Part shown: piece after piece, positions 1-64,000 of the stretch | Layout: each line of letters begins with the position of its first letter | Position numbering within the stretch: position 1 is the first letter of the stretch | Assembly: GCA_030765145.1 (NCBI GenBank) | Contig: JAVCDA010000010.1 | Coordinates: forward strand, 119,344-183,343 | Direction: 5' to 3' | Source of the DNA: Candidatus Saelkia tenebricola | GTDB taxonomy: Bacteria; Omnitrophota; Gorgyraeia; Kaelpiales; Kaelpiaceae | Length of the DNA: 64,000 nucleotides | The notes under the pieces: generated by a model | What the model was told of the DNA's origin: nothing | Databases searched by the model: none | What the model saw: the letters and a program-made list of their open reading frames with translations, nothing else | Made by a program: the position numbers and the translations under genes

Positions 1-11
1 AAAGCTATGAA

Positions 12-2144
12 ATGCGGAAAGAAATCTATGGAATCACCTCCAACTGGATTCTATATTTTTATTTAAGAGGTATGACCTCCTGGGATCAAATACTTTTCTC
101 TCTTAATGAAATATCCGCAATAACAAATCTCTCTTTAAAATATCGCCTTAATTACAGCCAGGACGATCTACGCTACTGGTTTCAGCATAAAAATGAATCC
201 GGATACACCATGAAAGAGCTAGAGCAAATTTTTTATTTAATGTCCCGCACTAAAACAATTCTGATTAAATCTATAGAAGAACTATATAGAATGGATGAAA
301 TATCGCCGCACATATCAAAGTTAAAACCCTATTTAGAGGAAATCAAAAATAAAAAAATGCATCCCGGTGAGATCCAAAGATTAGCAGAAGAGATCCTCTA
401 CCCTCAAAAAGTAAGTATCAAAGACCTAATAGAAGAATATAAAATCGGGGTTTTGATTCAAGCCTTATACCTTGCTGAATTAAACATCGAACTCACCCCT
501 TATGATATTACAGAAATATTCACTTTTTTTAAAAAAGAAGGCCTTAATATAGACGACTTGATTCAATTGATTAAAACAGAACAGCTTGTATATCAAATCT
601 TAGGTAAAAACGAACTTGCTTTTATCTTCAGAGAACCAGAGCTTCGAAAATTCATCTGGCAAAACACATATAACAGAGGATGGGAATCCACCAGCCAATA
701 TTTCAAAAAATGGGCATGGAAATTAACAACCTTCTTAAAAGAATTTAAACAAGAGCATGGTAGCCATCCGCCCAAAAGATTACTATATGTTCTATTAGAC
801 CGCCACATTGTCAATGCCCCCGATTGGCAAATGAGGAGATTAATACACCAAGGGAATCTCTCCCAAGAATCCAAAAACCCTCTTATCGTCAATCTAGGTG
901 AAAACTGGAATATAAAAAGGGAGTTACTTTTCTTCTGCTATGAACATTTGCCTATAGGAATTGACGCTGACAATCTAAACTCTTTAATATACTACTTTCT
1001 CAATCTCAATTTTTATGACTACTCGCACCTATTAGAATTAGAAAAAAAATTCGAAGAAAACATGGCTCAAACTGTTATTGCAAATGGCACACCCTACTTG
1101 GAAGACAGAATGAAGAAAATCATGCCTTTGGCTTTTCCGATGCTTAGATACTTTTATCAAAAGGAAAGTGTTTTCAAAGAAAGAATCAGCGGATTTTCAA
1201 AACGGTCAAAAAACGGTTTTAAAAGTATTGTTCCCAATACGAGTTTTCAGGAGATGTTAAATTCCCCCGAGAAAAGAATCGCAATAATAAAGCGCGTCCA
1301 AGATGCCGCCCGAAAATATTATAATGTCGAACTCTCTCCCGCCAGGACATACAGTATTATCTGGAAAATGCGCGAAGGATACCAACTCGAGGATGCACTT
1401 AGAATATTCATAGGTAATTACAGGCAGCTTAAAAACATTTACAAGACATCTGCGTCTAAAGAAATAACCGGGAATATTAGCAATCTGCTCTTACACCTTT
1501 CTCAGCAGATATATTTAACACCACTTGAGATAAAAGATTGCGAAAAAATATTCCTTATTATGCGTCAGCTTCAAATCATCAAAACAATAGGTAATAATGT
1601 ATTGTTCGAGCCCTCGCAAGATTACCGTAATGCCGAGTCTATTTACTTCACGGGGCTAGAGGCAAAAGATTTAAACAAAATCACAGGATTCTTAAAAAAG
1701 ACAGACCAATACCTGCCTCAAGAACAAAGGGATACTACTCTCTACCTATGTCTGAAAAGCTTTAAATCCCAGCCTTACTACATCCCAGGCATTGCAATGT
1801 ATGATTACAAAGATTATTATGAAACCCTCGGTGAAACCGATACTCCGAATAACAAACTTATATCCTATCTCAACAAAAACAATATATCGCCTCAAGGATA
1901 CTATTATATTTACTCTTCAGCTAAACACCATGCATCGAATTTAGGACTCTCCTCTAAATTTAAAAAATATATACTGGCATTCTTACTTTACGAAAAGACC
2001 AAAGACCCTCAAATAGTAAAAATCGCTTTGGATTTAAAAACAGATGCTGAAGTTTATGCTTGCCTGAATAAAATAGATAAGATTTTGGCTAAAAAGAAAC
2101 GAACCATAATAAAAAGAAACATTTTAGAAGAATGCAGATTTTAA
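12..2144 (+). CDS. hypothetical protein (710 aa), Lys/Tyr/Asn-rich, apparently soluble, no recognisable family
   Basis: Long uninterrupted ORF. Its stop overlaps the next ORF start by 13 nt (ATGCAGATTTTAA). No catalytic or binding motif recognised by eye. Confidence 0.5.
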   Translation: MRKEIYGITSNWILYFYLRGMTSWDQILFSLNEISAITNLSLKYRLNYSQDDLRYWFQHKNESGYTMKELEQIFYLMSRTKTILIKSIEELYRMDEISPHISKLKPYLEEIKNKKMHPGEIQRLAEEILYPQKVSIKDLIEEYKIGVLIQALYLAELNIELTPYDITEIFTFFKKEGLNIDDLIQLIKTEQLVYQILGKNELAFIFREPELRKFIWQNTYNRGWESTSQYFKKWAWKLTTFLKEFKQEHGSHPPKRLLYVLLDRHIVNAPDWQMRRLIHQGNLSQESKNPLIVNLGENWNIKRELLFFCYEHLPIGIDADNLNSLIYYFLNLNFYDYSHLLELEKKFEENMAQTVIANGTPYLEDRMKKIMPLAFPMLRYFYQKESVFKERISGFSKRSKNGFKSIVPNTSFQEMLNSPEKRIAIIKRVQDAARKYYNVELSPARTYSIIWKMREGYQLEDALRIFIGNYRQLKNIYKTSASKEITGNISNLLLHLSQQIYLTPLEIKDCEKIFLIMRQLQIIKTIGNNVLFEPSQDYRNAESIYFTGLEAKDLNKITGFLKKTDQYLPQEQRDTTLYLCLKSFKSQPYYIPGIAMYDYKDYYETLGETDTPNNKLISYLNKNNISPQGYYYIYSSAKHHASNLGLSSKFKKYILAFLLYEKTKDPQIVKIALDLKTDAEVYACLNKIDKILAKKKRTIIKRNILEECRF

Positions 2145-5100
2145 TTACTTCATTTAATTTAGCAGGCTGGTTCATAATTATAGTTCTTATAAAAGAACTT
2201 TTGAATGCTATTTTTGACTGTTTTGAATTCTACAGAAATACTTACATTAAAAACCCAACCGGTTGGACAAAAAGAAAATTGCGCTGGTATCTTTTAATAC
2301 ACCTACCGAATGAGCTCATAGCTTCATTGGTTGTTTTCGGCTATATATTTCTGCTATTTAACCACCGGGCATCCTGGTTATTCTTAATTGCTTTTTCAGG
2401 ATATTTGTTTAAAAAAATAATACAGGACCCAATTTATATTTTACACAGCTATTGTCTAAACTTTATCTGCAGAAAAGAAGAAATTAAACCCAGGAACACT
2501 GCCCTTGCAAATATCTTCCCTAATGCTATTTACATGCCCCACTTAGGATATTCTGAATCAGAAATTGATCAAGCTCTATCAACCTTATGTCTTTCCTACC
2601 TTAATAATAAAAATTGGAATACTTCCTTAATATACCATTCCGATAACAAAAATCCCGATTTTATACTGAAAGCCCTTAGGAAATTAAAATACCTGGCGAA
2701 AAAACTTAAAATCGATAATTTTATATTCTTGCAGCGAGATATTTCATCTCATGAAAAAAACTTCCTGGGTAAACCTGGTGCTTATCTTGCAGATTATCAA
2801 CTTTTGTCTACGGGTATAACACACCCGGTAATATACATAGAAAAAGAGTGGGATGCCAGGGTACAATTTAAATGTCAACTTGATACCGACAGCAGAATAG
2901 TTGTAGAAAAACCCCACTTACCATTTCTATTGCCGGATAAAATAGAATCCGGTTTTACACATTTTATCTATTACCCACACCCTAAACCCGGGTTCTACAT
3001 CAAAGAAAGTTTAAAACTCACTACTTCAAAAGGCAGAACCTTTTTTACAGAAGTAGAAACTAAACTACACCTGATTTCTAAAATAAACCCTAAAACCAGA
3101 TTTCTCCTTCACTTAGGCGGTATTTATACTCACAACGGTGATCTTATCTTGCGCCCAGAAGAATGGACAATACAGGCAACCGGTATAATAACACACAAAA
3201 CCACCCACCCTAAACTTCCCCTAGACCCTTATCAAATTATCATCCAAAAGACTATTTGCTTAGATGGGGTCAAGTGTTTTGTAGATAAAGATTTAAATAT
3301 TCTCAATAAAGAACTTGAAATTATCATACCTCATGGTGAATTTTCCATAAAGCACCATTATCAGCTTTATCAGCGTCAGAATGATTTCCTTTATCTTGTT
3401 GAAGACAATTTTGAACCTTTAAAAGAAAAACTAATCGGTGAGGATTTTAGAAGAGACCCTTTAAACCTACTGCATAAAATACCAACTGAGGTAATGGAAG
3501 AAATAGAAACGAGTGATGATTTCAACTATTTTGAAAAAAAACAACTTCGAAAAACAGGAATTTGGGACTCAAAAAACAGTTTTAAAAATTTTAAATTCGG
3601 CTGGGAGAAAGAATTTTTAATTAAAGATACTCTTATTAAAAACAGGTGTATTTTAAAAGGAGGCTATTATTTAATAGACGCGGATAAGATCCCGCTAGAT
3701 ATCTTCCATACCCCGAATATGGAAATTAAAACAGTACTTGCACAAGATAATATCTATGGACTTGATAAAGATGAAAAAATTCCTCTTTTAACTTTAAAAG
3801 GAGATCCTGTTTTAAACATTGATGGCAAAATACTTGTTAAAGCTCCCTATGTTGAGTTTTTTAAAGAATCCGATACAGGTTTTATCGTCAACGAAAAAGA
3901 CGGTTTTCTATATCGGTTAGGCATGCTTTATTTCTGCGGAGAAAAAAACATCTATCCTGTTTCTAAAAACGTTTGGGAATTAAAAAAACACCTCATTTAT
4001 ATTGAGCCAGCCAGCAACAATTTGATAAAGAAAACACTTATTGCAAGCCCCGGCGGTTATAAGTTAAAAAACAACTCTGTCATTTTGAAGAAAAAACTCT
4101 TGTCTAATCCTTTCTCCGTTTTTATTGAAAATAGAATGTTTAAAATTAAAGACCCCTTGAGTAATAAAATTTTATCTTTAGATAATTGCACTTTGGATGA
4201 ATACGGCATCTGGCTTGATGAAAAAGAAACTGAATTATCTTTATCGGAGCATTTAAAGTTTCAAGCTCATTATATATTCCAGGAAGAGATTATTGCAAAA
4301 CATGGAGAATACACAATTAATGACAATTTCGTAGAAACAGATGGGGTAAAACATCCTCTAGGCATTAATATTTGCCACGAAAATTCTCTTTTAAAACATC
4401 AAGGCCAAACCTTAAGAGCAAGCATATCCTTTATGATTATTAATCAAGTTGATTCTGATGGTGAATTTTTAAAAGACGCCCTCTGCGAAACAAATGCTAT
4501 ATTGACAGAGCAGCTGCTTTTAGATGAATTTGAATACGGCATGATTCAACCTGAAATTTCTTTTGCCAACTCATCAGATTCGTTATTTGCAAGGCTGCTT
4601 TCCTGGGCACATGAAGAATTTAAGTTTGCAGAACGTGCATTTTTTAATACCTATAAAGAGGGTAATTCTTACGGTAAAGTTTCCAAAGCCCTTCCTTTAT
4701 ATATAGGTAATATCCTGTTTAAAGAATCTATCCCTGCAATCGCTAGGACACATGACCACTGGGAGGCAATGCATTTAAGAACCCTTTTCCAATTCTCCGG
4801 AAAACACAAAGGTGCCCGATTAATAGAAAACGTGCCTTCCAACTTTTATAGTTTCTTAAAAAGAAAGCAAGGTTGGTTAACCGGCGATGTACTACTTCTG
4901 GAGTTGGAATCAAAAACAGGCACTCTAATAAGTCTTTTGCGCAGTATAAAATCTTTTTTATCGGGAAGAACAAAAGCTGCAAGATACTGGATTCAATATG
5001 CTCAAATTCACAGAAAGATGCTTAAACAATCTAAGAAAAATTACACTGCATTAGGATTACAAAGAATTTTAACGCTTCGAAGAACTGCTCTCTCAACAAC

Positions 5101-6502
5101 ATATCTTATGCTCTGGCTCATGCTATGCGGTTGGCTGGCATTGATAATACCCGGAAGCCTAAGCATTCAAAGCAGTTTGCTCAGTTGGATTCTATTCTTA
5201 ACATCAGTATTGCTCATTATAGTACTTCCAAAATTCTTTATTCCCTTAACAAATACTATTTTAAAAGAGATAAAAACATTTAGTGGATTCTGTTTTATAG
5301 CATTCACTATATATTCAGTTATCATTACTAATGATATTATTACCCGTCACCCTCAATCTATAGTTTACTCTGCAATTTTAGGCTACAGTTATATCTTAAT
5401 CAGAAGCCTGTTTTTGCCCCTATTCTTTATTATCTTGGGCAGCAGAAGACGTCTTCGAGTAAGGCTAGGAACACTAACGTTATTACTTCTTTGCCTATTG
5501 CTGCTTTTAAACGGCTACGATATCCTGCATTATCTTTCTACAAGTAAAAAATTTTACTGGATCACTTTGCTCTTCTTGAGCCAGCTTCCTTACGTTTGGA
5601 CATATTTAATACCGATTTATGTTATTTCCAGATTCTCTCGTTTGGGCAAAAAACTATTTTCTAACTTAAAAGAAGGCGCAAAAGAACTTTTAGCAACCAC
5701 ATCAACACTTTTGATGCATTTAGTTTACGAGCCCATTCATATCATTAGAGTATTTCTAATGCTTATCAAAAAACCTTTTTCAAAAATAGCTTGGTTTCCT
5801 CAAAGCTACTTTGACAGAATAGCAGCTAACATCACTTCCCTTCCCCGTGCCTATTGTTGTTTTTACCTGCCGCCATTATTTTGTTTGATCTTTATTATCA
5901 TCCCCTTAAAGCTGCATATTTTACCTCCTCAAATCCTTTCTTTGGGCTGGCCAATATTTATCTGGTCCTGGCTTTTAGGACCATTTTGGGCATACTGGAC
6001 ATGCAGGCACAGAAAGAACCTGCATAGAATTATTCCTTCGACTCTAATTATACGCCAAGTACTAAATCAATCTCTTGTCTTTACTGATACAAACCCTACA
6101 AAATTTAATAAAATCTTAGCAGACCTGCCTTACCAAATAGATGAGGAAGAGAAAATCAGGCTATATCTTTACTTCTTTACCGAAAAAACTCGCCTTATGC
6201 TCCCTAAAAAGAACCGAAACATATTAGACCGGATTGCTAACAAAACGGCGCGCATATCTTCTGATGCCAGAGTAACTGACTGGGAAACACTATCTGAATT
6301 CTCACGCGTAAAAATAATCAAGCAATTCCGAAAATATTTAGACAAAGATTTGCTTAAACAGATAAGTTTTTACAGTGATCTTCTTTTTAACATGCTCAAG
6401 AAAGGTTGGGCAGAAGTTGAGTGGCAAAATCTTTCCGAAACAGAGCAGTCCCAAATTATAAATACTCTGAGGCAAAAACACGCATTCAATCCCGAATTTT
6501 AA
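2132..6502 (+). CDS. giant polytopic membrane protein (1456 aa), unknown function
   Basis: N-terminal 3-4 hydrophobic helices, a soluble region of about 900 aa, a C-terminal block of about 8-9 TM helices (roughly aa 1000-1300) and a soluble tail. Translationally coupled to the upstream ORF. Confidence 0.55.
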   Translation: MQILITSFNLAGWFIIIVLIKELLNAIFDCFEFYRNTYIKNPTGWTKRKLRWYLLIHLPNELIASLVVFGYIFLLFNHRASWLFLIAFSGYLFKKIIQDPIYILHSYCLNFICRKEEIKPRNTALANIFPNAIYMPHLGYSESEIDQALSTLCLSYLNNKNWNTSLIYHSDNKNPDFILKALRKLKYLAKKLKIDNFIFLQRDISSHEKNFLGKPGAYLADYQLLSTGITHPVIYIEKEWDARVQFKCQLDTDSRIVVEKPHLPFLLPDKIESGFTHFIYYPHPKPGFYIKESLKLTTSKGRTFFTEVETKLHLISKINPKTRFLLHLGGIYTHNGDLILRPEEWTIQATGIITHKTTHPKLPLDPYQIIIQKTICLDGVKCFVDKDLNILNKELEIIIPHGEFSIKHHYQLYQRQNDFLYLVEDNFEPLKEKLIGEDFRRDPLNLLHKIPTEVMEEIETSDDFNYFEKKQLRKTGIWDSKNSFKNFKFGWEKEFLIKDTLIKNRCILKGGYYLIDADKIPLDIFHTPNMEIKTVLAQDNIYGLDKDEKIPLLTLKGDPVLNIDGKILVKAPYVEFFKESDTGFIVNEKDGFLYRLGMLYFCGEKNIYPVSKNVWELKKHLIYIEPASNNLIKKTLIASPGGYKLKNNSVILKKKLLSNPFSVFIENRMFKIKDPLSNKILSLDNCTLDEYGIWLDEKETELSLSEHLKFQAHYIFQEEIIAKHGEYTINDNFVETDGVKHPLGINICHENSLLKHQGQTLRASISFMIINQVDSDGEFLKDALCETNAILTEQLLLDEFEYGMIQPEISFANSSDSLFARLLSWAHEEFKFAERAFFNTYKEGNSYGKVSKALPLYIGNILFKESIPAIARTHDHWEAMHLRTLFQFSGKHKGARLIENVPSNFYSFLKRKQGWLTGDVLLLELESKTGTLISLLRSIKSFLSGRTKAARYWIQYAQIHRKMLKQSKKNYTALGLQRILTLRRTALSTTYLMLWLMLCGWLALIIPGSLSIQSSLLSWILFLTSVLLIIVLPKFFIPLTNTILKEIKTFSGFCFIAFTIYSVIITNDIITRHPQSIVYSAILGYSYILIRSLFLPLFFIILGSRRRLRVRLGTLTLLLLCLLLLLNGYDILHYLSTSKKFYWITLLFLSQLPYVWTYLIPIYVISRFSRLGKKLFSNLKEGAKELLATTSTLLMHLVYEPIHIIRVFLMLIKKPFSKIAWFPQSYFDRIAANITSLPRAYCCFYLPPLFCLIFIIIPLKLHILPPQILSLGWPIFIWSWLLGPFWAYWTCRHRKNLHRIIPSTLIIRQVLNQSLVFTDTNPTKFNKILADLPYQIDEEEKIRLYLYFFTEKTRLMLPKKNRNILDRIANKTARISSDARVTDWETLSEFSRVKIIKQFRKYLDKDLLKQISFYSDLLFNMLKKGWAEVEWQNLSETEQSQIINTLRQKHAFNPEF

Positions 6503-6505
6503 ACA

Positions 6506-7177
6506 TTAATTTTTGACCTTGTGCAAATATTTCCTTATTATCAAAAATATAGGCAAAAGCAAAATCCCCGTAATAAATCCTCCGATATGGGCAAACCAGG
6601 CAACATTTGCAAAACCAGATTCTACTGATAGAGAAGATACCCCGTGTAAAAATTGTAAAATAAACCATAAACTGATTAATAAATAAGCAGGAAATCTAGC
6701 TGGAATAGCAATGCCTACCAATATTAAAACTACTATTCGGGAGCTCGGATAAAGCACCATATGGGCCGCTAAAATACCCGATATCGCACCTGATGCACCG
6801 ATTGTAGGACTACTTGATGCTGGATTTATAACTAAATAAATAATTCCGGCACCAATACCACACAATAAATAAAAATAAATAAATCCCATGTGCCCTACAA
6901 TATCTTCAACATTCTTGCCGAATACCCAAAGAAAAAGCATATTGAAAAGATAATGAAACCAGCCGGCATGTAAAAACATATACGTTAGGAGTGTAAAATA
7001 AAACTTAAGTTCTCCTGCAAACAACACCTTAACCGGAATACACGCTAAATTGTTTATCAAAAACTCGTGGTGCAAATTATTCTGTTGGTATAAAAAAACA
7101 ACCGTATTTAAAACAAGAATAAAAATCACACTTATTGGAAAAGTTTTATTTTTAGAATCACATCTTAACGGTAACAT
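6506..7177 (-). CDS. rhomboid family intramembrane serine protease
   Basis: Polytopic membrane protein with a GASGAISG (GxSG catalytic Ser) motif and a downstream AHIGG His-containing helix typical of rhomboids. Confidence 0.8.
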   Translation of the reverse strand: MLPLRCDSKNKTFPISVIFILVLNTVVFLYQQNNLHHEFLINNLACIPVKVLFAGELKFYFTLLTYMFLHAGWFHYLFNMLFLWVFGKNVEDIVGHMGFIYFYLLCGIGAGIIYLVINPASSSPTIGASGAISGILAAHMVLYPSSRIVVLILVGIAIPARFPAYLLISLWFILQFLHGVSSLSVESGFANVAWFAHIGGFITGILLLPIFLIIRKYLHKVKN

Positions 7178-7228
7178 TTAATATAGTATATCATCTAATT
7201 ATTATTTGGGAAACTACAGAGAAAACGC

Positions 7229-7675
7229 CTATCTATTTTTGCTATCTAAGATTATGGTAACAGGACCGTAATTAGTAAGCGTAATATCCATATGGGTTTT
7301 AAATATACCTTGGACGACTCTTACATTTTGTGATTTCAAATATTGAAAAAATTTATCAACCATGTCCTTTGCCTTATCCGGAACCATTGCATTATCAAAA
7401 GAAGGACGTCTACCTTTTTTACAATCCGCAAAAAGCGTAAATTGAGAAACTAAAATAACCTCTCCCTTAACATCAAGAAGTGATTCATTGAGCTTCCCTT
7501 CATTGTCTTCAAAAACACGCAGATTTATTATTTTATTTCCCAGCCATATGATATCCTCATCATTATCGCCACATCCAATTCCAAGTAATATCAAAAACCC
7601 ATGGCTAATACTACAAATTATACTCTCATTAACAACAACATTTGCATTTTTTACTCTCTGCAAAACTGCTTTCAT
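7229..7675 (-). CDS. dtd: D-aminoacyl-tRNA deacylase
   Basis: 148 aa with MKAVLQRV N-terminus, SQFTL motif and NYGPVT C-terminal motif characteristic of Dtd. Confidence 0.9.
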   Translation of the reverse strand: MKAVLQRVKNANVVVNESIICSISHGFLILLGIGCGDNDEDIIWLGNKIINLRVFEDNEGKLNESLLDVKGEVILVSQFTLFADCKKGRRPSFDNAMVPDKAKDMVDKFFQYLKSQNVRVVQGIFKTHMDITLTNYGPVTIILDSKNR

Positions 7676-9174
7676 TGTAGGGAGTTTGACTCCATTTTCT
7701 TAAGACATTTTGAATAATACCCACCAGTATAAGCATCCAAAGCAGCGGTTAACTCTTCCAAATACATCATCTGCTTGATATACTCATAGCTATTTTTAGG
7801 AGTTTTGTTTAAAAGTTCATTTTTCACCCTTAATCGTTCGAAATAAAGACGGTTTACTTCATTTAAAATATCTATTCTCAATTGGGTATTAAGCCTGGCG
7901 CGTGTGTCAACATCATCTTGGTACATATTCCAAATCAAATTATCTAAATCCCAAGTTAAATCCAAACTCCAATCCCGAGGACCAATTTGAACTTTGTCAT
8001 AGCTTGCGCCTAAAGCAGTAGTCACGGTTTTATCGTATCCTAATTTAAGTTGAGGCATAAGTGCCCGATATTTCAGAGATATTCTCCAAGCCCTGATTTT
8101 TTCCGGACTCACTTCATTATAAGCCAAAGACTCTTCTTGAATCTCCTGACAACTAGGCTCATCCTTACAAAGCAATTGATACTGCCGTTCTATCAACTCT
8201 TGGGAATCCTCTCCTTCAATAAACACACCTCGCGATGTTGCGAGATAAATCTTACCTTTATTATCCATGCTGATACAATTTATCTTCCCCGTCGGCAGAC
8301 CTTCATAAATTTTCATAGCAGTACGCCTTGAGGGATAAGCTTTGAATAACCCCTCATCAGTTGCGATGTAAACAGTTTCCGGCATTGATTGAAAAATAAA
8401 ATTGATTTTTGTGTTAGGCAACCCTTGTAAATATGTTTTTATAAAACTTTTGCCTTGGTTACTCGATACAAAAAGCCCGTTATTTGTGCCCATGTAAATT
8501 TTTCTTTTATCTTTTACACCTACCTGAATAATAGAAGGGGTATTTCTGTGTTCTTCTCCCTCAGAATCTTTCTCGCCATCAACATCTATAAATACATCTT
8601 CATCCCGTGACGCTACAAAAGTACGTCGGAAATGTAGTAAATCATTACTTTCGTAAACACCCATATTAGTTGCTATGTATAGAAAAGGTTTTGAATAATC
8701 AACCCAGTAAACCTCAATTTTGCTCGACAACGTTTGGATTTTCTGAAAGTTATACACCCCCATATCTGCATGATATAATCCCTCACTTGTTCCCAAATAA
8801 ATTTTAGAGCCGATTCTCTTTACATAAAAACATTTTACATTCTGATTTCTATCTCTAAATATGTACTCGAACCTTTCTTGGTCCCTGGTAAGCAGCAACC
8901 CGGAATCTGCTGCTATAAAAAGCAGACCGTATTCTGTCGGATCAGGATATACAAAATTAATATTGCCCTCTTTTATTTTATAAATCAGCTTCCAGATGTT
9001 CGAAGCTTCTTTTTTATACAATGTATCACCTGAGGCGGCATAGATTATCTCATCATTAAAAGGATGCAACAGAAGAAAAGAAATGTCAGAATCCATTAAT
9101 CCCGAAATTTGTTCAAACTCTGCTTCTGCTGATAAAGGAAGAAACAGAATAAAAACAACCAGAATAAGCAACAT
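7672..9174 (-). CDS. secreted repeat protein, probable beta-propeller (Reg_prop/YVTN-like repeats)
   Basis: Signal peptide MLLILVVFILFLPLSAEA. Repeated (I/V)Y(L/I)(A/G)T..G(L/V)(F/Y) blocks about 45-50 aa apart. Distinct C-terminal 130 aa rich in Trp/Asp/Leu. Confidence 0.5.
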   Translation of the reverse strand: MLLILVVFILFLPLSAEAEFEQISGLMDSDISFLLLHPFNDEIIYAASGDTLYKKEASNIWKLIYKIKEGNINFVYPDPTEYGLLFIAADSGLLLTRDQERFEYIFRDRNQNVKCFYVKRIGSKIYLGTSEGLYHADMGVYNFQKIQTLSSKIEVYWVDYSKPFLYIATNMGVYESNDLLHFRRTFVASRDEDVFIDVDGEKDSEGEEHRNTPSIIQVGVKDKRKIYMGTNNGLFVSSNQGKSFIKTYLQGLPNTKINFIFQSMPETVYIATDEGLFKAYPSRRTAMKIYEGLPTGKINCISMDNKGKIYLATSRGVFIEGEDSQELIERQYQLLCKDEPSCQEIQEESLAYNEVSPEKIRAWRISLKYRALMPQLKLGYDKTVTTALGASYDKVQIGPRDWSLDLTWDLDNLIWNMYQDDVDTRARLNTQLRIDILNEVNRLYFERLRVKNELLNKTPKNSYEYIKQMMYLEELTAALDAYTGGYYSKCLKKMESNSLQ

Positions 9175-9194
9175 TAAGCACCACCTTTTTGCTC

Positions 9195-9947
9195 TTAAGA
9201 TTTGTGTACATGCTCACGATACTTCAACAAACTTAAAAACTGATAAAGGGAAGCAAAATACGCCACAACAAAACCGTAAAAACCATCTCGGAAACCTTTT
9301 TTCTTGATATAGCTTCTAAAAAATCTGTCAATACTGCGCCAAAGAAATTTACCAACCTTTATTCTCTTTCCCTGGGCAATCCATTTTTCAACCTCAAGAG
9401 TTGTTTGACGGTTTTGTTTGTTAAGAAAATCTGATATGTCTTTATAAGAATAATGAATTAAATCCGATTCTAAACGCCCTGCTTCACCATCCGTAAAAGC
9501 CACCGGATGAACGTGAGATTCCTCCCACTTAAATCGATCTTTTCTGAAAAGTTTTAACTGAGCACTGGGATACCAGCCTCCGTATTTAACCCAGTAATCA
9601 GCAATAAAATTCCTTCTGGGAATAGCAAAAGCAACTTTACTATTCGGGTTATTCAGGGTATCTGCAATCTCACTCTTCAGCTCTTCAGTTACCCTTTCGT
9701 CGGCATCAAGACTTAAGACCCAGTTATTTTTTGCCTGTTGATATGCCCAGTTCCTATGGGCTCCTTCTATGTCCATTTTCTTGACTAAAACTTTATTCGC
9801 ATAAAATGATGCAATATCACGAGTTGAATCCGCACTTTCATCGTCTACAATAATTATCTCATCTGCCCATTTATAGACGGACTGAAGACAGTCTTTAATA
9901 TTCTTCTGTTCGTTTTTAGTAAGTATTACAACTGTTAACGGTATCAT
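9195..9947 (-). CDS. family 2 glycosyltransferase (LPS-core WaaE/KdtX-like)
   Basis: N-terminal VVILTKNE...IIVDDES.D.T motif of GT-A/GT2 enzymes; about 250 aa. Confidence 0.8.
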   Translation of the reverse strand: MIPLTVVILTKNEQKNIKDCLQSVYKWADEIIIVDDESADSTRDIASFYANKVLVKKMDIEGAHRNWAYQQAKNNWVLSLDADERVTEELKSEIADTLNNPNSKVAFAIPRRNFIADYWVKYGGWYPSAQLKLFRKDRFKWEESHVHPVAFTDGEAGRLESDLIHYSYKDISDFLNKQNRQTTLEVEKWIAQGKRIKVGKFLWRSIDRFFRSYIKKKGFRDGFYGFVVAYFASLYQFLSLLKYREHVHKS

Positions 9948-10009
9948 TTTTATATTGGTTATAAGAACAACACAATCTTATCAGAAAATATTAAAATTCC
10001 AAGCAGAAA

Positions 10010-11494
10010 CTATTTTTCAATCCCTAAAATAATATCGTGATTTTTTTCTGCCTCCTGTTCTTCGCCTATAGCTATAAGACTGTCAGCCATACCTTGCAAT
10101 GCAACAGTGTTAGAGGAATCTATAAAATGAGCTTTTAAGTATTCTTCTAATGCCATTTTCGGGCGCCCCATAAACAGCAGAACACCTCCATAATTAATAT
10201 GATATTGCATCTGTACATAGTCATTCTGTGGAAAATCCTTTTTCATCTTCGTCCAAAGCATCAAATTATTCTCCCAATATTTAACCTCATATGAACTTTT
10301 GATAAAATAAAAACCTAAAGTAACCACAACTAAAACAACGACTGCTTTATATGCTTTACCATTTAAAATTACCTGTTTTAATAACATTCCTAGAAGAATT
10401 GCAAACCCCACAGAAGGGATGTAGAGATACCGCGCAGCTATTAGTGAAGGCAGATAGCGTATCGCACAAAGCGGCGCAAGATTAATCAGAATCCAGCTAT
10501 TAGCTAATTTAAGTTCAAAACTCCCTTTTAAAATACCTCTAATTGCAAGAAATAGTAATAATATTACTGTGACACAATTAAAAATCACTTCTACACCAAC
10601 TTCCCTAATAGGTGTAAATTGCTCTATTAAATAAAACTTGATTCCTGAAGGCATAAGAAGCCATTCAATATATTGGGCAAAGGTTTTTACAACCGTTAGA
10701 ATTTCACCGTAAAACCCTGCATCTAAAACCCTCTGGTTTACCGCTTCCGGCGGATTACAATAAAACCTTAGAAACCCAAATAGTACGGTAATAAAAACCA
10801 ACCCTAACATTAAAAACAAAATTTCTTTTTTGTCAGCACGAATCGTCTTACTCTTGAATGCAAGATATACATAAAGAGCAATGAGAATGAGAAAAGTTAA
10901 TGCACTCTCCTTAGAAAGAATCGCCAAAACATAAAGAACGCAGCATACCATAGATTTTATAAAAAAAATTTTTCTTTTAGATTTTAGTGCTGAAATAAAA
11001 ACAAAAAAAGCTGTTAAGTAAAAAAATAACGCCATTAAATCATGCCTGTAAGTAGCTATTACAACAGTTTCTACATTAACCGGGTGCATAAGAAATACTA
11101 AAGAAGCTACTAAACTCACTAACCGTTGAGATAGCAAAAAAAGGCAAAACCTATATATTAAAAATGTGTTCAGGATATGGAAAAGGAGATTCGTTAATTT
11201 AAAACCAGCTGGATTTAAACCCCAGAATTTATAATCAAAAAAGAAGGTAAGTGTTTTAAGTGGTCGATAGCTTATTTCACCGCTGGCATAAGAATATTTA
11301 TTAAAGCTTTCTTTAATATTGCCTGGATGCAAAAATAAAGTCTTGATATTACCTAAATCACTCAAAAATGATTCCCGTTGCGCTATTATAGACCAATCGT
11401 CACCTGCAAAATCAAACCCCAGGACCTCTCCATAAAGAGAACAGGCTATAGCAATTATTATAAGATAGGCATATAAATCGGATTTTTTAATCAA
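10010..11494 (-). CDS. GT-C fold glycosyltransferase (PMT/ArnT-like, GT39/GT83) with C-terminal TPR
   Basis: About 11 TM helices. Acidic DD motif in the first periplasmic loop after TM1 (GFDFAGDDWS). C-terminal soluble TPR-like tail. Confidence 0.65.
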   Translation of the reverse strand: MIKKSDLYAYLIIIAIACSLYGEVLGFDFAGDDWSIIAQRESFLSDLGNIKTLFLHPGNIKESFNKYSYASGEISYRPLKTLTFFFDYKFWGLNPAGFKLTNLLFHILNTFLIYRFCLFLLSQRLVSLVASLVFLMHPVNVETVVIATYRHDLMALFFYLTAFFVFISALKSKRKIFFIKSMVCCVLYVLAILSKESALTFLILIALYVYLAFKSKTIRADKKEILFLMLGLVFITVLFGFLRFYCNPPEAVNQRVLDAGFYGEILTVVKTFAQYIEWLLMPSGIKFYLIEQFTPIREVGVEVIFNCVTVILLLFLAIRGILKGSFELKLANSWILINLAPLCAIRYLPSLIAARYLYIPSVGFAILLGMLLKQVILNGKAYKAVVVLVVVTLGFYFIKSSYEVKYWENNLMLWTKMKKDFPQNDYVQMQYHINYGGVLLFMGRPKMALEEYLKAHFIDSSNTVALQGMADSLIAIGEEQEAEKNHDIILGIEK

Positions 11495-14051
11495 TCTGCT
11501 TGCAGTCTTTTGCCAGCTTTAACACCGCTAGTTCAAAACCTGATTGATAGCTATTTTTATAAATAGGGACAAAATGGAGATTGAATTTTGCTTTATCCGT
11601 ATTGTCTTTGCGATCAAAATCGTTAACAGCAATTGAAAAATTGATTTCAGCACCTGTTTGCGGTGTGACATTTAATACTGAAAATGGAATAGTTATTGCA
11701 AGCTCATATCCTTCTTTAGTCAATTTTGAAATTGATTTGACTTCTTCAATATCACGCTCCTGAAACCAGGCATATTTTATAGCTACACTATTCCTGCCCG
11801 GAGCAAATCCAAGCTGAAAATGCTCTTTATTGCCCCAGTAAAGTCTTTCACCGACTGGAGCAATGTACAGCTCAACACAATCATTTTTATAAAGAGTTTT
11901 TGCTTCTTCTTCTGCTATGACATCGTTATCGCTAACCTTTACCCAGAAGTATAAATTTTCTTCATCCCAGCTTGCTTTATATTCGCAACCCAAGTCATAA
12001 GGATATTTTGTAATCGCACCATGTTCCAAGGCCTGCTTGGGGGTTAATTTATACAATTGACCTTCGATTGATGAATCTGCGTATTGAGCAACAATAACAG
12101 GCTTTTTATCCGCCTCCAGTTTAATGGCACCATCCTTAAATCCTGCAATCTGCATAGCTTTTTTTATGTATTCGTTACGCATAAAATATTCCCAGACAAA
12201 TCCTGAAAGATAATTCTCAATCATAAGCATAATCGGGCCCTGGTCAATACCTATTACAACATCGGAATACCAGTTCTTATCTCTGTTAAAACTATCCACA
12301 AACCCGTAATTTCCCCAGATATAATCTTTGTGGTTTTGGTACATCCATCTTAAAGCACTAATACATTCAGCGGGTGCAAACGGAGTACTTCCTCCTACAG
12401 CAGTAAAAGCAACAGTACCATCATAATGCGCATAACCAGGAGGCGCCCCATAAGCACGGTAACCTGCAGGAGATTCACATGCAGTTAGTCCCCAAGAATT
12501 TTTATTAAACGTTAAAGAATTTTCCTTATTATTAATACAAAACTGCCTGTTGGCTAAAGTCGCATTGACCGATGAAGTAAAATAATCTGCGTAATCATCG
12601 TGCTTGTTTCTGAAATCAACCCAAATATGAGAAAATTGATGGGTAAACATAGGCGGCGATGATAAGCAGGTATACCCTTCATAATCCCAAATAGGCCTCC
12701 TTACATCATACCAAACTGATTCAGTTATCGGATGCGTCGGCGACCCCAAGGCCAGTAAATACATAATCAACTGTTCGCCATATTTATTCCAGCGATCAGG
12801 CAAAAACCCTGATTCAGGAGTCCACCCCATACATATATTGTCACCTTTACCCAGCATCCAATCCCACTCCACACGTTGATAAATCTCATCCGCCAATTCT
12901 TTTACTTTGCACCCGAAATATTCTCCGGCAAACAATGCCCCGGCTAAAAAAAGAGCTGTATCTATTGAAGAAAGCTCGCAATTCCAAACCCTATCTCCAT
13001 TATCCATACCCACAAAATGGTAGAAAAACCCATGCACATTTTCCATCCTGTCTCTGAAGAAGAATAAAGTATTTAAAACTCTTTCCATTGCCTCTTCCCG
13101 CCTAATCCACCCTTTCTCAACAGCTACAGGATATGCAGTTAAAGCAAAACCAACCGCTGCAATAGAAGCAACTTTAAAATTGTCTTTTTTAAAATTATTA
13201 GCTTTGTCTTTCGTTAAACCCGTCTCAGGGTTAGTTTCGCGCCAGAAATAACCGAAAGATTTTCTCTGAATTAATTCTAAAAATTCCCTATCGCTTATAG
13301 TAGATATATCGGGCTTAGGAATACATTCTCTTAAAGTCGGATAAACACCACATAAAGGCTGTTTTAAAATTTCTTCTTTGGTAAAGTATGCATCATCTAT
13401 ATAGATAGTTCCTTCCTTATCAGTAACACGCCAATCTTCAAACACAAAAATCAGTTCCTGCATCTTATCAAATTCAGATATCCCCATAAATTTATTTAAT
13501 GGAATAACATACTGTTTCCAGTCATCTTCTAAATCTGTAAGATAATGAATTCCTTTCTCGCCTTGTGTGTTTTTTAATTCCAGCTTAAAATGTTTGGTAA
13601 AACCACGTTTTTTATCCCCCTTTGCCGATAAAACTAGATATCTATAATCATTTAAGTTTTTATTCTCCAGCTTAAACCAAATACCATTAAAAGCCGGATT
13701 GGGAGAATCAACATCGTAGTCAATTCTTAAGGAATACCCTTTCTCGCCTTTTTTAACCAAAGGAGAAAATGAATCAAAACAATTCTGCGTAAAATCATCG
13801 GGGTCTTTATCCCAGGCTCCAAAACTACATCCAGAACCTTGATTTGATTTTTCGTTAAAATGTGCCAGCAAAATAATTCCCGGAAGTTCCACCTGAGGAA
13901 TAGTATCTAAATCAGCAAGAAATTCTTCTCGTGCATTCTGAACCCTGTCTTTTTCTTTTTGAACCTCCAGGTGTTTATAAAACAAGGTACTTATGATTGC
14001 TGCCAGAAAAAATAACACTAAGATTATTTTGAAAAATTTTTCTTTAAACAA
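11487..14051 (-). CDS. membrane-anchored glycoside hydrolase, glucoamylase-like (alpha/alpha)6 catalytic region, with an N-terminal CBM-like domain and a C-terminal CBM9-like domain
   Basis: TTG start with AGAGGTG SD 7 nt upstream. N-terminal TM anchor. A domain at aa about 60-225 is paralogous to ORFs 14120..14698 and 31149..31727. The central region resembles putative glucoamylase / beta-1,2-glucanase-like families. The C-terminal block (ASWDEENLYFWVKVSD...CVELYI) is typical of family 9 CBM-like domains. Confidence 0.55.
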   Translation of the reverse strand: MFKEKFFKIILVLFFLAAIISTLFYKHLEVQKEKDRVQNAREEFLADLDTIPQVELPGIILLAHFNEKSNQGSGCSFGAWDKDPDDFTQNCFDSFSPLVKKGEKGYSLRIDYDVDSPNPAFNGIWFKLENKNLNDYRYLVLSAKGDKKRGFTKHFKLELKNTQGEKGIHYLTDLEDDWKQYVIPLNKFMGISEFDKMQELIFVFEDWRVTDKEGTIYIDDAYFTKEEILKQPLCGVYPTLRECIPKPDISTISDREFLELIQRKSFGYFWRETNPETGLTKDKANNFKKDNFKVASIAAVGFALTAYPVAVEKGWIRREEAMERVLNTLFFFRDRMENVHGFFYHFVGMDNGDRVWNCELSSIDTALFLAGALFAGEYFGCKVKELADEIYQRVEWDWMLGKGDNICMGWTPESGFLPDRWNKYGEQLIMYLLALGSPTHPITESVWYDVRRPIWDYEGYTCLSSPPMFTHQFSHIWVDFRNKHDDYADYFTSSVNATLANRQFCINNKENSLTFNKNSWGLTACESPAGYRAYGAPPGYAHYDGTVAFTAVGGSTPFAPAECISALRWMYQNHKDYIWGNYGFVDSFNRDKNWYSDVVIGIDQGPIMLMIENYLSGFVWEYFMRNEYIKKAMQIAGFKDGAIKLEADKKPVIVAQYADSSIEGQLYKLTPKQALEHGAITKYPYDLGCEYKASWDEENLYFWVKVSDNDVIAEEEAKTLYKNDCVELYIAPVGERLYWGNKEHFQLGFAPGRNSVAIKYAWFQERDIEEVKSISKLTKEGYELAITIPFSVLNVTPQTGAEINFSIAVNDFDRKDNTDKAKFNLHFVPIYKNSYQSGFELAVLKLAKDCKQID

Positions 14052-14071
14052 TTGTAAACACCTCTTTACAG

Positions 14072-14099
14072 AAAGGCGGAGTTAAAATGCTCCGCCTTT
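14072..14099. other. perfect 10-bp stem hairpin (AAAGGCGGAG-loop-CTCCGCCTTT) between two co-oriented genes; no U-tract
   Basis: Inverted repeat read directly; 8-nt loop. Confidence 0.5.
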
Positions 14100-14119
14100 A
14101 AAAACATTGTTTTATAATT

Positions 14120-14698
14120 TTACTTTTCAAACTGAACATCGTCGAAATAAACAGTTCCTTCTTTAACCGGGATACGCCAGTCTTCAAAAACAACAACAAA
14201 CTCATCCATGTTGGTCAAATCGGAAATCCCAGCTATTTTAGCAAGAGAAATTTCAATTTTCTGCCATTTATCAGTAACCCCTGTAACGTAATATTTGCCA
14301 ACTTCGCCAATATTGTTTTTCAATTCAATCTTAAACAACGGGGTAAAACCTCTTTTAACATCCCCTTTTACCCAAAAAGTAAAAGTCTCATATTTTGACA
14401 CATCAGCTCCGTTCAGTTTCATCCAAAAACCGTTGTAAGCAGCATTTGGAGAATCAACATCATAATCAACCCTGAGACAAAATCCTTTACCATCTTTTGT
14501 CTCAACAGTGTTAAAACTTTCAATTGCGGTTTGTGAAAAATCCATAGGATCTCTATCCCAAGCACCAAAATCACCATTAACGTTATTGGGCTTAACACCG
14601 GAATCAAAATCTGCAATCGAAAACACATCTTCTAACGCACAAGCAGAGCCACCCGCTACTAACAAAAAACATCCGACTAACAAGCCAAACATTTTCAT
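14120..14698 (-). CDS. secreted single-domain protein, CBM-like domain paralog
   Basis: Start chosen at MKMFGLLVGCFLL, a signal peptide preceded by a GGAGGTG SD. Shares FGAWD.DP.DF, DYDVDSPN, VKGD.KRGF and VVFEDWR...KEGT.Y.DD motifs with the N-terminal domain of the hydrolase next door. Confidence 0.6.
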   Translation of the reverse strand: MKMFGLLVGCFLLVAGGSACALEDVFSIADFDSGVKPNNVNGDFGAWDRDPMDFSQTAIESFNTVETKDGKGFCLRVDYDVDSPNAAYNGFWMKLNGADVSKYETFTFWVKGDVKRGFTPLFKIELKNNIGEVGKYYVTGVTDKWQKIEISLAKIAGISDLTNMDEFVVVFEDWRIPVKEGTVYFDDVQFEK

Positions 14699-14779
14699 AC
14701 ACCCACCTCCTTTTTTTGAAATTCTATCTTTTTTACTTATGCCACAAAACACATCTTTTGTCAAGTCGATAAGAGACTG

Positions 14780-15985
14780 CTACACCATAGCATGCGTAAA
14801 AATATGTTGAATAACAAGGCTGACGGCACCTAAAGCAACCGCATTCTCTCCCAATTGCGTAGGAACAATGCGTACCTGATGACCGATTTCCTCAAATGTC
14901 TTGTCTCTAACAACCCTTTTGATCTCATCCAATAACACCGAACCTGCTCTTTCTATCCCACCGCCAATTACCACAACCTCGGGATTAAGCATCTGAATAA
15001 GATAGGCAATCCTAATACCCAATTCTTCCCCAGATTTTTTAACAAGTTCTATTGCAAGAGTATCTCCTTCCCTGGCTGCCTCAACTACAGATTTAAAATC
15101 TATTTTTCCCGCATCACCTCCGCAAAGTTCTAATATTTTAGAGTCAACGCCTTCTGTTATCACTGCTTTTTGTGCTTTTTCTTTCAATCCTAAATCTGCC
15201 TGCCAGCGGTCAAGGCCTTTAAAATTTTGTTTTTCCTGATCTGTTAAACCCGGCAAGCCTAACTCACCAGAACATCCTGTTGCACCGGAATAAATCTGAC
15301 CATTAATTATAATACCGCAACCGACTCCGGAGTACATAAAAACAAGGTTTTTCACTTCACTTTCAAGCTCAAACTCCCTCTCTCCAAAAGCTGCAACAGT
15401 AGCATCGTTTTCTACATACACAGGCATATTAAATTTTTGCTCTAACATATTTTTCAAGGTTGAGATGTAAATACTACCCATTTGTTCCGGCCAGCGAATA
15501 GTGCCTCCTTTTCTATCCACAATACCAGGAATACCGATACCAATACCTTTAATTTGACCTTCATCCAATTCTGATTTTTTAATAAGCTCCTCCACAATGT
15601 CTGTCAGAGCATCAATTAAAAACCCTTCCGCCCCTCCTTCTGGTCTGGGTTTTTTAATCTCCACAAGAACATTAGCCTTGAGATCCGTTATAATCCCAAT
15701 AATATTAACTAAGTCCAGCCCAACACCAACAATATAAGCAGCCTTAGGGTTAAGCTCTAAAACCACAGGACGCCTACCACCGGTAGAAACATCCAAACCG
15801 CCCTCTATTACCATACCTTTTTGAATATAATTATTTACATAATTAGAAACAGTAACGATGTTCAGCTCTGTTTCCTTTGAAATCTCAGTCCTGGTAATAG
15901 GTCCTTTTCTGCGAATTAAATCTAAAATTGAAAAATTCTTTCTCTCTCTATCCGCTAATACTTCCCCCATTGCCTCTACCATCAC
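14780..15985 (-). CDS. ROK family transcriptional regulator (N-terminal wHTH plus ROK sugar-kinase-like domain); zinc motif apparently degenerate
   Basis: HTH region ILDLIRRKGPITRTEISKETELNIVTVSNYV. Glycine-rich ROK sugar-kinase-like core. Only GCSGELG is present where CxCGxxGCxE is expected. Confidence 0.8.
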   Translation of the reverse strand: MMVEAMGEVLADRERKNFSILDLIRRKGPITRTEISKETELNIVTVSNYVNNYIQKGMVIEGGLDVSTGGRRPVVLELNPKAAYIVGVGLDLVNIIGIITDLKANVLVEIKKPRPEGGAEGFLIDALTDIVEELIKKSELDEGQIKGIGIGIPGIVDRKGGTIRWPEQMGSIYISTLKNMLEQKFNMPVYVENDATVAAFGEREFELESEVKNLVFMYSGVGCGIIINGQIYSGATGCSGELGLPGLTDQEKQNFKGLDRWQADLGLKEKAQKAVITEGVDSKILELCGGDAGKIDFKSVVEAAREGDTLAIELVKKSGEELGIRIAYLIQMLNPEVVVIGGGIERAGSVLLDEIKRVVRDKTFEEIGHQVRIVPTQLGENAVALGAVSLVIQHIFTHAMV

Positions 15986-15998
15986 TACCTCCTTTAAT

Positions 15999-16100
15999 GA
16001 GTCCGTTACTTATGGAGCAAAGCTAACATAAGCAACATGGGCGAATTACGAGCCTGTTACTTATGGAACAAAATTGACATAAGTAACCTGGGTAAATTAT
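15999..16100. promoter_or_regulatory. two tandem 51-bp repeats (about 78% identical), each containing the palindrome GTTACTTATG-N12-CATAAG(T/C)AAC; candidate operator pair upstream of the ROK regulator gene
   Basis: Direct read: repeat 1 at 15999-16049 and repeat 2 at 16050-16100. Half-sites at 16005-16014/16029-16038 and 16056-16065/16078-16087. Confidence 0.6.
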
Positions 16101-16110
16101 CTGTCAATAA

Positions 16111-17382
16111 CTAATCAGTTAAAAGCTTGTTCCCTTCTTTTGCAATCTTAATCATTATTTCATCTATTGATTTCTGGCCGTTAAACAACAAATCCAGCTT
16201 TGGTTTGATATACAGTTCTTCTATCTCCCTCCAGTTAGAATGAAACGGCGGAAAGATAACGTACTGCACTGCTTCATTGAGCATCCCTTTATTTAGCGGC
16301 TTTTCACTGCTTCCTGCCCAATAAGAACCCTGAGAAACAGATATTCTAGCCGGCTGAGCAAGTCCCATAGCAGCAATTTTCTCCATCACTTTAACAGAAG
16401 TCAAAGCCTTGACAACCTCCCAAGCAAGTTGCGGATTTTTGGCATTTTTTAGAATACAATAAGCCGTACCTCCTGTTGCAAAACGCCTGATACCTTTAGG
16501 GCTCTTAGGAAACATTACAACATCCCAATCAAGATTTTTTGTTTTTCTTAGAACTGGAGTTTCCCAGATCCCAGACCCTAACATTGCAAGCTTACCGGTA
16601 ATAAACATCATCTGAACCCCCATTCCCATATTTATTAAGGCAGACGGTGTTGGAGAAATTTTGTGTTTTAGAATCAAGTCCGTATAAAACTGGAGTCCTT
16701 CTTTAGAAGCTGTGCTATTAAGCATAATGCGCTTGGGACGCTTAATATTATCAACCAATCCACCGCCATTGGAAAGGACAAAATTTTGCCAGGCCCAAGT
16801 ATAAAATCCGTATCTTTTGATTCTTCCGCTCTCATCAACAAGCGTAAATTTCTGAGCTATTTTAAGCAGATCATCCCAGTTCCAATCATCAGTAGGATAA
16901 GGAATCCCTGCTTCGTCAAATAGTTTTTTATTATAGTAAATACAAGCAAAAGGCGCAATATCGCGCGGAATACCGTAAACGTTGTCCTTGATTGTAAAAT
17001 GATTCATTATTTCAGGGAAAAAATCATTGAATGCAAAGTCTCTATCCTGTTCAATCAATTGTGTAAGATCAAGAAAAACACCTTTGGCCCAGAAATTTGT
17101 AAATAAGCTTACCTCGGCAGCAATAACATCCGGGGCATCTCCCCCGGCAATTCTGGTTAAGATTTTACTAGTATATCCTCCGTAAGGAGTATGTTCTAAA
17201 ACCACCCTAACATCAGGATGAGAAATTTCCCATTCTTTAATTACAGAATTGATAATTTTCACTTCTTCCGGAGAACCCCAAAAAGCTAACCTAACCTTAT
17301 CAATATGCTCTTCAGTTTCCTTCCGGCCACAGCCCACAAAAAAAAGAACCCCTAAAAACAAAATAGTTTTTATAATCTTCAT
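16111..17382 (-). CDS. ABC transporter substrate-binding lipoprotein (family 1, carbohydrate type), orphan
   Basis: Lipoprotein signal LFFVGCG. Solute-binding family-1 like sequence. No adjacent permease or ATPase genes. Confidence 0.8.
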   Translation of the reverse strand: MKIIKTILFLGVLFFVGCGRKETEEHIDKVRLAFWGSPEEVKIINSVIKEWEISHPDVRVVLEHTPYGGYTSKILTRIAGGDAPDVIAAEVSLFTNFWAKGVFLDLTQLIEQDRDFAFNDFFPEIMNHFTIKDNVYGIPRDIAPFACIYYNKKLFDEAGIPYPTDDWNWDDLLKIAQKFTLVDESGRIKRYGFYTWAWQNFVLSNGGGLVDNIKRPKRIMLNSTASKEGLQFYTDLILKHKISPTPSALINMGMGVQMMFITGKLAMLGSGIWETPVLRKTKNLDWDVVMFPKSPKGIRRFATGGTAYCILKNAKNPQLAWEVVKALTSVKVMEKIAAMGLAQPARISVSQGSYWAGSSEKPLNKGMLNEAVQYVIFPPFHSNWREIEELYIKPKLDLLFNGQKSIDEIMIKIAKEGNKLLTD

Positions 17383-17448
17383 AATAAGCTTATTAATACC
17401 ATTGTATAAATTTTAGAACAATTTGATCTGTATGTCAAATAGAATTTA

Positions 17449-18655
17449 CTAATCAGATAACATAACTGAATCATTTTCGGCAATCTGCATCTTAGGTAAA
17501 CTAAGTAGAATACTGGCTGCAGAGGTAACCTCTCTGACATCAATGACTTGAAGCTTAGCGATCAATGTGTTGCCTCGGTATATGGAAAATCCCATACCAA
17601 TTTGCACCCCATCTCTTCTGCCAATATCGATGATTATAAAACCTTCCTCTACATTAACAAAGACAACTCTTCCTTTAAGTAGCTCGTCTTTAATTTCTAT
17701 TCTGGGTAATTCTACAGCTTCGCCTTCAGTATCGTAATTTAGTTTTTTTATCTTTTCCAATGCCATCTCAAGATCCTGTTTTAATTTTGTAACCTCTAAC
17801 ACTTCGTCTTCCAAAACTCGATTAATATATCCAATCCTTTGATTGAATATTTCTTTTTCTTTTTTCTCTTTTTCGACATTCTGTTCTAACTGTGTAATTC
17901 TTTCGCTTATTTCCTTTTTTCTGTCCTGCGCCTGTGCAACCTTCATCTGAAGCGTATTTTTATCTCTTTGCATTTCTTCCACCTGCTTTATATATGAAAA
18001 CTTCTCTTTCTTCTCCTGCTCCAAAGATGCGCTTAAGGAAGACACTATCTTTTTAGTATCCTGAAACTTATTTTCTAAATTTTCTTTTTTATCCAATAGA
18101 TCATTTACAATATTATTTAAATTTTCTTTCTCCTTCTCAAACCTTGAAATCTCGCTATCTTTTTTCTCTAAAAGTCTTTCCAAACTACTAAGCCTTAATT
18201 CTAGATTGGATTTCTCCCGCAACAAATTTGACCAGAAACTGTCATCACCTGTGTTATTGTATTTTATATTCTCTTGGCTTGTAAAACTTGCTTTGACATC
18301 ATTCTTCTCCCGTACTAATCTAGCAACACTTTCCCGTAACCGCATATTTTCATCAGCCAGCTCCTTGAAGTTGTTTTCAGAAATAAGTTTTTCCTCCTCC
18401 ACTTTCGACAGATGTGTTTGATACTTATTAAGATTGGCCTGTATTTTTTCAATCTCTGACTTAAACTTGTCGAGATCAAACTCCAAGTCTCTATTTGTTT
18501 GATACCAAAGCACTTTTTCTTCTGTGTATCTGGAATAAATTTTTCTATTCTCTAACCCAAGCCAAACGGCAGAAATAACAGACACGCTTAAGAGCGTACC
18601 GCATAAAGAATAAATTACTGTTTTTACTGAGTCCGACATTTTCATATTGTTCTTG
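17449..18655 (-). CDS. membrane-anchored coiled-coil protein with a C-terminal small beta-rich module; last gene of the RND efflux operon
   Basis: Start taken at MKMSDSV, giving a 14-nt overlap with the upstream RND gene; the ORF-track start at 18792 lies inside that gene. One N-terminal TM helix, then about 280 aa of heptad-rich Glu/Lys sequence. The C-terminal GRVVFVNVEEGFIIIDIGRRDGVQIGMGFSIYRG block resembles the C-terminus of the OMF. Confidence 0.6.
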
Positions 18656-21600
18656 GTTTTGATATCCGCAAAATTTTTGTTACAACATATCGTACGTCTT
18701 CCATTATTATATACACACAGGGAATAACTAAAAGGGTTAAAATTGTTGAAACGCTCATCCCTCCAATAACAGTCTTTGCCAAAGGCGACCATAAATTGGC
18801 AGATTCGCTCCTGTCCACCGCCATGGGGATTAAACTACAAATTGTAGTTAACGATGTCATAAATATCGGTCTTATCCTGCTTTCGGCTCCTAAGAGCACT
18901 GCTTTCCTTAATTCCATCCCTTCTATTCTTAAAAGATTTATGTGATCCACCATAACTATAGCGTTATTAACAACAATACCTCCCAGCATTAACATGCCCA
19001 TCAACGCACCAATATTAATCGATGTACCAGTATAGTAGAGCGTAGGGATTACACCTATCGCCGCCAAGGGAACTGTAGTCATGATGATAAGGGGCTGAAT
19101 ATATGATTCGAAGAGAGACGCTAAAACCAAGAAAATCAGAATTAAAGCTACCCAAACTGCAAAGTTCAATTGCTTGTTATTCTCTTCCATCAATTCATAA
19201 TCTCCGCTAAAGCGATGTGAGTAATCATCCGGCATTTTAAAATCGCGAAGCGCTTCTTTGGATATTTCAATTGCCTTATCTAAAGAAAGAGCACCCCTAT
19301 TAGCGCTAACCTGAACCATTCTGGATTTATTCTTATGCCAAATCTCGCTAGGCGCAATATCAAATTTAAGATCTGCGATTTGCTTGAGAGGAACCTGAAT
19401 TCCGTTGCTGTTTACAAAAGTAAGGTTCTTTAAGTCTTTAAAACTATCTCGGCTTTCTTCTTCCATCCTCACCACTATCTCTACCTCTTTAGTCTTTGTA
19501 TGAAAAAAGGAGGCCCGCAAACCTCTTATTTTTCCATGCAACTGGTAGGAGATATCCTGGATAGTCAGCCCGTAAGTGCTTGCCTTATCTTGATCTATCA
19601 AAACACGAATCTCAGGCCTACCTTCTCTCATCCTTATCTTCTGATCCGTAATGCCTTCAACCGTACTTAATTTCTGCGCTATGCCCATGGCTATCTGCTT
19701 TAAAACATCATAATCATAACCATTTATATCTATAAAAATCTCGCTACTACCTACCTCCTGAGGCAATTCAAAATAAATAAAAGCGTCAAACTGTTTTGCT
19801 ATCTCATCCATCTTAGGGCGTAATTCCGTTATAATATCATCCGTCATCCGATACCTTTGAGAGAGAGGTTTTAGTTTTACATATACTTTCGAAGACCATC
19901 TTTCTATGCGAGAAGAAACAGTTTTAATCTCAGGAACTTCTCTCAAAATGCGCTCTACCATCGCAACAGCCTTATCAGACATCTCAAGGCGAGCACCCGT
20001 AGGCAATTCTACATGAGCGGTAAACTTGTTAAGTTCGGTAATGCCAATAAATTCCTTCCCTATTTGATTCCATAATGGCAACACAATTAAAAACACCGCT
20101 ACCATAAAAAACAAAAACTGATACCTTAATCGTAAAAAGCCACCCAATAGTTTTCTGTAAAATCTTCTGCTTTTTCTCACCTTGTCTTTACGCTTATTGA
20201 TAAATGGAATACCTCGACCAAGCTCCACCATAGATGAGGCTAAAGGCACCAGCGTTAACGCAACAAATAAAGATGCCAGCAAAGAATATACTACAGTCCA
20301 AGCCAAACCGCTATAAAGAATACGCATCTGTTTGCCTACAAACATAATTGGTAAAAATGCAACTACAGATGTAATGGTAGAAGCAACAATTGCAAGACTA
20401 ACTTCCTGCGCTCCATTTAAAGCTGCTAAACGCTTGTTAGCACCTGCCTCCTTTTTTTTAAAAATATTTTCTAATACAACGATTGAAGAATCCACCAACA
20501 TTCCTATCCCAAGTGCAAGCCCTGAGAGAGTCATAATATTTAAAGTCAAACCCTGCATAAACATTATTGTAAACGTTGCCATAACAGAAATTGGAATCGA
20601 AAGTGCAATAATAAAAGTCGGCGGCATATCGTGTAAAAATAACAGCAACACTATTACTGCCAGTGCACTGCCAAACATCAGAGATTTTCGCACAGTATCT
20701 ATGGCTTCTTGAACATACTCCGCCTGCTGGAAAGTAGGCCTGATGATCACGTCTTGAGGGATGATTTTTCTTATTTCCTCAAGTTCTTTGACTATCAACT
20801 TATTAACTTTGATAGTATTAGCCGTGGATTCTTTTTGAATATAAATGGAGACTACCGGACGAGCATCTACCCTTGATAAATCCATCGGGTCCAAAAATGA
20901 ATCCTTTATCTGAGCTACATCTTGAAGGCGTATCACAGAGCCCTGGGGTGTGAAACCCACTCCGATTCCTTTGATATCTTCTATTGTATTGAACTGCCCT
21001 AACAGCCTTATTAAGTACTCAATGCGTTTGCTTTCCAAATCACCGACTAAAATATCCAAATTGTTAGCTCCGACCATATCAATTAACTGCCCCAAAGATA
21101 TGTTGTAGGCTCTTAATGTTGATTCTTCTGTTTCTACTAAAATCTTTCGCTCTCTACCACCTGCAACCTCAATATTTGCTACCCCCTCCAGTCTTTGAAA
21201 CCTTGACTTAACTTTTTCGTCAACAATTCTGCGTAACATCTCCGGAGTATATTTTTCTCCGGTCACAGCAAGTATAACAATCGGAACATCAGTCTGCTGA
21301 TACCGAGCAATAACGGGCTTTTCAATTTCTTTGGGTAATTTATCTTTGACCCTGCCAAATTTTTCTCTCACCTCCAAAGAAGCAAAATCCATATTGGTCC
21401 CCGGCTCAAACTTTAAAATTACCCGCGATTCACCCTCTTCGGATATTGCAATCAATTCTTTCAGATTACTAACATCGCTCACCGCTTCTTCAACCGGCTT
21501 TGTGACCAAGCGTTCAACATCCGGAGATGGTATCCCACCTCTAATCCGTATAATAATACTAATGGTGTCATAGCTGTAATTGGGCATCAACTCTACTGGT

Positions 21601-21695
21601 AATCGAACTAAAGCAATATACCCGATAAGAACAATGCCTAAAAAAATCATTGCCATTGTAATCGGCCGTTTAATCGCAACGCTTGCTAATCCCAT
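18642..21695 (-). CDS. efflux RND transporter permease subunit (AcrB/HAE family), second of a tandem pair
   Basis: 1017 aa, 12-TM RND architecture with large periplasmic loops; conserved RND motifs. Confidence 0.9.
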   Translation of the reverse strand: MGLASVAIKRPITMAMIFLGIVLIGYIALVRLPVELMPNYSYDTISIIIRIRGGIPSPDVERLVTKPVEEAVSDVSNLKELIAISEEGESRVILKFEPGTNMDFASLEVREKFGRVKDKLPKEIEKPVIARYQQTDVPIVILAVTGEKYTPEMLRRIVDEKVKSRFQRLEGVANIEVAGGRERKILVETEESTLRAYNISLGQLIDMVGANNLDILVGDLESKRIEYLIRLLGQFNTIEDIKGIGVGFTPQGSVIRLQDVAQIKDSFLDPMDLSRVDARPVVSIYIQKESTANTIKVNKLIVKELEEIRKIIPQDVIIRPTFQQAEYVQEAIDTVRKSLMFGSALAVIVLLLFLHDMPPTFIIALSIPISVMATFTIMFMQGLTLNIMTLSGLALGIGMLVDSSIVVLENIFKKKEAGANKRLAALNGAQEVSLAIVASTITSVVAFLPIMFVGKQMRILYSGLAWTVVYSLLASLFVALTLVPLASSMVELGRGIPFINKRKDKVRKSRRFYRKLLGGFLRLRYQFLFFMVAVFLIVLPLWNQIGKEFIGITELNKFTAHVELPTGARLEMSDKAVAMVERILREVPEIKTVSSRIERWSSKVYVKLKPLSQRYRMTDDIITELRPKMDEIAKQFDAFIYFELPQEVGSSEIFIDINGYDYDVLKQIAMGIAQKLSTVEGITDQKIRMREGRPEIRVLIDQDKASTYGLTIQDISYQLHGKIRGLRASFFHTKTKEVEIVVRMEEESRDSFKDLKNLTFVNSNGIQVPLKQIADLKFDIAPSEIWHKNKSRMVQVSANRGALSLDKAIEISKEALRDFKMPDDYSHRFSGDYELMEENNKQLNFAVWVALILIFLVLASLFESYIQPLIIMTTVPLAAIGVIPTLYYTGTSINIGALMGMLMLGGIVVNNAIVMVDHINLLRIEGMELRKAVLLGAESRIRPIFMTSLTTICSLIPMAVDRSESANLWSPLAKTVIGGMSVSTILTLLVIPCVYIIMEDVRYVVTKILRISKPRTI

Positions 21696-21698
21696 AAA

Positions 21699-24600
21699 TT
21701 ATCCCTTAAATTCATACCACCTACCCGGACCATTAGGCCCTTTAGCAATTATTATTTCTTTGTCCACCAGGTCTTTAAGGTCTCTCGCCGCGGTGGCAAC
21801 TGAAATTTTAAAAATATCCTGACATTGCCGCCGCATAATTCTACCGTGTTGCTTTATATACAATAAAACTTCTTTTTGTCGTTTGTTTAATTCCGGGAAC
21901 TTCTTGAAAACATCCCTCTCTAACACTTTTTCCTCTATTTCAGGTTCAGATAATATAATTTTTTCTTCCATTATTTCTTGGACAACTTCTATTGTTTTTG
22001 CTTTCTCAAGAGGAGATTCTTTTTCGATCATTTTTACCGCAACTAAATATAGCGCCGGGACAACAAACAATGTAAGAATCGTTGAAGAAGATAACCCTCC
22101 AATAACAGCAATCGCCATAGATGCTCTTAGCTCTGCTCCTTCACTTAAACCTAAAGCTAGAGGGATTAGGCCTAACGTAGTAGTGAGTGCAGTCATTAAT
22201 ATTGGCCTTAGCCTATGTTGGCACGCTTCTATTGCCGCATCATATGGATTAACACCTTCTGCCCTTAGTCCATTAATACGGTCTAGCAATACGATGCCGT
22301 TATTAACAACAATACCTCCTAAAATTATCACACCTAAAAATACCACTATATTTAAAGTGGTGCCTGTAAGTAGAAGGGCTATACTTATTCCGATTAATGA
22401 AAGTGGCACTGAAAACATTATTACGAAAGGCTGCCAAAGAGACTCAAACTGTGCCGCCATAATCATATATACCAAAACAATAGATAGTATAAGAGCAAAC
22501 ATTAAATTCTTGAACGATTCTGCCATTTCTTTTTTCTCTCCGCTCATTTTAACCATATAATCTTTTGGCACTTCAATTGCCTCAATAACATTTTCTATAT
22601 CCTTGATAATTTCACTGAACCTTCTTTTATAAACATTGGCGGAAACCACAACAGTCCTTTCTTGGTCTAAACGTTTAATTTGGCTGGGCCCAATTCCTTT
22701 TGCAAGATAAGCAACATCGGCTAGAGAGACTTCCACCCCTAAGGGAGAATGAATCAAAATATTTCTGACTTTAGCTATATTTTCTTTATCTTCTTCCCGA
22801 AGTCTTGTTCTGATATCATATTCCCTGCCTTCTTCTTTATATTTTGACGCTACATACCCTTTAATTGCAGCCTGAGTAGCCAAAGAAATACTGTTAACCG
22901 AGAGATTATATAGTGCAGCTTTTTTCTTCATTACATTCACTTTTATTTCAGGCTGAGCCGGAGCAAGGTCACTCTTAATATCGTATAAGCCGGAAATATG
23001 TTCAAACCGAGCGATTAAATTCTCAGAAAGAGTTCTTAAGGTGTCTATCTCCTTCCCTTTTAGCTCTATGGTAACAGGCTTACCTCCCTGCATAGCAGCC
23101 TTAAAAATTGTCTCCTGTAAAATATATTCTATTTCCGCCTTTTCTAAATCAGTACCTATTAAATCTGTTTGCAATTGCTGAACCACTCCCTGACTCTTTC
23201 TGTATTCTGCGTCTCTTTTAGACATCTTTTTAAGATTGACGACAATTTGTGCTTGATGTGAGCCCATAGTTGCCACAGCTCCGCCATACGCTTTTTCCTT
23301 ACTAGAACCAATTGTCACACCTACACCTTTTATGTCTGGATAACCGAGTAAAATACGCTCTATTTTTTTAACAACTCCATCTGTAACTTCAATCCTGCTA
23401 CCTGTAGGCATATCTATCTTAATCAAAAATTCACGCTGATCTACTTTGGGCATTAATTCTCTATCAACCGTATTCAGCAAGTAAAAAGCACCCATTGTTA
23501 TCAAGATGATAATTGCAAAATAAAAATATTTGACTTTAAGAAAAGCTTTCAGGCTCCGAGCATATGAAGATTGCAATATCCGCATCCAAGCCCATTCTTT
23601 TCGAACAGTCTTTTCGGTTTTAACTTTAGCTGCAAGTCTTGGGATTAAAGATAACGCTACAGCCAATGATGCTAAAAGCGCAAACGTTACGGTAAAAGCT
23701 AATTCTCTGAAAAGTTGCCCCGCAACTCCTTCTACAAACATAAGCGGCAGGAACACAGCAATGGTTGTAAAGGTAGAAGCTGAAATTGCAGTGGCTACCT
23801 CACTAGCTCCAGAAGATGCCGAAAGAGATGGAGATTCACCCATCTGTCTATGGCGAAAAATATTTTCAATAACAACAATTGCATTATCAACCAACATTCC
23901 TACTCCAAGCGCAAGCCCCCCTAAAGACATTATGTTTACCGAAAGACCTCTGAAATACATCAAGCTAAAAGTAAGCAGAATTGAAATAGGAATTGAAAGC
24001 GCAACTATAACAGAGCTGTAAATGTTCATAAGAAACAAGAACAAGACTATAAATGCCAATACTCCGCCTTGAAAAGCTGCGTCTCTCACCCCATTTATAG
24101 AATCTTCAATAAATTTGGACTGATCATACACAATCTCTATTTCTGCTCTACCTTTAATCCTTTCTCTAATTTCATCCAATTTTTTATTAACATCTTTAAC
24201 GACTTTTATTATATTGGCTCCTGCCTGCCTCTGAATTCTAATTGAAATATTTTCTCTTCCGTTATACCGCGATATGTTAGTTAAATCTTTCAACGAATCA
24301 ACAACTTTTCCTAAATCCTGAACATAAATAATTCTTTTATCAGATGATTCTCCTTTCATCTGCCTAATATATTCTTCATATTGCGTTTTAGGTGGGTCAA
24401 CTTCCTGCACATCAACAACTACATTTCTTATTTCTTCGACAGCCTCAAATTCTCCCATCGTTCTAATCATGTATTCATAGAACGTTTCTTTTATTGTCCC
24501 GGCAGGAAAAGTAAAATTAGTTTGCTTAATTGCTTCGGCAACTTTTAAAATCGGAATTTTATTGGCATATAATTTACCTTGATCCAATTCCACTAAAATT

Positions 24601-25145
24601 TCTCTTTCTCTTCCCCCCACAATACCGGCCGAAGCTATGCCTTCGATTTTTTCAAGCTCATCTTTGATTTCTTTTCTGCACAATTCCCGCAATTGCCTGG
24701 ATGGTATATCACCTTTTACAGAAAGAATCGCAACCGGAATTTCAAAAGGATTAAACTTCATAACAATCGGATCTTCAGAGCCTAAAGGCAATCTCTCTTT
24801 AACGAGATCAATCTTTTCTCTTACACCAAGTGAGGCAAAATCCATATTGGTGCCCCAATCGAAATCTAAGATTATAAGCGATAAACCTTCTTTAGAAAGA
24901 GAGGAAATTTTTTTAAGCCCGTTTACCGTTCCTACCGCTTCTTCCATTATTTTTGTTATTAACGTTTCTACTTCCTCAGGAGAAGCATTCTCATAAGTCG
25001 TAACAATCGTAATTTGCGGATAGGAAATCGAAGGGTACAATTCCTGGGAGAGCTTCATCCAAGAGATAACACCTAAAAGCCCTATTCCTAAATAGAACAT
25101 TGTAATTGTTACTGGTCTCCTAATAGAAAATTCAGGCAGGTGCAT
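21699..25145 (-). CDS. efflux RND transporter permease subunit with about 105-aa C-terminal cytoplasmic extension resembling a winged-helix DNA-binding domain
   Basis: 1148 aa. RND core through about aa 1040. The tail ...KRQKEVLLYIKQHGRIMRRQCQDIFKISVATAARDLKDLVDKEIIIAKGPNGPGRWYEF has an HTH-like pattern seen in Fic/RecG-type wHTH tails. Confidence 0.85.
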   Translation of the reverse strand: MHLPEFSIRRPVTITMFYLGIGLLGVISWMKLSQELYPSISYPQITIVTTYENASPEEVETLITKIMEEAVGTVNGLKKISSLSKEGLSLIILDFDWGTNMDFASLGVREKIDLVKERLPLGSEDPIVMKFNPFEIPVAILSVKGDIPSRQLRELCRKEIKDELEKIEGIASAGIVGGREREILVELDQGKLYANKIPILKVAEAIKQTNFTFPAGTIKETFYEYMIRTMGEFEAVEEIRNVVVDVQEVDPPKTQYEEYIRQMKGESSDKRIIYVQDLGKVVDSLKDLTNISRYNGRENISIRIQRQAGANIIKVVKDVNKKLDEIRERIKGRAEIEIVYDQSKFIEDSINGVRDAAFQGGVLAFIVLFLFLMNIYSSVIVALSIPISILLTFSLMYFRGLSVNIMSLGGLALGVGMLVDNAIVVIENIFRHRQMGESPSLSASSGASEVATAISASTFTTIAVFLPLMFVEGVAGQLFRELAFTVTFALLASLAVALSLIPRLAAKVKTEKTVRKEWAWMRILQSSYARSLKAFLKVKYFYFAIIILITMGAFYLLNTVDRELMPKVDQREFLIKIDMPTGSRIEVTDGVVKKIERILLGYPDIKGVGVTIGSSKEKAYGGAVATMGSHQAQIVVNLKKMSKRDAEYRKSQGVVQQLQTDLIGTDLEKAEIEYILQETIFKAAMQGGKPVTIELKGKEIDTLRTLSENLIARFEHISGLYDIKSDLAPAQPEIKVNVMKKKAALYNLSVNSISLATQAAIKGYVASKYKEEGREYDIRTRLREEDKENIAKVRNILIHSPLGVEVSLADVAYLAKGIGPSQIKRLDQERTVVVSANVYKRRFSEIIKDIENVIEAIEVPKDYMVKMSGEKKEMAESFKNLMFALILSIVLVYMIMAAQFESLWQPFVIMFSVPLSLIGISIALLLTGTTLNIVVFLGVIILGGIVVNNGIVLLDRINGLRAEGVNPYDAAIEACQHRLRPILMTALTTTLGLIPLALGLSEGAELRASMAIAVIGGLSSSTILTLFVVPALYLVAVKMIEKESPLEKAKTIEVVQEIMEEKIILSEPEIEEKVLERDVFKKFPELNKRQKEVLLYIKQHGRIMRRQCQDIFKISVATAARDLKDLVDKEIIIAKGPNGPGRWYEFKG

Positions 25146-25173
25146 TTTTATTTTCCGCGGTTAATTAGCAGTA

Positions 25174-26424
25174 TTAAAATAATTTTTCCTGTGTTTCTAT
25201 GATTTTTATCCCGGTACCGGCTGAAAATCTTTTCATACCCGGAGTCTCTATAACAATCAGAGCGCCTTCTGTAAGCCCCTTTTTAATAACAGCATAATCT
25301 GTCGTAATATACTCTACGGTAACTGGAGCATATTTAATCTTTTCTTCTTCTATCATCGCAGCGTAATAAGCACCTTGTTGAATTGATACAGATGAACTCG
25401 GTACAACCAGAGCGTCTTTCTTTCTGAATACAGCAACATCTACCCGGGCAAACATTCCGGGTTTTAACAGTTTGCCTGGGTCTAAAACTCTGACCCTGAT
25501 GTTTAATGTGCGTGTTCTTTCATCAATTGCAGGGAAAACAGTTTCCACATAACCAAAAAACACTCTTGTGGGATAGGTGTCCACCTTGACTTTTACTTTC
25601 TGCCCGGATTTAATTTTAAACACATCTTTTTCTATGACCCCTATTTCTACAAATGTATTGGCGGCATCTAACAAAGTAAAAATAATGTCATTAGGGGTTA
25701 TAAATTCGCCGACATCTTTCTCTTTTTTGTTGATAATACCTGCTTGAGGGGCTTTCATATCAAGTTTTTCTAATTTGACCTTGCTTAGTTGAAGTTCTTT
25801 TTTGCTTATATCTATTTTTGCCTTGGATACTTCAAGCTCCGCCTGCAATTGATCCAGCCTGGCTTTTATAATCGCCCCAATTTCATAAAGCCTTTTGACT
25901 ACTTGATATCTTTTAAGAGCCGCTTTATATTCAGCCTCTGTAGCATTCAATTTTGCCTGAGCCCATTGAATTTCAAGCTTCACATCTTTTGAATCAAGGG
26001 TTGCTAACAAATCTTGTTTTTTGACTTTATCTCCTTCTTTAATTTTGATATTTTTTATTACCCCATTGACTTCAAATCTAAGCTCTATCTCCGGAATATT
26101 CCTAACAGTCCCTACCGCAGGAAGTTCATCGGTAAAATCCGTGAATGCAAGCTTATAAGCCTTAATGGGGATGCTTTGCTCCGGTTGCTGCGGCAGAAGA
26201 GATATCGGCGCTTTGGGTTCGGATTTTTCCTCTTCTTTTTTAAAAGGAGTTTGCTTTTTATCTGCCACTTTAGATGAAGCAGTCAAATCCGAGGAAGGAG
26301 CAAAAAGCCTACGCACACCGACAAACAGTAAAATTACAATAATAATGTTCACTGCAATGATAACTAAACTACGCAGGGTAAATATTTTTTTAATAACGGA
26401 TAAAATGTTGGTATTTTCTTTCAT
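25174..26424 (-). CDS. efflux RND transporter periplasmic adaptor subunit (HlyD/MFP family)
   Basis: N-terminal TM anchor, coiled-coil hairpin, lipoyl and beta-barrel segments. 4-nt overlap with the OMF gene. Confidence 0.85.
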   Translation of the reverse strand: MKENTNILSVIKKIFTLRSLVIIAVNIIIVILLFVGVRRLFAPSSDLTASSKVADKKQTPFKKEEEKSEPKAPISLLPQQPEQSIPIKAYKLAFTDFTDELPAVGTVRNIPEIELRFEVNGVIKNIKIKEGDKVKKQDLLATLDSKDVKLEIQWAQAKLNATEAEYKAALKRYQVVKRLYEIGAIIKARLDQLQAELEVSKAKIDISKKELQLSKVKLEKLDMKAPQAGIINKKEKDVGEFITPNDIIFTLLDAANTFVEIGVIEKDVFKIKSGQKVKVKVDTYPTRVFFGYVETVFPAIDERTRTLNIRVRVLDPGKLLKPGMFARVDVAVFRKKDALVVPSSSVSIQQGAYYAAMIEEEKIKYAPVTVEYITTDYAVIKKGLTEGALIVIETPGMKRFSAGTGIKIIETQEKLF

Positions 26425-28667
26425 TGTAATATCTCCACGTTATCTCCTATTCTCAATCCTTTAAAATCCCTGTCTATGCCTTTCTCCAGATAACAGGCTG
26501 CTGTGTTATTATCAATTCTAGCAGGAACAAGCAAAGCATATTCTTGGCCATTTCTATAAACCATGACTTTGCTGTTGGAACTTAACCCCTTGCCTTGACC
26601 AATATTGAGTATTGCCATTCCATACTGATTGTTAACTCCAATAATCCTTCCTTGAATACCCGTAGGAATAATTTGGGTTATTTCTTTCTTAAACTCAGGG
26701 AGCTTGAAAGGAGTGTAGCTTACACTCGTTGCAGGATGATTGCTGAAGTTTTCCCAAGCAGCAATAACAGGTTTTTCTGTCACAAGGCTCATATAGCTTT
26801 CCACTCCGCAAGCTTTGGAGATACTGGAAAGAGCAATGTAATAGCCCAGCAAAGCCCTGTTATAATTTACCTCTTCGTTGGCATAGTCTAAATACCCCTG
26901 CAAAAGCTCTGTGATGTTTGCCTCTTCTACTTTCATTCTACCTTCAGTAACTTTTAATCTTCTACTATGGAACTCCAATTTTTGAAGAGATGTTTCAATC
27001 TGAAAAAGAGAGGAGACATAATTTGCATATGATCTCTCAACTTCGGAAATAATAGATTCTTCCGTTTCCACTTCTTCGTTGACTGCTTTCAAAAATTCTA
27101 CGCGTGCTGTTTTTTCATCGGAAGCCATACTCAACCTATCAACAATAGACCATTCCAAAGATTTGGTAAAAGATTTTGTCGTGTCTTCTGTGCTAAACAT
27201 TCCCACAGGTCTATTCTGCTGCACCACCGAAGCATCCAAAGAGCTGTTGCCGATAGGTCTAGACACTTTTAATCCTAGATACCAGCTATCACGGAATTCT
27301 TCAGGTTCTGATTCATAATCTTCAGCTATTTTGCCGACTTTACCGGTCAAACTAAGATGAAATCTGTTTTTTGATTTTGCAATCTGTTCGTTCAAATTGT
27401 TGAATTGTGTTACTAATTGACGTATCTTAAGTTCCGACCTCTGTGTTTTAGCAATTCTTAAGGCCGTCTCTAATCCTATATTAACTTTTCCGAAAGGCAA
27501 CCAATTGACCAATGTAATCTCCTCGTCGCCAGGTAAATTTAACGTCTGCCTGAACGCTAACTCGGATAGAGAAAGTTCTTTCTGAGTCGAAACAAAAAGA
27601 AACTTTATCTGTTGATAAGACGAAGATAGCTGTTTATATTCAACCTCTGTAATCAAACCTTGTTGATATAGCAATTTGCCCATTGCTAATAATTTATTAG
27701 CTTCAGCCAATAGTTTATTAAAAGTGTCCCAGTTCATTCTGTTCAAAACCACATTGTAAAAATTTCTTTTAAGTTCCAGGGTATAATCTGTAGAAAGTTG
27801 CTGACGTTCCATCAAAGCAAGTTCCATATTAATCTTAGCCTGCTCCAGTTTATATTGCAGTTCGCCGCCATATGAAAGAGGTTGTTCAAATTCAATTTCA
27901 GCTGATTTAGATATAATATTTACCTTACCTGTTGTTTCACCTACCGTATCAACTAATCGAACAACTGCTGTGGGGAAAAACTGTCTTCTTGCTTCCTGAG
28001 CTTTCATTTGTGCAAGTTCATATTGTTCGGTTGCAATTTGTAAAGGCCTATAATTTTCAATTCCTATATCAATCCACCGCTGCCATCCCAGTATAGCCTG
28101 TTGCCATTCTTCTTCATCTTGAGGACCTATTTTTTGCTCAGGAGTAAAACTAAATGATTTAGGTAATTCTGTTTCTTCTTCTTTACTATTTTGACTAAAA
28201 ACCACTTCTTTAATTTCGGGAAAAATTATCTTAATAGTATTATCATCAGAGATAATATTATGTTTGAACTCCTTGCTGCCCTTAATAACAATCCCATCAA
28301 CCTTTCCTGCTTCACTATCTCCAGGTTCATAGCCCGGATAAAATTTTACAGTTGCATATTGTAATCCAAACGAGTTCATCTCTAACTTGAATTTTTCCAT
28401 ACAAAGTAAATTACTCCCAATAAGATCCACAAAAAGAGTTTGCTTGTCCTCCATCCAGTAAGTGTGATATAAAGGGCTGCTATTAAATGATATGGTTATT
28501 GCAAACTTTTTATCTAAAAACCCTTTTTGGATATCTTTAAGAATAACCGTATCATTAACATGATACGGTTGGGAATAAGCAAATGATACGGTTACTAAAA
28601 ACCAGATTACGAATGATACGGTTGTTAATTTCTGATTTTTTTTCTCTATCATTCTTAACATAACCAT
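26421..28667 (-). CDS. TolC-like outer membrane efflux factor with N-terminal AMIN-like extension and extra C-terminal beta module
   Basis: The central 430 aa show the two-repeat OEP/TolC pattern. The N-terminal 200 aa include an AMIN-like segment (FAITISFNSSPLYHTYWMEDKQTLFVDL). The C-terminal 110 aa (GRIIGVNNQYGMAILNIGQG...VMVYRNG) are similar to the C-terminus of the coiled-coil protein. Confidence 0.8.
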   Translation of the reverse strand: MVMLRMIEKKNQKLTTVSFVIWFLVTVSFAYSQPYHVNDTVILKDIQKGFLDKKFAITISFNSSPLYHTYWMEDKQTLFVDLIGSNLLCMEKFKLEMNSFGLQYATVKFYPGYEPGDSEAGKVDGIVIKGSKEFKHNIISDDNTIKIIFPEIKEVVFSQNSKEEETELPKSFSFTPEQKIGPQDEEEWQQAILGWQRWIDIGIENYRPLQIATEQYELAQMKAQEARRQFFPTAVVRLVDTVGETTGKVNIISKSAEIEFEQPLSYGGELQYKLEQAKINMELALMERQQLSTDYTLELKRNFYNVVLNRMNWDTFNKLLAEANKLLAMGKLLYQQGLITEVEYKQLSSSYQQIKFLFVSTQKELSLSELAFRQTLNLPGDEEITLVNWLPFGKVNIGLETALRIAKTQRSELKIRQLVTQFNNLNEQIAKSKNRFHLSLTGKVGKIAEDYESEPEEFRDSWYLGLKVSRPIGNSSLDASVVQQNRPVGMFSTEDTTKSFTKSLEWSIVDRLSMASDEKTARVEFLKAVNEEVETEESIISEVERSYANYVSSLFQIETSLQKLEFHSRRLKVTEGRMKVEEANITELLQGYLDYANEEVNYNRALLGYYIALSSISKACGVESYMSLVTEKPVIAAWENFSNHPATSVSYTPFKLPEFKKEITQIIPTGIQGRIIGVNNQYGMAILNIGQGKGLSSNSKVMVYRNGQEYALLVPARIDNNTAACYLEKGIDRDFKGLRIGDNVEILQ

Positions 28668-28683
28668 ATCATAACCGTATCAT
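28545..28683. repeat. cluster of six copies of the 11-bp motif AACCGTATCAT / ATGATACGGTT (both orientations) spanning the OMF start codon and first 40 codons
   Basis: Copies at 28545-55, 28560-70, 28583-93, 28613-23, 28662-72 (variant AACCATATCAT) and 28673-83. The first two form a 26-bp palindrome. Confidence 0.85.
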
Positions 28684-28786
28684 AAAGAATTTCTCAAAAT
28701 TCTGGTCTTATGTCAAGAGAAAAATTCAGTCTTATGCTTATATCATAAACGTTATAAGCACAAGGAAGGGATATTTCGTACGAACC

Positions 28787-29536
28787 CTATTCGGGGATTT
28801 GTTCAATACTTAACAATTCTTCCTGCCTAACCATGATATGCGCTAATCTTTCCAGCTCCCTTATTAATCGTTCCTTTTCTTTAGGGTCTTTTAGAGGCGG
28901 TATTTTTATGATTACTTTATTCTGTCCAAATATCACACTCACTAAAATATCAACTTCATACTCCAATAAAGTATCCTTCTGTTTAATTTCTTGGGGTATT
29001 TTTTCGATAACGCTCTTCGACTTTTGATCGGATACTGCTGATTCCTTGTCTATTTTTACTCTTAAGAGATATTGCTGACTTTGTCCAACATTGTCTTCCT
29101 GTTTTCTTTTGAAAGCAGATTGCATGATAATCGGGATAGATTCCTCTATCTCTTTTATTAAATCCGCAGCTTTAATTGTTCCTAATATTTCTTTATTTCT
29201 ACCCGTTTCTGAAAATTCAATTTCAATAGATTCAACACCAAAAACTTCTTGCGGTAAAATATACGCGTGATAATCTCTGCCCAACGGCGAGTCTACAGTA
29301 AAAGGCTGTTCGGTTCCAGCATAGGGATAATACAAGACTTCGCTTTCTACTTTCTTTAACGGAGAGTATATAGGCTTACTGAATTTGTCTTTGCTGCCCA
29401 AGCTATAATCCCATTCCACAGGTGGTGCGGCATACACCTTGTTACAGATGCATATAGAACTGGATAGAAAAACAGCAACGTGGCAAAAAACTTTCAGATT
29501 TTTCTTATAAGTGAGGCAATGCAATTTTATTACCAT
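28787..29536 (-). CDS. hypothetical secreted protein
   Basis: ORF with an internal signal-peptide-like segment (VFCHVAVFLSSSICICNKVYA), so the real start may be downstream of the track start. No family recognised. Confidence 0.45.
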   Translation of the reverse strand: MVIKLHCLTYKKNLKVFCHVAVFLSSSICICNKVYAAPPVEWDYSLGSKDKFSKPIYSPLKKVESEVLYYPYAGTEQPFTVDSPLGRDYHAYILPQEVFGVESIEIEFSETGRNKEILGTIKAADLIKEIEESIPIIMQSAFKRKQEDNVGQSQQYLLRVKIDKESAVSDQKSKSVIEKIPQEIKQKDTLLEYEVDILVSVIFGQNKVIIKIPPLKDPKEKERLIRELERLAHIMVRQEELLSIEQIPE

Positions 29537-31136
29537 ACTCTTTACGCAATTCTTTTAGAGTTTTTACTAACTCTTCTATCTCTTTTCTGCTACCGTCTGC
29601 ATTTAGGCTTTGCGCAGCTGCTAATAAGATATCCTCGTCTTCTGCGTTGTCGGTACCTACAATTTTCTGCCTGGCTTGCGTCAGCACATTAATCTTGGCA
29701 GCATCATAGTTAAGCCCGTCAATTATCACTTGCGTCGCAACATCCCAGCATGTTTGAACAAAGCCAGTCATATCGACTGCTTGCATAATATCACTTAGAT
29801 CGTCATCGCGCAAGGCTTTCCAGACAATTTCTGCATATTTCTTTGCCAGTGTTACATCCCCGCTAGTCCCAGGCATAATATTGGGTGATGTTTGACTTAT
29901 TGGGCTAAGCCCTGTTAAAGGGTCAAATTCATCCACTTCAACAATCCCTATTCTAAAGAAATCCTGACTACCGTCTTGCTCATGAACAGCTACCAAGGAA
30001 TTAACAACTCTGTCATTTTCATCGTACTCATAGAATTTATAAGAAGTAGTTACTCTATTGGGGGCTTGATCATCATTATAGTGTACTGCTTCAACTACAG
30101 AGGGCAAATATTTTAAACCTCCCTCCTGATCATAAGAAATATGAAAATCCAATACATTTGTGTCTTCCTCATAGCTATATGAGGTTTCACCGCTATCTAT
30201 AGTAACCAAACGGTGATAACTCCTAGCTTCTCTATACGAAAAATCCATATCTAAGACATCTTCAGTGATATATTGGGTGACACCCCATTGATCGCGAAGT
30301 TCCTGATACATCTTAAGTGCATAGCCAAAAGCATTAGATTCTTTATTATTGAAAGCCCACCAGTCTCCTGCACATTCTGAATATTTCATATAAAGGTAGG
30401 AAGGGGCATGATAAACATATGCCGTAGATGCATCATTCGAATCAATCTGTGCATAAGTTGGCGTCAATTGTTTGGAAAAAATCCAATCCGGAAAATGCGT
30501 GCTTTCGTCTCGAAGAGATACATGCAATGGCCTTGTCGTCACATTACCCAGCTTATCTTCGCTAGACATATTAAATGTAAGGGAAAAACCTTTGTAGGCA
30601 TGTTTGCCTGAAGTTTCTTCAATCTTTTTTATTACCTCTTCTAGATCCTCTTTGTTTTGGACAAACTTGTTAGCAAAATATTTCAATATTTTCGTATTAG
30701 TGCCCGAATATGTAATAGAACCGTCTTCTGCAATGCTTTTTCCAGGCGTAGCAGATCTAACAGGTTGATTAAAAAGCTCTGCACGCCTGTTTTCTATAAC
30801 TCTAAAACGCTCCCTGACATAAGTTAAAATCTGTAAAGCGGCACGTAATCCCTGATAGCTTTTTTTGGCATCTTCTCCTGTTTTTCTTTTTATCAGCATT
30901 CCGCGTACCTGCTGCTCTCTGTCAAGATATTCTTCCAAAGACAATTCCGGAGAAAGTGCTTTATAGATTTCTGCAATAGATCCAAATTCTGCTGAATCCA
31001 AGGGCTGCTCATTTGCAGTACTTTCATTAGCATAAGATGCTATATGATATGAAACCCCACCAACAAAAATAGACATAATTATAAAGTGTTTTAAAATGTT
31101 TTTCTTCTTCACATCATATTTATACCATATATACAT
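29505..31136 (-). CDS. hypothetical secreted protein (543 aa)
   Basis: N-terminal signal/anchor (IIMSIFVGGVSYHIASYA). No family recognised. Confidence 0.55.
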   Translation of the reverse strand: MYIWYKYDVKKKNILKHFIIMSIFVGGVSYHIASYANESTANEQPLDSAEFGSIAEIYKALSPELSLEEYLDREQQVRGMLIKRKTGEDAKKSYQGLRAALQILTYVRERFRVIENRRAELFNQPVRSATPGKSIAEDGSITYSGTNTKILKYFANKFVQNKEDLEEVIKKIEETSGKHAYKGFSLTFNMSSEDKLGNVTTRPLHVSLRDESTHFPDWIFSKQLTPTYAQIDSNDASTAYVYHAPSYLYMKYSECAGDWWAFNNKESNAFGYALKMYQELRDQWGVTQYITEDVLDMDFSYREARSYHRLVTIDSGETSYSYEEDTNVLDFHISYDQEGGLKYLPSVVEAVHYNDDQAPNRVTTSYKFYEYDENDRVVNSLVAVHEQDGSQDFFRIGIVEVDEFDPLTGLSPISQTSPNIMPGTSGDVTLAKKYAEIVWKALRDDDLSDIMQAVDMTGFVQTCWDVATQVIIDGLNYDAAKINVLTQARQKIVGTDNAEDEDILLAAAQSLNADGSRKEIEELVKTLKELRKEYGNKIALPHL

Positions 31137-31148
31137 ATAAAAATCAAG

Positions 31149-31727
31149 TTACCTGAGATAAAAATTATCGAAGTATGTCCGACCCCCTGTTTGATCAATA
31201 TACCGTTTGTCTATAAATACATTGATTTCAACGAGTTCGGATAAATTCTCCAACTTGAGGCTTTTCAAGGGGATTTCTACCTTATACCAATCATTCCCTG
31301 TTTTAGCGTTCATTACCGTTACGATTTTACCTTTTTTATCTTCAAAGGTTATCCCGATGATTTTGGAATAGCCTACTGCCGGCTCCCCTTTAACCCAGAA
31401 ACCAAAATATTGATACCCGCTAAAATCATATCCTGAAACATGGAGCCAGATTCCACCCACCAAATCATTGTCAGAGCGAAAATCGTAATCCAATGCGAAT
31501 GAATGACCCTCTTCCCCATATTTTACGAGACTGGACTTCGAGCCTACAAAGGTAGTATGTCTATCCTCCATAAATTCTTCCCATACACCGCCTTCAAATG
31601 TTTCCTGCTCAAAATCCTGTAACAGAAAAATCTTTTCCTTTGTTTCTGTCAATTCCTCTGTATACACTTTATCTGCGCAAAAAAGAAAAACTATTCCGAC
31701 CGTTAAAACAGCTATTCTTATATTCAT
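31149..31727 (-). CDS. secreted single-domain protein, third paralog of the CBM-like domain
   Basis: Signal peptide MNIRIAVLTVGIVFLFCA. Shares DYD(V/F), G.W......DFS.YQ.F.FWVKG and TYFDN motifs with ORFs at 14120 and 11487. Confidence 0.6.
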   Translation of the reverse strand: MNIRIAVLTVGIVFLFCADKVYTEELTETKEKIFLLQDFEQETFEGGVWEEFMEDRHTTFVGSKSSLVKYGEEGHSFALDYDFRSDNDLVGGIWLHVSGYDFSGYQYFGFWVKGEPAVGYSKIIGITFEDKKGKIVTVMNAKTGNDWYKVEIPLKSLKLENLSELVEINVFIDKRYIDQTGGRTYFDNFYLR

Positions 31728-31808
31728 CCTCTCACCTCCTACGCTTACTGTTTCTATCCTTGCATCTAACTCTTTCTATTATACACCGTAAGCAATTTGT
31801 AGACCAAT

Positions 31809-32492
31809 TTATTTTTCCCCTTCAACAATCACAACAAACTCTCCTTTAACAACCAATTGATTCGCTATGATCCGTTCCAGCACTTCGACAACCTCTCCTC
31901 TTACAACCTCTTCGTGTAATTTGGTAAGCTCTCGCACCAAGCAAATATTTCTGTTCCCCAAATAATCCCTTACCTCTTCTAGCATCTGCGTAATTCTATG
32001 GGGAGATTCATAGAAAATAACTGTTCTTTTCTCTGCCTTTAATTGCTGTAACTTATTTTTCCTTTTGCCGGATTTACGAGGTAAGAATCCTTCAAAAATA
32101 AATCGGTCTGTCGGTGCTCCGGATATTGTAAGCGCCATAATAAAAGCACTAGGTCCAGGAAGAGCACTAACCTCTACTTGCTGCCTCAAAGCTTCTCTCA
32201 CTAAATAAAATCCCGGATCAGAAATTCCGGGAGTACCTGAGTCTGATATTAAAGCAATCCGTTGACCATTTTTAAGTTTCTCAATGATTCTGGGAGTCTT
32301 TTTTTCTTTGTTAAAATCATGGAATGATTCTTTGGGAGTGATAATTTTGTATTCGGCTAAAAGTTTGCCTGATTTTCTAGTATCTTCACACAAAATAAGG
32401 TCTACTTCTCCTAGAGTCTCTATCGCCCTGATAGTAATATCTTTTAGATTGCCAATTGGCGTAGCCACAAGAATCAGATTACCCTTATTCAT
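31809..32492 (-). CDS. rsmI: 16S rRNA (cytidine1402-2'-O)-methyltransferase
   Basis: LILVATPIGNLKDIT...LCEDTR tetrapyrrole-methylase-like RsmI N-terminus; 227 aa. Confidence 0.9.
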   Translation of the reverse strand: MNKGNLILVATPIGNLKDITIRAIETLGEVDLILCEDTRKSGKLLAEYKIITPKESFHDFNKEKKTPRIIEKLKNGQRIALISDSGTPGISDPGFYLVREALRQQVEVSALPGPSAFIMALTISGAPTDRFIFEGFLPRKSGKRKNKLQQLKAEKRTVIFYESPHRITQMLEEVRDYLGNRNICLVRELTKLHEEVVRGEVVEVLERIIANQLVVKGEFVVIVEGEK

Positions 32493-32500
32493 ATATCAAG

Positions 32501-34333
32501 TTATTCCACAGTTACGCTTTTAGCAAGATTTCTGGGCATGTCCATATCGTATCCTTTTAGAGCTGCAACGCAATATGCAAAAACCTGTAAAGGCACAATA
32601 GTAAGAAGAGGGGAAAATATGTTGTCGATCTCGGGAATAAAAATTATTTCTTTAACATAATTCTGTATCTGGAAATCTCCTGCTGTTGCAATCGCAATTA
32701 CTTTTCCTCCTCGCGCAAGAACCTCTTGAACATTTGATATTATTTTATTATAAACCGGAGATTGGTTGACGATACAAATAACTCCTCTATATTCATCGAT
32801 TAGTGCAATAGGCCCGTGTTTCATCTCGCCTGCGGCATAACCTTCGGCAGGAATATAAGAAATTTCTTTGAGTTTTAATGCTCCTTCTAATGCGGTAGGA
32901 AAATTGTTATTCCTTCCTAAGTAAAGAAACGCTCCAAAATGAAGAAATTTCATAGCAAGTTTTTCTATATTTTTATAATCGGTTAAAACTTTTTTCTGTG
33001 CTAAGGGAATGTTTTTGAGTTCCGCAATGAATTTCTGCAAATTATTTTTGCTTATTACTCCTTTCATGTTTCCCAGATACAACGCAACCAAGTAAAGAAC
33101 CATTAACTGAGCTGTATATGCTTTTGTCGAAGCTACTCCTATTTCCAGGCCAGCATGTGTGTAAATGGTAGTATCTGATTCTCTTGTGAGAGAAGAGCCT
33201 TGAGTATTACAAATGGTAAGTACTTTAACCCTGTTTTTCTTAGCCTCTCTCACTGCAGCCAAAGTATCGGCTGTCTCTCCAGATTGACTAATCGTAATAA
33301 TTAATGTTTTGGCTTTAATTACCGGTGTACGATATCTAAATTCGCTGGAAAAATCAACTGTGACCGGAATCCGCACCAGAGATTCAATTGCATATTTCCC
33401 AATCAGTCCAGCATGATATGCGGTGCCACAAGCAATAATGGTTATATTACTCAATTCCTTGAAAAATTTTTTATCTATCTTAAGGTGGTCGAATTTGATA
33501 TTTCCTGAAGAAGAAACATATCGTGTAACTAAACCAGATAAAATCTGCGGCTGTTCAAAAATCTCTTTGAGCATAAAATGTTTGAAATTGCCCTTCGATG
33601 CAGTGTCTATGTCATACGATATGTTTTCTATTTTCGGGATAACCCTGCAACCCTGAAAATTAAAAACATCTATTGTATTTCTTGTGATAGCAGCAATTTG
33701 CTTATCCCTTAAAGAAATAATCTGTCTAGTGTGTCCCAATATAGCCGGGATATCAGAAGAGATAAGATTCTCACCCTCGCCTACACCGATAATTAGAGAA
33801 GAATCATTACGCGCAACAAAGATCTTATCCGGCTCATATATACTTATGATACCTAGGGCATAGGAGCCCTTGAGTTTCTGTAAAGCTTTGATAAACGCCG
33901 CCTTAAAATCTCCCTTGTAAAACCTGCTGATTAAATGAGCAATTACTTCTGTATCTGTTTCGGATTTAAAATGACAACCGTTTTCTTTTAAACTCTTTTT
34001 TAAATCTGCGGAATTTTCAATGATTCCGTTATGAACTACCGTAATATTTCCGGAACAATCGTTATGGGGATGAGCATTTTTTTTAGACGGTGCCCCATGT
34101 GTAGCCCATCGAGTATGACCCAACCCGACATGAGTACGTATGGGGGCCTTGCGATGTTTTAGTAGTTCTTCTAAATGAGCAATCTTGCCTTTACATTTTA
34201 GAACCGTAATCTTTTTCTCATCCATAACTGCAATACCGGCAGAATCATATCCTCTATATTCGAGCTTTTTCAAGCCTTGTAAAATAATATTTTTTGCCTG
34301 TTTGTTTCCTATATATCCAATGATACCGCACAT
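32501..34333 (-). CDS. glmS: glutamine--fructose-6-phosphate aminotransferase (isomerising)
   Basis: MCGIIGYIG N-terminal nucleophile start, two SIS domains, 610 aa. Confidence 0.95.
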   Translation of the reverse strand: MCGIIGYIGNKQAKNIILQGLKKLEYRGYDSAGIAVMDEKKITVLKCKGKIAHLEELLKHRKAPIRTHVGLGHTRWATHGAPSKKNAHPHNDCSGNITVVHNGIIENSADLKKSLKENGCHFKSETDTEVIAHLISRFYKGDFKAAFIKALQKLKGSYALGIISIYEPDKIFVARNDSSLIIGVGEGENLISSDIPAILGHTRQIISLRDKQIAAITRNTIDVFNFQGCRVIPKIENISYDIDTASKGNFKHFMLKEIFEQPQILSGLVTRYVSSSGNIKFDHLKIDKKFFKELSNITIIACGTAYHAGLIGKYAIESLVRIPVTVDFSSEFRYRTPVIKAKTLIITISQSGETADTLAAVREAKKNRVKVLTICNTQGSSLTRESDTTIYTHAGLEIGVASTKAYTAQLMVLYLVALYLGNMKGVISKNNLQKFIAELKNIPLAQKKVLTDYKNIEKLAMKFLHFGAFLYLGRNNNFPTALEGALKLKEISYIPAEGYAAGEMKHGPIALIDEYRGVICIVNQSPVYNKIISNVQEVLARGGKVIAIATAGDFQIQNYVKEIIFIPEIDNIFSPLLTIVPLQVFAYCVAALKGYDMDMPRNLAKSVTVE

Positions 34334-34401
34334 GGTTAGAGTAGTAGCCTATTTATAGGGTTAATAAAAATACTGTTATCACTCGCCAAACTTGCCCCAA
34401 G

Positions 34402-35157
34402 CTATAAAATTGCCGCAGCGTCTTTGTCCACGATAAAAACGCAATCCGGATGGTAACGCAGAAAAGAAGCAGGAACATCTGGGGTAATGGGCCCATTAAT
34501 CGCATCGTTGATTGCTTCGGCCTTGTTTTCTCCTGTTGCCAAGAGAACAATCTTACGCGCTTCTAAAATGGTTCCTATGCCCATAGTAAGCGCCTGCGTA
34601 GGAACATCCTCCTGTTTTTGAAAAAACCGGGCATTATCTTTTTTCGTCTGTTGGTTTAAATCTACAATACGCGTTCTGGAATCCAAAGTAGATCCCGGTT
34701 CATTAAAAGCAATATGTCCGTTGGAGCCAATCCCCAGAAGCTGCAAATCCACTCCTCCATATTGTTCAAATAAAATTTCTTCAAACTGCTGACATTCACT
34801 TTGGGGTGTTTTGCAAACACCATTTAAAACATGCGTTCGAGTTTTATCAATATTAATGTGGTTAAACAAAACATCATTCATAAAATATCGGTAGCTCTGG
34901 GGATGATCCGATGCGAGCATAAAATACTCATCCAGATTAAAGCTAGCTGTTTTAGAAAAATTAAACCCTTTTTCTTTGTGCAACGCAATAAGCTGCTTAT
35001 ACATCTCTACCGGGGTGCTTCCTGTGGCCAGGCCTAATACTGTTTCGGGATTTGAATAAATTGCATCTGAAAAAATACGGAAGGCTTTAAATCCGACATC
35101 CTTTTTGTCCTCACAGACAATAACCTGGATAGTTTTCTCGTCCATACCCTTAAACAC
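34402..35157 (-). CDS. nagB: glucosamine-6-phosphate deaminase
   Basis: LGLATGSTP, FNLDEY and IGSNGHIAFNEPGS motifs. Confidence 0.9.
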   Translation of the reverse strand: MFKGMDEKTIQVIVCEDKKDVGFKAFRIFSDAIYSNPETVLGLATGSTPVEMYKQLIALHKEKGFNFSKTASFNLDEYFMLASDHPQSYRYFMNDVLFNHINIDKTRTHVLNGVCKTPQSECQQFEEILFEQYGGVDLQLLGIGSNGHIAFNEPGSTLDSRTRIVDLNQQTKKDNARFFQKQEDVPTQALTMGIGTILEARKIVLLATGENKAEAINDAINGPITPDVPASFLRYHPDCVFIVDKDAAAIL

Positions 35158-35171
35158 TTGATGCTAACAAA

Positions 35172-35244
35172 CGTCCCCAGCCGGGTTTGAACCGGCGCCG
35201 ACGGCTCGAAAGGCCGTTGTCCTAGGCCCCTAGACGATGGGGAC
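35172..35244 (-). tRNA. tRNA-Glu (anticodon TTC)
   Basis: Cloverleaf folded by hand: acceptor GTCCCCA/TGGGGAC, D-arm GTCT..GGAC, anticodon stem ACGGC/GCCGT with loop CTTTCGA, T-arm GCCGG-TTCAAAC-CCGGC. Close to E. coli tRNA-Glu. Confidence 0.85.
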
Positions 35245-35387
35245 GAACATTAATTATCAACAAAATTTACCACAATCAATCATACAAACCGCCTTTTGGG
35301 CAGTTTATAATTATTATTGCATAAAAGCTAATTTGTCAATGCAAAACTTGCCTTATGTAAATCGCAAACCCCTTGTAATAGTTATCT

Positions 35388-37814
35388 TTATTCCTCTTTC
35401 ACAACCTTTGCAAACGAAACCACTTTATCTTTTGGGGCTGTCTTAACAACTCTTACCCCTGAAGTGCTTCTTCCTATGGTTCTTATGTCTTTAAGGGAAG
35501 TTCTTATAATCTGCCCACTCTGTGTCATTAAGACAATGTCATCATCATCATTAACGACCTCCGCTGCTACTACATTGCCTGTTTTATCTGCACGTTTCAT
35601 ATTAATAACACCCTTGCCCGCACGGGATTGAATTCTGTATTGCTCAACCGCCGTCCGTTTTCCAAACCCCTGCTCACTAATGGTCAATATGCTCTCTTCC
35701 CTGGCAACACAACACATGCTTACCACCTGATCTCCTTTGCCAAGGTTAATACCCTTGACTCCCTGAGCTCCTCGGCCCATTGATCTAAGCTGTTTTTCTG
35801 CAAAACATATAGATTGGCCTTTTCGCGTAGCTAAAAAAACATAATGATGGCCATCGCTAACTTCTGCTGCAATCAAGCGATCCTGCTTTTTTAAAGATAT
35901 CGCTATAATCCCTCCTTTACGAGGGTTTTTGAATTCCTCCAGTTTCATGTTTTTCACAACACCGTTCGCTGTCGCAAGTATTAAATACCTTGTGGCTGGA
36001 AAATCACGCACTGGAATAGATGCCGTTACTACCTCTTCTTTGGCAAGTTGTAAAATATTAACTATGGCTTTACCACGTGCCGTTTTCTGCGCTATGGGAA
36101 TCTCATGAACTTTTAACCAGCAAGCTCTCCCTTGATTAGTAAAGAAGAGCATATAATCATGGGTGGAAGCTATAAAAAGATGTTTTACAAAATCGCCTTC
36201 TTTCAGATTCATACCAATAACTCCTTTGCCACCTCTATTCTGTCTTCTATAGGAGGAAATGGGTTGCCTTTTTATGTATCCCGAACTTGAAATTGTCACC
36301 ACCATATCCTCTTCTGTAATCATGTCTTCGATTCTTATTTCTTTAACCTCTTCTACTATCGTTGTAAGCCTCTGGTCTCCATAGCGTTCCTTTATCTCAA
36401 TAAGTTCTTCCTTGATTACTTGAACAACTTTTTTCTCACTTTGGAGAATACTGTTGTAATATGCGATTTTTTTGATTAATTCCAAATATTCTTTATCCAG
36501 TTTTTCTGTTTCCAGTCGCGTTAAGCGCTGAAGCTGCATTTCTAAAATTGCCTGAGCCTGTATCTCTGTTAATTTTAACTGTTGCATCAATCGTTCTTTT
36601 GCCTCGGGTGTACTTTGAGATTTTTTAATTAATGCGATTACCTTATCTATGTTGTCCAACGCTATTTTTAAGCCTTCTACAATATGTGCCCGCTTTTCAG
36701 CTCTTGCTAGTTCAAACCGGGTCCTTCTTAAAACAATTTCTTTCCTATGGCTAATGAATTCTACCAGCATCTGTTTTAAGCTCAACACCTTTGGTCGCCC
36801 ATGTACTAATGCCAGCAAAATAATACCAAAAGAAACCTCCATCTGAGTATGTTTATACAACTGATTTAATATTACTTCTGCATTTTGATCTCTTTTCAAT
36901 TCAACTAAAATACGTATTCCCTCTTTATCGGATTCATCTCTTAAGTCTGAAATTCCTTCTACCTTTTTATCTTTTATGAGAATTGCAATTTGTTCAATAA
37001 GATTAGATTTGTTAACCTGATAGGGAATTTCTTTTATTATGATTGCAGCCTTCCCGCCTTTAAGCTGTTCTGTATAGGCTTTTGCCCGAATTTTGATAAT
37101 ACCTTTACCTTGGGCATAAGCTTCTTTCAGTCCTTTGCTTCCGTAAAGGATACCTCCCGTCGGAAAATCCGGCCCCGGGATATACTGCATTAACTCTGTA
37201 CATGAGATGTCAGAATTATCCACATAAGCAATAGCTCCTTCTATCGTTTCTTTAATATTGTGGGGAGGAATGTTGGTTGCCATACCAACCGCTATCCCGG
37301 AAGATCCGTTAATAAGAAGGTTGGGAGTTCTACTTGGCAACAATATCGGCTCTCGTAAGCTTTCATCAAAATTAGGCCTGAAATCCACTGTATCCTTATC
37401 TATGTCTTCCAGCAACTCTTGAGAAATAGCAGCAAGACGAGCTTCCGTATAGCGCATAGCTGCAGCAGAATCTCCATCTATAGAGCCAAAATTGCCCTGG
37501 CCATCTATTAAAGGGTATCTCATTGAAAAATCTTGTGCCATGCGCACTGCAGCATCATAAACAGCTGTATCGCCATGAGGATGATATTTTCCCAGTACTT
37601 CACCTACAATTCGAGCACATTTTTTATACGGCTTGCGAGCATCTAACCCCAGTTCTTTCATAGCATAAAGAATTCTTCGATGCACCGGTTTTAATCCGTC
37701 TCTCACATCTGGTAAAGCCCTGCCAACAATAACGCTCATAGCATAGCTGATATAAGAATCCTTCATTTCATCTTTGATGTCTATGTGTCGTATTTTCTGA
37801 TCTCTGCTATACAT
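35388..37814 (-). CDS. gyrA: DNA gyrase subunit A
   Basis: GyrA N-terminus with AAMRYTE active-site Tyr region and C-terminal beta-pinwheel repeats. Confidence 0.95.
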
Positions 37815-37837
37815 CTTCTTCCCTCGTTTTTATTTGC

Positions 37838-40668
<2,831 letters not shown>

Positions 40669-40669
40669 T

Positions 40670-41776
40670 CTAAACCAATTGCATTGGTAAAACAAGATAG
40701 ATATATTTTGAGTCCAATCTAATAATTCCCGGCTTATCCGCTCCATTCAACTCAAAACAAACTTCTTGAGTTTCAATGTTTTTCAAAACATCCAACAAAT
40801 ACTGAGGATTAAAGCCAACCACCATTTCATCTCCATCGTAACTAGCCTCTATTTCTTCTCTCCCTTCCCCTAAATCCGGGGTTATTTTAGAAATAACAAT
40901 TTTATTTTTGTAGAACTCCAATTTGATGGCTATTGAATCACTTGTTGTCATTAAGCTTGCTCTTTTTATTGCTCTGGAGAAATCTTCTGTTTGTATTCTT
41001 AATTTATTCTCGCTTTCTTTAGGGATAACTTCTTCATAATTGGGAAAATCTCCTTCTATCAAACGAGTGATCAATTCAGTGTTGTTGCAATGAAAAGAAA
41101 TTTGATTGTTTTTTTGAGAAATATTTATCGTCACTACCTCATCTGCTCCATCCATTATTTTTAAGAGCTCCATAACAGCTTTTTGAGGAATGATATATTT
41201 CCCATCCCAACCAACTTCTATATCTTCCTGGTACATTGCTAACCTTCTTCCATCGCTTGCAACTAATCTTAACCTCTTCTCTTGAAAATCAAACAATATC
41301 CCATTCAATACGTATCTTGTTTCTTCTTTAGAACATGCAAAACATGTTTTTGATATCATTTTTTTTAGAATGTTTATCTTTACTTTAAATCCTTTACCTT
41401 CTATCTTTGGAATTTCAGGATATTCTTCTGCAGAAAAACCCAGCAATTTAAAATAACATTTTTCACCACGAATGATAACACCTGCATTCTTTGTTTCTTC
41501 TATTAAAATCTCTTGATCTGGAATTTCTTTTAAAATATCATAAATTTTTTTACCAGGTGTAGTAATTTTTCCTATCTGAATTGCTTTAGTGGGGATTTTT
41601 TTTCTAATACATATCTCTAAATCTGTGGCTGTTATGCTTAAATGATCTTTCTCCGCCTTTATTAATAAGTTAGACAAAATTGGTAATGTTGAACGCGAAG
41701 GAACAACTGATATTATGTCTCCTAAGGCTTTAACAATACATTCTTTTTCTACAGTAAATTTCATTTTTTCCTCCAT
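40670..41776 (-). CDS. dnaN: DNA polymerase III beta sliding clamp
   Basis: 368 aa, three-domain clamp pattern, position between dnaA and gyrB. Confidence 0.9.
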   Translation of the reverse strand: MEEKMKFTVEKECIVKALGDIISVVPSRSTLPILSNLLIKAEKDHLSITATDLEICIRKKIPTKAIQIGKITTPGKKIYDILKEIPDQEILIEETKNAGVIIRGEKCYFKLLGFSAEEYPEIPKIEGKGFKVKINILKKMISKTCFACSKEETRYVLNGILFDFQEKRLRLVASDGRRLAMYQEDIEVGWDGKYIIPQKAVMELLKIMDGADEVVTINISQKNNQISFHCNNTELITRLIEGDFPNYEEVIPKESENKLRIQTEDFSRAIKRASLMTTSDSIAIKLEFYKNKIVISKITPDLGEGREEIEASYDGDEMVVGFNPQYLLDVLKNIETQEVCFELNGADKPGIIRLDSKYIYLVLPMQLV

Positions 41777-42014
41777 TAGTTGTGTTGTTTTCTAATAAGT
41801 ATTTGTTTTATAGTATGTATTAGTAGTGTTTGTGTAAAAGTGGATAATAATATAAACATATATGTATCAATGGTTTATTGATAAAAGTGTATCTGTGTAA
41901 AATGTTGTTAAAAAGGTGGTTCTTTTTTTTATTGATGTATTTATCCACATATCCACATTTTATCCACAAGCAATCTATGTGTTTTTAAGGATCTTTTCCT
42001 CAAGTTTATCCACA
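41777..42014. other. candidate oriC: AT-rich unwinding region plus DnaA-box cluster
   Basis: Perfect TTATCCACA at 41941-49, 41960-68 and 42006-14. ATATCCACA at 41949-57. Inverted TTATCCACT at 41839-47. An AT-rich stretch at 41777-41940. Confidence 0.7.
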
Positions 42015-43324
42015 ATCTGTTTTAATTTATTTTCTTTTTCCCTTTCTATTTTTTGAACAGCATGTATGACCGTGGTATGATCTTTACCGCCAAAAGCACT
42101 TCCAATATCATTTAAGGAAGAATCCGTGTGTTTACGTATCAAATATATAGCCAATTGTCTGGGTAAAGTAACCGACTGTTTGCGAGATTTACTTTTAAGA
42201 TCTGCAAGTGAAATATTAAATAATTTTGCTACTTTTTCTTGGATATAAGGGATACTTACCCTACTGCTTTCTTCCTGCACCATATCACGTAAAACTTTTT
42301 CAACTAAAGGCAAGTCAATGCGCTCTTCAATTAAGGTTGCATGTGCGACAACTCTCAAGAGAGCACCTTCTAGCTCACGGATATTGGAAGAAATTTTTTC
42401 CGCAATATAGGAAAGCACGTCATTAGCAACTATAAGCTTAAATTTAAAAACTTTTTTTTGAAGAATAGCCAAGCGGGTTTCATAATCAGGTTTTTGCACA
42501 TCAACAACTAATCCCCAATGAAACCGAGAAACCAGACGTTCTTCTAAATCTGGGATTTCCTTAGGTGATCGGTCGCTGGAAATCACAATTTGTTTGTGAA
42601 AATCATAAAGAGCGTTAAAAGTATGGAAAAACTCTTCTTGCATACCTGCTTTCCCTGCTAGAAATTGTATATCATCGATTAATAAAAGATCGACGTTGCG
42701 ATATCGTTCCCTAAAACGAGCAGTACTGCGTGTTTGAATAGAGTGGACTAGTTGATTGGTAAACTCTTCGCTGGAAATATAATGCACTTTAAAGCGAGGA
42801 AAACGGTTAATAATCTCATGTCCGATGGCATGCAAAAGATGGGTTTTACCCAAACCAACCCCGCCGTATATAAAAAGCGGGTTATATGCTTTTGCCGGCG
42901 AAATAGTAATGGCAAAAGTTGCGGCATGGGCTAATTTATTGCACTCTCCCACAATAAATTCTTCAAAAGTATTTTGCGGATTTAACCGCTCTAAAACATG
43001 TTTAGAAATGACCTGTGTTTCTTTGTGTGTTGTCTTTATTTGTGGTGCAGTAATTTCAGAAGGGATTTTTGCTACGGTTAGTTTTATTTGGAATTCTTCC
43101 CCTGTCACGTCTTTTAAAAACAGCAAGATTTTATCCATATAACGTTCGCGAATCCAATTGCTGAAGAAAATATTAGGCACTGTAAATTCTAAAGTGTTAC
43201 CGGAGACTTCATGAACCTCAAGGGGTTCGATCCAGAATTTATATGTATGACTACCGAACTCGGTAATTAAACGTTCTTTGATTTCTTCCCAACAACTAAG
43301 CGTTTTTTTCTGCATAGGCGTCAA
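41975..43324 (-). CDS. dnaA: chromosomal replication initiator protein
   Basis: AAA+ Walker A GLGKTHLLHAIG and a C-terminal DnaA-box-binding HTH. Confidence 0.95.
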   Translation of the reverse strand: MTPMQKKTLSCWEEIKERLITEFGSHTYKFWIEPLEVHEVSGNTLEFTVPNIFFSNWIRERYMDKILLFLKDVTGEEFQIKLTVAKIPSEITAPQIKTTHKETQVISKHVLERLNPQNTFEEFIVGECNKLAHAATFAITISPAKAYNPLFIYGGVGLGKTHLLHAIGHEIINRFPRFKVHYISSEEFTNQLVHSIQTRSTARFRERYRNVDLLLIDDIQFLAGKAGMQEEFFHTFNALYDFHKQIVISSDRSPKEIPDLEERLVSRFHWGLVVDVQKPDYETRLAILQKKVFKFKLIVANDVLSYIAEKISSNIRELEGALLRVVAHATLIEERIDLPLVEKVLRDMVQEESSRVSIPYIQEKVAKLFNISLADLKSKSRKQSVTLPRQLAIYLIRKHTDSSLNDIGSAFGGKDHTTVIHAVQKIEREKENKLKQIVDKLEEKILKNT

Positions 43325-43360
43325 TTATAACAATCTACATATATAGTTTCAACATTTAAG

Positions 43361-43389
43361 TTGATTTAATACTGAATATTCACTATAAT
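43361..43389 (+). promoter_or_regulatory. sigma70-type promoter for rpmH (TTGATT-17 nt-TATAAT)
   Basis: -35 TTGATT at 43361-66 and -10 TATAAT at 43384-89, about 28 nt upstream of the rpmH GTG, followed by a GGAGGTG SD. Confidence 0.6.
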
Positions 43390-43416
43390 GGCCCGAATAA
43401 TAGGAGGTGATTACAG

Positions 43417-43554
43417 GTGAAAAAGAATTTAAAGCCGGTATCAAATTTAAAAAGGAAACGAAAACATGGTTTTTTAAAAAGGAATGATACCAAAGCAGGT
43501 CAACAGATTTTGACTCAGAGGAGAAAAAAAGGAAGACATAAAATTGCAGTCTGA
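43417..43554 (+). CDS. rpmH: 50S ribosomal protein L34
   Basis: GTG start. 45 aa, [23 protein letters not shown]..., matching the L34 consensus. Missed by the ORF track because it is under 60 aa. Confidence 0.85.
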
Positions 43555-43897
43555 GGACAATGTCAAGATTTCCTCACTCAAGCTAGAAAAAGATATCAAC
43601 AATGTTTTCTCAAAAGGTAGTAAAATCGGGAACCGGTTCTGCGTGCTGTACTATCAGGCGGGCACACAGCCTAATTTAAGGCTTGGTGTATTCGTGCCCA
43701 AAAAAGTTTTTAAAAAAGCTGTTGACAGAAATCGCGCTAAGAGGATAATCAGAGAAGTTTTTAGACAAGAAAAAAGTGATTTAGGAGGTTTGGATATAAT
43801 ATGTCTTTTAACAAAATGTCAAAAGGGGGAAGTTTCTTTAAAATTATTCTCCCAACACATATCTGCTTTGTTGCAAAAGGTGCCAAGCGTATTGTAA
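43544..43897 (+). CDS. rnpA: ribonuclease P protein component
   Basis: TTG start with a [34 protein letters not shown] motif. Overlaps the rpmH stop by 11 nt. Confidence 0.85.
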
Positions 43898-44091
43898 TTA
43901 TACTGGTAAAGCTATATCAAAAATGTTTTGCTCCTTATATGCCTTATCAGTGTAAATATTCTCCATCTTGTTCCGAATATTGTATTGCTGCAGTGCAGAA
44001 GAAGGGTGTATGGTGGGGAGGAATATCAACTGCTGTTAGAATAATGAGATGCAATCCTTTTTCCCCGGGAGGATATGATCCTGTGAGGTAA
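43801..44091 (+). CDS. yidD: membrane protein insertion efficiency factor
   Basis: YQKCFAPYMPYQCKYSPSCSEYCIAAVQKKG...CNPFSPGGYDPV matches YidD. Start uncertain (43801 or 43816); it overlaps the rnpA 3' end. Confidence 0.8.
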   Translation: MSFNKMSKGGSFFKIILPTHICFVAKGAKRIVIILVKLYQKCFAPYMPYQCKYSPSCSEYCIAAVQKKGVWWGGISTAVRIMRCNPFSPGGYDPVR

Positions 44092-45570
44092 ATGATGGAG
44101 AAAAGAATTCTTATTGCAACGGGTCTTGCTTTTTTAGTTTTGTTAATGTATCAGCCGTATTTAAAAAAGTTGGGTGTGCAGCCACAAAGAAAAACAGTTG
44201 TAACGCAAGCCAGTAAAAAGCCCAATGATACGGTTGTGCCGTATGATACGGTTGATATTGAGACTGTTCAGACAGATGATACGGTTGCTGATACGGTTTT
44301 AGAGAATGATTTACTCAAGTTAACTGTTAATGAAAGAACAGGCACAGTAAAAGAAATCTATTTTTGGGATCATGGCACAAGCGCCATTCTTTACTCATTG
44401 CAAAATAAAGGCTTAGGATTATTTGCGCCAACCGTATCAACCGTATCATTTCAAAGTCGATTAGGTTTCAGTGCAAATGATATGGTTCTGGAAGGCCAGA
44501 GAGTAAAACGGTCGTATAAACTGGAGGAACATATCCTAACTACTGTTTTTGAAGGAGAAAAAGAAATTAGTATTTTTATTCCGACTAAATACGATGTTTC
44601 TCCCAGGGAAGCACGGTATGTAAGAATGGTGATTAAAAACACAGATGGTCTAAGCTATGATAAACCTTCCAAACTTATGAAGAATGGAGGAACATTACAG
44701 AACGTGGACTGGTTTGCACTGTCCTTTAGGTATCATTCTTTACTGTTTGATCCAGACAATATTGTAGACTTAGGAATAATTCCATCTTTAAGTAGAGATG
44801 GTTTTATTATCAAAATCAAGTTAGATGAGGCGCGTTTTAGCATAGCAACTTATTTAGGTCCCAATTCTGCCAATATTTTGGAATCCTATAATCAGAGTTG
44901 GCTTGGCGTGTTAAATTACGGGACATTGAACAATGTGGTTAAAACACTCCTAGTATTCTTCCATAAAATAACTCACAACTATGGCAGTGCTATTTTACTA
45001 CTGGCGATGCTGTTAAATTTGATTTTCTCTCCACTTACGCTTAAGTCTCAACGTAGTATGAAAGGCATGCAGAAGCTGCAACCGGAGATACAAGCTTTAA
45101 AAGAGCAATATAAAGATAATCCACAAGCTGTTAACAAGGAAATGCTACAGCTTTATAAAAAGCATAAAGTTAATCCGATGGGAGGATGCTTGCCGATGCT
45201 ATTACAAATCCCGGTATTTATCGCCCTCTATAACACGCTGATGAGAAGCTATGAGCTCAAAAATGCTACTTTTTTGTGGATTAAAGATCTTTCAGCACCA
45301 GACAGACTTGTTATGCTTGGCAAGGCCTTGCCGTTGATAGGCAATGAAATTAACCTTTTACCTTTGTTGATGGCGGGACTCATGTTTGCACAGCAAAAGC
45401 TTTCTCCCGCAGCCAAGATGCCGGGAGCAGGAGCGCAGAATCCCAATATGATGCTTTGGCTTATGCCGATATTTATGGGAGCAATATTTTATAAGTTTCC
45501 AGCAGGGCTTGTTCTTTACTGGTTTACTAATTCTCTGTTTATGCTGGTGCTGCAAATGGCTCGAAAGTAA
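44092..45570 (+). CDS. yidC: membrane protein insertase YidC
   Basis: N-terminal TM anchor, periplasmic P1 domain, conserved C-terminal 5-TM insertase core (GGCLPMLLQIPVFIALY...). Confidence 0.95.
   Translation: MMEKRILIATGLAFLVLLMYQPYLKKLGVQPQRKTVVTQASKKPNDTVVPYDTVDIETVQTDDTVADTVLENDLLKLTVNERTGTVKEIYFWDHGTSAILYSLQNKGLGLFAPTVSTVSFQSRLGFSANDMVLEGQRVKRSYKLEEHILTTVFEGEKEISIFIPTKYDVSPREARYVRMVIKNTDGLSYDKPSKLMKNGGTLQNVDWFALSFRYHSLLFDPDNIVDLGIIPSLSRDGFIIKIKLDEARFSIATYLGPNSANILESYNQSWLGVLNYGTLNNVVKTLLVFFHKITHNYGSAILLLAMLLNLIFSPLTLKSQRSMKGMQKLQPEIQALKEQYKDNPQAVNKEMLQLYKKHKVNPMGGCLPMLLQIPVFIALYNTLMRSYELKNATFLWIKDLSAPDRLVMLGKALPLIGNEINLLPLLMAGLMFAQQKLSPAAKMPGAGAQNPNMMLWLMPIFMGAIFYKFPAGLVLYWFTNSLFMLVLQMARK
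44225..44487. repeat. second cluster of seven copies of the ATGATACGGTT / AACCGTATCAT motif inside the yidC 5' coding region
   Basis: Copies at 44225-35, 44243-53, 44276-86, 44289-98 (10/11), 44430-40 (10/11), 44439-49 and 44477-87 (variant ATGATATGGTT). Confidence 0.85.
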
Positions 45571-45588
45571 CTTTTCACGTGAAAAGTC

Positions 45589-46401
45589 ATGATAATATCA
45601 ATTTGTAATCAGAAAGGCGGGGTGGGGAAGACCACCACAGCCGTTAACCTAAGCACAGATTTGGCGTTAAAGCATCATAAAAAGGTGCTTTTAGTGGATT
45701 TTGACCCCCAGGCAAATGCCACCAGCGGACTAGGCATTCACAAGGGCGACATAGAGTTTTCTGTGTATGACTTCCTGCATGCAGAGATTGATAAAGAAGC
45801 TATTGTTAAAACCAAGGTTAATAATCTATATATCCTACCTTCCTCGATTTCTTTATGCGGAGCTGAAATAGAGCTTATAGAAAGTGCTGACAGGGAATAC
45901 AGATTTAAAAAAAGGGCTCAGGAGATTCTTTCAGGGTTTGATGTGATTATAGTTGATACACCCCCATCTTTGGGGATTTTAACAATCAATGCTTTAGTTG
46001 CCAGCAACAGGGTTATTGTGCCTATTCAATGCGAATATTATGCATTGGAAGGGCTGGTTGATTTTTTAAATACTTTGAATTTGATAAAAGAACGGCTTAA
46101 TCCGGAGCTTGACATTTTAGGTATTTTACTTACAATGGCTGATTATAGAACAAAAATTGCTCATGATGTGGAAAAAGAGATACGGCAGAAATTTGAAAAA
46201 AAAGTTTTCCACACAGTTATCCACAGAAATGTTCGTTTAGCCGAGGCGCCTAGTTACGGGCTTCCCATAGAGATATATGACGCTGCTTCTGCCGGAGCGT
46301 GTTGTTACAGAAGCTTGGTGGATGAGGTTGCCTTGATATTAGGAGATGTTTATGGAAAAGAAGACGGGATTGGGCAAGGGGCTATCAGCACTGATTCCTG
46401 A
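45589..46401 (+). CDS. parA: ParA/Soj chromosome partitioning ATPase
   Basis: Deviant Walker A ICNQKGGVGKTTTAVNL. About a 20-aa C-terminal tail overlaps the parB start. Confidence 0.9.
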   Translation: MIISICNQKGGVGKTTTAVNLSTDLALKHHKKVLLVDFDPQANATSGLGIHKGDIEFSVYDFLHAEIDKEAIVKTKVNNLYILPSSISLCGAEIELIESADREYRFKKRAQEILSGFDVIIVDTPPSLGILTINALVASNRVIVPIQCEYYALEGLVDFLNTLNLIKERLNPELDILGILLTMADYRTKIAHDVEKEIRQKFEKKVFHTVIHRNVRLAEAPSYGLPIEIYDAASAGACCYRSLVDEVALILGDVYGKEDGIGQGAISTDS

Positions 46402-47173
46402 AAAAACGGGAGTTGATTTTAAAAAATACAAAGAGATTAATGTTTCAAGAATAGCCTTAAATCCTTTTCAGCCTAGAAAAGTGTTTGTTGAGCAGGAAGT
46501 AATCAATTTAAAAGCATCAATATTAAAAGATGGACTATTACAGCCAATATTAGTTGTGGTAGAAGGGGATGCGTACAAGCTGATTGCCGGCGAAAGAAGG
46601 TTTAGGGCGATTAAAATGCTAGGTTGGGATAAAGTACCGGCATTAGTGCTGAATGCTGTGGAAGAAGTGGAGCTGTTGCGAAAATCCTTGGTTGAAAATA
46701 TCCAGCGGACAAATCTTAATCCGATAGAAGAAGCTCAGGCTTATAAAAAGCTGATTGAAGAATATGGGTATTCTTTAGAAAATGTAGCTGTTGAAGTTGG
46801 CAAAGATTTTTCGACCATTTCGAACACGTTAAGGCTTTTAAATTTGCCTCTCGATGTTCAGGAAGACTTACAGCAAGGCTTTATATCTTCAGGTCATGCA
46901 CGGGCTTTACTCATGCTTCAAAATGAAGCAGCGTTAAGAAAATTACTTAAAGCCATAAAAACAGGCAATATAAGTGTTAGAGAGGCAGAAAAAAGGGTGC
47001 GGATACAGAAGAACAGAGATATAGACCCCAATATCTCGAGCATATTAGAGGAACTACAGAGAAAGCTTGGAACCAAGATAGAGATTATGCCCAAAAAGAA
47101 AGGGGGCAAGATCGAAATTTCTTATTTCAGCAACGAAGACTTAGAAAAAGTTTTAAATGTGTTATTAAAATGA
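46346..47173 (+). CDS. parB: ParB/Spo0J partitioning protein
   Basis: GLGKGLSALI N-terminal motif. ParB box LIAGERRFRA. HTH. The start may instead be 46352. Confidence 0.9.
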   Translation: MFMEKKTGLGKGLSALIPEKTGVDFKKYKEINVSRIALNPFQPRKVFVEQEVINLKASILKDGLLQPILVVVEGDAYKLIAGERRFRAIKMLGWDKVPALVLNAVEEVELLRKSLVENIQRTNLNPIEEAQAYKKLIEEYGYSLENVAVEVGKDFSTISNTLRLLNLPLDVQEDLQQGFISSGHARALLMLQNEAALRKLLKAIKTGNISVREAEKRVRIQKNRDIDPNISSILEELQRKLGTKIEIMPKKKGGKIEISYFSNEDLEKVLNVLLK

Positions 47174-47183
47174 GGAGGCATAG

Positions 47184-47687
47184 GTGTTAAACCAAACCTT
47201 GATACTGATTAAACCTGATGGGTTGAAAAAGTCTCTCACGGGAAATATCTTAACCAGGCTTTCTGAAACCAAGCTGGAGATTGTTGCAGCTAAAATTATT
47301 CGGGTAACTCCAGAGATGGCAGAAGCGCATTATTGTCATTTAAAGGAAAAGACGTTTTTTAAAGAATTAATCAGCTATCTTACTGGGGAGCTGCACCAGC
47401 GCAAAAAGGTTATGGCTATGGTGTACTGGGGGGAAGATGCAATTCAGAAAATACGGGAAATTGCCGGGGCAACTAATCCGGAAGAAGCAAGCCCCACATC
47501 TATCAGAGGGCAATTCGGGCGTATTACAACAAAAGGATTATATGAAAACGTTGTTCATGCATCTGCCATTGAAAGTGACGCTGAGAGAGAAATAAAACTA
47601 TGGTTTGATCCTGATGAAATAATTTTTGACCTTTACCCCACGCGTATTGTAACAACAGGGGGAAGGAAAGTGAGGGTATGGATATGA
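47184..47687 (+). CDS. ndk: nucleoside diphosphate kinase
   Basis: LILIKPDG start and the NVVHASAIESDAEREIKLWF active-site His region. Confidence 0.85.
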   Translation: MLNQTLILIKPDGLKKSLTGNILTRLSETKLEIVAAKIIRVTPEMAEAHYCHLKEKTFFKELISYLTGELHQRKKVMAMVYWGEDAIQKIREIAGATNPEEASPTSIRGQFGRITTKGLYENVVHASAIESDAEREIKLWFDPDEIIFDLYPTRIVTTGGRKVRVWI

Positions 47688-48547
47688 GCGAAAAACAGGG
47701 GAAGCGCATAAACAGCATGACCGGGTTTGGTAAAGCCAGCGCTAAGAGCATTAACTGTGCCTGCTATGCGGAGATCAAGAGTGTTAACCATAGATATTTA
47801 GAGATTAACACAAAGATTCCTGACGAATTTTTAAAGCTGGACTTGGAGATAAAAAAGATTGCTAAAAGTTATATCAAAAGAGGGGCGGCGTATTTAAGTT
47901 TAAATTTTATTTACGAAGCAGGTGTTGATTTGAAAGTAGATGACAAATTGTTTCAAAAACTTCTCAAGCTTGAAAAAGATATTGAAAGCAGGCACGGTAT
48001 TAATCAGTCGCTAAACATTCATTACATTTTAAGTTATCCCGGAGTTGTAAAGCAAGTTCGCCCTCAGATACCCTTTAAAGAAAAAAGAGAACTTATCTTA
48101 GGTGCTTTAAAATCTGCATTGGAATCTTTATCGGCAAGCAGAAATCAAGAGGGAAAAGTTTTGCAAAAAGATTTACAGGTCCATTTAAATATAATTGAGA
48201 AAAATCTACATGTTATTGAGAGAATAGAAAAAAATAGAGAAAATATTTTGCTGAAAAGAATGCAAGATCAAGCGGTTAAGCGCCAACAGACTCAGGGTGG
48301 GGCTCAAATGCCTCTACCTTCAATCGCCGAAGAAGTTGTCCGTTTAAGAAGCCATATTAGGGCTGCAAAAGGACTTTTGGCAAGAGGCGGGGTAATAGGC
48401 AGAGAGCTGGATTTTTTGGCTCAAGAGATGAACAGGGAAACTAATACTGTTTCTGCTAAAGCTCTTTCTTCTACAACAGCCAGGTCTGTGGTAAAAGTTA
48501 AAGCAGAGATAGAAAAGATTAGAGAACAAGCGCTAAATATCGAATAG
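47684..48547 (+). CDS. yicC: YicC family stress-induced protein
   Basis: INSMTGFGKA... N-domain and C-terminal RELDFLAQEMNRETNT (DUF1732). Start chosen at the ATGA overlap with the ndk stop; 47678 or 47717 are alternatives. Confidence 0.8.
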   Translation: MSEKQGKRINSMTGFGKASAKSINCACYAEIKSVNHRYLEINTKIPDEFLKLDLEIKKIAKSYIKRGAAYLSLNFIYEAGVDLKVDDKLFQKLLKLEKDIESRHGINQSLNIHYILSYPGVVKQVRPQIPFKEKRELILGALKSALESLSASRNQEGKVLQKDLQVHLNIIEKNLHVIERIEKNRENILLKRMQDQAVKRQQTQGGAQMPLPSIAEEVVRLRSHIRAAKGLLARGGVIGRELDFLAQEMNRETNTVSAKALSSTTARSVVKVKAEIEKIREQALNIE

Positions 48548-48564
48548 ATAATAGGTTAGGAATA

Positions 48565-48807
48565 ATGGAAATATTAAATATTGGCTATGATAATATAGTT
48601 TTAAAAGAAAAGATTGTTGCAATTGTAAACGCTGATTCTAAACCAGCTCGGCGAATTAAAGAGCAAGCAGCGCAAACGGGTCGATTAATCGATGCAACCT
48701 GTGGAAGAAAAACAAGGGCTTTGATATTAACGCATAGTAATCATATCGTTCTTTCTGCAATTAATGTTCAAACCTTAACCCAGCGAATACGTGGAAAAAA
48801 AGGGTAA
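48565..48807 (+). CDS. DUF370 family protein (RemA/YlzA-like)
   Basis: LIDATCGRKTRALILTHSNHIVLSAI is near-identical in pattern to B. subtilis RemA. Conserved position upstream of gmk. Confidence 0.85.
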   Translation: MEILNIGYDNIVLKEKIVAIVNADSKPARRIKEQAAQTGRLIDATCGRKTRALILTHSNHIVLSAINVQTLTQRIRGKKG

Positions 48808-49378
48808 AGTTTTTATTATCTCAGGACCTTCCGGGGTAGGGAAGACTACTATCACCCAAAATATTTTGGCAGAAATCTCGGGTATCAAGCGAAGTATTTC
48901 TTGCACAACTCGCAAGCCGCGTCAAGGAGAGCATGATAACATAGACTATAGATTTATAACTAAGAAACGATTTAAAGAACTGGTAAAACAAAAAGCTTTT
49001 TTGGAATGGGCGTGTGTGTTAAATAATTACTATGGGACTTTGAAAAAAGATGTTGAAAATTTTCTGCAAGAAGGTGCGGATGTACTACTCTGTATAGATG
49101 TGCAAGGGGCACAGCAAATTTCTGCGAAAATACCCGAGGCGATTAGCATTTTTGTTCTCCCTCCCGATTTAACGGAACTAAAAAAAAGGCTTGCAAATCG
49201 TGGAGAAGACTTAAAAGAAACGAATAAAAGAATGATGCTTGCTAAACAAGAGTTGCAAAAAGCACACAAATACGATTATACTGTAACAAATGACTGCTTG
49301 CAAAAAGCAACGAAAACGGTAAAGCATATTATACGCACCGGGAAAAGCAGTAAAAAACAAACCAAAAGGAGAACTTAA
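48791..49378 (+). CDS. gmk: guanylate kinase
   Basis: P-loop ISGPSGVGKTT and the guanylate kinase fold pattern. Confidence 0.9.
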   Translation: MEKKGKVFIISGPSGVGKTTITQNILAEISGIKRSISCTTRKPRQGEHDNIDYRFITKKRFKELVKQKAFLEWACVLNNYYGTLKKDVENFLQEGADVLLCIDVQGAQQISAKIPEAISIFVLPPDLTELKKRLANRGEDLKETNKRMMLAKQELQKAHKYDYTVTNDCLQKATKTVKHIIRTGKSSKKQTKRRT

Positions 49379-49573
49379 ATGTCTTATGTAAAAGTAGATG
49401 AGATAAGATCTAGTGTGGAAAGTATTTTTAAGGCAACTATTATTGCTGTACAAAGAGCGGTTGAAGTGGCAGAAGAAGCATCTAAACAACAAATTATTTT
49501 AACGGAAAAGCCTACCAGTTTTGCAATTCATGAAATGGAAACAGGGAAACTGTCGTATAAGGTCATAAAATGA
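49379..49573 (+). CDS. rpoZ: DNA-directed RNA polymerase subunit omega (probable)
   Basis: 64 aa. SIFKATIIAVQRAVEV resembles the RpoZ core helix (NRFELVLLAAKRARQL). Canonical gmk-rpoZ-coaBC order. Confidence 0.6.
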   Translation: MSYVKVDEIRSSVESIFKATIIAVQRAVEVAEEASKQQIILTEKPTSFAIHEMETGKLSYKVIK

Positions 49574-50091
49574 AGACAATTGTGTTAGGCCTTAGCGGTA
49601 GCATTGCTTGTTATAAAGGAGCTGAGGCTGCATCTTTGTTAACACAGAAAGGTTATCAAGTTTATACCGTTATGACAGCAGCAGCAGAAGAATTTATAAC
49701 CCCCTTGACTCTAAGGTCTCTCACAGGTAATCCGGTGTTCAATGATATGTTTGAAGATAAAACAACTCATATTTCTCTGGCCAAAGAAGCTGATTTAATT
49801 CTTGTTGCTCCGGCAACAGCATGTTGTATATCTAAGCTGGCAGGAGGTATTGTATCTGATCTTTTAACTTTGACGATTATATCATCAAATGCAGCGGTAT
49901 TAATATGTCCAGCTATGAATGAACAGATGTATAAAAACAAAATTATACAGGATAATATCGAAAAGCTAAAAAAGTATGGGTATCACTTTTTAGGTCCTTA
50001 CGAAGGATGGCTTAGTTGCGGTTACCGGGGGAAGGGAAGGCTTGCAGATGTTATGGATATTGTAGTTGAAGCAGAAAAGCTTATACAATGA
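49570..50091 (+). CDS. coaC: phosphopantothenoylcysteine decarboxylase (flavoprotein), stand-alone
   Basis: IVLGLSGSIACYKGAE...PAMN flavoprotein motifs; 173 aa only. Confidence 0.85.
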   Translation: MKTIVLGLSGSIACYKGAEAASLLTQKGYQVYTVMTAAAEEFITPLTLRSLTGNPVFNDMFEDKTTHISLAKEADLILVAPATACCISKLAGGIVSDLLTLTIISSNAAVLICPAMNEQMYKNKIIQDNIEKLKKYGYHFLGPYEGWLSCGYRGKGRLADVMDIVVEAEKLIQ

Positions 50092-50741
50092 ATCTTCTTA
50101 TCTCGTTTGGTCCTCTCAAAGCATATATCGATGAAGTCAGGTTTATAACCAACCGCTCTACAGGTACTTTTGGCTATAAGTTATTGCAAGAGGCTTTGTT
50201 GCGTAAATATAATGTCAGAGCAGTTGTAGGGTGTATGAAATTTCCCGCGCCTAAAAAAGTAGACAGATGGATTAAAGTCGAGGAATATAAAGACTTAAAA
50301 AACGCATTATATAAAAATTTCTCCTGGGCGGATGTTTTAATAATGGCTGCAGCTGTACCTGATTTTGTTCCTCAGAGTAAATCTCCGGGTAAAATTCCCA
50401 GAAGCAAGGGTAAATTGCACTTGAAGCTTGAAGCTACAGAAAGTATAATAGGGGCTCTTTCTAAGGAAAATGGTAGAAATAAAAAAGTGTTGATTGGGTT
50501 TTCTTTGGAGAAAGACGCACCGATTGAGAAAGCTTATCAAAAAGTAATAGATAATGATTTGGATTTCACGGTAGCAGTATCATTGAGTAGTGAGCAAAAT
50601 CCTTACGGATTAAAAGCGTGTTCAGTTGCGTTGGCATCAAAAAGCAAAGTGGAAAAACTTCCGTTGTGGAGCAAACAAAGAATTGCAAGACATGTTTTTG
50701 ACAACATAGCTCAATATAAAGATGGCTTGCGAAAGAGATAA
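50088..50741 (+). CDS. coaB: phosphopantothenate--cysteine ligase, stand-alone
   Basis: DFP-domain motif VRFITNRSTGTFGYKL. 4-nt overlap with coaC. Confidence 0.8.
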   Translation: MNLLISFGPLKAYIDEVRFITNRSTGTFGYKLLQEALLRKYNVRAVVGCMKFPAPKKVDRWIKVEEYKDLKNALYKNFSWADVLIMAAAVPDFVPQSKSPGKIPRSKGKLHLKLEATESIIGALSKENGRNKKVLIGFSLEKDAPIEKAYQKVIDNDLDFTVAVSLSSEQNPYGLKACSVALASKSKVEKLPLWSKQRIARHVFDNIAQYKDGLRKR

Positions 50742-50785
50742 TATTTAGAGATAATTATTGAACGCTCTTTAGATAAATAACATAC

Positions 50786-50857
50786 GGCGGCGTAGCCAAG
50801 TGGGAAGGCAGTGGTCTGCAAAACCACCATTCAGCGGTTCAAATCCGCTCGCCGCCT
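50786..50857 (+). tRNA. tRNA-Cys (anticodon GCA)
   Basis: Hand-folded cloverleaf: acceptor GGCGGCG/CGCCGCC, anticodon loop CTGCAAA. Confidence 0.85.
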
Positions 50858-50881
50858 GGAAACGGATTAAAAGGAATATAT

Positions 50882-50967
50882 GCCGGGATGGCGGAATTGG
50901 CAGACGCATCGGACTTAAAATCCGATGTTCCGTAAGGGACGTGCCGGTTCAAGTCCGGCTCTCGGCA
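50882..50967 (+). tRNA. tRNA-Leu (anticodon TAA), long variable arm
   Basis: Acceptor GCCGGGA/TCTCGGC, anticodon stem TCGGA/TCCGA with loop CTTAAAA; 86 nt. Confidence 0.85.
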
Positions 50968-50977
50968 TTAATAAAAT

Positions 50978-51051
50978 GGGCGGTTAGCTCAGTTGGCTAG
51001 AGCGCCACGTTGACATCGTGGAGGTCACAGGTTCAAGTCCTGTACCGCCCA
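50978..51051 (+). tRNA. tRNA-Val (anticodon GAC), CCA encoded
   Basis: Acceptor GGGCGGT/ACCGCCC, anticodon loop TTGACAT, TTCAAGT T-loop, followed by CCA. Confidence 0.85.
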
Positions 51052-51077
51052 CCATGAAATAGGCAGGTGAAATAGAA

Positions 51078-52799
51078 ATGACAGATAAACTATTAGCATT
51101 AAGACACTCTGCGGCTCACGTTATGGCGGATGCCGTTAAATCGTTATTTCCGGATGTCAAACTCGGAATAGGTCCTGCCATTGAAAATGGTTTTTATTAT
51201 GATTTTGATTTAGAGCATAGATTTACACCTCAGGATTTGGAAAAAATTGAAAAGAAAATGCAAAATATTATAAATAAAAACTGTGCTTTTGAAAAAAAAG
51301 AGCTGTCTAAAAAAGAAGCAGGCGCGCTTTTTAAAGAAAAAGGCGAACACTACAAGTTGGAGCTTTTGGATGAAATTCCACAAAGCACAGTAAATATTTA
51401 TGGGCATGGAGATTTTATAGATTTATGTAAAGGTCCTCATGTTCAAAAAACAGGAGAGATTAAAGCTTTTAAACTTCTTTCAATAGCAGGTGCTTACTGG
51501 AGGGGGAATGAGTCTAATAAAATGCTGCAGAGGATTTACGGCACGGCATTTTTAGAGAGAGATATATTAGATGCTTATCTTGAAAAATTAAAAGAAGCAG
51601 AAAAACGGGATCATAGAAAATTAGGCAAAGAGCTGGGTCTGTTTTCTTTTTTTGAAGAAGCTGGGGCAGGGCTAGTGTTTTATTTGCCTAAAGGGGCGAT
51701 TTTAAGAAAAATAATCGAGGATTATATTTTCCAAAAGCATAGCAAGAAAAATTATCAGACTGTAATTACGCCCCATATTTTAAAATCAGATTTATGGAAA
51801 CGTTCTGGACATTACGATTATTACAAAGAAAATATGTACATATTTCAATCTGATAATACGGAATATGCAATAAAGCCTATGAATTGTCCGGGTCATATTC
51901 TGATTTATAAATCACAACGTCATAGCTATAGAGAACTTCCGATAAAAATGTTTGAAGCAGGAACAGTTTACAGAAATGAAAAAACCGGAGTTTTGCACGG
52001 CTTGTTAAGAGTTCGAGGATTTACACAAGATGATGCACATATATTTTGCCGTGAAGATCAACTGCAGCAGGAAATCATTGATGTTATTCTTTTTACTAAA
52101 GAAATAATGGATGATTTTGGATTTAAAGAATTTGAAATAGAGCTAAGTACGCGTCCTGAAGAGTCTATTGGTAGTAATGAGGAATGGGGAAAAGCAACAG
52201 CAGCTTTGATTAACGCATTAAGCGAGCTGAGCTTAGAATATACAACACATCCAGGTGAAGGGGCTTTTTACGGGCCGAAAATAGACATCAAACTTAAAGA
52301 CGCTTTAGGCCGTCTTTGGCAATGTGCGACAATACAATGTGATTTTGCCGGGCCTGAAAGATTTGATATCACATATATCGGAGAGGATGGGAAGTCCTAT
52401 CGTACTATAATGCTTCACAGAGCGATTTTGGGAAGCTTAGAACGTTTCATAGGAACTTTAATCGAACATTACGGTGGTGCTTTTCCTCTTTGGCTAGCAC
52501 CTGAACAAGTGCGGATAATTGCTATTTCAGAAAAATTCCTTGCATATAGCGAAAATTTAAAGACAATGTTAGATAAGGAAAACATTCGTGTTACTGTTGA
52601 TAGGCGAGATGAAACCTTGGGTTACAAAATAAGGCAGGCAGAGCTGGAAAAAATACCCTACCTGTTAATTTGCGGGAAGAAAGAGGAGGAGGCTAAAACA
52701 GCCTCGGTTCGTTCCAGGAAAAACGGAGACGAAGGTAGTGTTGAACTGGAACGGTTAATTAAGAGATTAAAGGAAGAAGCCTATGGTAAGACCGTATAA
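51078..52799 (+). CDS. thrS: threonine--tRNA ligase (short form lacking N-terminal TGS domain)
   Basis: Begins in the second additional domain (HSAAHVMADAV). Class II catalytic core and C-terminal anticodon-binding domain. 573 aa. Confidence 0.9.
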   Translation: MTDKLLALRHSAAHVMADAVKSLFPDVKLGIGPAIENGFYYDFDLEHRFTPQDLEKIEKKMQNIINKNCAFEKKELSKKEAGALFKEKGEHYKLELLDEIPQSTVNIYGHGDFIDLCKGPHVQKTGEIKAFKLLSIAGAYWRGNESNKMLQRIYGTAFLERDILDAYLEKLKEAEKRDHRKLGKELGLFSFFEEAGAGLVFYLPKGAILRKIIEDYIFQKHSKKNYQTVITPHILKSDLWKRSGHYDYYKENMYIFQSDNTEYAIKPMNCPGHILIYKSQRHSYRELPIKMFEAGTVYRNEKTGVLHGLLRVRGFTQDDAHIFCREDQLQQEIIDVILFTKEIMDDFGFKEFEIELSTRPEESIGSNEEWGKATAALINALSELSLEYTTHPGEGAFYGPKIDIKLKDALGRLWQCATIQCDFAGPERFDITYIGEDGKSYRTIMLHRAILGSLERFIGTLIEHYGGAFPLWLAPEQVRIIAISEKFLAYSENLKTMLDKENIRVTVDRRDETLGYKIRQAELEKIPYLLICGKKEEEAKTASVRSRKNGDEGSVELERLIKRLKEEAYGKTV

Positions 52800-53328
52800 T
52801 CGGTATAATAGAGGGAAACCTCAGAGAAGAACTAATATTAATCATTGGATTAAGGCAGAAAGAATAAGATTAATTGATGCAGATGGAACTCAAATTGGGA
52901 TTGTACCGCTGGAGGAAGGGTTAAAACTTGCAGAGCAGCAAAGCTTGGATTTAGTTGAGATTGCTGGTCAAACAAATCCTCCGGTTTGCAGAGTTTTAGA
53001 TTTTAGCAAATTTAAATATCAGCAGGATAAAAGAGAAAAAGAAGCCAAAAAGAAACAAAAGCACGTACATTTTAAAGAGGTACGCCTGAAACCGAGGATA
53101 GAAGAGCATGATTACCAGGTTAAGCTTAAAGGAATCAAGAAATTTTTAGAAAAAGGAGATCGTGTTAAAATAAGACTTTTTTTCAGGGGGCGGGAAATGG
53201 CTCATCCTGAATTAGGAGATAAGGTGATTAAAAAATTATTAGAAGATGTTGAAGAGATAGCAAGCGTTGAAAAACCTCCTACTAGGGAGGGTAGAAATAT
53301 CATCTGCGTTTTATTTCCGAAGCATTAG
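52783..53328 (+). CDS. infC: translation initiation factor IF-3
   Basis: INHWIKAERIRLIDADGTQIGIV and VCRVLDFSKFKYQ motifs. Overlaps the thrS end by 17 nt; exact start uncertain. Confidence 0.85.
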   Translation: MVRPYNRYNRGKPQRRTNINHWIKAERIRLIDADGTQIGIVPLEEGLKLAEQQSLDLVEIAGQTNPPVCRVLDFSKFKYQQDKREKEAKKKQKHVHFKEVRLKPRIEEHDYQVKLKGIKKFLEKGDRVKIRLFFRGREMAHPELGDKVIKKLLEDVEEIASVEKPPTREGRNIICVLFPKH

Positions 53329-53337
53329 GAGGAGAAT

Positions 53338-53535
53338 ATGCCTAAGTTAAAGACAAGAAAAGCTGTGAAAAAACGGGTTAAAGTTACAGGCACGGGTAAA
53401 GTTAAAAGAGCCAAAGCAGGGAAAAAACATCTTATGAGGAAAAAGAATTCCAAAAGAAGACTTTCTCTAAAAAAAGGAGCATATGTGAGTAAGGTTGAAG
53501 AGAAAAAAATTAAATCAATGCTTCCATATGGATAA
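53338..53535 (+). CDS. rpmI: 50S ribosomal protein L35
   Basis: MPKLKTRKAVKKRVKVTGTGK... Confidence 0.9.
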   Translation: MPKLKTRKAVKKRVKVTGTGKVKRAKAGKKHLMRKKNSKRRLSLKKGAYVSKVEEKKIKSMLPYG

Positions 53536-53559
53536 AAGCAAAACAGGAGGGAATATATA

Positions 53560-53919
53560 ATGGCAAGGGTTACATGTGCACCGACAAGGCGAAAAAGACA
53601 TAATAAGATTTTAAAAATGGCAAAAGGTTATCGTGGAGGGCGAGGGAAGCTCTTTCGTACGGCGATTGAAACTGTACACAGAGCGTTAGTGTACAGCTAT
53701 AGAGACAGAAAGGTGAAAAAAAGATTGTTCCGCAGGCTATGGATAACCAGGATTTCCAGTTCCTGTAAGAATGAGGGAATATCTTACAGCAAGCTTATTT
53801 ATGGATTAAATAAGGCAGATATTCAAATAGATAGAAAAAATTTAGCCGAAATGGCTATTAACGATTTGAATGGATTTAAAAAGCTTGTTGCTGTTGCTAA
53901 AGAGCAAATTGCCAATTAA
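53560..53919 (+). CDS. rplT: 50S ribosomal protein L20
   Basis: MARVTCAPTRRKRHNKILKMAKGYRG... Confidence 0.95.
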   Translation: MARVTCAPTRRKRHNKILKMAKGYRGGRGKLFRTAIETVHRALVYSYRDRKVKKRLFRRLWITRISSSCKNEGISYSKLIYGLNKADIQIDRKNLAEMAINDLNGFKKLVAVAKEQIAN

Positions 53920-55217
53920 TGCAAATAAAGCCTGCACGAATAATAGCCCTAAGCTTTCTTATCGCAATCTTTTTTGGGGTGTTATTTCTTCTTCTACCTG
54001 TTTCGACAGAAGGAGAAATAGCGTTTATTGATGCACTCTTTACAGCAACATCTGCTGTTTGTGTAACAGGGCTGGTTGTTCAAAATACAGGTGCATTTTT
54101 TACCTCATTTGGCCAGGGGGTAATTTTGGTGCTGTTTCAACTGGGGGGGTTAGGAATAATGGCCTTCTCTACGATTTTTGCTTTAATGTTAGGCAAGCGG
54201 ATTACTATTAGAGGTAGACGGGCCTTAAGCGTTGTTTTTGAAAATGTAGAGATAGATGTCAAAGTTCTTTTGAAATGGATTTTTGTTTGCACCGTTCTTA
54301 TGGAAGCACTGGGCGCTGTGATCCTAAATTTTTATTGGCGCGATTTAGGTTTTTTTAATGCACTTTTTCATTCGGTTTCTGCATTCTGCAACGCAGGGTT
54401 TTCTTTGTTCCCAATGAGCCTGCAGGATGCGCGTTCAAGTATTCTGATAAACGCTGTATTTATATTACTGATTGTTAGCGGGGGTATAGGGTTTTTAGTT
54501 TTATACGATCTTGGAAGATTATTAAAACATAAAATAATAAAAAAAGATATGCGATTGACTTTGCATTCAAAAATGGTTTTGATTATAACTATTGCGTTGT
54601 TTATATTGGGAGCAGTTTTTCTGTTTATCTCAGAAAATCAAGGAGTATTAGAAGGGACTACTTTAAATAGTAAAGTATTGGCTGCATGTTTTCAATCCGT
54701 AACAGCACGGACTGCTGGTTTCAATACTGTTGAGATTGCAAAGTTGAATCCCGGGTCTAAAATGTTGCTTTCAATGCTTATGTTTGTTGGAGCGTCTCCA
54801 GGATCTACCGGTGGAGGTGTAAAAACAGTAACATTCGGGTTGATTATTTTAGGGATTGTGGCAATCTTACGAGGCAAAAATCAAATCAGGTTTTTTAACA
54901 GAGCAATACCGCTTAAGCTTTTTGAAAAAGCGGTTGTTATTTTCACTTTAAGCATACTATGGATATTCTTTGCTGTATTGGTACTGTTTTTTACGGAGCA
55001 GCAGAATGCCTTGCATATAATTTTTGAAGTTATTTCTGCTTTTGGTACTGTTGGATTATCTTGCGGGATAACTGCTCAATTGACCATTATAGGAAAGTTG
55101 ATTATAATTCTAACTATGTTTTTTGGAAGAATTGGCCCTATGACTCTTGCTATTGCTCTTGCGAGACGAGAGACAGGTGATTTTAAATTACCCGAAGAAA
55201 ATGTAATGGTGGGCTAA
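53919..55217 (+). CDS. TrkH/KtrB family potassium uptake membrane protein
   Basis: Repeated pore-loop architecture with GASPGSTGGGVKT and FGTVGLS selectivity-filter-like motifs. Its start abuts the rplT stop. Confidence 0.85.
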   Translation: MQIKPARIIALSFLIAIFFGVLFLLLPVSTEGEIAFIDALFTATSAVCVTGLVVQNTGAFFTSFGQGVILVLFQLGGLGIMAFSTIFALMLGKRITIRGRRALSVVFENVEIDVKVLLKWIFVCTVLMEALGAVILNFYWRDLGFFNALFHSVSAFCNAGFSLFPMSLQDARSSILINAVFILLIVSGGIGFLVLYDLGRLLKHKIIKKDMRLTLHSKMVLIITIALFILGAVFLFISENQGVLEGTTLNSKVLAACFQSVTARTAGFNTVEIAKLNPGSKMLLSMLMFVGASPGSTGGGVKTVTFGLIILGIVAILRGKNQIRFFNRAIPLKLFEKAVVIFTLSILWIFFAVLVLFFTEQQNALHIIFEVISAFGTVGLSCGITAQLTIIGKLIIILTMFFGRIGPMTLAIALARRETGDFKLPEENVMVG

Positions 55218-55262
55218 ATAGTTTTTAACAAAAGTTTAGTTAGAAGCTGATAGGAGGCAACT

Positions 55263-55916
55263 ATGAGACAGTATGCTGTAATAGGTCTTGGCAAATTTGG
55301 TCAGAGCGTAGCATTTACATTAGCAGAAAATGAAGAACAGGTTATAGGTATTGATTCTGCAGAAGAGGTGATTAAGGATCTTGCCGATAAACTTACTAAT
55401 GTTGTTCAGGCAGATGCCAGAAACGAAAAGACGTTAAAAACATTAGGCATTACTGATGTTGATGCGGCAATTGTTTCTGTAGGAGGGGATTTTGAGGCCA
55501 GCGTTTTAATTACTTTGGCGCTTAAGGGGCTGGGTGTTAAAGAAATTGTTGTTAAGGCCAACTCAGAAAGCCAGGTTCAAGTGCTTGAAAAAATAGGTGC
55601 AACTCGGGTAATTCAACCTGAGAGAGATATTGGCGTAAGACTTGCTAAATCTTTAGTATCCCCGCGGATTATAGACCATATAGAATTGTCCAGTGACTAT
55701 AGCCTGCTGGAAATGGCGCCACCTAAGGATTTTATTGGCAAATCTTTAAAAGCATTGGATGTCAGGGCACAGTACGGGATTAATGTTATTGCCGTGAAAC
55801 ATGAGCATGGAGAAATAGATATTGCTCCTGCTGCAGGGCATGTGATTAAAGAAGGAGATCTTTTGATTGTTATAGGCAAAAATAAAGATATAGACAAAGT
55901 AAAGAAAAAAGCGTGA
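55263..55916 (+). CDS. TrkA/KtrA NAD-binding potassium uptake regulatory subunit
   Basis: Rossmann GLGKFG motif plus a C-terminal TrkA_C domain. Confidence 0.85.
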   Translation: MRQYAVIGLGKFGQSVAFTLAENEEQVIGIDSAEEVIKDLADKLTNVVQADARNEKTLKTLGITDVDAAIVSVGGDFEASVLITLALKGLGVKEIVVKANSESQVQVLEKIGATRVIQPERDIGVRLAKSLVSPRIIDHIELSSDYSLLEMAPPKDFIGKSLKALDVRAQYGINVIAVKHEHGEIDIAPAAGHVIKEGDLLIVIGKNKDIDKVKKKA

Positions 55917-56929
55917 ACATCACAGATATCCAAAATATATTTACAGAAGCTGAGGAAAAAATTAGTCAGGCAAGTGATTCTAATGAGCTTGATGAGATAA
56001 AACATTTTTATTTGGGCAGGAAAGGTAAAATGGCCCAAGTTATTAAACAGATTCCGGAATTACCCGAAGAAAAGCGTCCTTTAGCAGGTAAAGAGTCTAA
56101 TATCATAAAAGGGAAGATACAATCATTGCTTTCAGACAGAACTCAGCAGCTGAAAACAGGCCAAGAAAAAACTCAAAAAATAGATACTTCTTTACCCGCT
56201 GTTAAACGAACTCTTGGCGGGAGACATCCTATCACAATAGTAATAGACGATATTTGTAAGATTTTTGAGCATATCGGATTTACTCTTGTAGAAGGCCCTG
56301 AGATAGAGACGGATTACTATAATTTCAAAGCTCTAAACATCCCCGAAGGACATCCTGCCAGGGACAATTTCGCTACTTTTTATCTGCCCAAAGACAACAT
56401 GCTTTTACGTTCCCAGACCTCACCTGTGCAGATAAGAATTATGAAAGATGTAGAACCTCCGTTAAGAATTTTATCTCCGGGTAAGGTTTTCAGGCCTGAT
56501 AATTTGGATGCCAGCCATTCTTTTATGTTTCATCAAATAGAAGGATTAGTGGTTGATAAAAAAACTAATTTTACGCATCTTAAGGCGTCATTATCGTACT
56601 TTGTAAAGAATTTTTTTGGAAGAGATGTTACTATGAGGTTTCGGCCGCATTATTTCCCTTTCACAGAACCGTCTGCAGAGGTTGATATTGCCTGTATTAT
56701 ATGCGGTGGAGAGGGGTGTTCTGTGTGCAGCAGAACAGGATGGCTTGAGATTCTTGGCGCAGGCATGGTGCATCCAAATGTTTTAAAAGAAGTAGGGATT
56801 GAAGAATCCATATTTCAGGGGTATGCTTTCGGGCTGGGTATTGAGCGGATTGCTATGCTTAAGTACGGTATTACTGATATCAGAATGTTTTTTAATAATG
56901 ACATGAGGTTTTTAAAACAGTTTTCATGA
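55913..56929 (+). CDS. pheS: phenylalanine--tRNA ligase alpha subunit
   Basis: Class II aaRS motifs (FRPHYFPFTEPS, GAGMVHP). Confidence 0.95.
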   Translation: MNITDIQNIFTEAEEKISQASDSNELDEIKHFYLGRKGKMAQVIKQIPELPEEKRPLAGKESNIIKGKIQSLLSDRTQQLKTGQEKTQKIDTSLPAVKRTLGGRHPITIVIDDICKIFEHIGFTLVEGPEIETDYYNFKALNIPEGHPARDNFATFYLPKDNMLLRSQTSPVQIRIMKDVEPPLRILSPGKVFRPDNLDASHSFMFHQIEGLVVDKKTNFTHLKASLSYFVKNFFGRDVTMRFRPHYFPFTEPSAEVDIACIICGGEGCSVCSRTGWLEILGAGMVHPNVLKEVGIEESIFQGYAFGLGIERIAMLKYGITDIRMFFNNDMRFLKQFS

Positions 56930-59004
56930 AAGTTTTATTATCTTGGCTAAAAGATTTTGTTGATATCGATGTTTCTGTTGAGCAATTAGCAGATACTCTT
57001 ACAAAAAATGGTTTGGAAGTAGGAGAAATTCAATCTGTCGGGGAAGACTTTGTTTTAGATATTGAGATTACTCCTAATAGGCCGGATTGTCTTTCTATCG
57101 TAGGCGTAGCCCGCGAGTGTGCTATTGGGCTAAGTAAAAGATTTACTCCGCCCAGGCTAATATTTTTACCCAAAATATCATCGGCTTATCTAAAAGAAAC
57201 GAAGTTTGGGGTTACAATAGGTGCTCAGGAGGCATGCCTTAGATATATTGGCAGAGTTTTGCTCGATGTAGAAATAGCGCCGTCTCCGGATTTTATCAAA
57301 GAGAGACTGGAAAAAATCGGTTTGCGTTCTATAAATAATGTTGTTGATATAACAAATTATATTCTAATCGAGACCGGACAGCCTATGCATGCTTTTGATT
57401 ATGATAAAATTGAAGGAAAACAAATAATTGTAAGATTTGCCAAAGAAGGAGAGCAAATAATTTCTCTCGATGAGACCCAAAGACAGCTATCGAAACAAGA
57501 CCTCGTTATTGCAGATATCAAGCGACCGATAGCTTTAGCAGGCATTATGGGAGGCTATGATACAGAGGTTACATCTAAAACAAGAAATGTTGTTTTAGAA
57601 AGTGCTTTTTTTCATCCCCAGACCATTAGAAAAGCTGCCCAAAGACATGCTTTGACTACAGAGGCATCGTACAGATTTGAAAGAGGTGTTGATTTTCCAA
57701 CAGTAGATACAGCTTCTGTATATGCGGTGGACTTAATATCCAAATATGCATCAAGAAGTAGCAATAAGACCACAGTGATTATTGATAAAACCGTAGATGT
57801 TATAATAAAACAAGTTGCACTTTCTTCCAAAGTTGTTTTGAAGTATGAAGACGTAGAAAAGGTTCTTGGTATTATGCCTTCTGTGTTTTGGATTCGTAAA
57901 CTGATCAAAAATTTAGGATGCGAAATAATGTCGGTTTCCAAAGAAAGTCTCAAAATCCAAGCCCCAAGCACAAGGAGTGATCTTAAAATAAACATCGACT
58001 ATATAGAAGAAATAGCGCGGTTTTATGGTTATGACAAAATTCCCTCGCAGGGATTACCCGAGCTAATGGTTGAAAAAGAGCCGGTTCTTAAAAATTTTAG
58101 CGAAAAAGATTTTGAGAACCAAGCTAAGGATGTTTTTATTAAAACAGGTTTGAGAGAAGTGATTACCTATGCCTTGCTTTCCGAAGATGAAATAGAAGAA
58201 CTTAAGATCAAGAACACCTTACCTTTAAAAAACCCTCTGGCAAAAAGTTATTCTGTTTTACGGCCGGTGATTTTTCCTTCTCTCTTGAAAGTTGCAAAAT
58301 ATAATTTTAATCGTGGAGTTTATGACCTTGCTATCTTTGAACTGGGTAAAGTTTATTCCAGCATAAACAGTGAGCCTTGTGAACGCAAGGTGGCGGGAAT
58401 TTTATTGTCCGGGAAGAAATACCAGGATTGTTTCGGTAATGAAATAGAATATAACTTTTATGATTTAAAATTTGCTGTGGAAACTTTATTGAGTTATTTT
58501 AAAATAAGTGATTACAGCATTAAAGAAGCAAAGCAAATGTTTTTTTCTAACTCTTGTTCGGCTGAGATATCGGTGTCTAATGAAAAATCTGCATTGATAG
58601 GCAAGGTCTCAGGTAAAATAAAGACTTACTATGATTTGAAACGGGATATTTATATTGGCGAAATTTATCTCGACACAATTAAGAAAGGAATGAAAAATGT
58701 AATTCGACATCAGAAAATTACCCAATATCCGTTTATTGATAGGGATTTTTCTTTGCTTTTGCCTAAAGCTGTTTCTGCCGGAGAAATTATAGAGCATATC
58801 CAAGGCAAAAATGATTTAATTTGTGCGGTAGATATAATAGATGTTTATGAGGGTAAACAAATTCCTCTTGACATGAAAAGTATCACTATAAGAATAAGAT
58901 TCCAATCTGACGAGAAAACCCTTAAAGATGTAGAGGTTGATAGGATTTGTGAAGGGGTTAAAGAAACTCTGGTAAAAGAATTGCCTTGTCAAATCAGAAA
59001 GTAA
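56926..59004 (+). CDS. pheT: phenylalanine--tRNA ligase beta subunit (short form without N-terminal tRNA-binding OB domain)
   Basis: Starts directly with the MKVLLSWLKDFVD B3/B4 region. 692 aa, against about 800 for the canonical form. Confidence 0.9.
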   Translation: MKVLLSWLKDFVDIDVSVEQLADTLTKNGLEVGEIQSVGEDFVLDIEITPNRPDCLSIVGVARECAIGLSKRFTPPRLIFLPKISSAYLKETKFGVTIGAQEACLRYIGRVLLDVEIAPSPDFIKERLEKIGLRSINNVVDITNYILIETGQPMHAFDYDKIEGKQIIVRFAKEGEQIISLDETQRQLSKQDLVIADIKRPIALAGIMGGYDTEVTSKTRNVVLESAFFHPQTIRKAAQRHALTTEASYRFERGVDFPTVDTASVYAVDLISKYASRSSNKTTVIIDKTVDVIIKQVALSSKVVLKYEDVEKVLGIMPSVFWIRKLIKNLGCEIMSVSKESLKIQAPSTRSDLKINIDYIEEIARFYGYDKIPSQGLPELMVEKEPVLKNFSEKDFENQAKDVFIKTGLREVITYALLSEDEIEELKIKNTLPLKNPLAKSYSVLRPVIFPSLLKVAKYNFNRGVYDLAIFELGKVYSSINSEPCERKVAGILLSGKKYQDCFGNEIEYNFYDLKFAVETLLSYFKISDYSIKEAKQMFFSNSCSAEISVSNEKSALIGKVSGKIKTYYDLKRDIYIGEIYLDTIKKGMKNVIRHQKITQYPFIDRDFSLLLPKAVSAGEIIEHIQGKNDLICAVDIIDVYEGKQIPLDMKSITIRIRFQSDEKTLKDVEVDRICEGVKETLVKELPCQIRK

Positions 59005-59030
59005 ATCAAATAGAGGTAGAGAAACATTTC

Positions 59031-60338
59031 ATGCAAAGTTTATTCCATTCTTCTCAAAGCGATAGTGTTACTTTAGCGGTTCGAATGAGGCCTGGGAAGA
59101 TTGAGGAATTTGTTGGCCAAGAACACCTGTTGGGGGAAAATAAAATACTTAAAAGAGCTATTGATGCAGATAAAATAGTTTCCCTCATTATTTACGGACC
59201 TCCGGGTACAGGGAAAACTGCGTTAGCAACAATTATTCAGCATAAGACGAAAGCTCATTTTGTCAGGGTTAATGCCGTTGCTTCTAACGTATCCGAGTTG
59301 CGGGAAATATTAAAACAGGCAAATCACAGGTTGCATCAGGGGTTAGGGCGCACGCTTTTGTTTATAGATGAAATACATAGATTTAACAAAGCTCAGCAGG
59401 ATATCCTGCTGCCGGATATAGAGGGAGGCAATCCAATCTTAATCGCAGCAACTACTCATAATCCGTTTTTCGTATTAACTCCGCCGTTAATTTCTCGTTC
59501 TTTGGTCTGTGAATTCAAATCTTTAAGCGAAGAAGATATTTTAAAAATTTTGAAACGTGCTTTAGAAGATAAAAAGAAGGGGTTAGGAAAGTCTAATATT
59601 ATAGTCGATAAAGAAGTTTTATGTTTTTTTGCAAAGGTTTCAGATGGTGATGCACGCAGGGCACTCAATGCTTTAGAAATTGCCTGCTTAACGACTAAAA
59701 AGAACAAACAAGGTTTTGTAAAAATTGATTTAAACATTGCTCAGGATTCAATCCAGAAAAAAGCTGTGCTATATGACAAAGACGAGGATGGGCATTATAA
59801 TACAATTTCAGCATTTATTAAATCAATGCGCGGTACAGATCCTGACGCAACGCTTTACTGGCTTGCCAAAATGATCTATGCCGGGGAGGATCCAAGGTTT
59901 ATTGCAAGAAGGATTTTAATAGCAGCCTCAGAAGATGTTGGTAATGCCGATCCTCGAGCGTTGCAGGTTGCACAAGCTGCTTGTTATGCGGTTGAGTACT
60001 TAGGTATGCCTGAGGCACGTATTCCGCTTGCACAGGCTGCAGTATATATAGCCTCTGCGCCTAAATCTAATGCGGCTTATGAAGGTATTGAGAAGGCACT
60101 TGAAGATATTAAGGAAGGGAAAACACTTGAGGTACCAAAACACCTCAAGGATACTCATTACCAGGGAGCTAAAAAATTAGGCCATGGAGAAGGTTATAAA
60201 TATCCACATTCATATCAAGGCGGATGGGTAAAACAAAATTATCTCTCTAAAGATGTGAAGTATTATTTTCCTAAAAACATAGGCTATGAGAAAAAGATTC
60301 AAGAGTTTTTAAAACAGCTTGAGGAATTAGCAAAATAG
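59031..60338 (+). CDS. rarA: replication-associated recombination protein A (AAA+ ATPase)
   Basis: Start at MQSLF with a GAGGTAGAG SD. Walker A GPPGTGKTA, and a MgsA C-terminal domain. Confidence 0.85.
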   Translation: MQSLFHSSQSDSVTLAVRMRPGKIEEFVGQEHLLGENKILKRAIDADKIVSLIIYGPPGTGKTALATIIQHKTKAHFVRVNAVASNVSELREILKQANHRLHQGLGRTLLFIDEIHRFNKAQQDILLPDIEGGNPILIAATTHNPFFVLTPPLISRSLVCEFKSLSEEDILKILKRALEDKKKGLGKSNIIVDKEVLCFFAKVSDGDARRALNALEIACLTTKKNKQGFVKIDLNIAQDSIQKKAVLYDKDEDGHYNTISAFIKSMRGTDPDATLYWLAKMIYAGEDPRFIARRILIAASEDVGNADPRALQVAQAACYAVEYLGMPEARIPLAQAAVYIASAPKSNAAYEGIEKALEDIKEGKTLEVPKHLKDTHYQGAKKLGHGEGYKYPHSYQGGWVKQNYLSKDVKYYFPKNIGYEKKIQEFLKQLEELAK

Positions 60339-60456
60339 AATAGGTAATTATATGCGGGGAAGATTGTTTTTGTCTTCTGCAATATCTTCAGAGAATTTTT
60401 TAAGGATAATGCTTGAAAATAATTAAGGGAAAAGTAGAATATTAGAGGGCAAAACA

Positions 60457-63024
60457 ATGAAAGAACAACATACTCCTATGCTTAATCAGTATTTGAAAAT
60501 CAAAAAAGATTTTCCGGATATTATATTGTTTTTCCGACTGGGGGATTTTTATGAGATGTTTTTCGAAGATGCAAAGCTAGCATCTTCAGTCTTACATATT
60601 ACTCTTACCTCACGGGGAAAAATTAAAGGCACCCGTATTCCTATGTGCGGGGTGCCTCATCATGCCGCGGAAAATTATATCAGGCGTCTTTTAAAAGCAG
60701 GATATAAAGTTGCGGTATGTGAGCAGGTTGAAGACCCGAAAACAGTAAAAGGTATTGTCAAAAGAGAAGTTGTAAAAGTTATTACCCCTGGGACTTTGGT
60801 TGCAGAATCTTTGGTCGAAGAAAATAATAATTATATTATAGCAGTTAATGAAGAAAATAATAAATTTGGATTATCATTATGTGATATTTCAACAGGAGAA
60901 TTTAAGACAACAGAGCTGGATTCTAAAGAGGAGCTTTTTTCTGAAATTATGCGCTTAAATCCTTCAGAATATCTTTTGCCTGAAGATAGGCAGGATTTAA
61001 AAAAGTTGGTAGGAGTCAATGCCGTTACAGAATATCCGGATTTTCACTTCATCCTGTCCACAGCAGGAGAGATGGTGTTAAACCATTTTAATGTTGCTAC
61101 ATTATCGGGTTTTGGGTTAGACGGAAGAATCCTGGCGATATCAACTGCCGGAGCATTATTAAAATATCTTCAAGGAACTCAAAAAAAAGCGGTTGAGCAT
61201 ATAAAGAAAATAGAAGTTTATTCGGTCAAAAATTATATGGTGCTAGATTCATTCACCCAACGGAATTTAGAGCTTGTAAAAAATTGTGAAACAGGCACAA
61301 AAGAAGGAGCGTTATTATCTGTTCTTGATAAGACGTATACCTCAATGGGTAAAAGAAGGATTGAGCAATGGGTATTACAGCCTCTGATTGAAAAAGAAAA
61401 AATCTGTAACAGGCACGATGGTGTGAGCTGCTTTTATGAAGACCAAAACAAAAGACATAAAGTCCAGGAGATTTTAAAAGGCATACAGGACTTAGAGAGA
61501 ATTGCCGCTCGAATCGGACTTTCTACAGCAGGGCCAAGAGACTTAATTTCATTAAAAAACTCCTTGGAAAAAGCGAAAGAGTTAAAAGAAAATATTTCCG
61601 GTTTTGACGCTGCAATTATTAGAGATTGTTTCTCCAGGCTTGATCCTTTAAAAGAAATAGTTCGAAAAATATCTGAGGCTATTGTCGAAGAGCCTCCTGT
61701 TGTCATAAATGAAGGTGGAATTATTAAAAAAGGTTATCGGAAAGATTTGGATGAGTTGCAAGAAGTGTTAAAATCCGGTAAAGACTGGATTGCGCAATTG
61801 CAGGAGAAAGAAATACGTCGCACAGGGATCAGCTCTTTAAAAATAGGATATAATAAAGTTTTCGGCTACTATATCGTAATTACCAATTCGAATCTAAAAT
61901 CAGTTCCGCCGGATTATATCAGAAAGCAAACGCTTGTTAATGCTGAGAGATTTATAACCCCTGAGTTAAAAGAATATGAAGAAAAAATTTTGGGAGCCGA
62001 AGAAAAAAGCAAAGAATTGGAAAAAGAGATTTTCATTAACATAAGAGATGACATTAAGCAGTATATTGTTGAAATTCAAGAAAATGCCAGAGCAATGAGC
62101 GTTATCGATATTTTACAGTCGTTTGCTCAGATTGCAGAAGACAATAAATATATACGGCCTAAAATTAACTCAGGCCTCGCTTTAAATATAAAAGACAGCA
62201 GACATCCGGTATTAGAAAAAGTAATCTCAGAAAACACCTTTATTCCTAATGATATTTTTTTAGGCGATGAGAGAATACTGATTATTACAGGTCCTAATAT
62301 GGCAGGCAAGTCTACATATATACGGCAAGTTGCCCTTCTTGTAATTATGTCTCAAATCGGCTGTTTTATTCCTGCAGCATATGCTGAGATAGGAATTGTT
62401 GATAAAGTTTTCACGAGGATAGGCGCGCACGATGCTTTAATATCGGGCATGAGTACTTTTATGGTAGAAATGGTTGAGGTTGCATGGATCCTGAATAATG
62501 CTACTGCAAATAGTTTGATAATTTTGGATGAAGTCGGCCGTGGCACTTCTACATATGATGGGCTTTCTATCGCTTGGTCAGTTGTTGAATTTATTCATAA
62601 GTATATTAAGGCAAAAACTCTTTTTGCGACTCATTATCATGAACTTACCCAGATTGCAAAATATTTTTCAGAAGTAGGTAATCTTAATACAGCTGTCAGG
62701 GAGTATAAGAATGAGGTAGTATTTCTATATAGAATCGAAGCAGGTATTTGCGATAAAAGCTTTGGAATTCATGTTGCCAAACTTGCAGGTGTTCCGAACG
62801 ATGTTATAGAAAGAGCAAAGAAGGTGCTTAAAGATTTGGAGTTTAATAGAAATCACGTGCCCTCTGAAGTTAAAGAATTACAAGCAGAGCTGTTCACAAC
62901 GGCTGTCCATCCTTTGATAGAAGAGCTCAAGATGGTAGATGTAGAAAAAACAACTCCTTTAGAAGCGCTGGATATTCTTAACCGGTTTATTAGGAGATTA
63001 GATTCCGAAGAAAAAAATGACTAA
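60457..63024 (+). CDS. mutS: DNA mismatch repair protein MutS
   Basis: Mismatch-binding N-terminus (FYEMF), Walker A GPNMAGKST, HTH dimerisation C-terminus. Confidence 0.95.
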   Translation: MKEQHTPMLNQYLKIKKDFPDIILFFRLGDFYEMFFEDAKLASSVLHITLTSRGKIKGTRIPMCGVPHHAAENYIRRLLKAGYKVAVCEQVEDPKTVKGIVKREVVKVITPGTLVAESLVEENNNYIIAVNEENNKFGLSLCDISTGEFKTTELDSKEELFSEIMRLNPSEYLLPEDRQDLKKLVGVNAVTEYPDFHFILSTAGEMVLNHFNVATLSGFGLDGRILAISTAGALLKYLQGTQKKAVEHIKKIEVYSVKNYMVLDSFTQRNLELVKNCETGTKEGALLSVLDKTYTSMGKRRIEQWVLQPLIEKEKICNRHDGVSCFYEDQNKRHKVQEILKGIQDLERIAARIGLSTAGPRDLISLKNSLEKAKELKENISGFDAAIIRDCFSRLDPLKEIVRKISEAIVEEPPVVINEGGIIKKGYRKDLDELQEVLKSGKDWIAQLQEKEIRRTGISSLKIGYNKVFGYYIVITNSNLKSVPPDYIRKQTLVNAERFITPELKEYEEKILGAEEKSKELEKEIFINIRDDIKQYIVEIQENARAMSVIDILQSFAQIAEDNKYIRPKINSGLALNIKDSRHPVLEKVISENTFIPNDIFLGDERILIITGPNMAGKSTYIRQVALLVIMSQIGCFIPAAYAEIGIVDKVFTRIGAHDALISGMSTFMVEMVEVAWILNNATANSLIILDEVGRGTSTYDGLSIAWSVVEFIHKYIKAKTLFATHYHELTQIAKYFSEVGNLNTAVREYKNEVVFLYRIEAGICDKSFGIHVAKLAGVPNDVIERAKKVLKDLEFNRNHVPSEVKELQAELFTTAVHPLIEELKMVDVEKTTPLEALDILNRFIRRLDSEEKND

Positions 63025-64000
63025 GATACGTGTTCTATCAGAAGAGTTAAGAAGCCGGATTGCAGCAGGGGAAGTGGTTGAAAGGCCTGCATCTGTTGTC
63101 AAAGAGTTGGTTGAGAATGCTATTGATGCCTGTGCGGATTGTATTTCTATTGAAATCAAACAAGCAGGCCGGGACTTAATAAGGGTAAATGATAACGGAG
63201 AAGGTATGGATGAAGCAGATTTAAGCCTTGCAATCCAAAGCTATGCAACAAGCAAAATTATCTCGATGGATGATCTATTCAATATTTATACACTTGGATT
63301 CAGAGGGGAAGCACTTTCTTCGATTGCAAGTGTGTCAAATTTTAGAATAATTTCCAAAAATTCTACGGATGAGACGGCATCTTTTATTGATATTGAAGGC
63401 GGAAAGATAAAAAAAGAAGGTAAGATTAATCGTTCATGCGGGACTACAATAGAGGTTAAGAATCTGTTTTTTAATACGTTGCCCCGGCGTAAATTTTTAA
63501 AGCATGACAATACGGAATTTGCACATATTGTTGATGTCGTGACCAAGCTTGCGATATCACATCCTGAGATTGAATTTACTTTGATTCGTGACGAAAAGCG
63601 TGTGTTGGATTTAAAAAAATCCGGTTTTAAAGAAAGAATAGAGGAGTTATTTCCTCAGACAAAAGGTCAGTTGATTTATGCAGAATCCAAAAACAGTCTA
63701 TTTAAATTGCGGGTGTTTTTATCTAAGCCTCAGCTTAATTATCCTCGGCGAATAAAGCAATATTTTTTCATTAACAACCGCTCGGTTGTAAGCCCGCTGG
63801 TTTACCATGCTATTGATGGGGCCTACAGGGGGCTTATTGAAGGACGGAATTATCCGGCAGTTTTTTTGTTCATGGGAATCTCTTCGGCATGTATTGATGT
63901 TAATGTGCATCCAACAAAAAAAGAAATAAGATTTAAAAATGAAAACGAAATCCATGATCTTTTGCGGGGAATATTAAAAGATGAATTACAGGGTGAAGAA
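63017..64000 (+). CDS. mutL: DNA mismatch repair protein MutL (5' part, continues past window end)
   Basis: GHKL N-terminus AAGEVVERPASVVKELVENAIDA. 8-nt overlap with the mutS stop. Open to the window edge. Confidence 0.85.
   Translation, partial: MTKIRVLSEELRSRIAAGEVVERPASVVKELVENAIDACADCISIEIKQAGRDLIRVNDNGEGMDEADLSLAIQSYATSKIISMDDLFNIYTLGFRGEALSSIASVSNFRIISKNSTDETASFIDIEGGKIKKEGKINRSCGTTIEVKNLFFNTLPRRKFLKHDNTEFAHIVDVVTKLAISHPEIEFTLIRDEKRVLDLKKSGFKERIEELFPQTKGQLIYAESKNSLFKLRVFLSKPQLNYPRRIKQYFFINNRSVVSPLVYHAIDGAYRGLIEGRNYPAVFLFMGISSACIDVNVHPTKKEIRFKNENEIHDLLRGILKDELQGEE

Follow-up and report, generated by a model that had tools for sequence, protein, structure and literature searches.

What do the two long, overlapping open reading frames (ORFs) at the edge of a 64,000-nucleotide stretch of Candidatus Saelkia tenebricola DNA (the window; 33-35% GC) encode? 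The phylum concerned, Omnitrophota, is uncultivated and noted for giant proteins and a host-dependent way of life. A sequence-only reading of the window had described the pair as a 6.5-kb unit for proteins of 710 and 1456 amino acids (aa) without a recognisable family, and had guessed at a membrane-embedded machine or glycan polymerase. To our knowledge, beta-1,2-glucan synthases are known from two lineages only, Cgs (GT84) and OpgH (GT2). Here, we provisionally annotate two 'hypothetical' genes, which together account for ~12 kb in a small genome.

The gene pair and its giant upstream member

The two ORFs lie at 12..2144 and 2132..6502 on the forward strand and share 13 nt (ATGCAGATTTTAA; Table 1). 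Both are real genes, as is their overlap. Full-length homologues of ORF2 are found at 28-72% identity and collinear homologues of ORF1 at 21-70% identity, and collinear full-length homologues with conserved motifs occur in at least eight further Omnitrophota assemblies, the phylum to which the gene pair is restricted. An identical 13-nt overlap is present in the closest relative (L002) and in L006/L007, an overlap of 4 nt in L008 and one of 10 nt in L011.

The 710 aa attributed to ORF1 are not a complete protein. Its frame is free of stop codons from window base 3 up to the ATG at 12, and the upstream gene of L002 specifies a protein of 2534 aa and shares 13 nt with the ORF2 homologue, as in the window. 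The window ORF1 aligns with residues 1825-2534 of this protein at 70% identity and without gaps, hereby pairing its Met1 with an internal Ile. Because of the open frame and this alignment, ORF1 is identified as the predicted C-terminal ~28% of a ~2500-aa protein truncated by the window edge. The true start of the giant gene lies ~5.5 kb upstream of the window. The conserved unit consists of a predicted secreted protein (~2500 aa) and, after it, a membrane protein (~1450 aa), and measures ~12 kb instead of 6.5 kb. In all loci reaching upstream (L002, L003, L004, L006/7, L008, L011, L012) the giant gene is located 5' of ORF2, which it mostly overlaps; in the most distant clade it is split into two genes.

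Table 1. Features of the locus, with coordinates in the window
Feature	Position	Strand	Remarks
ORF1, 3' end of the giant gene	1..2144	+	Last ~711-713 codons of ~2500-aa secreted protein; all alpha-helical, no TM
Overlap of giant-gene stop codon and ORF2 start codon	2132..2144	+	13 nt, ATGCAGATTTTAA
ORF2, putative divergent Cgs(GT84)/OpgH-type membrane-embedded GT-A glycosyltransferase	2132..6502	+	1456 aa
N-terminal TM helices, about 3 (residues 1-97)	2132..2422	+	Hydropathy
GT-A N-terminal half (residues ~125-241)	2504..2854	+	AIYMPHLGYS strand, IYHSD171, KPGAYLADYQ; hhalign A8 vs A7
Beta-rich insertion inside GT-A, ~530 aa (residues ~242-769)	2855..4438	+	Limits from hhalign
GT-A C-terminal half (residues ~770-930)	4439..4921	+	D774-S-D776, QPEISF, T-H-D875, KRKQ-G914-W915; hhalign A1 vs A7
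C-terminal TM block (residues ~985-1290)	5084..6001	+	Hydropathy, AF2 helices
Extra TM helices within the C-terminal TM block, about four (residues ~1045-1166)	5264..5629	+	hhalign gap; absent from minimal relatives
C-terminal soluble tail (residues ~1300-1456)	6029..6502	+	Family-conserved, without known domain
Exported PF10091 ('Glycoamylase', GH144-type beta-1,2-glucanase family) + CBM9 protein	11487..14051	-	Pfam E 3.2e-70

The earlier description of ORF1 as soluble and rich in Lys and Tyr stands (K 9.7%, Y 7.2%, no hydrophobic segment, soluble by hydropathy). ORF1 has no Pfam, NCBIfam or direct PDB-sequence match, and no fold match was found. The giant partner of L002 carries a Sec signal peptide. 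In the split orthologues L003 and L004, the N-terminal half of the partner matches the Pfam family of TolC/OprM (OEP, PF02321) with 44.7 and 42.7 bits (cut-off 22). In partners of the 2500-aa type the match is below threshold for L006 (E 0.031) and L011 (E 0.0023) and absent from L002, L008 and L012; the window part of the partner, ORF1, gives no OEP signal either. Moreover, hhalign comparison of partner N-terminal halves with E. coli TolC was not significant. In contrast to TolC, the giant partner is five times longer, in the clade of the window its OEP similarity is faint or missing, and its C-terminal ~1200 aa, including ORF1, have no TolC counterpart.

Relationship of ORF2 to membrane glucan synthases

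ORF2 has no Pfam, NCBIfam or direct PDB-sequence match to a glycosyltransferase or to anything meaningful. Curated models (Pfam Glyco_trans_2_3 and similar, NCBIfam OpgH) do not match any of 10 family members at E<=10, and the same Pfam, NCBIfam and direct PDB searches returned nothing for at least 20 relatives. A profile of ORF2 residues 750-1299, searched against 1.84 billion representatives, retrieved 37 proteins at E<=1e-3, among them ~620-aa minimal relatives, which curated family models likewise leave unmatched. The alignment of these minimal relatives (A7) matched Agrobacterium Cgs (8rf9/8rf0) over its GT84 and TM region (Cgs 417-978; E 2.1e-29), and in hhalign E. coli OpgH with Prob 98.7 and E 1.6e-16 over 464 columns (OpgH 214-708, including TM regions). 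In turn, the ORF2 family (A1) matched A7 over residues 770-1372 (hhalign, Prob 99.8, E 4.7e-29), and A8 matched it over ORF2 residues 86-240 (Prob 97.0, E 1.2e-10). The TM bundle following the GT domain is homologous as well, since the hhalign match runs through ORF2 930-1300 (PGxL, LPKF, WxPxxxSWLLGP) with an insertion of four helices. Compared with a single OpgH sequence, ORF2 gave no significant hhalign match (Prob 1.5-4.9%), though the register was correct, and the motifs are shared in this register (QxDSD/LDADS, THDHWEA/SHDFVEA, KRKQGW/KRDRRW).

By sequence and by fold, the two known beta-1,2-glucan synthase lineages are the closest relatives. Profile comparisons thus make ORF2 a clear, if remote, homologue of two kinds of membrane glucan synthase, Cgs (GT84) and OpgH. 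The assignment is transitive, because direct searches against Pfam, NCBIfam, PDB and the single OpgH sequence fail. The statement that the pair has no recognisable family therefore holds for direct HMM libraries and falls for ORF2 upon two-step profile searches and fold comparison, which reveal clear homology to a known family, the outcome that the sequence-only reading had named as its refutation, and lend support to the guess of a membrane-embedded glycan polymerase. A GT-C or O-antigen ligase identity is ruled out, the fold being GT-A/GT2-like. The wider superfamily comprises the ~620-aa synthases and domain copies inside proteins of 4000-7800 aa; no Pfam model covers it.

Architecture and active site of ORF2

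Topology was described correctly from the sequence alone: N-terminal TM helices (residues ~2-97) are followed by ~890 soluble aa, a TM block (~990-1290) and a soluble tail of ~160 aa. The Lys/Arg-rich loop between TM1 and TM2 would fit a cytoplasmic GT domain, a placement suggested by the ORF2 sequence and the topology of Cgs (PMC10901819). AF2 models the N-terminal half of the GT-A domain as an alpha/beta fold (pLDDT 76-86) and the insertion as mostly strands (pLDDT 70-89). Where ORF2 has these ~530 aa, minimal relatives have ~50 residues, and the insertion is restricted to the ORF2 family proper. Neither internal repeats (BLAST) nor a significant PDB fold match were detected in it. The C-terminal half of GT-A is poorly modelled, with pLDDT <50 for residues 805-926; active-site geometry is therefore not supported by the model.

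Asp171, Asp774, Asp776, Asp875 and Trp915 are invariant in 10 of 10 ORF2 family members and map via A7 to D527, D624, D626, D739 and W774 of Cgs, the roles of which have been described (PMC10901819). Accordingly placed are the first UDP-coordinating Asp of the GT-A half (IYHSD171; Cgs D527, BcsA D179), the DxD metal/UDP motif (D774-S-D776, DAD in some members; aligned with SDADV of A7 and D624-A-D626 of Cgs) and the catalytic-base motif (A871-R-T-H-D875-H-W-E, invariant; aligned with LSHDF of A7, SHD739 of Cgs and BcsA D343). The Q/R-x-x-R-W motif, in which Arg contacts the diphosphate and Trp stacks on the acceptor (Cgs R773-W774; PMC10901819), is not kept. Trp915 is invariant, but the Arg, whose diphosphate-contacting counterpart in BcsA is R382, corresponds to G914 in nine of the ten members and to Glu in one. 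The family variants of this region are KRKQGW, KRRMGW and KRQMEW, whereas minimal relatives keep RW. Because the Arg is replaced, the donor site is altered and activity of ORF2 is not assured; the invariant K910 and R911, just upstream, could take over its function.

Compared with Cgs, no region of ORF2 matches the N-terminal, cyclase (GH189) and GH94 phosphorylase domains, and the autoglycosylated primer Tyr694 corresponds to Phe832. Conversely, the GT-A insertion, the additional TM helices (about four) and the giant secreted partner of ORF2 have no equivalent in Cgs. OpgH (MdoH; GT2; osmoregulated periplasmic glucans; opgGH operon) shows the same layout of N-terminal TM helices, GT-A domain and C-terminal TM helices. 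OpgH pairs with OpgG, and minimal relatives likewise pair with an exported beta-1,2-glucanase-family gene, which is of the PF10091 (GH144) type as opposed to OpgG/D (GH186). Both the 2500-aa operon partner and the missing RW Arg set ORF2 apart from OpgH.

A proposed envelope machine and its alternatives

On balance we lean, if only slightly, towards ORF2 being a processive glycosyltransferase of the inner membrane that depends on UDP-sugars, belongs to the Cgs(GT84)/OpgH lineage and is coupled to the giant envelope partner. Three N-terminal TM helices would lead into a cytoplasmic GT-A domain beneath the C-terminal TM bundle. If OpgH, BcsA and Cgs are a guide, Asp171 and D774-x-D776 would hold UDP-sugar and metal, Asp875 of the THD motif would take the proton from the acceptor hydroxyl, and Trp915 would stack against the elongating chain; this chain might then enter or traverse the TM bundle. 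Homology to Cgs does not imply translocation by ORF2, since Cgs does not export its own product. The product would most likely be a beta-glucan, plausibly beta-1,2-linked; product specificity is not readable from identities of 10-25%. UDP-glucose-dependent synthesis of such a glucan is suggested by gene context, with PF10091 genes next to minimal relatives and near ORF2, and one minimal relative adjoins genes for glucokinase, PGI and G6PD. The beta-rich module and the additional TM helices may serve in regulation, priming or docking, and the Sec-exported partner may make up the periplasmic and outer-membrane portion of the apparatus, through which the polymer would pass or to which it would be anchored.

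A synthase-like component, as in the Bcs A/B/C cellulose, PgaABCD and Alg8/44/K/E systems, is present in ORF2, and gene order alone suggests that it is coupled to its partner. PilZ or another c-di-GMP module, a GGDEF-I-site, TPR and a porin domain were not detected in ORF2 or its partner. The exporter of these systems consists of TPR and a beta-barrel porin, whereas the giant partner is TolC/OEP-like at best, and in distant orthologues only. Rather doubtful, and proposed tentatively, is an Omnitrophota trans-envelope polysaccharide machine in which a Cgs/OpgH-derived synthase, remodelled by a cytoplasmic beta-module of 530 aa and by additional TM helices, feeds glucan into a secreted 2500-aa protein of TolC-like repeats and a long helical extension, serving as duct or surface anchor, with the superfamily as a third branch of beta-1,2-glucan synthases.

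What speaks against an active glucan synthase is the family-wide loss of the RW Arg (G914), together with the interruption of the GT-A domain by a large insertion and the poor AF2 prediction of the catalytic half. ORF2 might thus be an altered or inactive descendant serving as membrane scaffold, UDP-sugar sensor or assembly platform for the giant protein, with the insertion as its functional part. In E. coli, OpgH doubles as a UDP-glucose-dependent inhibitor of FtsZ. Still, neither the three acidic motifs nor the Trp vary among members sharing 28-72% identity, as would be the case in a working active site, and K910/R911 could stand in for the Arg, and we regard this explanation as unlikely. 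We assign a similarly low chance to an active processive synthase of some other polymer (for instance another beta-glucan, a hexosamine polymer or a glycolipid). Here the altered RW motif would point to a changed donor site, and the GH144-type gene in the window would be coincidental. This gene, whose product has a hydrophobic N-terminus, is a possible accessory of the unit and lies ~5 kb off in the window and in L002. L002 is alone among the ORF2-family loci read in having a PF10091 gene nearby, such a neighbour being absent from most loci. The glycan-gene neighbourhood seen by the sequence-only reading is conserved in the closest relative and not in the other loci read. Against another polymer stand the kinship with the two beta-1,2-glucan synthase lineages and the operonic GH144-type genes of minimal relatives, where an exported PF10091 gene lies directly 3' in three of five cases.

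The remaining explanations carry far less weight. A wholly undescribed family without link to known catalytic or transport families, the earlier view, would agree with the failure of direct database searches, which still applies to the ORF1 region and the ORF2 insertion; profile-profile and fold comparison assign ORF2, with strong statistical support, to the GT-A lineage of Cgs and OpgH and render this view very improbable. That both ORFs are split pseudogene fragments or spurious products of AT-rich DNA has a negligible chance: a GC content of 33-35% lengthens random ORFs and ORF1 begins at the window edge, but full-length collinear homologues exist in at least eight other assemblies, with pair and overlap conserved.

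If ORF2 is the glucan synthase that we favour, its superfamily would add a third, deeply divergent branch which curated models do not detect. In the ORF2 subfamily, the GT-A domain tolerates a 530-residue insertion and the loss of the RW Arg while keeping its acidic motifs, which bears on donor binding. That ORF2 stays coupled to a secreted and possibly TolC-like protein of 2500 aa points to a new arrangement for export or anchoring in Omnitrophota. Should the trans-envelope machine prove true, it would represent a new synthase-dependent secretion architecture, possibly involved in envelope building or attachment in ultra-small host-associated bacteria. In its simple version the branch consists of two genes, the first for a ~620-aa synthase and the second for an exported GH144-type enzyme.

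The gene pair at the window edge

ORF2 is identical (100%) to P9M06_01475, a hypothetical protein encoded in the MAG 'Candidatus Saelkia tenebricola' (phylum Omnitrophota). The GC content of the window is 33-39%. The sequence-only reading described ORF1 and ORF2 as overlapping by 13 nt, which is borne out by the sequence ATGCAGATTTTAA, and ORF1 as a soluble, Lys/Tyr-rich protein, which agrees with its composition (Lys 9.7%, Tyr 7.2%, no hydrophobic segments). The view of ORF1 as a gene of 710 aa had to be abandoned. The reading frame is already open at base 3, and its product aligns to the C-terminus of a 2534-aa protein of the closest relative, L002. There, on a 197-kb contig, the gene for this protein lies upstream of that for P0002, a 72%-identical ORF2 homologue, with the same 13-nt overlap as in the window. 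ORF1 matches residues 1825-2534 of the L002 protein without a gap, at 70% identity, its 'Met1' aligning to an internal Ile. The gapless match and the open frame identify ORF1 as the final 28% of a protein of ~2500 aa that is truncated by the window edge.

A giant partner is encoded upstream of the ORF2 homologue in all relatives with a contig reaching that far. Partner and ORF2 homologue comprise 2533 and 1449 aa in L006/L007, 2559 and 1421 aa in L008, 2534 and 1448 aa in L011, and 2276 and 1629 aa in L012. In the most distant clade the partner is split, into 1321 + 1352 aa in L003 (ORF2 homologue 1594 aa) and 1364 + 1374 aa in L004 (1631 aa). Split and fused types align collinearly, and a local match between them is significant (BLASTP 1e-9). 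In the nearer clades, start and stop codons of partner and ORF2 gene overlap by 4-13 nt as a rule. Scanning 185,579 species (one genome each) by exact peptide patterns, which detect the close family only, we found 8 loci, 7 labelled Omnitrophota/Omnitrophica and 1 labelled Planctomycetia. No Pfam-A or NCBIfam model detects the pair, and it is not mentioned in the Omnitrophota giant-protein preprints or in the Ace Lake paper naming Ca. Saelkia.

Concerning the neighbourhood, an opposite-strand rhomboid gene lies downstream in four of six loci (window, L002, L004, L008), as does a D-aminoacyl-tRNA deacylase gene (window, L002, L003, L004). The glycan genes noted earlier beside the pair are indeed present in the window, but are conserved only in the closest relative: a cluster of GT2, PF10091+CBM9, CBM11, ROK and solute-binding protein genes is common to the window and L002 alone. 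Upstream of the giant gene, precomputed Pfam matches reveal intein and LAGLIDADG insertions in a ribonucleotide reductase gene, one in L002 and two in L004. RHS-repeat proteins are encoded just downstream of the ORF2-family gene in L010 (1508 aa) and of a minimal synthase and PF10091 gene pair in L017 (1630 aa); their adjoining the synthase genes may be coincidence.

Positions of features in the window and in related loci
Feature	Locus	Position	Strand	Remark
ORF1	window	12..2144	+	
ORF2	window	2132..6502	+	1456 aa
Unannotated protein, signal peptide	window	7672-9174	-	500 aa; kept in L002
Unannotated exported/membrane protein	window	10010-11494	-	494 aa; kept in L002
Exported PF10091+CBM9 protein	window	11487-14051	-	kept in L002
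Possible beta-glucan utilisation cluster	window	11487-17382	-	kept in L002
Two tandem AcrB-type RND transporter genes	window	18642-25145	-	1017 + 1148 aa
Replication-origin region	window	35388-45570		
gyrA	window	35388-37814	-	
gyrB	window	37838-40390	-	
dnaN	window	40670-41776	-	
dnaA	window	41975-43324	-	
dnaA-yidC gap, likely oriC	window	43325-44091		767 bp
yidC	window	44092-45570	+	
Ribonucleotide reductase gene	L002	1-449		
Ribonucleotide reductase gene	L004	1-1375		
RHS-repeat protein	L010	6071-10597		
Minimal synthase + PF10091 module	L017	151-3360		
RHS-repeat protein	L017	3412-8304		
Minimal synthase + PF10091 module	L019	1514-4731		
Minimal synthase + PF10091 module	L020	547-3722		

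Family, catalytic residues and insertion of ORF2

The layout read from the ORF2 sequence is correct, with hydrophobic helices spanning residues ~2-97, a soluble region to ~985, a hydrophobic block at ~990-1290 and a soluble tail of ~160 residues. In direct searches, none of the ten ORF2-family members has a Pfam or NCBIfam match, even at E<=10, and neither ORF2 nor its family profile matches PDB sequences meaningfully (phmmer, hmmsearch). ORF1 likewise gives nothing beyond noise in Pfam, NCBIfam and PDB sequences. Matches of ORF1/ORF2 to a designed repeat protein, calnexin and MxiM among the PDB sequences were rejected as noise.

The ORF2 family alignment contains invariant motifs resembling those of OpgH, the GT2 synthase of osmoregulated periplasmic glucans (AIYMPHLGYS, IYHSD, KPGAYLADYQ, QxDSDGEF, QPEISF, ARTHDHWEAM, KRKQGWLxGD). 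Aligned with the single E. coli OpgH sequence (hhalign), the family falls into the right motif register at a non-significant Prob of 1.5-4.9%, which we took as a lead only. When 1.84 billion cluster representatives were searched (HMMER) with a profile built from ORF2 residues 750-1299, 37 proteins emerged at E<=1e-3. Among them are minimal relatives of ~620 aa, which consist of a GT-A-like domain between N-terminal and C-terminal TMs, contain no insertion and have no Pfam matches. An alignment of nine of these (A7) matches Agrobacterium Cgs (8rf9/8rf0) at E 2.1e-29 over its GT84 and TM region, as well as E. coli OpgH (hhalign; Prob 98.7%, E 1.6e-16; 464 columns), and the ORF2 family in turn matches A7 at ORF2 residues 770-1372 (Prob 99.8%, E 4.7e-29) and 86-240 (Prob 97.0%, E 1.2e-10). 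Although ORF2 was first held to be without recognisable family, this two-step comparison places it with OpgH and Cgs, the GT84 enzyme that makes cyclic beta-1,2-glucan. Judged from sequence, ORF2 very probably belongs to the Cgs/OpgH GT-A lineage.

In Cgs, UDP is bound by D527 and D624, the latter making up the DxD motif together with D626; D739 acts as the base, R773 is the Arg of the RW motif, and Y694 serves as primer site (PMC10901819). Mapped through the A7-Cgs and ORF2 family-A7 alignments, D527 corresponds to D171 of ORF2, D624-x-D626 to D774-S-D776, D739 to D875 (T-H-D) and W774 to W915, all invariant in the ORF2 family. R773 corresponds to G914 (Gly in 9/10 members, Glu in 1/10) and Y694 to F832, a position that is not Tyr in the family. 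The RW motif is kept in the minimal relatives. Moreover, ORF2 lacks both the cyclase and the GH94 domain of Cgs. This residue mapping and the missing domains assign ORF2 to the broader Cgs/OpgH GT-A lineage with a modified donor site, rather than to Cgs itself. For residues 805-926, AF2 confidence (below 50) is too low to show the geometry of the pocket. We predict with moderate confidence that ORF2 is catalytically active.

The GT-A halves of ORF2 lie ~530 residues apart (242-769), compared to ~50 residues in the minimal relatives; the insertion is limited to the ORF2 family proper. It is predicted to be almost all beta-strand (AF2, pLDDT 70-89), without internal repeats (BLAST) and without a significant PDB fold match; the whole ORF2 model has no PDB match at E<=1e-3 (Foldseek). 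An assignment of the insertion to CROP-containing clostridial toxin was rejected, since these top-ranked Foldseek matches were insignificant. All soluble domains of Cgs are cytoplasmic (PMC10901819), and by this homology the insertion should be cytoplasmic, with which the Lys/Arg-rich TM1-TM2 loop agrees. The TM block of ORF2 has ~4 helices more than that of the minimal relatives (residues ~1045-1166).

Minimal relatives and the predicted product

Three of the five minimal relatives with contigs read (P0027, P0038, P0040) are directly followed on the same strand, sometimes with an overlap, by a PF10091 'Glycoamylase' gene. PF10091 is the family to which the GH144 endo-beta-1,2-glucanases belong. 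OpgH is a synthase and OpgG a periplasmic glucan-processing enzyme; since the PF10091 partners carry N-terminal hydrophobic signal or anchor segments, the pair of minimal relative and exported PF10091 protein mirrors the OpgH/OpgG logic. A fourth minimal relative adjoins glucokinase, PGI, G6PD and 6PGD genes. From this context and the PF10091+CBM9 protein of the window, beta-1,2-glucan emerges as the most likely product, a prediction we make tentatively. The evidence is circumstantial in the case of the ORF2 subfamily, as the majority of its loci have no PF10091 neighbour (none found near L003, L004, L006, L008, L010 and L012). The SGL-clan literature is found in PMC12102758.

The minimal relatives thus paired represent a two-gene module of a ~620-aa Cgs/OpgH-like membrane GT, not covered by Pfam, and an exported PF10091 (GH144-type) protein of 434-446 aa. 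Apparently, the module is a counterpart of opgGH, or else a Cgs GT+CY split in two; it would offer a simpler experimental entry than ORF2. In the window, the possible beta-glucan utilisation cluster comprises the gene for the exported PF10091+CBM9 protein together with genes for a CBM11 protein, a member of the ROK family and a sugar ABC solute-binding protein. Two unannotated genes separate ORF2 from the PF10091 gene; their products have only a weak SycD/LcrH-type TPR match (494 aa) and weak propeller-repeat matches (500 aa).

Giant partner, proposed mechanism and further observations

At its N-terminus the L002 partner carries a Sec signal peptide of typical form, MSKKLLSIGSILLILFSTHSA/ES, and it has many long helices in its N-terminal half. 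Pfam OEP (TolC-type outer-membrane factor) matches the N-half of the split orthologues in 3-4 stretches (44.7 and 42.7 bits, cut-off 22), whereas among partners of the fused 2500-aa type it stays below threshold in L006 (E 0.031) and L011 (E 0.0023, residues ~121-285). The L002, L008 and L012 partners give no OEP signal, and partner N-halves do not match E. coli TolC significantly (hhalign). For the C-terminal ~710 residues, ORF1, the predicted structure is entirely alpha-helical (pLDDT 70, pTM 0.40), and this model matches only generic small helical bundles. A word-indexed protein search with ORF1 or an 8-sequence ORF1 alignment was empty, although orthologues of 32-70% identity (2533-2559 aa) are cluster representatives in the searched collection; this reflects a limit of the index, and such negatives for long Lys/Ile/Leu-rich proteins are not to be taken as absence. 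That the partner belongs to the same machine as ORF2 we rate as an even chance; that it is a TolC-like conduit seems rather unlikely.

The analysis shows the homology, the conservation of the catalytic residues, the coupling of the genes and the signal peptide; the mechanism proposed in the following is inferred. ORF2 would elongate a glucan at the cytoplasmic face from a UDP-sugar, probably UDP-glucose, and pass the chain into the TM bundle, while the beta-rich insertion might regulate, prime or dock. The exported giant partner, which translational coupling would keep at a fixed ratio, would form the periplasmic and outer-membrane part, perhaps serving as a TolC-like duct or anchoring the polymer at the surface. 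Membrane-embedded GT-A glucan synthases are a kind of system already known; what is new in this variant is the GT-A split by an insertion of 530 aa, the changed RW motif, the additional TM helices and the obligatory giant secreted partner.

The GT/TM domain is also found within giant proteins, namely P0016 (6091 aa, domain at residues 3519-4092), P0018 (4224 aa), P0019 (7817 aa), P0030 (4150 aa), P0031 (5515 aa) and P0045 (5373 aa). P0018, the giant tested, and the smaller relatives P0020, P0021 and P0025 have no Pfam matches. The wider superfamily, including the minimal synthase and GH144-type pairs and the giant-embedded domains, appears to be unannotated. That a gene fusion connects these GT-containing giants (4150-7817 aa) with the giant partner was rejected, as phmmer detected no similarity between them.

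Elsewhere in the window, two AcrB-type RND transporter genes lie in tandem; AcrB-type pumps normally require a TolC-type outer-membrane factor. The window further contains a replication-origin region, in which the sign of the GC skew switches between ~42 and 44 kb and the gap between dnaA and yidC is likely oriC.

Follow-up and report, generated by a model that had tools for sequence, protein, structure and literature searches.

CBM11-like modules within and beside a GH144 hydrolase of Candidatus Saelkia tenebricola are candidate accessories of β-1,2-glucan utilisation in Omnitrophota

A CBM11-like β-jelly-roll module, belonging to the galactose-binding-domain-like superfamily that also contains CBM30 and CIA30, is present three times in the 64,000-nucleotide stretch of Candidatus Saelkia tenebricola DNA that was analysed (hereafter, the window): at the N-terminus of a hydrolase (copy A), as a secreted single-domain protein encoded next to it (copy B) and as a diverged stand-alone protein encoded 17 kb away (copy C). 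With moderate confidence, we propose that A and B are accessories of a β-1,2-glucan utilisation locus in Omnitrophota and bind β-1,2-glucan, while C has diverged towards another role. All features described below lie on the reverse strand of the window.

In tblastn searches of the window, each copy hit the two remaining ones, with no further match below an E value of ~2. Thus, the triplication described in an earlier note on this DNA is genuine, with three copies and no more, and so is the layout given there. Copy A (13377..13886; hydrolase residues ~56-225) matches copy B (14120..14698; 192 aa) with an E value of 1e-49 and 48% identity over 172 residues. Copy C (31149..31727; 192 aa) matches A at 1e-16 (29% identity) and B at 2e-17 (26% identity), and the alignment of C-family and B-family profiles by hhalign (E 7.5e-30, probability 99.8%) establishes C as a true though distant homologue of both. 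B and C each consist of a signal peptide and a single domain. The domain spans ~165-170 aa and not 150 aa as first estimated, and the four motif blocks that had been ascribed to all three copies hold for A and B only: A retains FGAWDKDP, DYDVDSPN, KGDKKRGF and VFEDWR..KEGT, whereas the counterparts in C read GVWEEFMEDR, DYDFRSDN, VKGEPAVGY and VFIDKRYIDQTGGRTYFDN, and C also carries a 6-residue deletion at the position of KPNN..GD in B. A and B are members of one conserved subfamily. Judging from the source names available, it is largely restricted to Omnitrophota. The two copies share only 48% identity, and A is no closer to B than to B-type proteins from other genomes; both points make a recent gene conversion unlikely.

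The domain had been regarded as uncharacterised and perhaps as an unclassified carbohydrate-binding family. This description has to be given up, since B scores above the gathering score of a well-described family, Pfam CBM_11 (PF03425; 32.4 bits against 27, E 1.2e-7), a PF03425 match is precomputed for most of the 120 B relatives listed, and a Foldseek search with the B model returned CtCBM11 structures as its top four matches (best E 2e-9). As modelled, the fold of B is a β-jelly-roll closest to CtCBM11. In NCBI records, several of the listed relatives bear the name “carbohydrate binding domain-containing protein”. At the sequence level, B is 18-22% identical to CtCBM11; the B-family profile reaches the CtCBM11 sequence at E 0.02 (HMM alignment, residues 34-130), and a phmmer search of PDB sequences with B alone gave nothing meaningful. 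Against Pfam, copy A produced no CBM_11 match and a single weak one to CIA30 (16.8 bits, below the cut-off of 24), and copy C produced no relevant match; A and C were therefore tied to B through direct homology and not via a Pfam profile. An NCBIfam search returned no match for the hydrolase, B or C.

To our knowledge, the ligands of CBM11 modules are β-1,4 and β-1,3-1,4 glucans, with β-1,2 glucans not among them. CtCBM11 itself binds β-1,4 glucans, and carbohydrate-binding modules aimed at a polymer neighbouring the enzyme's own substrate are well known. One can imagine that A and B behave like other CBM11 modules: they would bind a β-1,4, mixed-linkage β-1,3-1,4 or other glycan, but not β-1,2-glucan itself, and direct the enzyme to composite material, for example a biofilm matrix or a cell wall. 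CtCBM11 has been crystallised with a β-1,3-1,4 mixed-linkage tetrasaccharide (title of PDB 6r31), and of its cleft tyrosines, which we take to be Tyr22, Tyr53 and Tyr129, one may have a counterpart: Tyr53 alone aligns with an invariant residue, Y88 of B, in the low-confidence HMM alignment mentioned above. Most of the subfamily-invariant residues, however, are left unmatched by this alignment, the identity to CtCBM11 is low, and the recurring partners of B-type genes are GH144 and GH94 enzymes (although the flank search covered, besides these two, four other gene types, with cellulase and lichenase not among them). We consider this explanation distinctly improbable.

Copy B starts, as had been claimed, at the ATG at position 14698, which is preceded by a GGAGGTG ribosome-binding site 7-8 nt upstream. 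The ORF finder proposed a longer form of 214 aa with a TTG start at 14764; since homologues start at the position of the ATG and the strong ribosome-binding site is located there, the TTG form is only an upstream extension. Residues 1-21 make up a Sec-type signal peptide (…GGSACA/LEDV), and residues 23-192 make up the domain. A lipoprotein reading of the N-terminus (LVGC, Cys10) was rejected because the hydrophobic run extends beyond Cys10 up to the AXA site. Some B-type homologues are lipoproteins; most have an ordinary signal peptide and are probably soluble. A comparison of 48 B-type proteins shows 30 invariant residues, among them W47, Y79, Y88, W92 and W145 as well as many acidic or basic ones. 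Along two predicted strands, Y88/G90/W92 and K123/E125/K127 alternate; judging by this periodicity, each trio would lie on a single face of its sheet, an arrangement that would suit a binding cleft. A GC-rich hairpin with 10-bp arms (AAAGGCGGAG-8 nt-CTCCGCCTTT; 14072..14099) lies between the stop codon of B and the ribosome-binding site of the hydrolase gene. Its folding energy is -17.8 kcal/mol (z -3.9; 0/200 shuffles as stable), and no long T-run follows it; it may stabilise the transcript or partly terminate transcription.

The hydrolase is a protein of 854 aa. Its gene begins with a TTG at 14051, with an AGAGGTG ribosome-binding site 7 nt upstream and no in-frame ATG ahead of domain A, and the N-terminus (KIILVLFFLAAIISTLF; 13977..14051) contains a hydrophobic segment that is the only confident helix in a single-sequence AlphaFold model of the whole protein (pLDDT 33) and is a probable uncleaved membrane anchor. 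The catalytic domain that follows copy A (residues ~251-652; 12096..13301) is an (α/α)6 domain that matches Pfam PF10091, “Putative glucoamylase”, at E 3.2e-70. The term “glucoamylase-like” used in the earlier note is thus appropriate as the Pfam nickname but not as the name of the enzyme family, which is GH144: the closest solved relative is XcSGL (PDB 8xul, E 3e-83), CpSGL (PDB 5gzh) matches at E 5e-52, and E426 (in YGEQ), F469 (in PMFTHQ) and Y543 (in AHY) align to the XcSGL residues E239, F286 and Y367, which, together with E211, F268 and Y330 of CpSGL, are the residues of the SGL clan (PMC12102758). With all three clan-defining residues kept, the hydrolase is a member of the GH144 endo-β-1,2-glucanase family. 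XcSGL is active on β-1,2-glucan, and no activity was detected on other substrates tested (PMC12102758). The CBM9-like nature of the C-terminus is confirmed by a Pfam CBM9_1 (PF06452) match to residues ~677-826 (11574..12023; E 4.7e-15, 56.4 bits against a cut-off of 23.4), and a CBM9-like module also follows GH144 in seven related loci (L012-L017 and L069 in our numbering). The N-terminal domains typically found on GH144 enzymes of Omnitrophota belong to a third subtype without the B-type residues, indicating that not every GH144 of the phylum requires the residues that B-type proteins conserve.

Directly upstream of B is a gene for a ROK-family regulator whose N-terminus is a winged helix (14780..15985; Pfam ROK E 3e-43, HTH_24) and, further upstream, a gene for a sugar ABC-transporter solute-binding protein (16111..17382; SBP_bac_1 E 1e-40). 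Among solved structures, this binding protein is closest to Lmo0181 (E 3e-40), and it matches the sophoro-oligosaccharide binder Lin1841 only weakly (E 1e-8). The window contains no GH94 enzyme, ABC permeases or β-glucosidase. On the contigs of six B homologues, all 8 loci have the B gene beside GH144 and/or GH94 and, in addition, solute-binding protein, ROK or ABC permease genes. A wider survey covered 79 loci from GTDB species genomes, mostly Omnitrophota, with flanks of up to 8 kb on each side. Within the fetched flanks, GH144 is present in 28 of the 79 loci, GH94 in 26 and either of them in 50; the 29 loci with neither include many on short contigs. In 19/79 loci, a GH144 gene is located directly downstream of the B-type gene, and solute-binding protein and ROK genes recur in 31/79 and 15/79, respectively (ROK also in L006 and L007). 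The order found in the window, solute-binding protein-ROK-B-GH144-CBM9, is repeated in L012-L017, and GH94, with or without permeases, adjoins the B-type gene in L005-L008, L032, L033, L037, L040 and others. The closest solved relative of this GH94 partner is the GH94 domain of a cyclic β-1,2-glucan synthase (E 2e-165), cellobiose phosphorylase being more distant. The association also takes the form of fusions: 7 of 33 long proteins carrying the domain contain GH144, with the domain N-terminal in some and C-terminal in others, and such fusions occur in other lineages. Further fusion partners are CBM30, PKD, β-helix and cohesin/dockerin domains. From the recurrent GH144 and GH94 partners, we infer that A and B bind β-1,2-glucan.

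The same neighbourhood could be taken to mean that B modulates the enzyme, either as a decoy or competitor that restrains GH144 from attacking endogenous periplasmic glucans or as a sensor feeding the ROK regulator. B is homologous to the N-terminal module of the enzyme and could compete for the same ligand, its gene lies between the regulator and enzyme genes, and the hairpin after B could permit unequal expression of the two. ROK regulators, however, are cytoplasmic and sense small sugars directly, and B has no signalling domain. Moreover, many loci contain two to four stand-alone copies, a situation that capture fits better than regulation. A modulatory role is, in our opinion, highly improbable.

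Copy C, whose sequence matches a protein from a Candidatus Saelkia tenebricola MAG with 100% identity, is found in a different conserved gene set. Its homologues form 13 clusters only, and Cys17 is invariant in 13/13 C-type proteins; the box at this cysteine is LSC, SGC or CGC in relatives, and the FLFC of the window copy is not a canonical lipobox; C is lipoprotein-like. The conserved partners of C (18642..31136), recognised by Pfam matches and conserved order, are 543-aa and 249-aa unknown proteins, a 748-aa OEP, an MFP and two AcrB-type RND pumps. Three further loci (L009-L011) show the same gene order, with the 543-aa and 249-aa proteins 39-70% identical, and in every C locus examined, C lies between rsmI and the two unknown genes with the OEP-MFP-RND cluster, with no glycan enzyme nearby in any of them. 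We conclude that C is probably an old, diverged lipoprotein paralogue without the residues conserved in A and B and with another envelope role. The suggestion that stand-alone copies capture glycan next to the enzyme is, therefore, strengthened for B by the conserved adjacency and the recurrent GH144 fusions, but it does not extend to C, whose sequence, lipoprotein-like N-terminus and gene context all place it outside the functional story of B.

The gene context of C raises the possibility that the stand-alone modules in general are envelope protein-protein or assembly factors like CIA30, tied to a tripartite RND/outer-membrane system, with the link to GH144 being a matter of inherited order. 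C stands at the head of an OEP-MFP-RND cluster in every locus seen, and B-type genes are not free of such neighbours either: in a coherent sub-branch, the B-type gene, in place of a GH144 or GH94 neighbour, is preceded by MFP-RND-RND and a 200-aa membrane protein; MFP-RND-RND lies directly upstream in six loci (L059, L075, L079, L083, L085 and L088), an RND gene precedes the B-type gene on two shorter contigs (L063 and L078), and in the window, L012 and L015-L017, B is likewise downstream of the same two RND genes. CIA30 is, in addition, the sole Pfam match of A. Yet CIA30/NDUFAF1 (Pfam PF08547) is a protein-binding mitochondrial complex I assembly factor that A matches below threshold, whereas B exceeds the threshold for CBM_11 and not for CIA30. 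Independent fusions to GH144 at either terminus are hard to square with inherited gene order, and CBM30, PKD, β-helix and cohesin/dockerin partners are typical of glycan-related surface proteins. Finally, the housekeeping order gyrB-gyrA-glmS-rsmI is also kept beside C, showing that gene order in this clade can last without a functional link. That the stand-alone modules are such factors and not glycan binders thus appears unlikely to us.

Returning to A and B as β-1,2-glucan-binding accessories, one can envisage the following sequence of events. B, exported by its Sec signal peptide as a small soluble protein, would probably have β-1,2-glucan or sophoro-oligosaccharides as its ligand, either extracellularly or in the periplasm. 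The GH144 enzyme, anchored in the membrane, would grip the same polymer via module A and the C-terminal CBM9-like module and cut the held polymer to oligosaccharides. The neighbouring ABC solute-binding protein would serve the uptake of these oligosaccharides, and in related genomes the GH94 enzyme would phosphorolyse them; the ROK protein would be the regulator of the gene set.

We found neither a β-1,2-glucan-binding CBM nor a CBM11-GH144 combination described in the literature. The B-type subfamily, with its motifs FGAWDKDP, DYDVDSPN.AYNG and VFEDW..KKEG, might be the first CBM family specific for β-1,2-glucan and part of an Omnitrophota-wide harvesting system, a tentative proposal that we hold to be possible but doubtful. 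Should it be true, the spread of the subfamily over Omnitrophota would be the mark of conserved β-1,2-glucan harvesting. β-1,2-Glucan is best known as a periplasmic or cyclic glucan of Gram-negative bacteria, with roles as a symbiosis, virulence and osmoregulation factor. Since a predator or parasite lifestyle has been proposed for most Omnitrophota (PMC10066038), glucans of hosts or prey would then be regular food. On this reading, the repeated location beside an OEP-MFP-RND system might even reflect physical contact with a machine that spans the envelope. The enzyme families acting on β-1,2-glucan, namely GH144, GH162, GH186, GH189 and GH192-194, have been sorted only recently (PMC12102758, PMC11842490). 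B is a small, soluble candidate that is predicted to be well folded, lies beside GH144 in many Omnitrophota and is fused to GH144 elsewhere. If it binds, it would offer a probe or affinity tag for β-1,2-glucans and define a nutritional trait for an uncultured phylum of debated lifestyle; if it does not, the finding is a routine duplication of a CBM11-like module.

Like CtCBM11 of Clostridium thermocellum Lic26A-Cel5E (PDB 1v0a, 6r31), the B-type module is a β-jelly-roll of ~170 aa attached to a glucan-active enzyme. It differs from CtCBM11 in the three subfamily motifs given above, all of which are invariant, in occurring mostly as stand-alone secreted proteins and in its partner enzyme, which is GH144 instead of GH5 or GH26. 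A GH144 enzyme with an extra N-terminal domain is known from Parabacteroides distasonis (BDI_3064, PDB 5z06); its β-sandwich is 13% identical, with no sequence-level match. For the sgl clusters of Chitinophaga, Listeria and relatives, PMC11842490 lists a GH144 glucanase, an ABC solute-binding protein, GH94 and permeases, and in the passages searched the binding subunit of the ABC transporter is the only sugar-binding component mentioned. The window shares with these clusters GH144 and the sugar ABC solute-binding protein, although the latter is only weakly similar to Lin1841; the GH94 phosphorylase and ABC permeases are shared by related Omnitrophota loci and absent from the window, which also differs from known sgl clusters in lacking a β-glucosidase. 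The SGBPs of Bacteroidota PULs differ from B in that the B locus has no SusC/SusD pair and B-type proteins have a single small domain and mostly ordinary signal peptides. They are, nevertheless, comparable, being non-catalytic proteins encoded beside a glycanase and a transporter and often lipoproteins, as some B-type homologues are.

The domain occurs three times in the window, as residues ~56-225 of the 854-aa hydrolase (copy A; gene at 11487-14051, minus strand), as the small secreted protein encoded just upstream of it (B; 14120-14698/14764, minus strand) and as a 192-aa protein (C; 31149-31727, minus strand), with all three genes placed by ORF mapping. In BLASTP comparisons, B is 48% identical to A (E 1e-49), while C is 29% identical to A (E 1e-16) and 26% identical to B (E 2e-17), with both alignments of C spanning the whole domain. 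When each copy was used as a tblastn query, just three places in the window matched, and profile-profile comparison of 13 C-type with 48 B-type proteins gave a probability of 99.8% (E 7.5e-30). Thus, the triplication proposed in the earlier note is genuine and much above chance level. The motif blocks quoted there are present in A and B but not in C, which has diverged at every block and has a six-residue deletion within the first. B starts with an ATG at 14698, preceded by a GGAGGTG ribosome-binding site, and the hydrolase starts with a TTG at 14051, preceded by AGAGGTG. Between the B stop codon and the hydrolase ribosome-binding site lies a 10-bp GC-rich hairpin (14072-14099; -17.8 kcal/mol, z -3.9 by folding), whose role may be to dampen read-through or to make the B transcript more stable and which, speculatively, might permit excess production of B.

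Pfam CBM_11 is matched by B at 32.4 bits (curated cut-off 27). For A, the sole match is to CIA30 and lies below threshold; C has no match on Pfam, and NCBIfam models match none of the three proteins. AlphaFold, run on an alignment of 48 sequences, gives a confident model of B (pLDDT 88.5), a β-sandwich with 11 strands. The top four Foldseek matches of this model in the PDB are to the family 11 module of Clostridium thermocellum, CtCBM11 (best E 2e-9, TM 0.65/0.72), followed by CIA30/NDUFAF1 and other β-sandwich CBMs. Since B matches CBM_11 and its model is closest to CtCBM11, the domain falls, distantly, within a CBM superfamily that is already well described; it is not the unclassified family that had been suggested. 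Relatives of B are already named “carbohydrate binding domain-containing protein” in public records. The B-type proteins share 30 invariant residues, five of them aromatic; two alternating trios, Y88/G90/W92 and K123/E125/K127, fall on two predicted strands of the model and can be read as one conserved face resembling a binding cleft.

The label “glucoamylase-like” corresponds to the nickname “putative glucoamylase” of PF10091, the Pfam equivalent of GH144. Among solved structures, the hydrolase is closest to XcSGL (XCC2207, 8xul; E 3e-83), followed by uncharacterised “putative glucoamylase” chains and then by CpSGL (5gzh/5gzk), the founding endo-β-1,2-glucanase. XcSGL is active on β-1,2-glucan, with no activity detected on other substrates tried, and three residues are reported as diagnostic of the SGL clan, namely E239, F286 and Y367 of XcSGL, equivalent to E211, F268 and Y330 of CpSGL (PMC12102758). 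E426, F469 and Y543 of the hydrolase align to these three residues. The CBM9-like C-terminal module is genuine (56 bits; cut-off 23.4). The N-terminus contains one hydrophobic helix with no obvious cleavage site; judging from its sequence, the hydrolase would be membrane-anchored, with its domains outside the cytoplasm.

The region downstream of the hydrolase (7672-11494) begins with a gene for a membrane protein (494 aa, multi-pass, with a tail resembling TPRs; nothing above threshold on Pfam), which overlaps the hydrolase stop by 8 nt. Genes for a GT2 (250 aa) and for a protein of 500 aa containing a propeller-like repeat come next. In locus L012, too, the gene for the membrane protein stands after the GH144 gene, and in L001 a GT2 and a β-propeller protein are encoded close to the GH144 gene. 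These genes could be a periplasmic glycosylation set. At 12-6502 (plus strand), two large consecutive ORFs of 710 aa and 1456 aa match nothing on Pfam at E ≤ 0.001.

B has 431 homologue clusters, the best 120 of which are small proteins (167-265 aa, mostly ~190 aa); among the 120 listed, every match with a named source is from Omnitrophota. All eight loci obtained by contig look-ups of six B homologues (L001-L008) contain the B-type gene within a sugar locus, where it directly adjoins GH144 (L001-L004, L007, L008) or is next to a GH94 enzyme, a sugar ABC solute-binding protein (SBP) or ABC permeases (L005, L006). L006 and L007 additionally encode a ROK-family regulator, and there are two stand-alone copies in L003 and three in L008. 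A scan of GTDB species, each represented by one genome, gave 239 relatives; in the 79 loci examined, with flanks of up to 8 kb per side, GH144 was found in 28, GH94 in 26, either one in 50, SBP in 31, ROK in 15 and more than one domain copy in 23. The GH144 gene lies directly 3′ of the B-type gene in 19/79, and the order seen in the window, SBP-ROK-B-(A-GH144-CBM9), is matched exactly in L012-L017. Since GH144 genes are rare, the adjacency can be reasoned to be well above the expectation for chance placement. Among solved structures, the GH94 partner is most similar to the corresponding domain of cyclic β-1,2-glucan synthase (E 2e-165), with cellobiose phosphorylase ranking lower, so β-1,2-glucan is indicated again.

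The module has expanded locally in some Omnitrophota loci: two to four separate copies surround a single GH144 gene in L003, L008, L018, L021, L029, L055, L064 and L068, and some modules of multi-copy loci are lipoproteins with a ~40-residue linker, e.g., a 298-aa protein in L008.

An exhaustive HMMER search with a profile built from all three types retrieved 2188 clusters at E ≤ 0.001 (299 at E ≤ 1e-30), in which the module stands alone, is repeated in tandem (up to seven copies) or belongs to a multi-domain protein. Of the 33 listed proteins above 450 aa, 7 contain a GH144 domain, with the module N-terminal in some fusions and C-terminal in others. The module is also joined to PKD, β-helix, F5/8-C and cohesin/dockerin domains and, in a few cases, to unrelated ones (a kinase with TPR repeats; HEAT repeats); Pfam labels the module in large proteins CBM_11, CBM30 or CIA30. 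That fusions arose independently in both orientations argues most strongly for a module that would function together with GH144. The domains that Omnitrophota GH144 enzymes usually carry at their N-terminus (L001, L003, L007, L008) are homologous, at E 1e-5 to 1e-13, and constitute a third, diverged subtype in which the B-type motifs are missing; in the lineage of the window, a B-type module occupies this position.

C-type proteins form 13 clusters only. Each has a Cys, invariant across the set, where the signal peptide ends, which suggests that they are lipoproteins. C itself matches a protein from a Candidatus Saelkia tenebricola MAG at 100% identity, in keeping with that organism as the source of the window. 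In the C-type loci L009-L011, the copies are 46-72% identical to C and the order gyrB-gyrA-glmS-rsmI-C, ~530-aa protein, ~245-aa protein, OEP-MFP-RND (outer-membrane factor, membrane-fusion protein, pump) is constant. The two proteins that always follow C are homologues of the 543-aa and 249-aa proteins of the window (28787-31136, minus strand; no Pfam match, function unassigned; 39-70% identity across L009-L011). No glycan enzyme is encoded in these loci. With a conserved context of its own that lacks such an enzyme, C should not be taken for a spare copy serving the hydrolase.

Within 41975-45570, dnaA (41975-43324, minus strand), dnaN, gyrB and gyrA point leftward and yidC (44092-45570, plus strand) and parA rightward; gene orientation and GC skew switch at ~42-44 kb, where the cumulative skew has its minimum. 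This is the probable chromosomal replication origin.

B-type genes without a nearby GH144 or GH94 form a diverged Omnitrophota sub-branch (L059, L063, L075, L078, L079, L083, L085, L088), in which MFP-RND-RND and a 200-aa membrane protein directly precede the B-type gene (an RND gene in the shorter contigs L063 and L078). The window and its close relatives carry this RND pair as well, immediately upstream of SBP-ROK-B. In the window (17449-31727), C is at the head of the OEP-MFP-RND-RND cluster and B is downstream, and stand-alone modules therefore stand at both ends. The linkage may be functional or may be inherited gene order, the latter because the order of housekeeping genes is conserved as well.

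Two proteins of this cluster are unusual in themselves. One AcrB-family RND pump (21699-25145, 1148 aa) has a C-terminal extension matching the DeoR-like HTH model PF08220 (residues 1089-1133, E 2e-4), an odd, DNA-binding-like motif for a pump; the family is also recorded for the homologues in L009-L011, as weak in L009 and L011. TolC-type proteins are ~450-500 aa long; the outer-membrane factor at 26421-28667 has 748 aa, its best-scoring OEP match, one of two matched stretches, covers residues 196-377 only, and its homologues in L009-L011 are conserved at 747-755 aa.

In the best-supported reading, B would be a soluble exported binder and A the hydrolase's own targeting module, both probably binding β-1,2-glucan. 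The anchored GH144 enzyme would cleave the polymer, and the resulting oligosaccharides would be handed to the ABC system through its SBP and, where a related genome encodes one, to a GH94 phosphorylase in the cytoplasm, with ROK as the regulator of the set. The ligand, the location of the proteins and the cooperation of B with the enzyme are what we infer here. Our literature search found neither a link of CBM11-like modules with GH144 nor a β-1,2-glucan-binding CBM, and neither glucans nor glycoside hydrolases come up in the main text of the principal paper on Omnitrophota. The hypothesis of a specificity for the module is testable and moderately interesting. The fold, the family and the database labels as carbohydrate-binding are already known; relative to CtCBM11, sequence identity of the B family is low (18-22%), and the family profile reaches CtCBM11 at E 0.02 only.

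Follow-up and report, generated by a model that had tools for sequence, protein, structure and literature searches.

A decorated MdtABC-like RND efflux operon in one clade of the Omnitrophota and its putative fifth component

RND pumps are among the best-studied machines of the cell envelope, and only a few accessory parts are known for them, namely small proteins, of which AcrZ is one, and regulators that are encoded separately. An operon in Candidatus Saelkia tenebricola (Omnitrophota), in which the genes for such a pump are followed by one for a membrane-anchored coiled-coil protein, raises the question whether this fifth gene encodes a component of the pump. All five genes are present in the window, the whole stretch of 64,000 nucleotides that was analyzed, and run from 28667 to 17449:

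28667..26421, minus strand: OMF, outer-membrane factor, 748 aa
26424..25174, minus strand: MFP, adaptor, 416 aa, with a membrane anchor at the N-terminus (Pfam HlyD_D23, E 2e-32)
25145..21699, minus strand: RND-A, permease A, MdtB-like, 1148 aa (full-length ACR_tran, PF00873, E 1e-239)
21695..18642, minus strand: RND-B, permease B, MdtC-like, 1017 aa (full-length ACR_tran, PF00873, E 6e-229)
18645..17449, minus strand: CC, coiled-coil protein, 398 aa from M50 (open reading frame 18792..17449)

Open reading frames and domains confirm the five-gene operon of the original prediction, with CC starting either at M50 (18645) or at M52, as in the 396-aa NCBI model (P0001, 100% identical). Of the junction overlaps of 4, 3 and 14 nt that had been given, the first is found between OMF and MFP, but the second is a 3-nt gap between RND-A and RND-B, and the third is a 4-nt ATGA overlap of RND-B and CC; a 28-nt gap between MFP and RND-A had not been mentioned. 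With two ACR_tran permeases, an RND_mfp adaptor (NCBIfam, 208 bits versus a cutoff of 94.9) and a channel with two OEP repeats in one transcription unit, no junction of which exceeds 28 nt, this is a tripartite RND operon of the HAE-1 type, as had been proposed, for the efflux of drugs or metabolites. The entire block, including the winged-helix (wHTH) tail of RND-A described below, is kept in 10 orthologous loci, an arrangement far beyond chance. The genes directly downstream in the window are SBP (sugar-binding protein), ROK, CBM11 and glycoamylase. Two promoter-like elements flank the operon:

28711..28716, minus strand: TTGACA, a -35-like hexamer upstream of the operon
17410..17438, minus strand: sigma-70-like site TTGACA-17-TAAAAT, 11/12 matches, the best in the region in a scan by consensus only

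The upstream hexamer aligns in all five lineages compared, within intergenic DNA that shows no other conservation, and is a candidate promoter element. The second site falls in the spacer of 66 nt that separates the genes for CC and SBP, and probably indicates where the five-gene unit ends on its 3' side.

The two permeases are paralogs with 35% identity over 1062 aa (BLASTP), and their genes follow a single adaptor gene in all orthologous loci, an arrangement typical of MdtBC. The best PDB match of both is MdtB (9lyq). Among the NCBIfam models, RND-A prefers MdtB (431 bits) over MdtC (401 bits) and RND-B prefers MdtC (410 bits) over MdtB (381 bits). The gene order MFP-B-C corresponds to mdtABC. 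The tandem permeases are thus MdtBC-like, as originally suggested. Note that none of these scores reaches the equivalog cutoffs of 1584 and 1774 bits; judged by these matches, the relation to MdtB and MdtC is at the level of the nearest family only. The two permeases probably form a heterotrimer. The canonical proton relay, consisting in AcrB of D407, D408, K940 and R971, was not found in either permease. In TM4 the second aspartate is missing from both (LVDN in RND-A, LVDS in RND-B, versus VVDD in MdtB), and in TM10 both have VVNN versus VKKN/SAKN, with asparagine in place of the lysine; the arginine of RPILMT is retained. Proton coupling may therefore be atypical. The altered residues weaken a claim of canonical coupling, and they leave membership in the RND family intact.

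Permease A carries an additional domain that the original prediction had overlooked:

residues 1036-1148, minus strand: C-terminal cytoplasmic tail of RND-A
residues 1086-1148, nt 21702-21890, minus strand: DeoR-like winged helix

When the tail was scanned alone, HTH_DeoR (PF08220) matched with 26.0 bits, above its gathering score of 21. The tail is kept in all orthologs, and the same match was obtained in these as well as in two distant RND fusions. As evidenced by an exhaustive search, in which all seven long matches tested combined ACR_tran with a wHTH domain and those with a named source came from Omnitrophota, the fusion recurs in several distinct clusters of RND permeases in this phylum. 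In relatives the winged helix hangs on a Pro/Glu-rich tether of 300-450 aa after the transporter. No close solved relative was found in the PDB, where the best match was a MarR-family protein at E 0.2, and a literature search retrieved no paper on RND-HTH fusions. Among the domains of the five proteins the winged helix alone is of a DNA-binding type, and its binding of DNA is predicted.

The outer-membrane factor is extended at both ends:

residues ~1-32, minus strand: signal peptide
residues ~40-155, nt 28203-28550, minus strand: AMIN domain
residues ~196-640, minus strand: TolC-like OEP core, to which Pfam OEP is limited (E 6.5e-24, two stretches)
from residue 651, minus strand: linker motif YTPFKLPEF
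residues 670-748, nt 26424-26660, minus strand: C-terminal FlgT/MreC-type β-barrel

Structure prediction bore out an AMIN-like extension at the N-terminus, with the β-sandwich fold in its expected place at the start of a secreted protein, and the additional C-terminal module (residues ~650-748) was also confirmed and is kept in 12 orthologs. Note that the alignments behind the AF2 models were shallow, with 10 and 17 sequences. The Pfam AMIN model (PF11741) did not match the N-terminus even at E<=10, and in the predicted structure the domain is a divergent member of its family that is recognized by fold only; AmiC and PilQ serve as the analogy for putative binding of peptidoglycan. The C-terminal module adopts a six-stranded barrel fold of the FlgT_C/MreC type in its model. 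The FlgT_C model of Pfam scored 17-22 bits with the window protein and its homologs, below the gathering score of 27, and the MreC model did not match the window protein and reached 17 bits versus 28 in P0021 only.

The barrel links the channel to the fifth protein, for which the following features were delineated:

residues 10-31, minus strand: TM helix
residues ~35-305, minus strand: helical rod of about 270 aa with a conserved break, D-x-FWSNLLREK-x2-LEL
from residue 311, minus strand: linker VELPRIEI
residues 324-398, nt 17452-17676, minus strand: C-terminal β-barrel

A protein of 400 aa with one TM helix had been predicted, and 398 aa with a helix at residues 10-31 agree with this. The coiled coil is backed only by sub-threshold matches to coiled-coil and SMC-rod models. 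In a positive-inside analysis the charges flanking the TM helix were ambiguous (2.1 K/R in the N-terminal tail, 2.5 K/R in the C-terminal flank); the rod is putatively periplasmic. The barrels of OMF and CC can be aligned over their whole length, together with the LP-x-[IF] linker before each of them, and on this alignment are homologous; within the window the barrel of CC recurs in the OMF of the same operon and in no other protein. A third protein, in locus L017, consists of a Sec signal peptide followed directly by the barrel, which shows that this domain family is exported. MreC proper was rejected as an identity for CC, as no model matched, there is a single barrel, and mre genes are absent nearby.

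The gene neighborhood bears on the question of pump membership. In all 10 loci of the Saelkia/Kaelpia clade the start of CC overlaps or abuts the stop of RND-B; in the nine related loci the junction is an overlap of 4-22 nt or a 1-nt gap. This coupling survives in locus L098, where SBP and ROK no longer follow. Within the block CC shows the lowest conservation, with 41-69% identity versus 70-87% for the permeases. That the overlap is kept at such identities, and in L098, suggests selection for co-expression; it is also compatible with a true pump subunit.

Outside the clade the picture is different. The CC family occurs throughout the Omnitrophota, with distant homologs (E 7e-12 to 3e-5) of the same architecture, and RND components were found near none of 65 distant family groups in 822 kb surveyed. 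There CC lies beside regulator genes (ROK, LacI), beside housekeeping genes or beside a T2SS/pilus cluster. Of the 47 groups whose upstream DNA is long enough, 35 have a gene for a ROK regulator immediately before CC, a LacI-family gene lies directly downstream in 49 loci, and the wider conserved order is SecA-Lnt-AdoK-LpxL-ROK-CC-LacI-RNR-GidA. GlyAm, SBP and ROK adjoin CC at this locus as well as in the P0021 subclade, which argues for orthology of the CC genes. A profile search with a 14-sequence CC alignment added close relatives only, and a search of contigs with a narrower alignment yielded eight loci, all from the clade except L017. The original prediction had regarded the gene as an accessory part of the pump, and had named as evidence against this its occurrence elsewhere next to unrelated genes and never with RND operons. 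The survey bore out half of that: the association is invariable in the Saelkia/Kaelpia clade and absent from the 65 groups outside it, so that pump specificity does not hold for the family. The RND link of CC is specific to this clade, and its membership in the pump is putative only.

Our preferred reading, to which we give about an even chance, is a decorated MdtABC-type RND pump of one Omnitrophota clade, with CC as a co-expressed envelope scaffold that is not a stoichiometric subunit. In this proton-driven tripartite pump, a TolC-like channel would be fed by a single adaptor with a membrane anchor and by a pair of paralogous permeases, the first of which has the cytoplasmic winged-helix tail. 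The termini of the channel, an AMIN domain with its peptidoglycan-binding fold and a small FlgT/MreC-type barrel, would both emerge at the periplasmic equatorial belt, by analogy with TolC, and together could make up a collar by which the channel is anchored at the layer of the cell wall. CC would not have been invented for the pump, but would be the copy at this locus of an envelope protein that is found throughout the phylum and whose older gene neighbor is the ROK regulator; in this clade it would have joined the 3' end of the operon, to be co-translated with permease B. It is most likely a periplasmic stalk, whose barrel may dock on the same partner as that of the channel, either the wall or a ring of barrels; any physical contact between CC and the pump is putative.

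The original prediction leads to CC as an integral fifth subunit. It would be a scaffold across the periplasm that, with its barrel next to the OMF barrels and AMIN domains in one collar about the channel, stabilizes an envelope-spanning assembly. The junction with RND-B that persists in 10 lineages, even where downstream synteny is lost, agrees with this, as do the homologous barrel and linker of OMF and CC and the fact that the structural relatives FlgT and TsaP form rings around envelope machines. A phylum-wide family that elsewhere is never found near RND genes, and the low conservation of CC within the block, speak against it, and we consider an integral subunit possible but unlikely. A function of CC unrelated to the pump, either as a general envelope or cell-shape protein of MreC/TolA-like architecture or as a partner of ROK, would make its position a side effect of a rearrangement through which the RND operon came to lie in a ROK/sugar-utilization neighborhood. 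The ROK-CC pairing and the conserved order around it would be so explained, and the SBP-ROK-CBM11-glycoamylase genes still follow immediately in the window; however, the coupling to RND-B is persistent, the barrel is shared with the OMF of this very operon, and the best promoter-like site follows the CC gene instead of preceding it, which renders this reading rather improbable. An identity of CC as a cytoplasmic SMC-like protein or a conventional second MFP is hardly credible and already effectively refuted by domain content, since SMC models match the coiled-coil rod only (36-37 bits versus cutoffs of 567 and 729) in a protein with a TM helix and without an ATPase head, and since it has no HlyD-family match in Pfam or NCBIfam and no lipoyl/barrel-sandwich or α-hairpin signature, the BLASTP similarity to the MFP of the operon (E 0.019) reflecting coiled-coil composition only; that CC is no second MFP is in line with the original prediction. 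The name given to CC homologs at JGI is "chromosome segregation ATPase".

At the head of the operon we found a further element that had been overlooked:

28487..28683, both orientations: array of seven exact copies of ATGATAYGGTT

The array covers the putative promoter of the operon, the start codon of OMF and the first ~180 nt of its coding region. Its tandem pair over the start codon (28661-28683) is a 23-mer that is invariant, except for one degenerate Y, in five lineages whose OMF proteins are only 51-77% identical. In the window the 11-mer has 17 matches with at most one mismatch, versus 2.5±1.6 expected, and none of 100 shuffles reached 17. The loci L098-L101 hold 5-6 copies each at the 5' end of OMF, about 0.9 Mb of other loci hold almost none, and a second array is found inside yidC near oriC. 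Folded as RNA, the array region yields -57.6 kcal/mol (z -6.2) in a structure that pairs the start codon, and an Rfam scan of the operon gave no match. In spite of this very stable fold we rank an RNA switch below protein binding, because the same 11-mer, beyond a mere complementary pair, recurs in two unrelated genes, and because reverse copies in L098 are also located upstream of the conserved TTGACA, where they are probably untranscribed. Nothing specific was found in the literature on this 11-mer. A long shot, which we would not expect to hold, is that the winged helix of permease A recognizes the arrays at the operon head and in yidC, and that the pump regulates or tethers its own gene. 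If so, an RND transporter would be a membrane-anchored transcription factor or DNA tether, and with a wall-anchored channel and a coiled-coil stalk, nucleoid, inner membrane, wall and outer membrane would be linked. A transporter reporting directly to its own promoter would be a testable and unreported mode of efflux regulation.

One uncultured phylum, for which a literature search on efflux found nothing specific, thus presents three departures from the known pumps: a channel with domains of its own that are predicted to bind the wall (AMIN) or are of a ring type (FlgT/MreC-like), the fusion of a permease to a domain of the DNA-binding type in several clusters, and a conserved array of cis-elements at the head of the operon. 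The fifth gene in turn seems pump-specific in one genome, yet its family is linked to ROK across the phylum, and a reading from a single locus would over-interpret it.

Among known systems, MdtABC-TolC of E. coli and MuxABC-OpmB share with this locus one adaptor gene followed by two paralogous permease genes, B-like and then C-like. They differ in that the OMF here is part of the operon and decorated, permease A has a wHTH tail, and TM4 has D-N (RND-A) or D-S (RND-B) for D-D and TM10 N for K; the heterotrimer is putative here. Regulators of the ToxR/CadC type, which are membrane-tethered transcription regulators, likewise have a winged helix that a transmembrane protein keeps at the membrane, whereas in RND-A it forms the C-terminal end of an RND transporter with 12 TM helices and DNA binding is predicted. 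From MreC and TolA, bitopic periplasmic rod proteins, CC differs in having one barrel versus two, a much longer rod, and no mreB/mreD or tolQR genes nearby. FlgT in the flagellar H-ring and TsaP around the PilQ secretin are structural relatives of the barrel that form rings around envelope machines; here ring formation is putative, all sequence matches are below the gathering score, and the Saelkia/Kaelpia clade has no flagellar or pilus context. No description of an AMIN domain and a C-terminal FlgT/MreC-type barrel on one OMF was found in the literature. An AMIN-OEP fusion was recorded earlier "in at least one instance" (de Souza et al. 2008, PMC2572700), and as in that architecture, in the PilQ secretin and in AmiC, the AMIN fold of the OMF directly follows the signal peptide, here of an outer-membrane channel, although the Pfam AMIN model misses this copy.

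The five-gene RND efflux operon of the original prediction was borne out, with its named components, by five co-directional genes and by their Pfam and NCBIfam domains:

28667..26421, minus strand: OMF, 748 aa, OEP (Pfam, NCBIfam)
26424..25174, minus strand: MFP, 416 aa, HlyD/RND_mfp (Pfam, NCBIfam)
25145..21699, minus strand: RND-A, 1148 aa, full-length ACR_tran (Pfam, NCBIfam)
21702-22040, minus strand: tail of RND-A with a winged helix
21695..18642, minus strand: RND-B, 1017 aa, full-length ACR_tran (Pfam, NCBIfam)
ORF from 18792, minus strand: coiled-coil gene (CC), real start M50 at 18645 (398 aa) or M52
17410-17438, minus strand: best sigma-70-like site of the region, TTGACA-17-TAAAAT, 11/12 matches, in the 66-nt spacer between CC and the sugar-binding-protein (SBP) gene

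The 396-aa NCBI model of CC, a Candidatus Saelkia tenebricola protein with 100% identity to that of the window, begins at M52. The junctions, predicted as overlaps of 4, 3 and 14 nt, are in fact a 4-nt overlap (OMF/MFP), a 28-nt gap (MFP/RND-A), a 3-nt gap (RND-A/RND-B) and a 4-nt ATGA overlap (RND-B/CC). The sigma-70-like site 3' of CC and a conserved TTGACA upstream of OMF fit a single transcript, and the sequence is consistent with joint transcription of all five genes; no terminator-like hairpin was found in the CC/SBP spacer. The window runs outward from oriC in the order dnaA-dnaN-dciA-gyrBA, further on glmS, then the operon and, immediately after CC, SBP-ROK-CBM11-glycoamylase, so that shared gene direction says little and the information lies in the overlaps. 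The observation was confirmed with its junctions corrected, while its interpretation was supported in part.

A replication origin lies inside the window, as evidenced by a sign change in GC skew at ~41900-44100 and by dnaA (41975-43324, minus strand), dnaN, dciA, gyrB and gyrA running in one direction and yidC in the other. At 12-6502 on the plus strand, two large ORFs of 710 and 1456 aa gave no match in Pfam at E<=0.001. Three genes of 249, 543 and 192 aa directly precede the operon (28787-31727, minus strand), separated from OMF by a spacer of ~120-130 nt; all three have a hydrophobic N-terminus resembling a signal peptide, and none has a Pfam match. In L098, one of the orthologous-operon lineages, homologues of the 543-aa (37% identity) and 249-aa (31% identity) genes occupy the same positions, and similar-sized genes do so in lineages L099-L101. 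Clear orthologues of the operon block, at 50-87% protein identity, occur in MAGs titled 'uncultured Planctomycetia bacterium' (loci L010, L011, L012 and L016); these titles are probably taxonomic mislabels.

The interest of the locus lies chiefly in two features unseen in the original prediction, an RND-winged-helix fusion and a conserved 11-mer array. RND-A closes with a cytoplasmic tail of ~110 residues, at whose end a DeoR-like winged helix scores 26 bits (gathering score 21); every RND-A orthologue has this tail. An exhaustive search with it retrieved 307 proteins at E<=1e-3. Seven long matches were tested, and each proved to be an ACR_tran permease (1181-1509 aa) that has the winged helix at its extreme C-terminus; all named ones among them come from Omnitrophota MAGs. 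The longer fusions carry an additional Pro/Glu-rich tether of 300-450 aa, apparently disordered, before the winged helix, and the arrangement recurs in several distinct Omnitrophota protein clusters (e.g. the fusion proteins P0059 and P0075). A literature search found no paper on such a fusion.

When the sequences upstream of OMF were aligned for five lineages with OMF proteins at 51-77% identity, the spacer proved unconserved apart from TTGACA, and an invariant 23-mer, ATGATACGGTTATGATAYGGTTA, was seen to straddle the OMF start codon. The 11-mer ATGATAYGGTT (<=1 mismatch) occurs 17 times in the window against 2.5 expected, a count reached in none of 100 shuffles, and forms two clusters:

28487-28683, both orientations: cluster 1, seven exact copies, OMF start codon and first ~180 nt of the gene
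44225-44487, both orientations: cluster 2, seven copies (five exact), 5' 400 nt of yidC, ~1 kb from oriC

Cluster 1 extends into the signal-peptide and linker codons of OMF and encodes TVS, QPYH and NDTV; cluster 2 encodes xDTV four times and TVS twice. Lineages L098-L101 have 5-6 copies each in the same place, and ~0.9 Mb of other Omnitrophota loci contain a single copy in total. As the intragenic copies lie in fixed reading frames, part of the residue conservation at these sites may reflect selection on the DNA motif and not on the protein. The first tandem copy (28669-28683, minus strand) also reads as a four-codon mini-ORF, ATG ATA CGG TTA TGA (MIRL-stop), ending just before OMF, whose start codon follows 2 nt later; in L098 it is the second tandem copy that serves as the start of OMF (MIRLK…).

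As a lead and not a result, we favor reading this array as the target of a DNA-binding factor with sequence specificity rather than as an RNA switch. A switch would agree with the strong predicted fold of the region (z -6.2), in which the start codon is buried, but the same word is present in two unrelated genes and reverse copies in L098 lie upstream of the promoter-like hexamer; Rfam gave no match in the region. For the putative DNA-binding factor, the RND-A tail, the operon's sole domain of DNA-binding type, is a candidate, again at the level of a lead, and the ROK protein encoded two genes downstream is its obvious rival.

In CC, a TM helix at residues 10-31 precedes a helical rod of ~270 aa, which is interrupted by a conserved FWSNLLREK…LEL break, and a linker then joins the rod to a FlgT/MreC-type β-barrel. 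Domain content in Pfam and NCBIfam led us to reject an SMC protein and, together with comparison to the operon's MFP, a conventional second MFP paralogue, in agreement with the original prediction. Close homologues (41-69% identity) were found at ten loci of the Saelkia/Kaelpia clade; at all ten CC comes straight after RND-B, either overlapping it by 4-22 nt or separated from it by 1 nt, and in L098 this coupling is kept although an opposite-strand GT87 gene replaces the downstream SBP-ROK. CC is the least conserved of the five genes.

The proposed association with RND operons held within this clade, but not beyond it. Distant homologues P0019-21 (E 7e-12 to 3e-5) share the architecture in a different gene context. 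Used as seeds in a metagenome scan, they yielded 80 loci, which were annotated with tblastn, clustering and Pfam and form 65 distinct CC groups (822 kb), none with an OMF, MFP or RND permease within its locus. Of the 47 groups with sufficient upstream DNA, 35 have a ROK (NagC/Mlc-like) gene directly upstream of CC; LpxL-like, adenosine kinase, Lnt and SecA genes also lie on the upstream side. At 49 loci a LacI-family gene is directly 3' of CC, and after it come ribonucleotide reductase, phosphoglycerate mutase and GidA. The order conserved in these other Omnitrophota (L018-L097) is SecA-Lnt-adenosine kinase-LpxL-ROK-CC-LacI-ribonucleotide reductase-phosphoglycerate mutase-GidA; one subclade has ROK-CC-T2SSF-pseudopilins-T2SSK-PilN, and in that of P0021 glycoamylase, SBP and ROK flank CC, as in the window. 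The simplest history suggested by these contexts is one ancestral ROK-linked gene that in one clade joined the 3' end of an RND operon; alternatively, the RND-linked CC may be a paralogue.

The C-terminal ~100 residues of OMF, kept in 12/12 orthologues, are homologous to the CC C-terminus (BLASTP E 2e-5) and align end to end, including the preceding LP-x-[IF] linker, in agreement with weak FlgT_C and MreC Pfam matches in several family members. A third architecture is an unrelated 364-aa Omnitrophota protein (locus L017, 2317-3411), in which a Sec signal peptide is immediately followed by the barrel and then by TPR-like helical repeats; the signal peptide directly before the barrel marks the domain family as exported. 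These exported relatives, with ambiguous flank charges, weakly suggest a periplasmic rod for CC.

At about an even chance, CC is an envelope scaffold of general function that the operon has recruited, which we consider likelier than a fixed pump subunit; the latter is rather unlikely, with strict adjacency in ten loci set against absence of pump genes from 65 groups, and an adjacency devoid of functional meaning is more improbable still. As a recruited scaffold, the co-expressed bitopic rod protein would share with OMF both its barrel and the periplasmic partner to which this barrel is presented. By analogy with TolC, the N-terminal AMIN and C-terminal barrel domains of OMF would both project from the equatorial belt of a TolC-like trimer and hold the channel of an MdtABC-like pump at the wall. 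AMIN is an established module for peptidoglycan binding and localisation. The AMIN-OEP fusion has one earlier listing (de Souza et al. 2008, PMC2572700).

RND-A and RND-B share 35% identity, and among solved structures MdtB (9lyq) is closest to each of them, leading the next match by 40-64 bits. In NCBIfam RND-A prefers MdtB and RND-B MdtC, by ~30 bits each, with all scores far under the equivalog cutoffs. The predicted MdtBC-like pump is therefore a fair description of kinship and gene order, not of membership, and the two permeases presumably form a heterotrimer. In place of the TM4 D-D pair of AcrB and MdtB, the two permeases carry D-N or D-S, and the TM10 lysine is replaced by N (RND-A residues ~416-422 and ~944-950, with equivalents in RND-B), while the TM11 Arg is retained; judged from these substitutions, energy coupling may be atypical.

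Follow-up and report, generated by a model that had tools for sequence, protein, structure and literature searches.

A winged-helix domain conserved at the cytoplasmic end of an Omnitrophota RND permease, and its possible role in regulating the pump operon

RND pumps belong to the most thoroughly studied transporters of bacteria, and their regulation is held to depend on separate soluble repressors (TetR, MarR) or on two-component systems. In the closest described pumps, MdtABC of E. coli and MuxABC-OpmB of Pseudomonas, an adaptor gene is followed by two genes for paralogous RND permeases, and to our knowledge neither MdtB nor MdtC has a cytoplasmic DNA-binding tail. Transcription factors held at the inner membrane are known from ToxR, CadC and TcpP, which act on nearby promoters while tethered and which combine an N-terminal OmpR/PhoB-type winged helix-turn-helix (wHTH) with one transmembrane (TM) helix and a periplasmic sensor. 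Metabolic or transport proteins at the membrane can also double as a transcription factor or directly control one (PutA, PtsG-Mlc, MalK-MalT, LysP-CadC). DeoR and GlpR act via multiple operators and DNA looping. Here, we describe a stretch of 64,000 nucleotides (the window) from an uncultured Omnitrophota bacterium, in which the RND permease RND1 carries a small winged-helix domain at the end that faces the cytoplasm. The fusion is conserved across the phylum, and the pump may be a regulator of its own genes. A literature search for RND-HTH fusions or for efflux in Omnitrophota returned nothing relevant, and we found no published description of an RND permease fused to a wHTH.

The RND1 sequence comes from a metagenome-assembled genome, and NCBI lists an identical protein for "Candidatus Saelkia tenebricola". 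Residues 5-1035 match the Pfam profile ACR_tran (PF00873) over profile positions 3-1019 (798 bits against a cut-off of 28, E 1.3e-239); this match, which spans the AcrB/AcrD/AcrF profile over its full length and exceeds the gathering score, places RND1 in the RND superfamily, as the initial annotation had it, and the RND_permease_2 subfamily model scores 690 bits. As candidate proton-relay residues, read by eye, TM4 carries VDN and TM10 VNN, where the AcrB counterparts are VDD and AKN. The operon runs OEP-MFP-RND1-RND2 (Table 1). Its two permease genes are arranged like those of MdtB and MdtC; unlike in MdtABC and MuxABC, the outer-membrane protein is encoded first and bears a long N-terminal extension. 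RND1 scores best against the MdtB/MuxB model (NF007798; 430.9 bits against an equivalog cut-off of 1584) and RND2 against the MdtC model (NF007905; 409.7 bits against 1774), both so far below the cut-offs that they are not orthologues of these proteins. The tripartite-pump partners of RND1, a HlyD_D23 and an OEP gene directly upstream in the same orientation, are kept in related loci. RND2 lies directly downstream of RND1 in all loci examined, and the coiled-coil gene that follows is kept in many of them. The two permeases may form a heterotrimer. Among the genes at the operon there is no regulator of the TetR or MarR type.

Table 1. Features of the pump operon and its surroundings, in window coordinates
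Feature	Position	Strand	Basis or remark
ROK-family (NagC/Mlc-like) regulator, N-terminal wHTH; recurrent operon neighbour	14780..15985	-	domain match
Membrane-anchored coiled-coil protein, ~398 aa from MKMSD...	17449..18645	-	start overlaps RND2 stop
RND2, second, tail-less RND permease, 1017 aa	18642..21695	-	ends right after last TM helix
RND1 gene, tail-bearing RND permease, 1148 aa	21699..25145	-	ORF, Pfam
RND1 DeoR-type winged helix-turn-helix, residues 1086-1148, ~62 aa	21702..21890	-	Pfam, AlphaFold2, Foldseek
RND1 linker, residues 1041-1085, E/K-rich	21891..22025	-	AlphaFold2 pLDDT <50 after TM12
RND1 transporter body, residues 1-1040	22026..25145	-	ACR_tran
Membrane-fusion (periplasmic adaptor) protein, 416 aa	25174..26424	-	HlyD_D23, HlyD_3
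OEP/TolC-like outer-membrane efflux protein, long N-terminal extension, 748 aa, first operon gene	26421..28667	-	PF02321
Operon-head array, seven TGATAYGGT sites, both orientations; candidate operator	28488..28682	.	motif count
Candidate sigma-70 promoter(s) of operon	28668..28716	-	consensus matches only
Second array, seven TGATAYGGT sites, 5' third of yidC (44092..45570, +)	44226..44486	.	motif count

Outside the transporter body lie the last ~108 residues of RND1 (window 21702-22025; QKEVLLYIKQHGRIMRRQCQDIFKISVATAARDLKDLVDKEIII...GRWYEF, matching the sequence quoted in the initial annotation). That annotation had described a tail of about 105 residues with an HTH-like pattern at 21699-22030, that is, tail plus stop codon, and was right on both length and pattern. 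The domain search it had proposed identifies a winged helix-turn-helix by the HTH_DeoR profile (PF08220, cut-off 21; 26.0 bits for the tail alone, 21.6 for whole RND1), which also matches 43 of 44 orthologous tails at E<=0.001 (best 1.2e-10). Structure prediction agrees: in the AlphaFold2 model of the tail (mean pLDDT 92) three helices (10-22, 27-34, 38-50) form a bundle that is followed by a beta-hairpin wing (strands 54-57 and 65-68), as in DeoR-like folds. Foldseek pairs the tail with the wHTHs of MarR, AdcR, Fic2 and DIP2311 (TM 0.73-0.80), and its structural neighbours include DNA-bound MarR and a ROK repressor-operator complex beside the Fic2 wHTH. The signature of the domain is LNxRQ...ITR...IS(V/I)(A/P)TAARDLKxL...GPxGPGRWYE, and its net charge ranges from +3 to +11 across homologues (median +6). 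The linker forms a disordered tether; in homologues it is 5-156 residues long (median 69) and contains 20% Pro, 14% Glu and 13% Lys, with no conservation of sequence. Both termini of an RND permease are cytoplasmic, as in AcrB, so the tail faces the nucleoid. We infer that the tail is a DNA-binding domain and a candidate binder of dsDNA.

In tethering a winged helix to the inner membrane through a flexible linker on the cytoplasmic side, RND1 recalls ToxR, CadC and TcpP; unlike them it carries a C-terminal DeoR-type wHTH on a 12-TM transporter, and since Pfam gives no Trans_reg_C match at E<=1, the likeness is functional only. With DeoR, GlpR and SrlR the tail shares the HTH family PF08220. 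DeoR regulators, however, join an N-terminal HTH to a C-terminal domain for sugar-phosphate binding and oligomerisation (DeoRC); RND1 has no DeoRC match in Pfam and its HTH is C-terminal on a transporter, so that it is not a DeoR regulator in the full sense. In the transporter-coupled systems the regulator is a separate protein or, with PutA, a peripheral enzyme shuttling between DNA and membrane, whereas RND1, an integral RND transporter, carries its candidate DNA-binding domain as a permanent, covalently joined part. A word-index search with the tail alone gave no match, the query being too short, and an exhaustive profile search was used instead. The closest solved relative is the C-terminal wHTH of CbFic2 from Coxiella (PDB 8cil; E 6e-4, 29-31% identity, TM 0.77-0.79), and the best non-RND match of the exhaustive search is the C-terminal wHTH of an AlbA_2/HATPase_c_4 ("RecG-like", schlafen-like) protein, P0121 (E 5e-40), which bears out the earlier likening of the tail to those on Fic, RecG-like and schlafen-like proteins. 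All three share the motif S..TA.RDL..L...G...G.GR..Y.L. The Fic and AlbA_2/HATPase_c_4 domains sit on soluble enzymes, not on a membrane transporter, and by Pfam RND1 has neither the Fic (HxFx(D/E)GNGR) nor the AlbA_2/HATPase_c_4 catalytic domains, leaving the wHTH as the only common part. CbFic2 switches its enzyme activity through DNA binding; its wHTH is required for dsDNA-induced dimerisation and is not the sole determinant of DNA affinity, and dsDNA of random sequence was bound (PMC10628234).

The tail is present in 116 of the 120 closest homologues (49-84% identity) and in 80 species-level genome loci, most of them labelled Omnitrophota. This comparison of orthologues had been proposed in the initial annotation, which also allowed that the fusion might be absent from relatives; it is not. 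Tail-bearing permeases form a single clade, and the permease-wHTH fusion has a single origin followed by long retention. Mean column identity in the tail is 65%, with 13 invariant positions that include the recognition-helix residues T-A-x-R-D, in proteins that overall are only ~50% identical. The window contains one copy of the domain. We also considered, and rejected, that it might be a general tag on many Omnitrophota proteins; the top matches longer than 330 aa all have an RND body, bar one AlbA_2/HATPase_c_4 giant.

A candidate target for such a domain is a 9-bp site, TGATAYGGT (scored as TGATAYRGT), with 17 copies in the window against 1.57 expected, a count reached in none of 100 shuffles. 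The array at the operon head extends from just upstream of the OEP start codon to ~180 bp into the signal-peptide-coding region. It includes a tandem pair with 11-bp spacing (28663-28682), the commonest arrangement across loci, which abuts the -35 of a consensus promoter (TTGACA at 28716-28711; alternative TTGAGA-18-TATGAT), and a further site lies downstream at a conserved distance of ~130 bp. In the 80 genome loci, ~126 of ~175 matches fall at the operon head, 6-8.5 kb upstream of the tail. Spacing varies (9-12, 15, 17 bp and more) and all orientations are seen, which would suit monomeric domains on separate tethers better than a dimer of rigid build. Where sites overlap coding sequence, five of the six possible strand/phase combinations occur, which argues that selection acts on the DNA. 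The array within yidC recurs at the matching position in yidC of two other loci (L141 and L130). It lies ~2 kb from dnaA/oriC, and we therefore considered the site as a local DnaA box, an idea rejected since the classical TTATCCACA boxes cluster elsewhere, at 41839-42014. In a metagenome scan for the tandem pair, the matches listed mostly belong to unrelated, GC-rich contigs in which palindromic arrays lie between housekeeping genes, from bacteria with no such pump nearby; these matches define no regulon, and the recurrence of the yidC array stands beside them.

Our preferred reading, to which we give a probability of roughly 40%, is that the tail is a membrane-tethered DNA-binding domain that autoregulates the pump operon. 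The C-terminus of RND1 would, by way of a flexible and poorly conserved linker, hold the basic DeoR-type wHTH at the membrane, and the tail would bind the (A)TGATAYGGT(T) arrays that surround and cover the promoter and extend ~180 bp into the OEP gene. The pump would thus be its own transcription factor, most likely a repressor that occupies the start region and bridges sites ~130 bp apart. With more than one tail in each pump trimer or pump cluster, binding to the multi-site arrays would be multivalent, and pump abundance would feed back on transcription of the operon and possibly of yidC. That the tail, rather than another factor, binds the arrays is our inference, and so are the sign of the regulation and any signal input. 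A conserved candidate operator at the operon head lends circumstantial support to the regulatory reading, which the initial annotation had put forward, beside docking, as a possibility: tail-bearing, OEP-first operons have at least one head site in 44 of 45 cases and at least two in 42, while none of five tail-less sister operons has any. This co-occurrence of tail and array represents, however, at most one or two evolutionary events. The multi-site arrays also resemble the multiple operators of DeoR and GlpR. If autoregulation holds, a permease with its own DNA-binding domain would join transporter and transcription physically and directly, in the shortest possible feedback loop, and would extend membrane-tethered transcription factors to a polytopic transporter. 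The pairing of tail and array offers a concrete handle in a phylum without genetics. Against autoregulation stands the small number of target sites, unusual for a factor that is also a transporter and as such probably abundant, and so does the finding that in CbFic2 the wHTH does not set DNA affinity alone. The arrays in GC-rich bacteria with no such pump nearby also count against it, as does a second architecture (type-B, RND1-RND2-MFP) comprising 16 tail-bearing operons; these have the same recognition helix as the array-bearing type and no array within ~10 kb, the head of the OEP gene being mostly outside view, and no alternative shared motif was found by eye at their promoters.

The tail might instead bind DNA other than the arrays, as a low-specificity tether between pump and nucleoid or at other sites, with the arrays serving as operator of the ROK regulator or of another factor. 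We consider this doubtful. The ROK gene, whose product is a conventional candidate binder, adjoins the majority of array-bearing operons, a point that itself weighs against autoregulation. The ROK recognition helix, LNIVTVSNYIN, is as invariant as that of the tail, so that conservation does not discriminate between the two candidate binders. The invariant tail residues are, moreover, largely the generic DeoR/Fic HTH signature; the binding of random-sequence DNA by CbFic2, the nearest solved relative, and the type-B operons, with tails and no arrays, point in the same direction. However, ROK is retained in four of the five tail-less operons, all five of them without an array, and in the one aligned (L087) its recognition helix is near-identical; 11 array-bearing loci have no ROK gene in the locus sequence covered. 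The ROK/SBP genes of the window themselves have no array, and ROK dimers, which normally require fixed palindromes, would be at odds with the variable spacing and orientation of the sites.

It is unlikely that the wHTH is instead a protein-protein module, docking a cytoplasmic partner such as the ROK regulator or helping to assemble or localise the two-permease pump. Winged helices can be protein docks (FeoC-FeoB, ScpB), and in RND proteins of the MmpL type, cytoplasmic C-terminal domains serve localisation. The sequestration of Mlc by PtsG and the docking of FeoC on FeoB provide analogies, the ROK gene is a persistent neighbour, and only one of the two permease paralogues has the tail. The domain is nevertheless strongly basic and keeps the DNA-contacting DeoR signature. 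The ROK gene also accompanies the operon in the tail-less clade, an association that so does not depend on the tail, and no partner gene specific to tail-bearing operons is conserved among the loci compared.

More improbable still, the tails could go beyond repression of a single promoter, with many membrane-anchored copies serving to pin the OEP gene at the operon head, yidC and the origin region to the inner membrane by means of arrays in the 5' coding parts of envelope genes. In the ultra-small cells of Omnitrophota this could have a role in transertion (the coupling of transcription, translation and membrane insertion) or in chromosome anchoring. A sequence-specific DNA-membrane tether would then be built into a transporter, and tethering of this kind would bear on the old question of DNA-membrane attachment.

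The comparative data refute a reading of the tail as a product of faulty sequencing or assembly, or as a decaying and functionless remnant, and this reading deserves practically no credence: in one homologue (P0022, locus L088) an in-frame TAG separates the linker from the wHTH, and the source is a metagenome-assembled genome, but the identical in-frame fusion recurs in independent assemblies among the 116 homologues and 80 loci, which excludes an assembly artefact, and the tail was gained once, then retained, with columns better conserved than the proteins that carry it. As to the neighbourhood, a conserved ~250-aa protein encoded upstream of the OEP gene was considered as a regulator and rejected; it has a signal peptide and no domain matches and occurs in one sub-lineage only, and the ~260-aa ORF in type-B operons is no relative of it. 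Among the homologues, P0006 bears the NCBI name "DeoR family transcriptional regulator", which is a misnomer.

Beyond its final transmembrane helix (...VVPALYLVAVKMI), RND1 extends for about 108 residues, and the tail string quoted in the initial annotation matches its C-terminal residues exactly; the paralogue RND2 stops directly after its final helix and has no tail. ACR_tran spans residues 5-1035 of RND1, near full length (Pfam, E 1.3e-239), and NCBIfam assigns the protein to multidrug RND permease subfamilies. Since the N- and C-termini of RND permeases are both cytoplasmic, as established for AcrB, the tail lies on the cytoplasmic side. In isolation it scores 26.0 bits against HTH_DeoR (Pfam cut-off 21), with lower-scoring matches to HTH_24 and MarR, and HTH_DeoR is found in 43 of 44 orthologous tails (best E 1.2e-10). 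AlphaFold2 models were made of two fragments: the tail, modelled from the 44-tail alignment as three helices and a two-stranded wing (mean pLDDT 92), and TM12 with linker and winged helix-turn-helix (wHTH), in which pLDDT exceeds 90 for TM12 and wHTH and falls below 50 over some 26 residues following the membrane. Across 116 homologues the linker, 5-156 aa long (median 69), is unconserved and enriched in Pro, Glu and Lys, and the wHTH has a median net charge of +6 (range +3 to +11).

Fold neighbours of the tail in the PDB (Foldseek) are MarR, its operator complex 5h3r included, AdcR, Z-alpha domains, DIP2311, the ROK repressor-operator complex 5f7q and Coxiella Fic2 (8cil; TM 0.77-0.79, 29-31% identity). 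The helix-turn-helix-like pattern first read in the tail is thus borne out by profile, model and fold matches alike. The C-terminal wHTH of 8cil is also the top PDB-chain match of the tail profile (sequence-profile search, E 6e-4). In CbFic2 this domain, the closest solved relative of the tail, is required for dsDNA-induced dimerisation but does not alone determine DNA affinity (PMC10628234). An exhaustive search of 1.84 billion cluster representatives gave 189 matches below 1e-10 to the tail HMM. Top matches longer than 330 aa have an RND body upstream in all but one case; those that are shorter appear to be fragments. The sole non-RND exception, P0121, a 2918-aa AlbA_2 and HATPase_c_4 protein with several wHTHs, scores best of all against the tail profile (E 5e-40 over four matched stretches) and gives a hint of the lineage that may have donated the tail. 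Lower matches bring in further HTH-bearing architectures, among them helicases with several wHTHs and proteins of Fic size (~366 aa) whose Pfam matches are HTH families only. As these architectures are among the matches, it was right earlier to compare the tail with those of Fic, RecG-like and schlafen-like proteins; the wHTHs of Fic and AlbA_2/HATPase_c_4 proteins are the tail's nearest relatives in sequence.

A candidate operator was first noticed as a word that recurs in the sequence upstream at six related loci. TGATAYRGT occurs 17 times in the window against 1.57 expected, a number reached in 0 of 100 shuffles; two tight clusters of seven sites each make up the operon-head and yidC arrays. 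Across 80 genome loci about 126 of about 175 sites are at the operon head, at a distance of 6-8.5 kb upstream from the tail. Their consensus is (A)TGATAYGGT(T). Two sites of like orientation at 11 bp form the most frequent arrangement; spacings of 9-12, 15 and 17 bp are also seen, and every orientation occurs. Such variability would be easier to explain by monomeric domains, each acting independently on a flexible tether, than by a rigid dimer. In the largest sub-lineage the pair sits directly against the -35 element of a near-consensus promoter (TTGACA-17-TGnTATACT), and one further site follows within the coding region at a constant distance of ~130 bp, so that sites numbered from the start codon are at [-69,-58,+66] or [-40,-29,+96]; in the lineage of the window the pair is just downstream of the promoter. 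Of the six strand/phase combinations, sites within coding sequence are read in five (TVS, DTV, PYH and others), so the constraint on them is on DNA and not on peptide. Conservation of the operon-head array extends across Omnitrophota (OEP gene heads, L001-L088). The window's second array, in yidC, recurs in loci L141 and L130 among the matches listed. Among the matches listed, tandem and palindromic arrays of the same TGATACGGT unit also stand between unrelated housekeeping genes on GC-rich contigs of unrelated bacteria, for which nearby genes with Por_Secre_tail domains point to the FCB group; these arrays are perhaps a repeat family in their own right, or else operator sites of some factor with a wide distribution.

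Positions of features in the window and in related loci
Feature	Source	Position	Strand	Remarks
RND1 gene	window	21699..25145	-	ORF, 1148 aa
RND2 gene	window	18642..21695	-	1017 aa
OEP gene	window	26421-28667	-	748 aa, ~300 aa beyond typical TolC-like proteins
ROK gene	window	14780..15985	-	
Membrane-anchored coiled-coil protein	window	17449-18645		also downstream of RND2 in L001-L004, others
Operon-head array	window	28488-28682		seven sites, both orientations; promoter, start codon, first ~180 bp of OEP
Tandem pair in operon-head array	window	28663-28682		11 bp apart
yidC array	window	44226-44486		seven sites, within 5' third of yidC
Chromosomal replication origin region	window	40670-43420		
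dnaN	window	40670..41776	-	
dnaA	window	41975..43324	-	
DnaA box cluster	window	41839-42014		classical boxes
Small basic protein	L087	6166-6534		
Small basic protein	L209	6071-6478		
Small basic protein	L210	6689-7033		
Small basic protein	L212	1435-1794		
TGATACGGT array	L099	4541-4590		GC-rich contig
TGATACGGT array	L193	~7970-8020		GC-rich contig
TGATACGGT array	L126	7300-7370		GC-rich contig
TGATACGGT array	L154	~5950-5990		GC-rich contig
Split P0022	L088	13339-13546		in-frame TAG

Among OEP-first operons whose head could be read, at least two sites are present in 42 of the 45 that bear the tail (two have one site, one has none), and none in any of the five that are tail-less (L087, L209-L212). 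Because four of these five keep the ROK gene, and the ROK recognition helix of L087 (INIVTISNYIN; the one aligned) is nearly the same as in loci that have the array, the comparison argues for the tail over the ROK regulator as candidate binder. We favour, tentatively and with a probability of about 0.4, a tail that is a membrane-tethered DeoR-type DNA-binding domain acting on the arrays of its own operon; array locations come from the window and the fetched loci. Bound there while held at the membrane, the tail would probably repress by covering the start region and linking sites that are ~130 bp from each other, and several tails per pump trimer, or clustered pumps, could supply multivalency for multi-site arrays. 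The source organisms are uncultured; since small cells are usually reported for Omnitrophota, it is plausible that a disordered tether of 50-150 residues would have much of the nucleoid within reach.

That the tail binds other or non-specific DNA targets, with another factor on the arrays, is unlikely but the strongest alternative. Type B operons have no array in the sequence examined, despite the same invariant tail recognition helix, which counts against the tail as candidate binder; in the three of these loci that have an OEP gene nearby, its head was out of view. The recognition helix is equally conserved in ROK and tail, so that conservation does not tell the two candidates apart, and the association of tail and array represents only one or two evolutionary events. 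A protein-docking role, also raised initially, is less probable again, and what likelihood remains falls to RNA, ligand or other roles. An artefact is exceedingly improbable: the same wHTH ends 116 of the 120 best homologues, from many independent assemblies.

Those 120 homologues align over full coverage (49-84% identity, 1136-1271 aa), and RND1 itself is identical to an NCBI entry from the 'Candidatus Saelkia tenebricola' MAG. The tail consensus, LNxRQxxLLexLKxxxkITRKEYaxxFxISvPTAARDLKeLxDKGxlxaxGPlGPGRWYEL, has 13 invariant positions and a mean column identity of 65%. A back-translated tail pattern search over one genome per GTDB species confirmed 96 tail sites and returned 80 loci, the majority labelled Omnitrophota, so that the initial concern over a fusion absent from relatives no longer applies. 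In a neighbour-joining tree the tail-bearing permeases form one clade beside a tail-less grade, which implies that the tail was gained once and long kept; a large tail-less sister group of Omnitrophota permeases has 1018-1074 aa (55-81% identity to the retrieved protein P0071). Database names are uneven, mostly 'efflux RND transporter permease' and in one case 'DeoR family transcriptional regulator'. In protein P0022 an in-frame TAG splits permease and linker from a 67-aa wHTH ORF, which could be a sequencing error, pseudogene, natural split or readthrough.

In the loci examined the tail-less paralogue always directly follows the tail-bearing gene. The window and most loci are of type A (OEP - MFP - RND1(wHTH) - RND2; OEP of 600-850 aa); 16 loci are of type B (RND1(wHTH) - RND2 - MFP). 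The tandem permeases resemble heteromeric MdtBC in arrangement, but equivalog membership is lacking: the best-scoring models, MdtB/MuxB for RND1 and MdtC for RND2, both fall far below equivalog cut-offs. No TetR- or MarR-type gene was found at the operon in the window or related loci; the NagC/Mlc-like ROK gene is a frequent neighbour, directly upstream of OEP or, as in the window, downstream. Among the families compared, RND1 has the defining features only of 'RND permease' and 'DeoR-like HTH domain'. Its body resembles MdtB/MdtC-type pairs; in function it comes closest to membrane-integrated regulators of the ToxR/CadC type and to PutA or 'trigger transporter' systems. We rate it as uniting two known kinds, a membrane-tethered regulator and an RND pump; a full-text literature search found no description of an RND permease-HTH fusion and no study of Omnitrophota efflux systems.

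Other features of these loci may be recorded. The extra OEP residues in the window are an N-terminal extension with no domain match; OEP homologues have 594-859 aa, one (L004) with a weak TonB_C match. The coiled-coil protein (~360-420 aa), in which a long SMC-like coiled coil is joined by a small beta-rich domain at the C-terminus, shows translational coupling to RND2, its start overlapping the stop, and is kept in many type A operons. Between ROK and OEP, tail-less sister operons encode a small protein of 114-135 aa that is very basic and has an N-terminus resembling a zinc ribbon (CxxC...CxxxC); its gene is missing from tail-bearing operons, and it may stand in for the tail functionally. 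Genes encoding giant proteins (from 1,600 to >12,000 aa) adjoin RND operons in L209, L210, L212, L003 and L005, in the tail-less clade directly downstream of RND2. Finally, at the replication origin region dnaN and dnaA are divergent from rpmH-rnpA-yidD-yidC, and GC skew changes sign near 42-43 kb, where gene orientation also switches.
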